Both the position numbers and the translations under genes were made by a program. Of a DNA stretch of 34,299 nt, positions 1 through 34,299 are shown piece by piece. Where the stretch lies: NCBI GenBank assembly GCA_016748015.1, contig JAAOMT010000597.1:747460-781758 (forward strand). The letters run 5' to 3'. Origin of the DNA: Geosiphon pyriformis uo1 (lineage: Eukaryota; Fungi; Glomeromycota). The stretch's first letter is position 1. Each line of letters starts with the position of its first letter. A model generated the notes under the pieces. The model saw only the letters and a list, made by a program, of their open reading frames with translations, was not told where the DNA came from and searched no databases.

Positions 1-1
1 A

Positions 2-235
2 GCCGACGAAATGAAAACAGCTTTGGTTTTTATCATTCACGTCATCCCCGGTCTCTCGAGCTTGCTAGTGTTTTTTCCTTGCCTTAAATCTTTTTTGAAA
101 CAAATTCATCATTATCCGTCATTTATATATTACGCAACTGATAGAATAGAGGTTGTTACCATTGATACTAGGGTTACCGAAATGGAGAATAAGCTGGATA
201 AAATCTTAAAGGCGACAGATAGTCCTCACCAGTGA
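2..235 (+). CDS. 3' end of a gene that starts upstream of the window; C-terminus resembles TRP-like ion channel tails
   Basis: The frame is open from base 2 (ADEMKTALVFII...), so the ATG at 11 is probably internal. It contains YPSFIYYA followed by a heptad-like tail IDTRVTEMENKLDKILKA, and GC content is higher than in the flanking DNA. The family call is recalled resemblance only. Confidence 0.45.
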   Translation, partial: ADEMKTALVFIIHVIPGLSSLLVFFPCLKSFLKQIHHYPSFIYYATDRIEVVTIDTRVTEMENKLDKILKATDSPHQ

Positions 236-3228
236 CAGCAAAAGATCAATTATATTAAGTTTTGACAGATTTATAGCTGATTCACTAAAATTCACGATTC
301 ATCTATATAGTTTTGTTATCCAATTAGAGAAATATTTTAATATTAATTTTAATTTAATTTTTTGAAATATGTTTTGCAATAGATAATTATGTTTAGCTGA
401 TATAAACTAGAAATTTAAAAATGTATATCTCGAAATGGTTCTTTTATATGCGTTCTCAATTAATTCATAGCAACATTGTTCTCGTTAGATTGTCAAATTT
501 TATTAAAAATTTGGTTATATTGCTAATTTTTTAGAAGTTAAAGCAACTTTAATACTTAACCATGTATAAAATTACCAAAAATATTCATATTTAAAATACT
601 CACAAAAAATTGAACAGCTTTAATCCATTTAAGACTTACATTATTAAGATTAGATTCGAGTAAATTGTTTAATTTTTGAATTTGGGAATGAAATTTATTA
701 AATTTACTGCCAAATTTCAAATAGTACAAGATAGTTAGTTTAATAACATAAAATATATTCTTTGGTTTAAATATTGTAAAATCATAATAAATTAGATTTC
801 GATTGGAAAATGCAAACATAAAATCACTTTCCTTCCAAAGTTTCGTCAGATAAAATTTGGAATTTAAGAAAATTGAAAACTATGATTTCTGAGCCTGCTT
901 AAGACAAATGACCATATGATTGTTTTGTGAAGACAAATAAATATGACCAAATGAAAGGATTAAATTATTTTTTAAAAAATCGTTAAATCACATCAATAAA
1001 AGTTTCATAAATTTATATGATATAAAAAAAAATTCTTGAATCTATTATCTATGTTGAAAGTATCAAAATTTGATAATGGGTCAATTAGTCTTTACTTTTT
1101 GAATTTCTGAAAAGTTAAAGAATTGACTTGAATAAATGGAAAAATTGCTGTTGTTAGATATAAATTCAAAAACGTTCTTAATAGCTTGGATGATGTATTA
1201 ATAAAATTTTAAAATTTAACATTGTTTAAAAAATGTATATAAGTTTCTTAAATTTCGAAAGAAACACATAAATGTTTAAGTTTTATTCAAAAATTTGGCA
1301 AATACTCTATTTAAAAGTGCTAATCTGATAGTGCACATTTTTTTATTTTTTTTAAAAAATAAATAAATTTATAAATCATAAAAGAAAAAAATTACCCTAA
1401 AAAAGTTAAATTTTGTTCCCATTCAAAATAATTGGAGGTGAGTATACTTTTAGTTGGATATTTATTGCTTAGGCCACCTATTTTAAATAAAAAACCACAA
1501 ATTTTGTTGGAGAAATTTGTGTATCTTCACTTCAATATATCACTTTATTGTTTTTCCAAGAAAAAATTCTATTATAGAGTAAACACCCGTTAAATTGTTC
1601 AACAACTAACTGGTCTTTTTTTTGTCATATAATTATGATAAATCAGCTATTTATTGGAGTTGAAATCGTTTAAAATTATATTAAAAATAATAATATCAAT
1701 AACTGTTACAATTTTTGAATACAGTTGCAAAAAACTCCAAGTTACTAATTAATAGTCATTTTGATAAACCAATTTTTTACAAAGTACACATCATCACTTA
1801 ATATTAATATTAGCAACAAGTATTTTTTTAATTCAATTTTAAATCCGTTTACTATTTATAAATTCGATTTAAAACCTTAAAATGGCTTGAGTCGGCTCCA
1901 AAAAGTTGTTTTATTTTAATCAAAGATTTTCCATTTAATGCAGGGTTACGTTTTACAGGAATCCATCATGATACTAAGGTTAGTTTAACTGTAAATTTTT
2001 ATTTTTACCCAAAATAAACGCAGGGTTTTGTTTTCATTATTTCAAGCTTATTCAATCATACATTGTTGATAATGATGATTATGATGATACAGGTTTCTTC
2101 CAAAAAAGTGAAGCTTAAATCCGGGGGCTAATTTAGGTTTAAACAGTTTTTCAACAGTATCTAAACAGGGTATAAGACTGACTTTTGGCTCAAATTTGAC
2201 AAGACCATGATATTTTGTTCAAAAAAATTTTCACATGTAACTTACAAAACCCAATTTTAATTAATTGAGGAAAAAAAGACGCGAATTTTGTCAAATAAAA
2301 ATTACTAATTTATTATATATATATATTTTTCTTTAACATTCTTTTTTTTTTAAAGCCAAGTCTCAAATTCTTTTCTTTTCTTTTCTTTCAAAATTGTTAC
2401 AGGCCTAATTTCGGGTTGCCAAAGACCTGAAGATTCTGTTTTTTGAAAATGTATATAGTATTTAATGTAAAATAATCTTAAGACCGAAATTTGAAAATTC
2501 TCGTCATAGGGAGTTTTATAACTATTGATTGCTGCTATACAAAAAGAAAACTTTTTGCTTTTGGTTTTCAATTTTAAATTTTAAATTATTACTCATATTT
2601 TGATTCAAGTTTTCACACTTGCTTAAATTGATCAAAGATGTATGGACATGAAAAATTCAGATTAAAATCACAAGGTTGAAGGAAAAACTATTGTGCGAAA
2701 AAAAAAATTAGAAAATCTCAAAGAATATTCTTGAAACAAATTAGGGTTAAAATATATTAATTAGAAATGCATGTTCAAATGAAATCTTAAAGATGATCCA
2801 TCTTTTGTCGGTCGTCGCATTAATTTAATTCATTATTGAATTAATAGACCAAGAAATTTTTGAGAAGTTTGAAATTTTTTACTAACTTGAATAAGAAAAT
2901 TCTAAAGATTTTCTCCCTAGCAAAAAAACAGCTTAGCAGTTTACTACAAGATTTATTTAAATTGAATATATATATATCTTTTAAGAATTTTATAAAAGAC
3001 ATTTTATCTTTCAAATGTTTAATTATTCCTCCAATGCAATAGCTTATTATATATATATATATATATATGTAAATTTTAAAGAAAACTAGCATAAAGTTTT
3101 TAAGGATAAGATCATTTATAAGGATAAAAGTTTTAGCCATCAATTATTAGGCACCCTTTATAACTTTCCTATTTTCATTCGATAATATGATTGGTACTTG
3201 TATTTCGATTCAAAGAATCTTTTGAAAT

Positions 3229-3270
3229 CGGAGTTTCACAATGATGAAAAACGGAGTTCCACAATGATGA
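3229..3270. repeat. Two-copy tandem duplication, period 23 bp
   Basis: cggagtttcacaatgatga (3229-3247) and cggagttccacaatgatga (3252-3270), 1 mismatch. Confidence 0.85.
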
Positions 3271-4851
3271 GAACGCAATATAGAAAATATATATAGATTA
3301 CCCTTGCAACACAAGTCTTTTCCTCAATTATAATTTATTTAATATATATAAGAAAATTTTTATTTTTTCTTTGTATATCTTTTCGATATGATCAGCTGTA
3401 AGCTAATTTTAAGAAATTTACACACAATAACTAATCATGAATCAGCATTGGAAGTTTAATTCATAGTAACATACTAAAAAATATCAATTGATCGTTTTCA
3501 ATCCCATTCTCTGAGATAAAGATTTTACTTTATGTACATGTACTATGATTTAGCCAAGCATTCAATAAAAAATTAACTTTTTGTTTTTTATTCAATAATA
3601 GCAGAGTACAAACTAAATTATTGAACTTTGGGGTTATAGTATCATTGATTTAGGTAGTTGTTACAAATAATTTTACGGTATCTATTTTCATTGTTAATGA
3701 TTTGAAAATGATCAATAATTACTTGGCATATGTGCGCCGAAAAAAGCTAACCATAGCTGTCTTGGATTACTTTGATTATTTCAGAAATAAAATAAAAATA
3801 TCTGTATAAATTATTATTATTATTGTTTTTGAATTATTCGTTACACTTTTTTTTTAAAAAAGTTTTCATCGTCGATTAAATTTCAAAAATAGATAAACTT
3901 GGCTGATATAGTCTATAACTTTTTCTTTTTTCTTTAAATTATCAATTTAATTCATAAATAAAAAACTAAAAAACCAGATTTTAAATAATTATGAAAAAAT
4001 TTATTTCCTTATTTTCAAGATTCATTTAATCTGATAAAAAAAGTAAAACTATAATCAATTATTTTAAAAATCTTTTCTCATTATTTCATTGTTCTTATAC
4101 GCGCTGTTGTGTAATTTTAAATAATAAAAAGATTTCAATTTTGATATATCTTGATTGAACTTGAAAAGTTTTCACAGCCAGTCAATATTCATGAGTTTAT
4201 GATCCAATCATTTAAAATTATCTGTAAATTTTATTAACTCCTTTGAATTAAATATAGTTTTTAAAAAAAAAATTTTTGGAACATTGAGACCGAAGCTTCT
4301 GCTTCTTACAATGTTACTTTTAATTGTGCTCCAAACTTTCAACAATACTAAACCAGCCAATAACAGACTTTCCAAAAATGTCTCACAATAGTTTTAAGAT
4401 TTGTCCGGCAAACTATCTTAAAAAAAAAAAATAAACTATTTTAAAAACTAATAATACCCATTTTTTGTGTGTGATCGATGAAATTTTTGGTCACACACCA
4501 CTTACTTCAGTACATAATCATCAAATGTCCTCAGGTTTCACATTTTTTTGTTGTTGTCTCCGAGTTTTTTTTTTGGACTTTTTCACAAATGTTTGATTAT
4601 GTAAATGTGCATAAAAGTTTGGGAATACATGGGCTCGTCTGGCCTCCGTTTTAACAATTTCAAAAAAGAATTTTTGAAAAATTTAAATTTAAATTTCATA
4701 GACACACACGACAGATAAATGACCGTTTCAAATTTTCCCAGAATTATCGTAACACAAAATTTTAAACAAGATGGTTTTGTGTTTTTCATTTCTCTTTACA
4801 ATTATTATTCCACAATGAGGTGAATAACGTTTAAATAAATGGGTAAATATA

Positions 4852-4906
4852 ATCGTATCGTATCGTATCGTATCATATCGTGTCGTGTCGTGTCGTGTCG
4901 TATCGT
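4852..4906. repeat. Pentanucleotide microsatellite (RTCGT)11
   Basis: ATCGT x4, ATCAT, ATCGT, GTCGT x4, ATCGT. Confidence 0.95.
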
Positions 4907-5335
4907 CATTCCCTCTTTATCATTTAAAAATTCCCAAATGCTCAAACCCAAATCATCAGTTTTTTTTTTAAAAAGAGCATTTTATAGTAGAAATGTGACA
5001 CGTTACATTTTCAGTTTAGGTTCGATGGTCCGAGCTTAAACTAAAATAAAAAAAACCAAAAGGAAAGTGTAACAAAGATCTCTGACGATCCCTCTTAAAT
5101 ATTCATCTCGGAAAACTTTATACCTTTATTGCGCGCATTTTACATGATGATGGGTTTTTTTAGTTGAATAAAAAGGTTTATTCTAAAGGGAGCATGAACT
5201 AGTTTCTTTTGAGAAACGAAAGAAGATAGAGGTTAGAGGATAAATTGACAATGGTAAAGAAACGTGGCTAAAAATATGGGGCTTAAAACTATTGGGCTTT
5301 TGTTTCATATTGAGCTCATCCACGAAAACTCATTC

Positions 5336-5344
5336 TTATTATTA

Positions 5345-5438
<94 letters not shown>
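5336..5438. repeat. (TTA)n microsatellite, about 34 units
   Basis: Near-perfect TTA run with one TCA interruption. It explains the spurious poly-Leu and poly-Asn ORFs. Confidence 0.97.
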
Positions 5439-5882
5439 GTGAAATCATAATTATAAGGCCTAAATAGGTGAGAAAATAATTTTTTCTTTGCATCATCATC
5501 ATTATCGCCATCATCATAATAATCGATCAAGAAATCAACCATTCAACTATTATGAGAACATTAATGCCCGTGCAATGCATGAGAATAAATCATTAAAAAA
5601 GATCAAAAAGTCCTTAGAGACCTGCTTTGCTCGTGCATTATTTCGGATTGTGTTTAAGATTTGAATCGTTAAACAAGAAAAAAAATCTTAATTTGCATAT
5701 TTCATCAATATTATGAAAGAAAGTCTTGAAAGAAGTAATTTCTGACCAACATCACATAAAAAAGGGGATAACTGATAAGAAAAAGAATAGCTGATCATGG
5801 AGGAAAAAATCCGGAACGGTTAGGAGGGATGTTTCTTTTTTTTTAGCAATAATCATCGATGATAGTCGCAAACGCGTGGCCC

Positions 5883-5929
5883 TATGTATGTATGTATGTA
5901 TGTATGCTTATGCTTATGCTTGTATGCTT
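5883..5929. repeat. Compound microsatellite (TATG)6 grading into (TATGCT)n
   Basis: tatgtatgtatgtatgtatgtatgcttatgcttatgcttgtatgctt. Confidence 0.9.
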
Positions 5930-6143
5930 CAATGTTGATGACGATGAAAGCGAAGCTTTTTTTGGGCTATGTGAAAGGCGTTGTCTCGTTCCTTTGTTCT
6001 TTTTATTTGGCCCACACTACGCTCGATGATGAACATCAACAGCAAATCAGCTGTATTGAGAAAAAAAGTGTCACTGAAAAAGCTAAAAAAAAATCTTTTG
6101 CCTCCTGTTTTTTTACCTTTCCTGATAAAGTACTTGTTGTTTG

Positions 6144-6178
6144 TATATAAAACATTAACAGGTTAACTTACCTGTTAA
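6144..6178 (+). promoter_or_regulatory. Candidate TATA box followed by a perfect 9-bp inverted repeat, upstream of the Sel1 gene
   Basis: TATATAAAA at 6144-6152, then TTAACAGGT (6155-6163), a 6-nt spacer and ACCTGTTAA (6170-6178). About 500 bp upstream of ATG 6657. Confidence 0.3.
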
Positions 6179-6656
6179 AGTAAATAAGCATAAAAAATAA
6201 ATTCACTTTAATTGAAGAGACACACAACAATAAAAAACAATAAAAAAAAAAAAAAAGAGAAAACAAGCAAGGGAAGTTTCGAAACACTAGAGTTCAATAC
6301 AAAGTAGTACCGAAATCAAAATTTCATTTTAAAGGTATACAACAAGCCTGCAGTCATTGTAATATTATTATTGGGCTTTTCAACAACGAGGGTTAGTTTA
6401 GATTGTCTATAAATTATGGACAATGGAACATACACCTAATTTCACTTGTTTCTCTTGTTTCTCTTCTCTACTTTTGTTCTGTCCTTTTGAAAAAAATATA
6501 TTTATATACTGTGTGGTTTCACCTCTGGTCCTTTAGAGATTGCTCTAAAATTTTGATCAATTTCTTTAAACGGAGAAAACTATTTTCTTTTTCAAAAAAG
6601 AAAAAATATATATACACCAAAAAACAACTGATATACATTTTATCATATTTTATATA

Positions 6657-6686
6657 ATGGATATTCAAAGTCGAGTTCAATCAAGC

Positions 6687-6718
<32 letters not shown>

Positions 6719-7901
6719 GCATAATATCATGACAAAAAAATTGCAGTCAAATATTACCAGCAGTATCACCACCACCACCATCACTACCACTCCATTAAAT
6801 AATATCGCTGATCAATTTTTGAAATCTTTTGACGTTGGAAACCAAAATTTTTGGGAATATGTCACCAGCGAACTTAAAGACCACCTTAAATCCCTGAAAC
6901 TTTCAAATCAAAAATCCCTCGTCGATGCTTTAAATCATCGCTCGTACAAAGGAAAATTTTTATGCTTACGTGGTTTTTGTTATCAGAAAGGAATCACGAC
7001 GCAGGTCAATTTTGAAAAAGCCTTTGCCTTGTATAAAGCCGCCTCCCGTCATAATCATTCCTACGGTCATATTTTACTTGGACACTGTTACGATCGTGGA
7101 ATTGGAACCGCGAAAAATGCTTCAAAAGCATTTCATCTTTTCAGAAGATCAGCTCAACAAGGTAATCCAAGTGGTCAATTCGAGCTTTACCTTTGTTACA
7201 AGAGTGGCTTCGGAACGACACGAAATGATCGAGAAGCTTTTAAATGGGTTAAAAAATCTGCCGAGGTTGGACATGTTTCAGCTCAACATAACCTTTCGGT
7301 GTCCTATTACGATGGCATCCTGACCACGAAAAATGAAAAGAATGCATTTTATTGGGCCGAGAAAGCTGCCTTGGCAGGACATTCAAATGCTCAATCACAA
7401 TTAGGTTTCTGTTATCAATTGGGAATCGGTGTGGAGAAAAACGAACCAGCAGCAGTCGAATGGTATACCAAATCTGCGAATGCTGGTGATGCTTTCGGTC
7501 GAAAAAATCTTGGAAATTGTTACTTGTACGGTCATAATGGAGTAACAAAAAATGTTGCAAAAGGTTTCAATCTAATTCTACTCTCAGCAAATCAAAAAAA
7601 TGAAGACGCGATCACAGAGTTAGGAAATTGTTATCAAAAAGGTCTCGGAATTCCGGCTGACCTCATGAAAGCTTTTCATCTTTATCGACAAGGAGCTAAC
7701 CGTGATAATGTGACGGCACAATATAATCTTGGATTGTGTTATCGATTTGGTCGTGGTACTACTCTCAATCTTGAACGAGCAAGATTTTGGTTGGAGAAAT
7801 CATCAGAGAAGGGGGACCAAGATGCCATTAAAGAATTGGAAGATATGATTAGTATTGAACCTATCTCTCGTTCCCCGACTTCTTCCGTTCACCTTAAGTG
7901 A
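6657..7901 (+). CDS. Sel1-like repeat (SLR) protein, 414 aa, 8 tandem SLRs, intronless
   Basis: Eight ~36-aa repeats of the type AQxxLGxCYxxGxGxxKNxxxAFxWYxKSAxxG (e.g. HSNAQSQLGFCYQLGIGVEKNEPAAVEWYTKSANAG, NVTAQYNLGLCYRFGRGTTLNLERARFWLEKSSEKG). N-terminal poly-Asn and poly-Thr low-complexity region. Long intact ORF with CpG retained. Confidence 0.95.
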
Positions 7902-10521
7902 ATTTTACGGTACATATATTATCTTAATCTAGTAAAACTGGTGATTTTAATTGTAAATAGCTTTCAAAGTCATAATTCCATCCTTAAATTCAACTAGCAG
8001 TATTTTAAAAAATCGTAATTAAAATGTAATTATTATGCTAATTAAAAATTAATGTCCACTTTTAAAATATAATAAATCACGAAATATTTCACTAAATAGA
8101 TCTTTATTGATCAAAATATAAAAATTCATGCGGGTGCTTAAAAAACTGTGACAAGTTTTCTGTTGACATGAAAACACAATTCTGTTAAGTTCGGTTCTAA
8201 CCAAATCTTTTGTTTTAACAATTCATCTATACAAGACAGGCGCAATTTTCAAATACTTTGGTAAAGTGATAAATTTAGGCATGTGATAATAAATGTAATA
8301 AATATTAACATTTATTGTTTATTGTTACTTTAATATTAATTTAATAATATTTATATTAACAATTATTATATTATTTAATGATACCATTCACAAATAATAA
8401 TGAAAATCAAAATATTTTGTTTTATTTGTATTTGTATTTCCATTTTCGTTTGTATTTGTGTTTGTATAAATAATCTGTGTTTATATAAATATTTATATTG
8501 GTTTTATATTTTTTCAAGTTATTATTTTATTTTATTTTATGTACAATATATTTCTAAATTTTAAATTTATCAAATTAGAGAATAAAAAACCATTTTTATT
8601 TAAAAAAAAATTTATTAACAAATAATATAAAAAATATTTTGCAAATTAAAAATCTTTATCTAAAATGTGTGTTTTCACTTATCATGATCTTTTACATTTT
8701 TTATGAGATTTGCAAATAGAAGATTTTCAAATTAAATTCTCAAAGCGTACATCTAAGCCTATTTCAAGAGTTGGATCATTAAAATTGTGGTCACTCAAAG
8801 TATGTGAGAACATATTTTTAAATAGGTTTATTTTTGTTTCTTTCTTTAGACCCTCTAAAATCGTTTAATGCGTGCCTATTTCTATATGAACTTTAAGAAT
8901 AGTGAACACCCAGAACAGTTTCAACGATCTGGAGGAAAGGGACTAAGGTTGATGTGAAAGAGACTGCTTTTCGTCACATCTAATTCTGAAGTAAGTCAGA
9001 TGGATAGGGTGCGAACGGTCTGATGATTGGATACCATAAAGTTGTCTAACTTATATTCGGACACTCCTTATGATTATCTTAATAGAAGGATGTCAATGAA
9101 ATACCAACTAGCAAGAAAAAATCATCAATGAGAATATAAATTTTAAAGCCTAAAATGTCGATTTTTTTTATGAGGCAGCAATGACGTATATGATCTCAAA
9201 ATATTGTCACAAAAGCAGGATTTACTTAAAAATTCGAATTTAATTTCAAAGATTTTCAAAAAGAATTGAATAACATGGTTAATAATTTTTCCCCAAATCT
9301 TAATTCGGGATCATAAGGCTTATTGATCCAATATTCCTTTTTATGAAATTACAAAATTTTAAGCCAAATGAAAGTCTCTGGCAAAGCCACTTTTTAATTT
9401 GAAACCAATTTTCTCACCAAAAACTTTTGAAGCATCTGATTAAAAAACACAAAATAAGTTTTTAGGATCCCTTTCAAACCTTTTTCACATGCTCCAACTA
9501 CCAGAATCCTGAGTACCTCATGAATTTAAAAATATTTATTAAATCATCGAGTACTAGTGTGCTCTAGGCAAGTTAATCTCGGTTCGTAATTCAATTTCCC
9601 ACGTTCTTCTTCATAGAAACAAACAGACACACAGATAATAAACACAGAAATAGTAAAAAGTTCGAGAATCCAAATAAATCCGTGAAAACCCCCATATCAA
9701 TAACTGAAGCCGTGAGAAATTGAAAAGGGGCCAAAGAATTGAACTTCTGAATATGAAGTACCAGTTCTAAGAGATTTTCACTAGCGAAGCTGTACCCGGG
9801 GAAAAGAAAAAATTCCCTAAAAATGGAAAACACTCCCACATTTTTTCACGTTTTTCAACTTACTAATTAAAATATAAAAATGGAAATATTTGAAATATAA
9901 GAGGCTCTTGAATAAAAAACATTTAGCACATATGCATATATGCATATGTGCATCTATATACATTACGATCTCTTTTATGCAATGTGTTTAAATGATGCAA
10001 GTACAATACAACTATCATAGAATTTACTTTTGAATGCTTTTTCATTGATGTAGATCAGATAATACTTTGGAGAATTGGTATCAACTTGATAATAAATCTA
10101 ACAAGCTTTAACAAAAAAATACATTCTGATAAAAAATTTTAGAGAATTTATTATTTATAAAATTAATTTTGTAAGATTATATTGTTACATATTGAAATAA
10201 TAAGCTATGAATAGCAGGTACAAAAAAACCAATTAATTATGATAAGGTAATCAATAAAGAAAACCAGTCTCAAATAATAAGAGCTTTAAATATAAAGAAA
10301 TAGGTTATGAAGGTTAAATGCAAATAACACAATTTTATGTACTAAAAAATAAATTTTAATTAAAACAATTATTATTTATTTTCACATATTGTGTTTTTAT
10401 AACCAAATTACAAAAATAATTTTATTAAAAAATTGATTTTAATATTTCGGATTTGAAAAATGGTTTTTTTACAATCTTAAAAAAATTGGTTATGTAGCTA
10501 AAAAAATCAATAATTAGGATG

Positions 10522-10611
10522 TTTTTTTTTCTCAAACACTATCTATCTAATTTCAATATATACATTTTCTCCAATAAATGCGACTCATGTGCTTTCTACA
10601 CATGACTAGTA
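10522..10611 (-). mobile_element. Degenerate short copy of the LINE 3'-terminal element with poly(A)
   Basis: T9 at 10522-10530, then caaacactatct..aat and atgcgactcatgtgctttctacacatgactag. These match the blocks at 10858-10924 and the reverse complement of 14431-14510. Confidence 0.6.
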
Positions 10612-10827
10612 GAATTTTTATTAATTAAATGAAAAACAAATCAATAAATTTTTTTTAAATAAAATCTAATTAAAATACATTAGCAAAACCAAAAATGAAA
10701 AAATAAATACATTAAAAAATAATAATTAATATTAATCAAACTAATTATTTTTTAACAAAAAATTATAAGAGTTGTCCTCCTATAAAGGATGAAAGAATCG
10801 ATACATTCATGCCGGCTGTACAAAGCA

Positions 10828-11490
10828 TTATTTTTATTTGCGAAAACGATTGTGCCTCAATCACTATCTAATGCTATACAACAAACATGTCATAAATTAA
10901 GCTCTTGCTACACGTGACCAGCCATCTGAGCTGATCAAAGCTACACTACCCTTACAGCTTGCTCTTCACACAAGTTGAGTGAAGATTAACAAGCAAAGAA
11001 ACAGAAATTAAGCAATTGCCAATACTTAGACCAAAATGAATAGAGATACTCTTAATGAAACCATCTCTGCACACATCCCCAATTTTTCACACTCAGCCCT
11101 CAATCTGGCATTAGAAATCCAAATTCGGTTCTGATGACTGATTGCTAAATCACGAACAAAACCCAAAACACTGCTGAAAGCCAGACTGGACAGTGAAAAA
11201 ATACACTTAAACACCATACCTTTGGCAAATACTATGTAAATTTTACTACCATCCTTGGCATAATATAATAACTGCAGCACCTAAGAAAAGATTATGAAAA
11301 TACCTGACCAAGACATCCATCTTTGCACACATTCACCAATAATAAGCAACCTCTCAGCCGAATCTGCTGCACAAAGAAATACATGATCCGAATCTTCCCT
11401 CTCTCCGCATCTATTACGATTCAAACTAGGATATTTTGGATTGCACAACCTCTTTCTAGTGACCATTGACACATATTCTATAAAAACGAC
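10828..11490 (-). mobile_element. 5'-truncated non-LTR retrotransposon (LINE): ORF2 C-terminus, 3' UTR and A-rich tail
   Basis: ORFs 11281-11472 and 11026-11280 are one frame split by a single TAG. The translation has a decayed CCHC knuckle (YPSLN[R]NRCGEREDSDHVFLC) and the downstream FAKG...FVR...IW...R..CEKLG pattern typical of fungal LINE ORF2 ends. A-rich tail at 10828-10839. Confidence 0.8.
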
Positions 11491-14169
11491 TTTTAAACAA
11501 GCTTAATTGAAAATTTAAATAATTTTATATTAAAAACTCTTAAAATTAAAAATTATTATTAACAATATATATAAAATATTTTGGCTTTTTTGAATCTTGA
11601 AGCTTCAATTGTTTTTTGAATATTATATTCAAACAAAACTATTCAATTTTATTAATTAAGGATCTTGCGATTTTCAAATTTAAATGATTAATAAACATAT
11701 TACATATGAAACAGTAATATATAAATTTATTTGTGCGAAATTAAATTAAAAATTATTATTACTCATTATTATTTTTCTTCTTGTGAAATTATTTTTGTTA
11801 ATCAAATTATTATTTGGCAAACAAAAACAGTATTTATAAAATCAAATTAATTGATTATAGTTATTAAACTAATAAATAATTACAGTTATTTTAACGACAA
11901 CTAAACAAATTATAACCAATATTTTATACTTTATTAACTTGAAAAAATTACAATCTTTATTTGGATAATTTATAAACCTTTAAGTCAGATATATTAAGAT
12001 ATCACTAAAAATTTGGCAAATTTCCAATTTATATATTAAAAAAAAGCTAAATTATCAAAAATATGTATCAATATTGATTTATTCACTAATAACAATTAAT
12101 TCTTATTTATTATTATTATTTTCTAATAGTGTTGTTCTAAGTTTCAAGCATAATCTATTATAATCGAAAATATGTTATTTTTTAATTTTTTTAATTTTAT
12201 CTAGTTTTAATATAATTAATTAACATAAATTAATAATATAGTATTAATAATAAAGATTAAACTAATAAATTTACAATTATGTAATACATTATCAGATAAT
12301 AAATCAACAAAAAAATTGATAATTTTTAGCCAAAATTAATATTTATTACTAATTACAAGAAAACAATTTCAACAAACTAAACAAAAGTAGTAAGATTATT
12401 TAATAATTCTAATGTTAAATTTTAATTAAATTTGTTTAAATAAAATATTTAATGATAAAATTATTTCTAATAATTAGTTTTATGTTTTTAAGTTTTGTAT
12501 AAGCTTTATTTTAATTAAGTATAATCTTATCAAGTTTTACATTGTTTTTACTTTTAAAAATTAAACTAGAGATTTGATTTATGTATTTTGTACATGTAAG
12601 CAACTATCCAAATCTAAGTTAATAAATATTTATCTATCTTTAATACCAAAAATTTCTAATACTTCTATTTTACCAAAATAGTTTTTAAACACCAAATTAT
12701 TATGGATATGCTTTTACATCTATTTTTCATTGTTTTCTTACAAAGCATAATCTTCTTTTTTAGTTATAATCTATACATTATAATTAAACACTATTAGTAT
12801 TAAAATAAGTCTTTCTTTTATATTTAAACTAATTACAGTTTTTAAATAAAGTATTAAACATTTAAAAATATGTTTAATCTGATTTTTAAAAAAAATAAAA
12901 TGTTTTTCTATATTTATAATTAAATTTTATTTAAGCAGGCAAAAATTGAGTCATTAATTAGCATAAAATTACTCTTATAATTCCTATTATTAATTAACAT
13001 AAAATAGTGTTTACCCATTATATAGTTAATAATCTGATTTATATGATACACAAGTATAACTAAATTTAATGATCAAATCATGCAATATTTCAAATTATAT
13101 AACATATAAAATTTGTTGAAATATTTAGAAGTTCAATAAAATATTCAATAGTTTACCAAAATAACTTTAAGTTTGCTAAAAAAATATATATAAAGAAGAG
13201 ATTTTCTTTTCGAGAAAATATATTTTAGTTCAGTTTAAAAGCAATTAGTTATTACTAAATAATAAAATAAATCTTTATTTGAAAAATTAAAAACCAATTC
13301 ATAATTATTCTCTTTGAATTAAAAATTCTCAATTAATACTCTAAAATTGATTAGCTACCAATTTTAGCAAACCAAAATTGGTTTTTTTACAGGTTTGTAG
13401 AAAAATGTTTTTTGTCTAACAATAATTATTATTATTATTATTATTATTATTAATTTATTTTCTTATATTATTAAAGAGCCTACAATCGAGATTTTTTTTA
13501 ATTAAGTTTATTGGCATAGAATTAGTCATTCTATTATAAATTTAACAGCATATACAGTTCAAAATATAGAGAAATACTTTGGAAATAAATAGTTTATTAG
13601 AGGTTTTATAGATTTTATTAACAATAGAATTAGCAGTAAAATTGGCATTAACAATATTGAAGAAAATGACTAAAATTTTTGATAATAGCAGCCACAAAAA
13701 AAGTGATTAAATTTACCGAAAATTAAGTTTTATAGCAAACAAAATTTATAACAAACAAATTCTAAATTTATATATTTTATTAAAAAAATTATTAAAAAAA
13801 CTAAACAATATTAAAAGAACAACAACTTTAACATAAGATATTGAACTAAAAAATTAACTAACAATAACTTTGAATATTACAAAAGTTTTAAAAAACTGTT
13901 TTAAAAGACCAGAAAAAACAGCTTTTAATTAAAAACTAGGTAATTTAAACTCTAATATTTTTAAAAATACTAATATTCAAAAAATTTCTATCAAATAAAA
14001 CTTTTATGTAAAATACTAGTTTTAATAATTGTCTTATTAAAAGTTTTTTTAAATCTAAAGATGGCAATAATAAATTATTAAATAATATTTGATATTAAAA
14101 AATTAAAAAATAAAACAAGTTTGATTATCAACTTAAAAAACTAAATTACTAATTTCAAAAACTATAAAG

Positions 14170-14375
14170 TTAGTATTATGAACTATGTAAACTAACAAAG
14201 AAAACAATAGCAAATTAAGTTTAAAAACAAAAAAATAATATAAAACAGTTAAATCACAACTAATATTAATTTGATTAAAAAACTGGATTAAATCCAACTG
14301 TTCTTTTTATTTATATTTAAAAAGTAGTAAACTAATTACTAACCAAATTAGTAAGCTAACTCATAAATGTTTTAA
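14170..14375 (+). repeat. Diverged direct repeat, copy 1 (copy 2 at about 16530-16735)
   Basis: 14275-14365 aligns with 16631-16718 (ttaaaaaactRgatta...tttttatttatatttaaaaa...taaaYtaatt..taacYaaattaRtaaRctaaYtYata). Differences are mostly transitions. Confidence 0.75.
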
Positions 14376-14418
14376 ATTTTTTTAATTATTTATTTTCGCA
14401 TAATATTTTTTTTCAAAT

Positions 14419-14549
14419 AATATTCTCGGGTGGCTGGTCACATGTAGCAAATGCGTGATTCACGTCTAATTTAGAACTCTAGATAGTTGTATCGTATTAG
14501 ATAGTGATTGGGCCTCGCTCGTAAATGCAAAGAAAAAAAAAATATTCTC
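14419..14549 (+). mobile_element. 113-bp retro-insertion (LINE 3' tail or SINE-like) with poly(A) and 9-bp target-site duplication
   Basis: TSD aatattctc at 14419-14427 and 14541-14549. The body 14428-14540 ends in gcaaagaaaaaaaa and is homologous to the LINE 3' UTR at 10836-10930. Confidence 0.8.
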
Positions 14550-16529
14550 TCAACAGATTGGATTTGTTTAAGTATTAAGTATAAAGTACTTGAATTAAGT
14601 TGTAGATATTTGTTATATTCTTTGCGAATTTCCAAATATTTTATTTGTCTTCTAATTTAAAATTTTGTCAACTTTAAACTTAATACTATTTTCAAGTTTA
14701 ATAAATAGAGATAATTTTTTTATTTGCTCAACTAAGTTTAAATTATAACAAAATTTTTATAAAAAATGTGAAGAACTTTATGAATTCTAAAATAGACTAG
14801 CAGTTTAACTTGTAAATTACAAAGTTAATCTAATAAGTTATGTAAAATAAATTAAGCTTTTTATAATTTAATTAATTTAAAATTAAGTTGTTTTAATAGT
14901 GTATTACAAAAATTAAACTTAATCTATTTTAAATTTGAATGCTTTTTAATAAAATTTATTTATTCTCTTGCATTTATTAATACTATTTTTGAATTTTTAA
15001 CAAAATTCAAAATAATAAATAAATTTATTTTCAATTTTTTCAGATATTTATAAAAGTTTTTAGCTTCAAAAAATTCTAAATTAAACCAATTAGAAGTATT
15101 TTATTTTTTATTAAGTTAATAAAACAATTATATAAATAGTATTTTAACAATAAATTAGCGTGTTTTTATTAAATATGTTAGCTATTTTTTATAATTGACT
15201 AATAATTTACAATTATTATAAAATTTTGACTTTTATTAATACATTAAAAACAGTTTTAATAAACACAACTTTTTTAGAATCTTTTGATTAATAGATATTG
15301 ATAATTCTAAATATATTAGAAAATATAATAATATATATTTTCTAATCAATTAATAAATTATGCAATTGCAGTCAAAATAATTTAAAAACAACAACATATA
15401 TAAATTTTTATTAATATTACAAGTAATTTTTTTAATGATTAACAATAGTAAAAATTATTTATTAAATTTTCTGTTTAATATTTTCTGAAAAAATAAGATG
15501 TTTATTAATGACTGTTAATAACATAGGATAGTGTTTTATAATGAATATAATATTATGTTAATTTACAAAATTTTTATTTATAAAGTAAAAAAGTAGTATT
15601 GAAATCAATTAGTGCTTTTATAATTATATTAATATTAAACTTAATAATTTGAATTTTAATAATATAATTAAATATATAGTTTTATTTTATTTGAACTTAA
15701 TTGTTTCTTAGCAAAACTGCTAAAATTTTATTAACTGCTTTTATTAAATAATAACAAACAATATAATTTAATTTTTTATAACATAAACAAAAATTATTAT
15801 TATACTAACAAGATTTTTTGGCTTTTATAAAAGATTTATAATAACTTATATTAATTTATATTAAGTTATTCTAAAAATAAAACTAATAATTTACTGTTTA
15901 TAAAAAATTAAGTAAATACAAAATTACTTATATAACTTTAAAAATATTATTTTTTATGATTTATAGTTAATTATTATAATTAACTATATTTTTAATAATT
16001 TTATTCAATATATTAGTATTTATTAAAGTTATTAACAAGTTTTGAACATTATTATGCAATTCAAAACAAAATTAATCATTTTTTTTCAATTAATATTATA
16101 CATAATTCTTAAAATTTTATAATATATATTACAATAATTCAATTTTTGTTAAAAATAACATAACTAATTAACCAAAATCTGAGTTTTGTATATATTTTAA
16201 AATTTTATTTTAAAATTTTTACAATAAAAACAATCTTTAATTAATAATACAAACTATATAAAAATTATATCTTTAAATAATATATTAATTAATATAATTT
16301 GATTTGTATTATTTGAATAATTATAAGATTAAAGTTAAATAATAATTTAAAACTAATTTATAAAATTTTAAAACTTAAAAGATTATTATTAAACTTCTTA
16401 AATAAATTATATTTATAAAAAAATATTTTTTAATTAAATATTTTTTTGTTAAATTATTTATAATATTTTAACAATTTAAGCAAGATTAGTTAATTTTAAA
16501 AACATATTAAGTAATGAAAAAACAGCAGA

Positions 16530-16735
16530 TTAAATTGTTATAAACTATATAAATTAGTAAAAAAAACTATAATAATTTAAATTTAAAAACAGAAAAAATA
16601 AAATAAAAAGTTAAATTATAATTAATCTGCTTAAAAAACTAGATTATATTCATTTGTTTTTTATTTATATTTAAAAAATATAAATTAATTGTTAACTAAA
16701 TTAATAAACTAATTTATACATATTCTAAATAGTTT
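16530..16735 (+). repeat. Diverged direct repeat, copy 2 (copy 1 at about 14170-14375)
   Basis: Same alignment as copy 1. This copy carries T or A at most of the transition differences. Confidence 0.75.
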
Positions 16736-18899
16736 TAATTAACAAAATAAAAAATTTTAATATTATACTTTATAATTAAAATTAATTAACAAGCAAAAAT
16801 AGTTTTAACAACTTAAAATATATTATAATTTATTATTACAAACCAATAAATTTTAACTTAATACTTAAAATTTATTAAAAATACATAAAATATTTTTGAT
16901 TTGTTAAAAAAAATGTTCATAAAAATATTATATAATACTATAACAACAAAAACAAAAACAAAAACCATAAAAGATTTTGTAATTTTAAGAAAAAAATTTA
17001 GCAAATTTAATTCTAATAGTAATATCTAAAAAACTTAAAATGTAAATTCTATATAAAAAACTTGATATTTTTTTAGCAATTAATTTTAAATCAATAAAAT
17101 TATAGAAAAACTAGAATGTTATCTTAATATTAACTTAACTTTTACAGTTTTATTAAACAGCAAAATAAAAATTATTTATTCAAAAAATTTTTAATAACTT
17201 GTAATTGTATTTTCTAAACATTATTAAAACCAACAGTGTTTTTAAAAGCAAAAAAAAAAAATTTAATTTTTATTTTATTAATCCAATTTTTAAAATTAAA
17301 TAACTTAATAAATTAATTTATTAAAATTATGTGTAAAAACATAATTAAAATTAACCAAAATTTAATTATATATTAATTCAAATTAGTTTTGGCAAATGTT
17401 TTATTACTATTATTATTTAAAATAAAAAAAAAGTTATTTTTTACAATCAAAACAAAATTAAATATCATAATTAATGCAGTTAAAATAGAATTGGTAAAAA
17501 CATTAAAAAACTAAAAAAAGCCAAAAAAAATTTGTTTGTCAACAGCTAAAAATTGTGTTTTTATTACTTAAAAAAAGCACTTTAAAAAAATGCTGTCTAG
17601 TTATTTTTATTTTTAAAAAAGCTTTTTTAGTGTTAATAGAAAAAAAAACTTGTTTTTTTTTACTTTTTGTTCTAAATATAATTATAAAAAGATTTTACTT
17701 TATTATTTTAAATAAATATCAATTTAAATAAATTACTATTTTTTCATTTATTTTATAAATTTATAGCTTTAATCTTAGCTAAATTAAAAATATGTTAATT
17801 GTATTGTTTAAGTTATTCTGAATTTAACTTTGTTGATTTTTATAGCTTTTCAAATATGAATAAATTATTAATAATTTTATCACTTAATTTTTAATTTTTA
17901 AAACTGTAAAAATACATTAACAAGTTTTGTAATTTGTTTTAAGAACTAAGTTTTAATAAGAATAATATTTTGAGATTTGTTATTTAAACTATATAATTGT
18001 ATTATCTAAGTTTAATGCTTAAATTTTTTATTAAATTGCAATTTTTTATTTCAGTAATTTACAATAATGAATTTGCTTTATTTTTTAAAATATTACTTAA
18101 TTTTATTTATATGTTTTCTGATTTTGCTATTTAGTAGTTTGTTATATCAATGTATATGTTTAAATTAAAATTAAAATTTTGAATTTATTTTGCTTGTTAA
18201 AATATTACAACCAAATTAAACAAACATTTCGTCTTTGTGTAAAATTAAATATATATATTTTTTATAATTAACATTAAATGTAGCATTTCTGAAGTTTGGA
18301 ATTTTTTTTGATTAATTTTAATGCAAAACAAAAAGTTGTTATTAACTGTAATATTATTTAATCCATTTAAAAATACAATGTTTTTAAAAAAATGATTACA
18401 ACAAAAAATATTTATTTGTGGTACAAAATTATTTTTTTATAAACTTATTATTGCAATAATTATATTAATAAAATTTGACTAAATAAGTAAAATATTTTTA
18501 ATTTTACACATATTGAATCATTTTTATTTGTTTTCAATATTTTCTAATTGGTTTTAGATAATTTATTTTGTTCAATAATCAATACTTGAATATTAATCAA
18601 AATTTTCCCAAAAATTGGTACATAAAATCTATTTTTTTATTAGTATTTAGTATTTTTTCAATTTTAATTAAATATAAAACTGATTTTGCATTTATTATTG
18701 GAAATAATTTAATTTTTTACTGAGCTATTGTTAAACTATTTTTTAAGACATATCATAATATAACCAAAAAATAAAATATATTCATTGAGAATTTATTCAT
18801 CTTTCATGATTGTAATTTAAAATTATAAATATAATTAATTACAATCCAATGTAATAATTATCATATTTGTAACCATATTTTATTATAACTATAATTATC

Positions 18900-20780
18900 A
18901 GATCTCAGTTTGTACATTTCATAATTGAAAATGTTTAAGTCATTTCAACAATTGTAGCGTTCCTTGAATCCTGCATAGTGACTATCAGTAACTGCGGATG
19001 TCATATTCCAATTAAGAAGAGTTAATCTCTTTCTAGAAATAAAATTGGAAATGAGTTCGACACTAAAAATGTCCTGCACTCAAAATGTACATTCCTCATC
19101 CTTTTTGTGTTAGAACTCATGCTGTAGATTGATTTAAGACTGATATGGTATTAGCTTCGAGTATTCTCATACCTTTCACAAAGATGTGTTGTCAGCATCA
19201 TTCCTTTACAGAATGGTTCCCAAATACCTACTTTATATGGATCATGAATCTAAATTTTCAACCTTAAATTAATAGTTGACTTTAACCAATCAAAATGCTA
19301 TCTGCATAAAATCAAAGCCATTTTATAAAACTTTGGCAGAGTACTATAAACCCTTTAAGGATGGGCTTTACTTAAAATAAATGATTCCTACAGACACCGT
19401 TTGAAATTTTAGGTTGCAATTGTATGAGTTAATTCTAAAGTACATCAAATTTTATTATTTTAAATATCTAGCTTGTTTATACTTAATGACTTCGAAGCCT
19501 TAAATCAACTATCTTTTGCATTTTTATCTTCCTTGCACCTTAGAAATAGCAACTCGCATTTCCTATACTAGGTAAAATCTATGGGAATTCAAAGAAGGAT
19601 CGACTTTCAAACAAGGGATATAAGCAATTTGAACAACACTGTTGTGGTATGGTCGCGATACAACAAGGCTGACATTTCTGCATTGAGAAAAAATAAAATC
19701 TTGGGGTTTTGGCTCGGTATCAAGATGCGTCCAAATAGCAGAGTTTTCCCGTACAATAAAGAGTTGCTTTTAAGCCCTTTTTTCTAACCCTAAGCAAAGT
19801 ATTAAAAGGTATTCAGTATTATTAAGAATAACTGATTCTAATTCGTATTCTGCTAAGAAATCTTCTGGAAGAATTTGTCCTGAATTCTCTTATCTCCTAA
19901 AAACTATTCAAACTCGTGCTGTTCAAGCTTTGGCGTAAAATTTTTAAAATTCTCAGTTTCGTAAAAATTTAAATTTAAATCTAATGTAACACACGGGATG
20001 TTGAAAATATTATTTCGGCAACTAGGCTTGCTGCATGTCTCAACTGACCAACAAGGTTTGGATTGTCAATGCATAAATGAGCGATTTAACCTGATCCGAA
20101 TTTCTATGATGCTATCAATGCAGTTGCACAAACTCTCTGATTAATGGCAGATTAATACAGGGGAAGCTCAGCAAACAACAATGCTAGTGTCCATTCTAAG
20201 TATGACTCGATATTTCTAAAATGTCAAAAAAGGTTCAACCAGATTTTGTTATTAGTTATGGTCCTTTTGAGATAACAAAGTGATAGTTGTTTACGAATGC
20301 AGGAAAATTAAAAAACTTATGAAGGTACAGGAATTGATTTTTAAAACAACGAATAGGGACTCTTGTTTAACTCTAATTTTAGCAAGGTCTTCTAAACTTA
20401 AGACTTTTTAGTATCAAAAAATTTTCGGCTTTACCATTTTAGAAATAAATTTTTCGCTCTTAGATCTTTAATTTGTTCAATAAATTTTGAAATTGTGAAA
20501 ATTGACATATTAATAGTTTGCCATATTTGGGATTTATTCTTCCAATTAACTCAACCGGCATTTAGCTATCTTGAAATTGAAATAAACCCTTGTTAATTAT
20601 TTCATAAGACAACACCAAACCTAATTAGATTTTAAATTCTGATGTGTCCAAGCTTATATTGAACTCATTAATTTCACTTATCTATTATCATCTAAAATTT
20701 TCAGCTCACAATTTGTATTTCCATAAAGATAATGAGGTTTTCAAAACGATTTATAGCTTGTGAATTTAAAGCATCTTCCA
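18900..20780 (-). pseudogene. Degenerate protein-coding relic of unknown family
   Basis: GC-elevated island. A minus frame at about 19880-19565 gives ~105 codons with one internal stop (ENSGQILPEDFLAEYELESVILNN...LFIVRENSAIWTHLDTEPKPQDFIFSQCRNVSLVVSRPYHNSVVQIAYIPCLKVDPSL). About 20220-19985 gives RNIESYLEWTLALLFAELPLY*...DNPNLVGQLRHAASLVAEIIF. A pyrimidine-rich, leader-like tract lies upstream on the minus strand (20950-21020). Confidence 0.4.
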
Positions 20781-21423
20781 TGTAGATGCTGTGATATAGA
20801 AACACTAATAATAAAATCTTTTTGTATGTGTGATGTAGATTCAATATATGTTCAAAAAGAAAAAATACAAAAAGAATGACATGAGATGGAAAGTTTGAGA
20901 AAAAAGTAGTGTACAGTAGAAAGATCGGTGCTTCTAATAGTATAAAGTAAGAAAAAAAGAAAATTTTTACAGTGTAAAAGAGCAAAGGAAAAGAAAAGAA
21001 AGAACGTAAGAAAGAGAAAGCAACTGTACAGGTAGATTGATTGGGATTATTTTCTAGTATTTAATTGCAAGTTTCTGTACTTCTATTTAAAAGGTTCAAT
21101 GCAAATTCTATTTAATGATGAAAGAACATGTGGTTCTATTGATGGGTATATAAAAGTTGGAAATATTCCAACTTGGGCAATTAAGTAGATAAATCACGTG
21201 ATGTTTCATCATGCGGAAAAGTAATTTTTGATTGGTGATGCAGGGGATTTGGTAAGAAAAACACTTGCCGAATAAAAATCCCCGAATCTAATACACCCAG
21301 GATATTATAAGAAAATTCTAACCGTAAATAGATTCTCAGAATTTTTAAAAATGTCAATATGAGTAACTTGTAGAAATTATCAGTGTCTTTGCTTTTAGGA
21401 TTGCCAAATACTTTTACTTGATT

Positions 21424-23016
21424 TTAACGCCAGATATCTTTAACAAATCGATTAAATTCATATTCTTCGGGAGATTGTGTTAAAGTAAAAGGGTATTCAC
21501 CATCAAGATCTAAAACCTTTTCCAAATCAACCATCGCTTCGGTATATTGTTTCAAACCATGATACACTTGTCCTCGTATAGCAAGAGCGATGACATTCAT
21601 GTCATCAACATGTAAAACCGCATTCAAGTCATTCAATGCTTCCTTATGGCGATCAAGCTGTCGATATACGGCGGCACGATCGCATAAAGCAGAGATGTCA
21701 GAGGAATTAAGACGTAATCGGCGATTCAGATCTAACAGAGCTTCGGCGTATCGATGTTGTTCTCGATAGACTTCACTTCGCATTTTGAGAGCTGATAAAT
21801 TTTTTGGATGACGTCTGAGAACTGTGTTTAAATCCGACAAGGCTTCATCATATCTTGAAAGTAGTGTGTAGATATCAGCACGAAGATTCAATGCTGAGCT
21901 ACTGGTTCTGGTTCTAATTGAAAGTACTTGATCCAAGTCAAGTAATGCCTCGTTATATCGGCCGAGCTTATACAAAACACCGGCACGAGTTTCGAGGGTT
22001 GTACCGCTTGTTGGTCTTTGTTTCAAAGCATTGTTTAAGTCTTCTAAAGCATCTTTGTAACTTCCTAATTTACAATAAACTTCACCACGATCACGCAAAG
22101 AATAGGCGTCATTTGGTTTCGCTTCCAAAGTTTGATTAAGATCTGTGAGGGCATCCTGGTATCGATTTTTTGTTCGGTAAATTTCACTACGTTCTTTCAA
22201 TGCATTGGCGTTTGTAGAATCTCGTGATAAAACACAATTTAGATCAGCCAGGGCTTCATCAATACGATTCAACTTACGAAAGGCAGCACTTCTAGTCTCA
22301 TAGGCACTTAAACTCTCTGGTCGAAGTTCTATTGATTTATTTAAATGCAATAGGGCATCTTCAAAATTTCCCAGTTTCATATTGATCTCTCCCAAACGTC
22401 GAAGAGCAAAAGCGCTATCAGGTTCAATTTCTAAAGATTTTGATAAATCTTCTGCTGCTTCTTGAAATAGGCCTAATTTTTGGTATACAGTTCCCCGACC
22501 ACGAAGTGCAAATGCATTATTCGGCTCAACAACTACTGCTTGGTTTAAATCAGCCAATGCTTTGTGATACTGATTCATCATTCGATAAATCTCTCCGCGA
22601 CCACGCAAGGCGAATGCATTATTGGGTTCTGACTTCAGGACGACGTTCAAATCATTGAGTGCCTCTTGATCTCGGTTCAACATACGATAAACCTCACCCC
22701 GATAAGCAAGTGCCGATACATTTTCGGGCTTGAGTGCAAGTAATTTTGTAAATTCAGATAAAGATAGTTTATAATTTCCTTGTTTTCGATAAACTTCAGC
22801 TCGAATTTGAATTGCTGCTGCGTGTTTAGGGTCAATATCGAGTGCTTTGTTAAGGGTTAAAAGGGCTTCATCAAACTGATGTTCTCGTCTAAGCTTCGCA
22901 CCACGAATTGTTAAGGAATTTACTTCTTCAGTTGGCGATGGATCACTACAAATTGGACATTTTTGATGATTTATGCATGGTTTGGGGATGGATTGTTTGT
23001 CAGAAGCGCTATTCAT
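21424..23016 (-). CDS. Tetratricopeptide repeat (TPR) protein, 530 aa, 14 tandem TPRs, intronless
   Basis: Fourteen consecutive ~34-aa repeats with consensus AxALxxRGEVYRxLxRYxEALxDLNxxLxxxPxN. No catalytic domain. The frame stays open for 33 codons upstream without an ATG, so a spliced 5' exon cannot be excluded. Confidence 0.95.
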   Translation of the reverse strand: MNSASDKQSIPKPCINHQKCPICSDPSPTEEVNSLTIRGAKLRREHQFDEALLTLNKALDIDPKHAAAIQIRAEVYRKQGNYKLSLSEFTKLLALKPENVSALAYRGEVYRMLNRDQEALNDLNVVLKSEPNNAFALRGRGEIYRMMNQYHKALADLNQAVVVEPNNAFALRGRGTVYQKLGLFQEAAEDLSKSLEIEPDSAFALRRLGEINMKLGNFEDALLHLNKSIELRPESLSAYETRSAAFRKLNRIDEALADLNCVLSRDSTNANALKERSEIYRTKNRYQDALTDLNQTLEAKPNDAYSLRDRGEVYCKLGSYKDALEDLNNALKQRPTSGTTLETRAGVLYKLGRYNEALLDLDQVLSIRTRTSSSALNLRADIYTLLSRYDEALSDLNTVLRRHPKNLSALKMRSEVYREQHRYAEALLDLNRRLRLNSSDISALCDRAAVYRQLDRHKEALNDLNAVLHVDDMNVIALAIRGQVYHGLKQYTEAMVDLEKVLDLDGEYPFTLTQSPEEYEFNRFVKDIWR

Positions 23017-24852
23017 TAAATCTGGATGCTGTATTTTAAGGTATAGAGGGAAGAAATCGAAAAGGTTGATGGGTTGAATATTAATATCATTAAAAATAAT
23101 TATGTTTGAATGCCGTTAATATAGGTGACATCTATGTGTTATCTCATAGTGAATAGCAGTGAAATTAGAATTAAAAACTCACGTTCACAATCAAAATATC
23201 CATGCTTCTATTTTCTTTTCCTTCTGCTGTCAATCTTTTTGCAGGTTTTTTGCTTTCACACTGAGGAGTTTATAAAAATATTCCAGATTTTATCGAGTTT
23301 GCTTAAACTCTTTTATTCTTTTAAATCTTCTGGTTTACAAGTTCTCTTTTGTCACTTTTACGCTTTTTCTTTTGTCGAAAGTTCAATAATAATAAAAAAT
23401 ACATAAATTTCAAACCAGGGCTGAAACATGGAGTATGCTATATATGATTGTATAAAAGCCGTAGCACATTCGGAAAAGGAAAGGGCACCTGTTACTCCCT
23501 AATACTATTAAGAATAACAATAAAATGATAGTATAATATTGTACTGATATTTGATCGTCTGTATACAACTAAAGGTCAAATGACCCCTGGAATAATTCAA
23601 GATGCATTTTTTATAAACACGACTCGTCACGATTGACAATGAGATTTGGGTTAATAAAGGATATCTTGTACTCTATTATTGTAAAAAGTAAAGGATATAT
23701 GAAGAAACAAAAACGTTTTTTACATCCCAACAAAGAAAATGCTCTAGTCAAGTCGGATTTTTTGTGGTACGAGAATCAAAAAAAGCTTTGACGTTTGGCA
23801 AAACTGGCGGGAATTTCGGAGTGGTTAGAATCATTCCATGAGAAACGATGCTAAGCAATTCCGGAATAGTATGAAAAGAACGAAGTCAAAAGATTCCTTT
23901 CGTGTATTTCCTAATTAAAATCGACTATTTTAAAAACAGAAATCGAAGATTATGTCATTCTCTTGAGATTTCTTGTATTTGGTTGTGGGTCTTTTATTTT
24001 TGGTTGTCCGATTTGGAGCTCAATGGTTTAACTTCGGTAATTAGGATTTCCAATGCTGAATTATTTTGACATGCTGAAAATCATGAATGAATAAAATATT
24101 CTACAGTGACCAACATTTCTCATGGCATGTGTGAAATAATAGCTTGTGAGCTAAACATTGTTCAAAAATTTGGCGATCAAACGTTTTAAGCAAAGATGTG
24201 CGTGATACATAACAAAAAGTAAACCTTAATATTAAGGGTAAATATAAAATCACAAAATATTTTGATAAAATAATTTCAATAAACAATGAGAAAAAGCTTT
24301 CAATCAGATATAATTTGACATCATAATAATAGAAAAATCATCATAAATATAAATACTCCATAAGATAAAAAAACATTGAATATTTTAAATTCTTTTATAT
24401 TAAGAGAAAATAATAATAATAATTATAAATAAAATAAGTGAAATAAAAATAAAAATAAATAAAGAATTTCTGTTTTTTCAAAGACAACAATTAAATATTA
24501 AGGTGTTATTTAAATAATTATAAAAGATAAGGTAAAAGGGGGTGGCAAAATTAGCAAAATAAATCTGCGTGTGTGAAAGTATGCCGTTTTCTCACTTGTA
24601 AAAATGGGATTTTATACTCTTTTATCACAACCCATCACAAATTAAACTTCGCCACAATATTTTTAATTTTTACGCTATATTCTAAATAATATTTTTATTT
24701 GTGAACGGTTTTTATAAAATCTTAATAATTCTAGAATGTATTTTCGCGATAAATTTTTTAAAAAGTCAGACTTAATTAAAATAGAAGCTTTTAAATTTCT
24801 CTTAAACAGTTTATAGATATTTTGAAAAACGTGACAGATTAGATGTGAAATT

Positions 24853-25674
24853 ATTTTTCAAAAATTTCAAATTGGAATAAATTTCGTTGAATAGATTTTG
24901 TTGAGAGCGATTTAAAGCACCTAAAGGACGTTCTCGAGTTCATTGATTAAAAGGATTCTCAATTGCAAGAGATGTGGTTGAAATCTGAATTAATTGAGTG
25001 CACATTGCTTCTTGTTGATGTGGAGCCAAAAGTTGATATGTTGGATTTACTTCTTCAAGCAATGGATCCAAACTTGGAATAACTGTTGGAATATTAGCTT
25101 CAGGATTAATCATTGTAAAAATACGATTTGTATTTACTAGATTCCAAAACTAGTATAGATGAACGATTAGCAAGCTCTATTTTTCGAAGATGTGCCTGTT
25201 CATTATAAATAGTCTTTGAAATTGCATGTTGTTCAAGATCTTCCTGTCGTAATGCTGTTAAAATTGCCTTTGGTACAATGCCTCCACTTAACATTTGTGA
25301 AACTAATACTTTCTATTTGGATTTAAGTCGTCGAGCAGCAGGATGTCCAGCAATATTATCAGATGGCTCATGATTATGTTCAGCATTGTGAATTGTTAAA
25401 TACCAGCATTCATCAACTTTGAGTAATCATCCATATATATAGTAAAAGGGCAGTTTGTTAATCGAGTTGCTGTTTTTCGTTGTCGATCTTCTAATACAAG
25501 TCTTTTAGAAGCATTATATTCATTTCCCCGATTACATTTGAAGGTAATATGAGTACCATTAGCAGCAGAGCATCATTTTGTAACTACATATCCTTGGGAG
25601 TATGTAAAGGTGTTAAAACATTGTATTATCATCTCACAAGAGCTATATGATGTTTCTGGAGGTGGTAACATCAT
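24853..25674 (-). mobile_element. Mutator-like (MULE) transposase pseudogene with FAR1/WRKY-type N-terminal domain, internally deleted
   Basis: From ATG 25674: MMLPPPETSYSS...SQGYVVTK*...FKCNRG...RKTATRLTNCPF...WYLTIHNAEHNHEPS...HPAARRL...KTIYNE. Stops at 25573, 25427 and 25313 and a +2 (TA) frameshift at about 25433-25441. The C-terminal TRERPLGA (TRGRPxGA-like) and IQRNLFQFE (TxRDPSxFE-like) motifs follow with no DDE core in between. Confidence 0.85.
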
Positions 25675-25869
25675 ATGAATATAATCTGTAATTTTATAAA
25701 AAGATTTAATTACTTGTAAAATCAAAAGAAAACTTATTAAGTTTATTCTAGAGCTCTTTGATTATAAACTCGTTAACATGTTCCTATATATAGTTGAATA
25801 CGAAACTATGACGTAAATGATATCACATGTTGCGGGTGGGTCGATTTAGCAATTCCCTTATTTTATAAT

Positions 25870-27560
25870 ATAAAAATGTAAAATTAATTCAGAAATGGCA
25901 AAAATCGGTTACACAATTTATAAATATGGTACTTGATTTATTTCTATATATTTATTTTAAATGTTAAAAAACAAATAATATTTTATAATTATAGTTACAA
26001 AAATGTAAATTAAAAATTTAAAATGAAAATTTAAAAAATTTACAAAAGCAAATATTAAATTTTGGAAAAGTCTTAAAAATTTTATTAATTTATTATTTTT
26101 TGATTTAAACTTAAAATTCTTCAAGTATAAATTAAATTTTAAAAGCTTTTTATCAAAATTTTTATGTTAACATTTAAATAAAAACTATTAAATTATAAAA
26201 AATAGATATTAAAATTACAATTTAATAATAATATTATTATTACAAAGTAAAAGTCTTATTAAAGTAAACTAATAAAGATTAATCTAAAAACAAAATAACA
26301 AAATTAAAAATAAGTAAAGTAAAAAAAGAATTAATTAATATTAATTAAATTAAAATGGTTCGCTAATAATAAAGCAATTATATATAATTAATTAAGAAAA
26401 TAATCATGTGTAATTAATTAAGGAAATAATTAAAAGTATAATGTTAATTAATTATAAAAAGAATAAATTACAAAGTAATTAATAAGACATATTTTATTTA
26501 TTTGACAAATAAAAAATTTCAACAACCAATCTTTAAAAATAACATTTGAAATTAAGAAATAGTAACAAATAATATTAATTACAACAAAATAAATAAATAA
26601 TAATAAAAATTTTAAATTTTTACTATGTTATTATATTAATATTAATATTTGTATTTAATTATTTTAAATATTTTATTAGTCATATAACATTTAAAAGTAA
26701 ATTGTAAATATATTATATTAGCTCATTAAGTTATGTAATAATTAAATATTAAATTGTTTCTACTTATTGTAGTGTTATTTTAATATTACTTATTTACATC
26801 ATATTATTTAATTTCTTTATTTTTAAATTTTGTTGTTAAATTGATTATAATTGTTAGCTCTTTTTTATTAATATATAAACAAAAAATTTTAAAACTTTAA
26901 AAACATTTTATAAATTATTAATTCTTAATTAATTATATTTCAGTTAAAAATTTACAAGACTTTTCTTAAATCGATTTACCTTTTTTTTATTTGTATTGAT
27001 TAAAATTAACTTGAAAAATAAAAAATTTGCCTTTATAACTTATCTAAATAAACAAATTTAATATTATCTAACAAAATTTAATTTTAACAGTTCTTATACT
27101 TAAAACAAAAATTAAACGTAAAACAAAAGTTTATATTTTTATAGGTTTTTTTAATAAAACAAAATATAATACTTACAAATTAACAAATTAGTTTTTTGCT
27201 TTAAGATGAAAAACAAAGAAGACTTCAAATATTTTTTTAGTATATATAACTGTTTTATAAATAATGGTTTGCATTAAGCTAAAAATAGATAAAACAAAAA
27301 TTAAATATTTCGATTTTATTATTGTTTATTATAAATGATTATTAAAACTATTTTAACAACATTTAATTGTATATAGAGATTAACATAAATATAAGATGAA
27401 AAATTTACTTTTTTTTGTTTTTTATACATAACATAAAACAATATATTAGTGTAAAATTATTATATATAAAACTTTTTCATTTTTTATCAATTTAAATCAA
27501 ATCAAATACAACTAAAAGTCTATCTAATAGGATTTGTTTTCAATATTTTCAAAGCAGATT
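25870..27560. repeat. Extreme-AT block, probable decayed repeat
   Basis: No ORFs, very low GC, and the same dinucleotide bias as 11500-18850. Confidence 0.45.
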
Positions 27561-27599
27561 TAATTTGCAGTTTTGTTTTTAATTCACATTAGAAATAAT

Positions 27600-28310
27600 T
27601 CTGTTGACCAAGGAATTAACAACCAAAAAGTAACTCTTACTCGAATGAGAGTAAATTTTCTGTTCTAAAATTAAACAAAATTACTAAGCTACGGGTAAAT
27701 ATTTCATATATATAAAAAAACTACCAATTACTATGTCAATGTTCACACAAGTTTAAAAGCAGAAACCTGTTAAATAAAACAGATTTCGTTTTAGTAATAA
27801 CTGAAAAAACTTTATTTTTGGATTAAACAGCATTTCAACTGTTCCCAGACGCAATAGAACGTAGTAAAAGAAAAAATGGCCAATTCTTCAAAAACAAAAA
27901 GATCATACAAAAATTTTTGCATGAGTGTTTTTGTATGGAGAAAAATCAGCTTATTTATTTTCGACCTATCATAGATATTAAGTTTTATATAGACATTTTG
28001 CAACAGCATTTTGAAGTTAATGGAGTACTTTGGAAGAAGTGGTACTTTCAATAAAATAACGATCCCAAGCATATAAGCCAAGTAGTTAAGACATTTTTTG
28101 CAGAAAAGTTATTGACTGGTTGTTGTGTAGTCTAGATTTAAATCCTAGTGAAGATCTGAAAGCAATTTTTAAAAGTAAAGTAGAAAACAAATGTAAGATA
28201 TGGTTAAGGAATGAAATTCTTTGCCAAAACAATGCTAATCAATTTAATAAATTCAATGTTGTGGGTTGGGAGTTGATTATCCAGTGTAAAGATGAAAAAA
28301 TTGCATAATA
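27600..28310 (+). mobile_element. Tc1/mariner (DDE_3) transposase pseudogene
   Basis: Motifs in the expected order: KTLFLD*TAFQLF (~27806-27844; FSDE), KIFA* (W of the WG motif), KFYIDILQQH, WYFQ*NNDPKHIS (~28040-28078; QDNDPKH) and VIDWLLCSLDLNPSEDLKAIFKSKVE (~28108-28185; WPxxSPDLNPIExxW). Multiple stops and frameshifts. Confidence 0.9.
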
Positions 28311-28429
28311 AATTTTTTATTAATAAAATCAATGACTTTTGGCATTTGTAACAATATACAGGTATTAATTGTACGGTTCCGTGGAACTGTCACATACTGT
28401 ATTCCAGAATATTTCTTTTTAAAAAATGT

Positions 28430-30700
28430 CTACATATGTAAATTAATTATTACTTTTTGAAAATAATATGTTTAATAATTTTTATTAAGTCATTGCTTAT
28501 TATATAAATTTTTAATTTAAAGCAAAATAATAAATAGCTTTCAATATTTACTTACAAAATTATTACAATTATTATTTTTATATAATAAAAAATTATAATG
28601 TTTAAACATTAATAAGTTGTGGAAAATTTCTTTTTTTCTTAATTTTTATAATTGTGACCAGAGTAAAAGTAAAAAAAAAACAAGCATTACTTTTATAGTA
28701 TTTAAAAAAGCAACAATCCAAAAAGCTTTTTTTAGCTGTAAAAGCATTCTCTTTAAACAACAATAATAAAATATTAAATTCTAAACCAGTTTTAAATAAT
28801 AATATTCTTCTTAATATGGATTTTAGCAGCAACAATACATTTATCAAAATAAATACTAATTAAAATTTAGTTATATTGCTTAATGTAATTGTCTTAATAT
28901 AGATTTTATTTAATTATTAATTGGTTTTATCTAATCCAAAAATTTGGTTAAAGCAGTATCTTTTTTTTATAACTATTATATTTTCTAATTAGATTTGATT
29001 ACTTAGAAATTAATATTAACTGTCAAAAATTTTCTGAGTAAGTGTCTTTGCTAAAATTAAAATATCTTACATAAAAACTATATTTTAGTTACTATATAAT
29101 TTATTTATTTCAAATTGGCTATTAAAAACAATATTAAGTTATTTTGTGTAGAATTAGGATTTCAAAAAATCTTAAATGTTATTAAAATCAAGCTTGTTAA
29201 ATTCTTTTTTTATTATATTAAAAATTGCAAAATTTGTTGTTACTTCTAATTTTATTATCAATTTTGTTGTTATTGTATTTTATAATGTTTTATTTGACAC
29301 CAAAACTAAAAATTTTCATCTTTTTTCTATCAAAAAAACTATCAAACAATGCAAATATTATTGAAATTAAACTTATAACCATTTAGCTTAACTCATTATT
29401 TCTGTTACAAAAATTAATTAATTATTCAAATTTTAATCAATTTTGTTTGATATGTTTATTTTGGCTTGAATAATTATATTCATTTTTTAAATTAAGCTCC
29501 AAATTAAATCATGTAATGTTTTTAATATAAATTTGATTTCACTTTTGTGTTATCTTTATCAAATTCTGTTTAAATTGAAAAAATTATTTTTTTTATTTAA
29601 GTGTTCAAATAGTTTTACAAATTTTTAATTAAATTAAAAGTAAAACTTTGAGCTATTTAATTCAGAATTATAATATTATACAATACATTTATTAAGTTGT
29701 ATAAAAAAATATAAATGAAACACCATTTTATTAAAGATAATATCGAAATATTGAAATATTATGCCAAAAATCAATTACAAAACTTAAATTAATTAGAAAT
29801 AAATCTTATTATAGATTAAGCACATTTAATTATTATAAGTTTCACTGATTCTTTGCCATACTTATAAATAATTATTTAACTTATAAAAATAAATTTCGGC
29901 TTATTTGGATAGATTAAAATGATAAACTAATAAATAACAAGAAACAAAAAATTAAGAACAATATGAAATAAAATAAAAATTGCAATGGTCAGTTCAGATT
30001 AATTCAACAATTTAAATTTTATTAATAAAGCCACAAAAGCCATGAGTATTGAAAAATGTTTCACTATTGAAACAATAGTTCATACTTATAGTTATTTTTT
30101 ATTATAATAAATAATATTTTTTATTTCATAGATCACGCTGAAAAAACATAAAATTTTTATTTACACATAACTAATTTTTTTCATAATTTGATATCTTTGG
30201 CTAAAAATAATATGCTATTATAAACATATTTTCAAAAATTAAATAGCTGATTCATATAAGATTTGTGACATTTTAACATGGTAAAAAGTAAAAAGTAAAA
30301 AGTAAAAATGTTTTTATTTATTTAAATTATTATTTAAGATTAAAATACTTATTAATTATAAAATTATATTGCCAACTAAAAAAAATAGCGTAAAATTATT
30401 TAAACTCTATATTTTTCAAATATAATTGTAAGGAATATTTTGTGTGTAACATTATATATTCATTTTGTCGAGTTTTTTACTCATAGAAATGAAATTAATA
30501 ATTTCTTTCAAGTATTAAAGAAAAAATTGAAAAACAAAACAAAAAATAAAATCTATAAAAGCATAATTTTTTTCAAATTTTTGATTAAATTGTTAATTCA
30601 ATCTAGTATTTATTAAGAAATGTAGAAAGTATGTTTTTTTAATTAAAGTTTTAAAACTTAAATATTCAAGTTTAAAAATAAAAATAACATAAATTTTATA
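28430..30700. repeat. Extreme-AT block, probable decayed repeat
   Basis: Very low GC and CpG-poor. Shares a ~42-bp block (28643-28684) with 17649-17690 in inverted orientation. Confidence 0.45.
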
Positions 30701-32559
30701 AATTTGTAGTTAAATCACTTATAGAGTATTATCCATCGGAAAAACAGCAAAAAGAATCATTAATAATTATTTTATACTATTTAAAGATTATATTACTACT
30801 TAGCCAAATATTATTTTATCGTAATTTATTTTAAATAAAAATTTAAGAATCAAATAAATTGCCAAAGTTCAAATGCTAAGAACCTTTGAAAGTTAATTAA
30901 ACTAATTTAAAAATATTTTTAGTTGGAATTTTTTAAATTTTATTTTAGCTTCAGATTCAGCTTTTAGATTTTAACTACATATTTAAACAATTGCAAATAA
31001 GCTTCTAGAAATGTAACAACACAAGAAAATTAAAACCATTTCTTAAGAAAGAATTACTAAAAATCCCAATATTTTGAAACAAAAACATACAAACATTATT
31101 ATTAGTTGAAAAAGACCATTTGGAAATTAACTTAGTATTTTAATTTCACAAATTACAATTCAAATTAATCTTCAAAACTTACACCTCTCGAAATTATCTG
31201 ATGCAATAAAGGTGTATTTCATTACTACATAATTAGTGAAAACACTAAGAAAAAAATTCTGTAATAGTAAGATTGGCCAAGTGTGGTCATATAGGCTTTA
31301 AACTTGAAATTCAGCAAATTTAATATATAAATTGTTGAAAAATTGGCATAAATTTTGTTAAAATACATAAGAAAAGATTTTTTTTTCGGAAAAAAGAGTC
31401 TATAGAACTAAAATTTTGATTAAATAATTTAGAAATTACTAGCACCCAAGTTATGCTCTACTATATCGGTTCAAGAAATATTTTATCCCTCTATTGCTTT
31501 GATCACTATAAGAGCTATCTCCTTTTGAATTTTCAAATATTGTCTATAAAAAATTCATTTACTTTTATTCATCTTCATAAGAATAGCTGACAAGTGTTTG
31601 ATTTCCCTTTCAGACCAATGGGTCGTGTTTCCAACTGGTTAACCTTTAAACATGAGAATAATCTCTTCATTTTTTATTATTACATCTACTAAATTCCAGT
31701 AAGAATCATGAAGCATATTTTAATTTGCAAGATCTTCCAAAGGCGGCATGAAAAGAAGCAAAAACTCAGTCCAGAATATTTTTAGTATCAATGAAACTTT
31801 CTGTGTGTATGAGAAAGGTTTTAAAAAATGTCAAATTCGATAGAATGAATGATTCTATTTATATTAGCCAAAAATAGAAATTTGATAGATTATTTTAGAG
31901 TCACATGGTAAGTTTTTCTCTCTGAATTAATGACCATCCAATTGGGTATTTGTAGATTTTCTAATGCAAATTAAGAATCAAAATATAATTAGAACATTGA
32001 TATAATTTTTTAGAATTAAAAATTTTAGTCTAATAGTTTCAATGATATTAAACCTCTTCTTAAAGTAAACATTTTAAGCTCTATTACTTTAGCCAAGTAA
32101 AAAAAAACCAGTAGATGAAAACATAATCTTACAATCACAAGAATTAATGACCAATAAATCATTATTATTGTTATATATGTACAATTTCATTAAATTTAAA
32201 AATTTAATTGTTTTACTGTACATTTTTTAAATATGAATTATTCTATGAATATTTTAATTTAAGCTTTAAAAATCTATTAAAAATTTGTTATAAAACACAA
32301 TATTAAATCTTTTTCAAGTAAATGAAAAATTTATTATTAATATATATTCCATATGAGTTTTTTAACTATGAAAACAGAAAACAATTCAAAAAAATTCAAA
32401 GATCATATTGTTATAGTTGAATCTTTTAGTTTTTAGTTATATCAATTATCTAATTATAATTAGTCACATGTATTAGCCACCATATTTTTTAGAATTTGTT
32501 GTTGATGTGATTATTGACTTGATCATTGACTAAATCATTAATGTAATTACTGATTATTG

Positions 32560-33013
32560 AAAAGCATCCACACTCAGATCAATTTATTCCAGACTAGAAT
32601 CACTCTCATTCAAATTCCTTAGCAAAATCAATACAACGATTTCAATTTTCGTTTTGCTATTTCTTTTCTCTTTTTTTTTCTTAATTTGTCTATTTTTAGC
32701 TTTTGTAAAGTATATTGAATAAATGTTTACTAAAAAGTACAAATAATACCTTTTATTGAATTATAAATGTGCCAATGTGAAGCATATACTTATAGTGGCT
32801 GTGTTATTTTTATTAACAGTATTGACTATGTCTCTATCTTCACATTCTCTTGTTATCTTTTGGAAAGAATAGCGACTGAGATATTTATGAGACTAATCTT
32901 GCACATTGAATCCCTACAAATTCAATTCGCTCATTAAGTTGAATTTACCCTTTGATCATTTTCTCATCATACAATATTTGTCCTCCCTTGTTATCCCATT
33001 AGCGTGTTACTCC
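32560..33013 (-). pseudogene. Possible degenerate spliced gene fragment
   Basis: After an acceptor-like ttgttacag the minus frame reads VGVTR*WDNKGGQILYDEKMIKG*IQLNERIEFVGIQCARLVS*. An intron-like ~50-nt GT..AG segment lies at about 32750-32701. GC is higher than in the flanks. Confidence 0.25.
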
Positions 33014-33596
33014 AACCTGTAACAATATGAAACTAATTATTTAAAATTAATTGTTATAAATGAAGCTTTAATTAACAATTTGTATTTAATAATTTTAATA
33101 ATAATAAATCTTGAAAAAATAGTTGAAATAAAATAAAATTTTTAAAAATGAATCAATGGTATATGATTATAATTAAAAATTTTATAGATAAAATTATTTT
33201 AGATTCGAATATTATTTAAATCATGGAAAATTAAATAAATATTAATAATGTTTTTTTTCATTTAAAATATGATACTAAAAGAGTTTAAAATTATATTTAT
33301 TTAAAATATTAAATTTGGTTTGTTTATTAAATACTAACATTTGCATTTTGAAAATGAAAACAATAATTTTTTTAATGAAAACGGTTTTTTTAAGCGTAAT
33401 CTATGATAAAATGTGTTTTCCTCTACATAGGACAAAGAAATTAATTAAAAAGATTAAACCGCAAACCTGAAAATTGGTCTATAAATTTTAATCTATATTA
33501 AAATTAACACATTTTATAATAGATAATTTACTAGCAACGCTAACAAGTGAGCTAAATCGATTTTTAAACAAGATGATCACTCCATTATATTTTCTC

Positions 33597-33600
<4 letters not shown>

Positions 33601-33631
<31 letters not shown>
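33601..33631. repeat. (TAA)10 microsatellite
   Basis: Perfect TAA run. Confidence 0.95.
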
Positions 33632-34299
33632 CTTCATTTTCAATTTATAAATTGTTTTGAGCAAGATTCTTAAGCATTTCTTTCTGCAAAATCTATATCA
33701 GTTATATATGCATTAAAAACTACTTCAACAAAGTATTTAGATCATATAATAGATATCATAAGCAACAATTACCTAAGTTAATTTCATCATTCAATTTAGT
33801 GTTAAACAAAGATTTCAAAGATAATGCAAAATGCTGTCATTGTTTATGATGAATGAATCCTTCAAAAATAGTTGGTACTCGTATATGTCCCTGAAATTGA
33901 GGCTGATGTATCAAACTCAATGTTTCCTAGTTAAAGTAAATGAGAATTTTTAAATTCGTCTAAAATTTCAATGATACATTTTGATAACGGCTCATTTCAT
34001 GATTTGCAAATAAGGTTTTCTGCAATCCGAGTTTGGAATGTCAGCTTTTGGAAAAATCTGAGTTTGGAATGTTAATAGAGAAGGAATATATGCATTGGAA
34101 GGTATATGCTCGATTAAAATAAAACCATTTAATAGAAAATTTTTATGCTCAATTTTGCATAAATATTATATGCTAGAAGTTTCGTCATCGCATGACAAAT
34201 TTCTGGCACTTGAATTAATAATTTGCGGCTAATTTAATAGAAGACAGATGACTGAATTTACACTCTTTTTAAAATAGAATTAATTGTTGGAATTCATGG

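Follow-up and report, generated by a model that had tools for sequence, protein, structure and literature searches.

A preference for cytosines preceded by a pyrimidine (YpC) characterizes APOBEC3-type and UV mutation signatures, and APOBEC- and DddA-like deaminases favour TC and CC with only weak dependence on the 3' base. RIP of the Pezizomycotina produces C:G>T:A changes on both strands of duplicated DNA, with a preference for CpA, and leaves sharp AT-rich blocks beside intact genes. The mitotic mutator activity of Dim2 in Zymoseptoria tritici, as described in PMC8016269, is a repeat-confined C>T process outside CG that does not need meiosis and leaves AT-rich TE remnants; more than 98% of its C>T changes are at CpA, and its target is stated to vary between species. 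In the hypermutation of the Pucciniomycotina, C>T changes in TEs are more frequent after a T, in the account of PMC3318451 strictly at TpCpG. Finally, CG-methylated TEs decay at CpG, as considered for the CpG methylomes of R. irregularis and G. margarita and for Tricholoma (PMC6980582).

DNMT1, DNMT5, DIM-2 and RID are all said to be present in the AMF clade (PMC8298701). In the parts of the AMF literature considered here, no RIP signature is reported, DIM-2 and RID are encoded with no role given for either, and in two long-read methylomes methylation was called only at CpG. In Phycomyces, which encodes DIM2 and DNMT1, TEs are described to carry 5mC in CG and CHH contexts (PMC11258239). A YpC target preference was not found described for these fungi in the literature considered.

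The window analysed here is a stretch of 34,299 nucleotides from Geosiphon pyriformis, to which all coordinates refer. A sequence-only reading had proposed that positions 11500-18850 were eroded by a C-to-T process favouring YpC. The statistic used is the odds ratio (OR) of C/(C+T) after a purine vs. after a pyrimidine on both strands, which is based on the fact that transitions leave the purine or pyrimidine class of the 5' base unchanged. The features concerned are the following.

6657..7901, + strand: intact Sel1-repeat gene, an unbiased control
10828..11478, - strand: 3' remnant of a LINE-like RT/RNase H element with light erosion, GC 0.38, OR 1.10 (not significant)
11503..14424, no strand: eroded block 1, GC 0.161, class-level OR 1.75
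14022..14388, + strand: pair A, copy 1, the less eroded one, matching 16386-16741 (blastn 68.8% over 369 nt, score 163)
14425..14545, + strand: less eroded island with a second copy of the ~100-nt end sequence of the LINE remnant, then a run of A; a LINE-type 3' end is likely
14634..18898, no strand: eroded block 2, GC 0.129, OR 2.64, with its peak in 15000-18000
16386..16741, + strand: pair A, copy 2, the more eroded one, with 12 C>T and 10 G>A vs. 2 and 3 the opposite way
16922..17690, + strand: pair B, copy 1, collinear with 29291-28643 on the minus strand
21424..23016, - strand: intact TPR gene, an unbiased control
24900..25700, - strand: lightly eroded broken ORF, GC 0.34, OR 0.96
25858..27508, no strand: eroded block 3, GC 0.125, OR 2.25
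27780..28400, + strand: broken ORF, GC 0.29, OR 1.46 (p 0.04)
28408..30947, no strand: eroded block 4, GC 0.164, OR 1.80
28643..29291, - strand: pair B, copy 2, collinear with 16922..17690

In the four long low-GC blocks taken together (11.4 kb, 14% GC), C/(C+T) is 0.19 after a purine vs. 0.10 after a pyrimidine, which corresponds to an OR of 2.07 [1.86-2.31]; the earlier observation that surviving C's mostly follow a purine thus holds. The tract 11500-18850 had been described as a single one but comprises two blocks, 11503-14424 and 14634-18898, separated by the less eroded island; both are biased (joint OR 2.16, p 1e-29). In the same set of counts, two other blocks have ORs of 2.33 and 1.84. 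The bias is present on either strand taken alone, with C kept in 0.209/0.180 of cases on the two strands after R and 0.109/0.092 after Y. It grows with the depth of erosion inside the blocks, from an OR of 1.75 at 16% GC to 3.06 at 12%, the latter being the strongest value and belonging to the core at 15000-18000, and across 68 windows GC and log OR are negatively correlated (Spearman -0.67). ORs are 0.9-1.1 in genes, in ordinary non-coding DNA (1.0-1.1 there) and in a near-intact LINE, in agreement with the claim that neighbouring genes are spared. Low GC alone is ruled out as an explanation, since four short stretches that are equally AT-rich (12.5% GC) have an OR of 0.95 [0.69-1.31] (2.07 vs. 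0.95, z 4.5). Homopolymer slippage is ruled out as well, because the purine/pyrimidine shift survives capping of A/T runs, and so are tandem repeats, which amount to 10 short rows only. A bias in gain, such as AT>AC, was rejected by the argument that it would be expected also in ordinary non-coding DNA. As the class-level statistic is alignment-free, it can be applied to every public assembly at once.

The dinucleotide counts give the same picture. The four hand counts of AC+GT vs. TC+GA behind the sequence-only reading were reproduced exactly (13 vs. 2, 16 vs. 5, 14 vs. 7 and, in ordinary AT-rich DNA, 10 vs. 21). Disappearance of the bias under full counts had been named beforehand as a possible outcome; in 11500-18850, AC+GT amounts to 502 vs. 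343 for TC+GA (p 5e-8), and in 15000-18000 to 196 vs. 97. The direction is reversed in two non-coding controls (522 vs. 637 and 223 vs. 284) and in genes (271 vs. 395). In 28430-31000, the raw AC and TC counts (165 vs. 146) do not differ significantly; the class-level ratio is significant there. Observed/expected ratios in 15001-18000 are 1.2-1.3 for ApC and 0.56-0.67 for TpC, and bear out that GC persists (GpC 1.9-3.0), that CA/TG is still common (CpA 1.1-1.2) and that CG is nearly absent (CpG 0-0.26). The asserted near-absence of CC/GG applies to this core (CpC 0.40-0.64) but not to 12001-15000 and 18001-19000 (CpC 0.7-1.1). Among the trinucleotides, TCA stands at 0.12 vs. 0.22 for ACA and TCT at 0.10 vs. 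0.17 for ACT; TCA, TCT and CCT are all depleted.

Substitution models were fitted under three different ancestral compositions, which had to be assumed, as no element family could be matched to the blocks. In these fits, loss from YpC is 1.79-2.34 times that from RpC, and a model with 5' Y/R classes gains 48-70 log-likelihood units vs. 8-16 for free 3' rates. The factor for a 3' A is 0.70-1.26, so loss at CpA is not raised, and the CpA indices are flat (substrate index 1.05, product index 1.04). For a 3' G, the factor is 1.03-1.94, a loose estimate as few CpG survive. Thus, composition and model fit together support the proposed 5'-pyrimidine preference, which is about two-fold, with little effect of the 3' base and no direction to CpA. 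Since CpA loss is not raised, CpG loss is 1-2 times and YpC loss is about doubled, neither classical RIP nor hypermutation at TpCpG nor simple CpG decay fits the pattern.

The blocks do share features with each of the described systems. As with the Z. tritici mutator, non-CG C>T is concentrated in repeat regions, repeat status being established for about one-fifth of the block length; unlike there, the bias sits on the 5' side of the C, with no preference for CpA. The both-strand transitions of RIP are found, whereas its CpA preference, when tested in the blocks, is not. An effect of a 5' T is shared with the Pucciniomycotina, but the depletion here extends to TCA and TCT, and to CpC. As in CpG decay, no context is rarer in the blocks than CpG, but it is not the dominant mutated context (3' G factor 1.03-1.94, again loose with few CpG left); decay at CpG explains little of the pattern and cannot by itself produce a bias in the 5' class. 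The YpC preference of APOBEC3-type and UV signatures recurs here (ratio 1.8-2.3), but in a strand-symmetric, regionally confined and only about two-fold form.

Paralogous copies inside the blocks show the direction of change. Both pairs differ mostly by transitions with both strands affected, as expected from the claimed erosion by C>T and G>A. Pair A was aligned with transition-favouring scoring and was also recovered by plain blastn; at 14174-14388 it has 27 transitions vs. 9 transversions and 169 identities in 216 columns. Pair B at 16922-17466 has 86 transitions and 56 transversions in 592 columns of a gappy alignment. A direct test of context in the pairs was not significant: the ratio of C kept in both copies to C kept in one is 17/61 for cytosines with a 5' purine and 7/33 for those with a 5' pyrimidine (OR 1.31, p 0.64), and pair B by itself gave no difference between the two. 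This counts against a reading in terms of YpC methylation.

A related LINE family, of which all 19 proteins looked up are from Geosiphon, was analysed at the protein level by scoring changes from the modal residue. Of 4058 changes, 2412 are of the C>T/G>A type, at equal rates for G>A (0.168) and C>T (0.165), hence without the sense-strand G>A excess of APOBEC3 cDNA editing; in contexts that are never CpG, G>A reaches 0.18-0.32. The expected dependence of C>T on the 5' base is recovered in part. The rate of H>Y and P>S is 0.23 with a 5' pyrimidine and 0.10 with a 5' purine, and the overall YpC bias, weaker than in the blocks, is 1.4 times without V>I/M and 1.2 times with it. Two contrasts go against it: V>I/M (ApC), at 0.22, matches D>N/E>K, at 0.23, and M>I, with 25 observations only, is opposite in direction. 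Double changes are in excess for Gly (54 vs. 30 expected), with Ala as a control (31 vs. 29), and show no clear excess for Pro (15 Pro>Phe vs. 23 expected for all doubles). At the DNA level, near-intact L001 (OR 0.92) lacks TC/GA depletion, as had been predicted for young copies, in this case of another LINE family; L005 and L009 together have an OR of 0.87.

The blocks are likely old transposon copies, and they likely record a repeat-directed process of methylation and mutation. Parts of them exist in several copies, between which C/T and G/A differences predominate; a T or C in front of the cytosine about doubles the loss relative to an A or G; and neither genes nor ordinary non-coding DNA nor short stretches with the same AT content show the bias. 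The most plausible version, to which we give a probability of about 45%, is non-CG methylation of repeats by an enzyme of the DIM-2/DNMT1 type with a 5'-pyrimidine preference, and subsequent deamination. As both strands are hit about equally, the process would act on chromosomal double-stranded DNA after insertion, and its regional targeting may proceed via heterochromatin and 5mC. The candidate DIM-2/DNMT1-family methyltransferase would methylate outside CG and is predicted to prefer a pyrimidine at -1, and the methylated C would turn into T, likely by deamination, either passively or promoted by the enzyme as in the Zymoseptoria Dim2 mutator. DIM2 is reported to deform the DNA beside the -1 base (PMC11315935). 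Two further points count against this reading: the Dim2 preferences given in the literature considered are 3' ones (CA, CT), and the fitted CpG boost is small, although AMF methylomes report CpG methylation.

Perhaps no dedicated system is involved, and the basal mutation spectrum favours YpC through spontaneous, oxidative or UV-type damage or through poor repair in late-replicating chromatin, most visibly in old unconstrained DNA. The smooth rise of the bias as GC drops, the mild bias already present in the lightly eroded remnant at 27780..28400 and the excess of Gly doubles, as tandem CC>TT would give, agree with this. However, a genome-wide bias would then be expected in ordinary non-coding DNA and in the short AT-rich stretches, where there is none, and Pro doubles are in no clear excess, which makes this explanation rather unlikely. 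A DNA cytidine deaminase of the APOBEC or DddA type recruited to repeats would account for both the YpC preference and the weak effect of the 3' base, but the strand asymmetry expected of cDNA editing is lacking in the blocks, and the changes in the more eroded copy of pair A have no strand skew. A two-fold preference is also weak for such enzymes. The fungal OTT_1508-like deaminases of Neurospora are described to edit A in RNA (PMC12754623), and we hold recruitment of a deaminase to be improbable.

A true RIP-type process, homology-triggered, RID/Masc1-dependent and linked to a hidden sexual stage, but aimed at YpC in place of CpA, could explain the both-strand transitions in duplicated DNA, the unequal erosion of two copies and the sharp block edges, and PMC8298701 lists RID for the AMF clade. 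But CpA is not depleted, RID is documented only in Pezizomycotina according to PMC5751038, in conflict with that listing, and RIP signatures are given as undetected in G. margarita or Mucoromycotina (bioRxiv 2021.03.30.436303); this process is thus an unlikely source of the pattern. Finally, the ancestral elements may already have been RpC-rich, with context-free erosion preserving the skew. The block family is not matched, and two blocks share sequence and so are not fully independent, which leaves some room for inherited composition. Yet the near-intact LINE DNA has no such skew, the lightly eroded remnants of the window have an OR of 1.13 and the OR rises with erosion depth within blocks, so that it is very improbable.

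If methylation by a DIM-2/DNMT1-type enzyme is indeed responsible, the non-CG, 5'-biased erosion predicts the pattern for an all-context methylome and offers DIM-2 and RID a testable job. More doubtful is the wider proposition that Glomeromycota, or an early-branching part of them including Geosiphon, possess their own repeat-directed mutator as a functional analogue of RIP. It would target YpC rather than CpA, need no observed sexual cycle, drive transposons to 10-15% GC and be missed by CpA-based RIP indices and CpG-only methylation calling. The erosion seen here also bears on how transposons are inactivated in the large, apparently asexual AMF genomes and on the reasons for the high AT content of the latter.

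Attempts to identify the blocks by homology gave little. Erosion-aware profile alignments to the 83-protein family of the LINE remnant and to L001 were at noise (11-22 vs. 13-20 for the null), as was DNA alignment of the remnant to the blocks; a word-based homolog search with the LINE piece gave no match, and an end-motif DNA pattern was found in 0 stretches of viral contigs. Block 1 had seemed by eye to continue the LINE ORF of the minus strand, an idea that was given up. Pfam reported 0 families in 24 read-through frames of 23100-34299. The broken ORFs at 24900..25700 and 27780..28400, which by eye we take to resemble Mutator/FAR1 and Tc1/mariner, respectively, were blank in Pfam, so the Mutator-like label is unconfirmed and the Tc1/mariner-like one without support from that scan. 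Against contigs of four runs, 10800-11500 had no paralog at >=80% except 10904-10949, a multicopy segment within the LINE remnant, and a metagenome scan gave 9 loci with a single long LINE match (34% identity). The remnant itself has 83 relatives at E<=0.001 (26-47% identity), with RVT_1/RNase_H in 8 of 13 scanned, and a profile match at 11472-11023 (110 bits). The best named matches of the TPR gene are Gigasporaceae proteins, at 34-46% identity.

The sequence-only reading had rested on four hand counts of cytosines after purines and pyrimidines, all of which were reproduced exactly on recount. Its single interval of cytosine loss, 11500-18850, was resolved by two-state segmentation into two blocks rather than one, i.e., 11503-14424 and 14634-18898, and the segmentation also yielded blocks at 25858-27508 and 28408-30947. 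These four long blocks were scored by C/(C+T) according to the class of the 5' neighbor, with every base counted once; this scoring was chosen because purine/pyrimidine identity is immune to transitions. In the pooled blocks, 1013 C and 4249 T follow purines and 630 C and 5482 T follow pyrimidines, which gives an odds ratio (OR; values above 1 mean that C is kept more after purines) of 2.07 (1.86-2.31; p 1e-41). The bias is present on each strand taken separately, persists after A/T runs are capped, and increases with falling GC (Spearman -0.67, 68 windows). The 5' class pattern is genuine and strong, and it is limited to particular regions.

The window, with an overall GC content of 24% over 34.3 kb, contains the following features:

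5336-5456: long ATT microsatellite (121 nt, 3% GC)
6657-7901, + strand: intact Sel1-repeat gene
6683-6720: shorter AAT/ATT run (the poly-Asn of the Sel1 gene)
13425-13473: shorter AAT/ATT run
21424-23016, - strand: intact TPR gene
33601-33631: shorter AAT/ATT run

Among named sequences, those closest to the TPR protein come from Gigasporaceae (34-46% identity); neither the Sel1 nor the TPR protein had an exact match in the protein collection searched. Among the controls, the OR was 0.99 in genes, 1.09, 1.11, and 1.00 in three non-coding sets, 1.13 in lightly eroded remnants, and 0.92 in L001, a near-intact LINE from a metagenome. L001 (1-3391; 46% GC) is an RT-RNase H element of the same broad group, whose long reading frame is split across two frames. 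Low GC alone was considered as the source of the bias. Of six short low-GC segments from the segmentation, the ATT microsatellite was omitted and four others were pooled (1341 nt, 12.5% GC); their OR was 0.95 (0.69-1.31; z 4.5 vs. the long blocks), or 1.06 when most of the sixth segment was added. Thus, low GC alone is insufficient for the bias and was ruled out. The non-coding stretch 31000-34299 (24% GC, OR 1.00) is low in CpG (O/E 0.31-0.35 in 31001-33000). CpG loss and YpC loss therefore appear separable, which hints at two methylation layers.

Trinucleotide counts from the four blocks were fitted with a model of context-dependent C>T on both strands that takes the purine/pyrimidine pattern as given and starts from one of three assumed ancestors; it ignores transversions, indels, and back mutation, and the ancestral composition is assumed. 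A single 5' Y/R term raised the log-likelihood by 62, 70, and 48 under the three ancestors, with fitted YpC/RpC ratios of 1.96, 1.79, and 2.34, and freeing all 3' rates gained 14, 16, and 8. In the full model, the 5'T rate was high under every ancestor (1.37, 1.72, and 0.86 vs. 0.75, 1.14, and 0.35 for 5'A), and 5'C was high with two ancestors and uncertain with the third; the 3'A and 3'G factors were 0.70-1.26 and 1.03-1.94, respectively. The near-absence of CpG is thus explained largely by its double chance of loss, since either base can mutate, together with a slight extra rate.

That the blocks are eroded repeats is partly shown. Plain blastn matched 14022-14388 to 16386-16741 (68.8%; pair A), and 16922-17690 matches 29291-28643 in inverted orientation, with more gaps (pair B). 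Transitions outnumber transversions by 27 to 9 in the core of pair A, where one copy has 12 C>T and 10 G>A changes vs. 2 and 3 in the opposite direction, although the alignment scoring behind these counts and pair B favors transitions. For C kept in both copies against one copy, the two pairs together give 17/61 with a 5' purine and 7/33 with a 5' pyrimidine, too small a sample to decide (OR 1.31, p 0.64; pair A 8/17 vs. 2/9, pair B 9/44 vs. 5/24). The first block terminates at a less eroded island (14425-14545), an inverted copy of the end sequence (10828-10930) of the LINE remnant at 10828-11478 (- strand), followed by an A run. Segment 10904-10949 is multicopy: 14 contigs of run X1 aligned to the remnant stretch, one of them across its whole length (possibly the source of this DNA), and the 10 other listed pieces (three runs; 17 pieces in all) match this motif only. 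For roughly four fifths of the combined length of the blocks we infer repeat status, since the paralog and motif evidence is partial and protein-level comparisons for an element family inside the blocks were no better than noise.

The motif, of ~45 nt with a CACGTG core, lies close to the 3' terminus of the LINE remnant (10904-10949) and at 14426-14451. It is multicopy in contigs of runs X1, X2, and X3 and retains a relatively high GC content where it borders a heavily eroded block; several element edges carry related CACATG words. On the upstream side of the remnant (11480-11503), GC drops from 38% to 16% over a few tens of nucleotides, which may mark an insertion boundary or an erosion-domain boundary. 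A possible third paralog pair, 10177-10270/33030-32936, is weak (score 28-30, near the noise ceiling), and one copy is far GC-richer.

The LINE remnant, the one identifiable retroelement piece, matches 83 proteins, and 19 of the 19 checked are from Geosiphon pyriformis. Together with the relatives of the TPR protein, this makes a Glomeromycota-type fungus the likely source of the DNA. In these proteins, codon structure fixes the context; a column was used if it held at least 12 sequences and its modal residue passed a threshold, with residues limited to locally well-aligned stretches. Among Geosiphon-type proteins, 2412 of 4058 changes were of C>T/G>A type, at equal C>T and G>A rates; never-CpG G>A rates were 0.18-0.32 and transversion controls 0.02-0.04. 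YpC-type columns changed 1.36-1.42 times as often as RpC-type columns when V>I/M was left out (p 6e-6 to 9e-4) and 1.19-1.20 times when it was included (p 0.005-0.04), p values that are optimistic because the copies share ancestry. Outside the searched region, H>Y/P>S reached 0.23 after pyrimidines and 0.10 after purines. Against a YpC bias, V>I/M matched D>N/E>K in frequency (although I>V, its reverse, was also high at 0.14), and M>I went in the opposite direction (25 observations only). The family may be read as widely eroded outside CpG, with a bias that points the same way as in the blocks but is weaker and lies mostly at TpC.

A mutational origin is well supported by composition and modeling, and modestly by the LINE proteins; that the blocks simply inherited their composition is very improbable. 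The process would act on chromosomal DNA, since strand symmetry argues for this rather than for cDNA editing, and a deaminase seems quite improbable as its agent. Regional confinement argues for targeting through chromatin. Passive mutation biased to YpC is rather unlikely. The erosion works like methylation-linked or RIP-like repeat erosion, yet shows neither the CpA nor the TpCpG preference nor CpG dominance, and may therefore be a variant of it; TpCpG hypermutation is strictly CpG-bound in the part of the source covered (PMC3318451). True RIP with its target shifted to YpC is unlikely. In the sections covered, RIP signatures were undetected in G. margarita and Mucoromycotina, and R. irregularis 5mC was called by a CpG model (bioRxiv 2021.03.30.436303). 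RID is listed among the enzymes reportedly retained by the AMF clade, with DNMT1, DNMT5, and DIM-2 (PMC8298701, in part), in contrast to its limitation to Pezizomycotina in the text covered of PMC5751038.

In the most economical known route, a DIM-2/DNMT1-family enzyme would place non-CG 5mC on repeats and the methylated bases would then deaminate; we assign this a probability of about 45%. According to the excerpts covered, Zymoseptoria tritici Dim2 causes mitotic C>T at CA in repeats and Neurospora DIM-2 favors CT (PMC8016269), Phycomyces encodes DIM2 and DNMT1 and carries CG and CHH methylation on TEs (PMC11258239), and the DIM2 structure has an arginine wedged next to the -1 base, with flanking preference left open (PMC11315935). 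The portions seen of two reviews (PMC13297926, PMC7862722) name no 5' preference. A kingdom-wide screen found repeat-enriched k-mers almost exclusively in ascomycetes, and "glomeromyc" is absent from its main text as far as covered, supplementary tables aside (PMC12543289, in part). A 2026 G. margarita genome preprint used CpG tools and mentions neither CHH nor RIP, an AMF-wide TE survey (PMC11952901) mentions neither RIP, deamination, nor AT-rich, and full-text searches, which reached few subscription papers, turned up no account of Glomeromycota repeats eroded with a YpC bias.

The checked members of the 83-protein family (P0121-P0203) carry the annotation "hypothetical protein" in Geosiphon pyriformis and look like eroded LINE copies in which C>T/G>A changes dominate; gene models of this kind may make the count for this genome too high.
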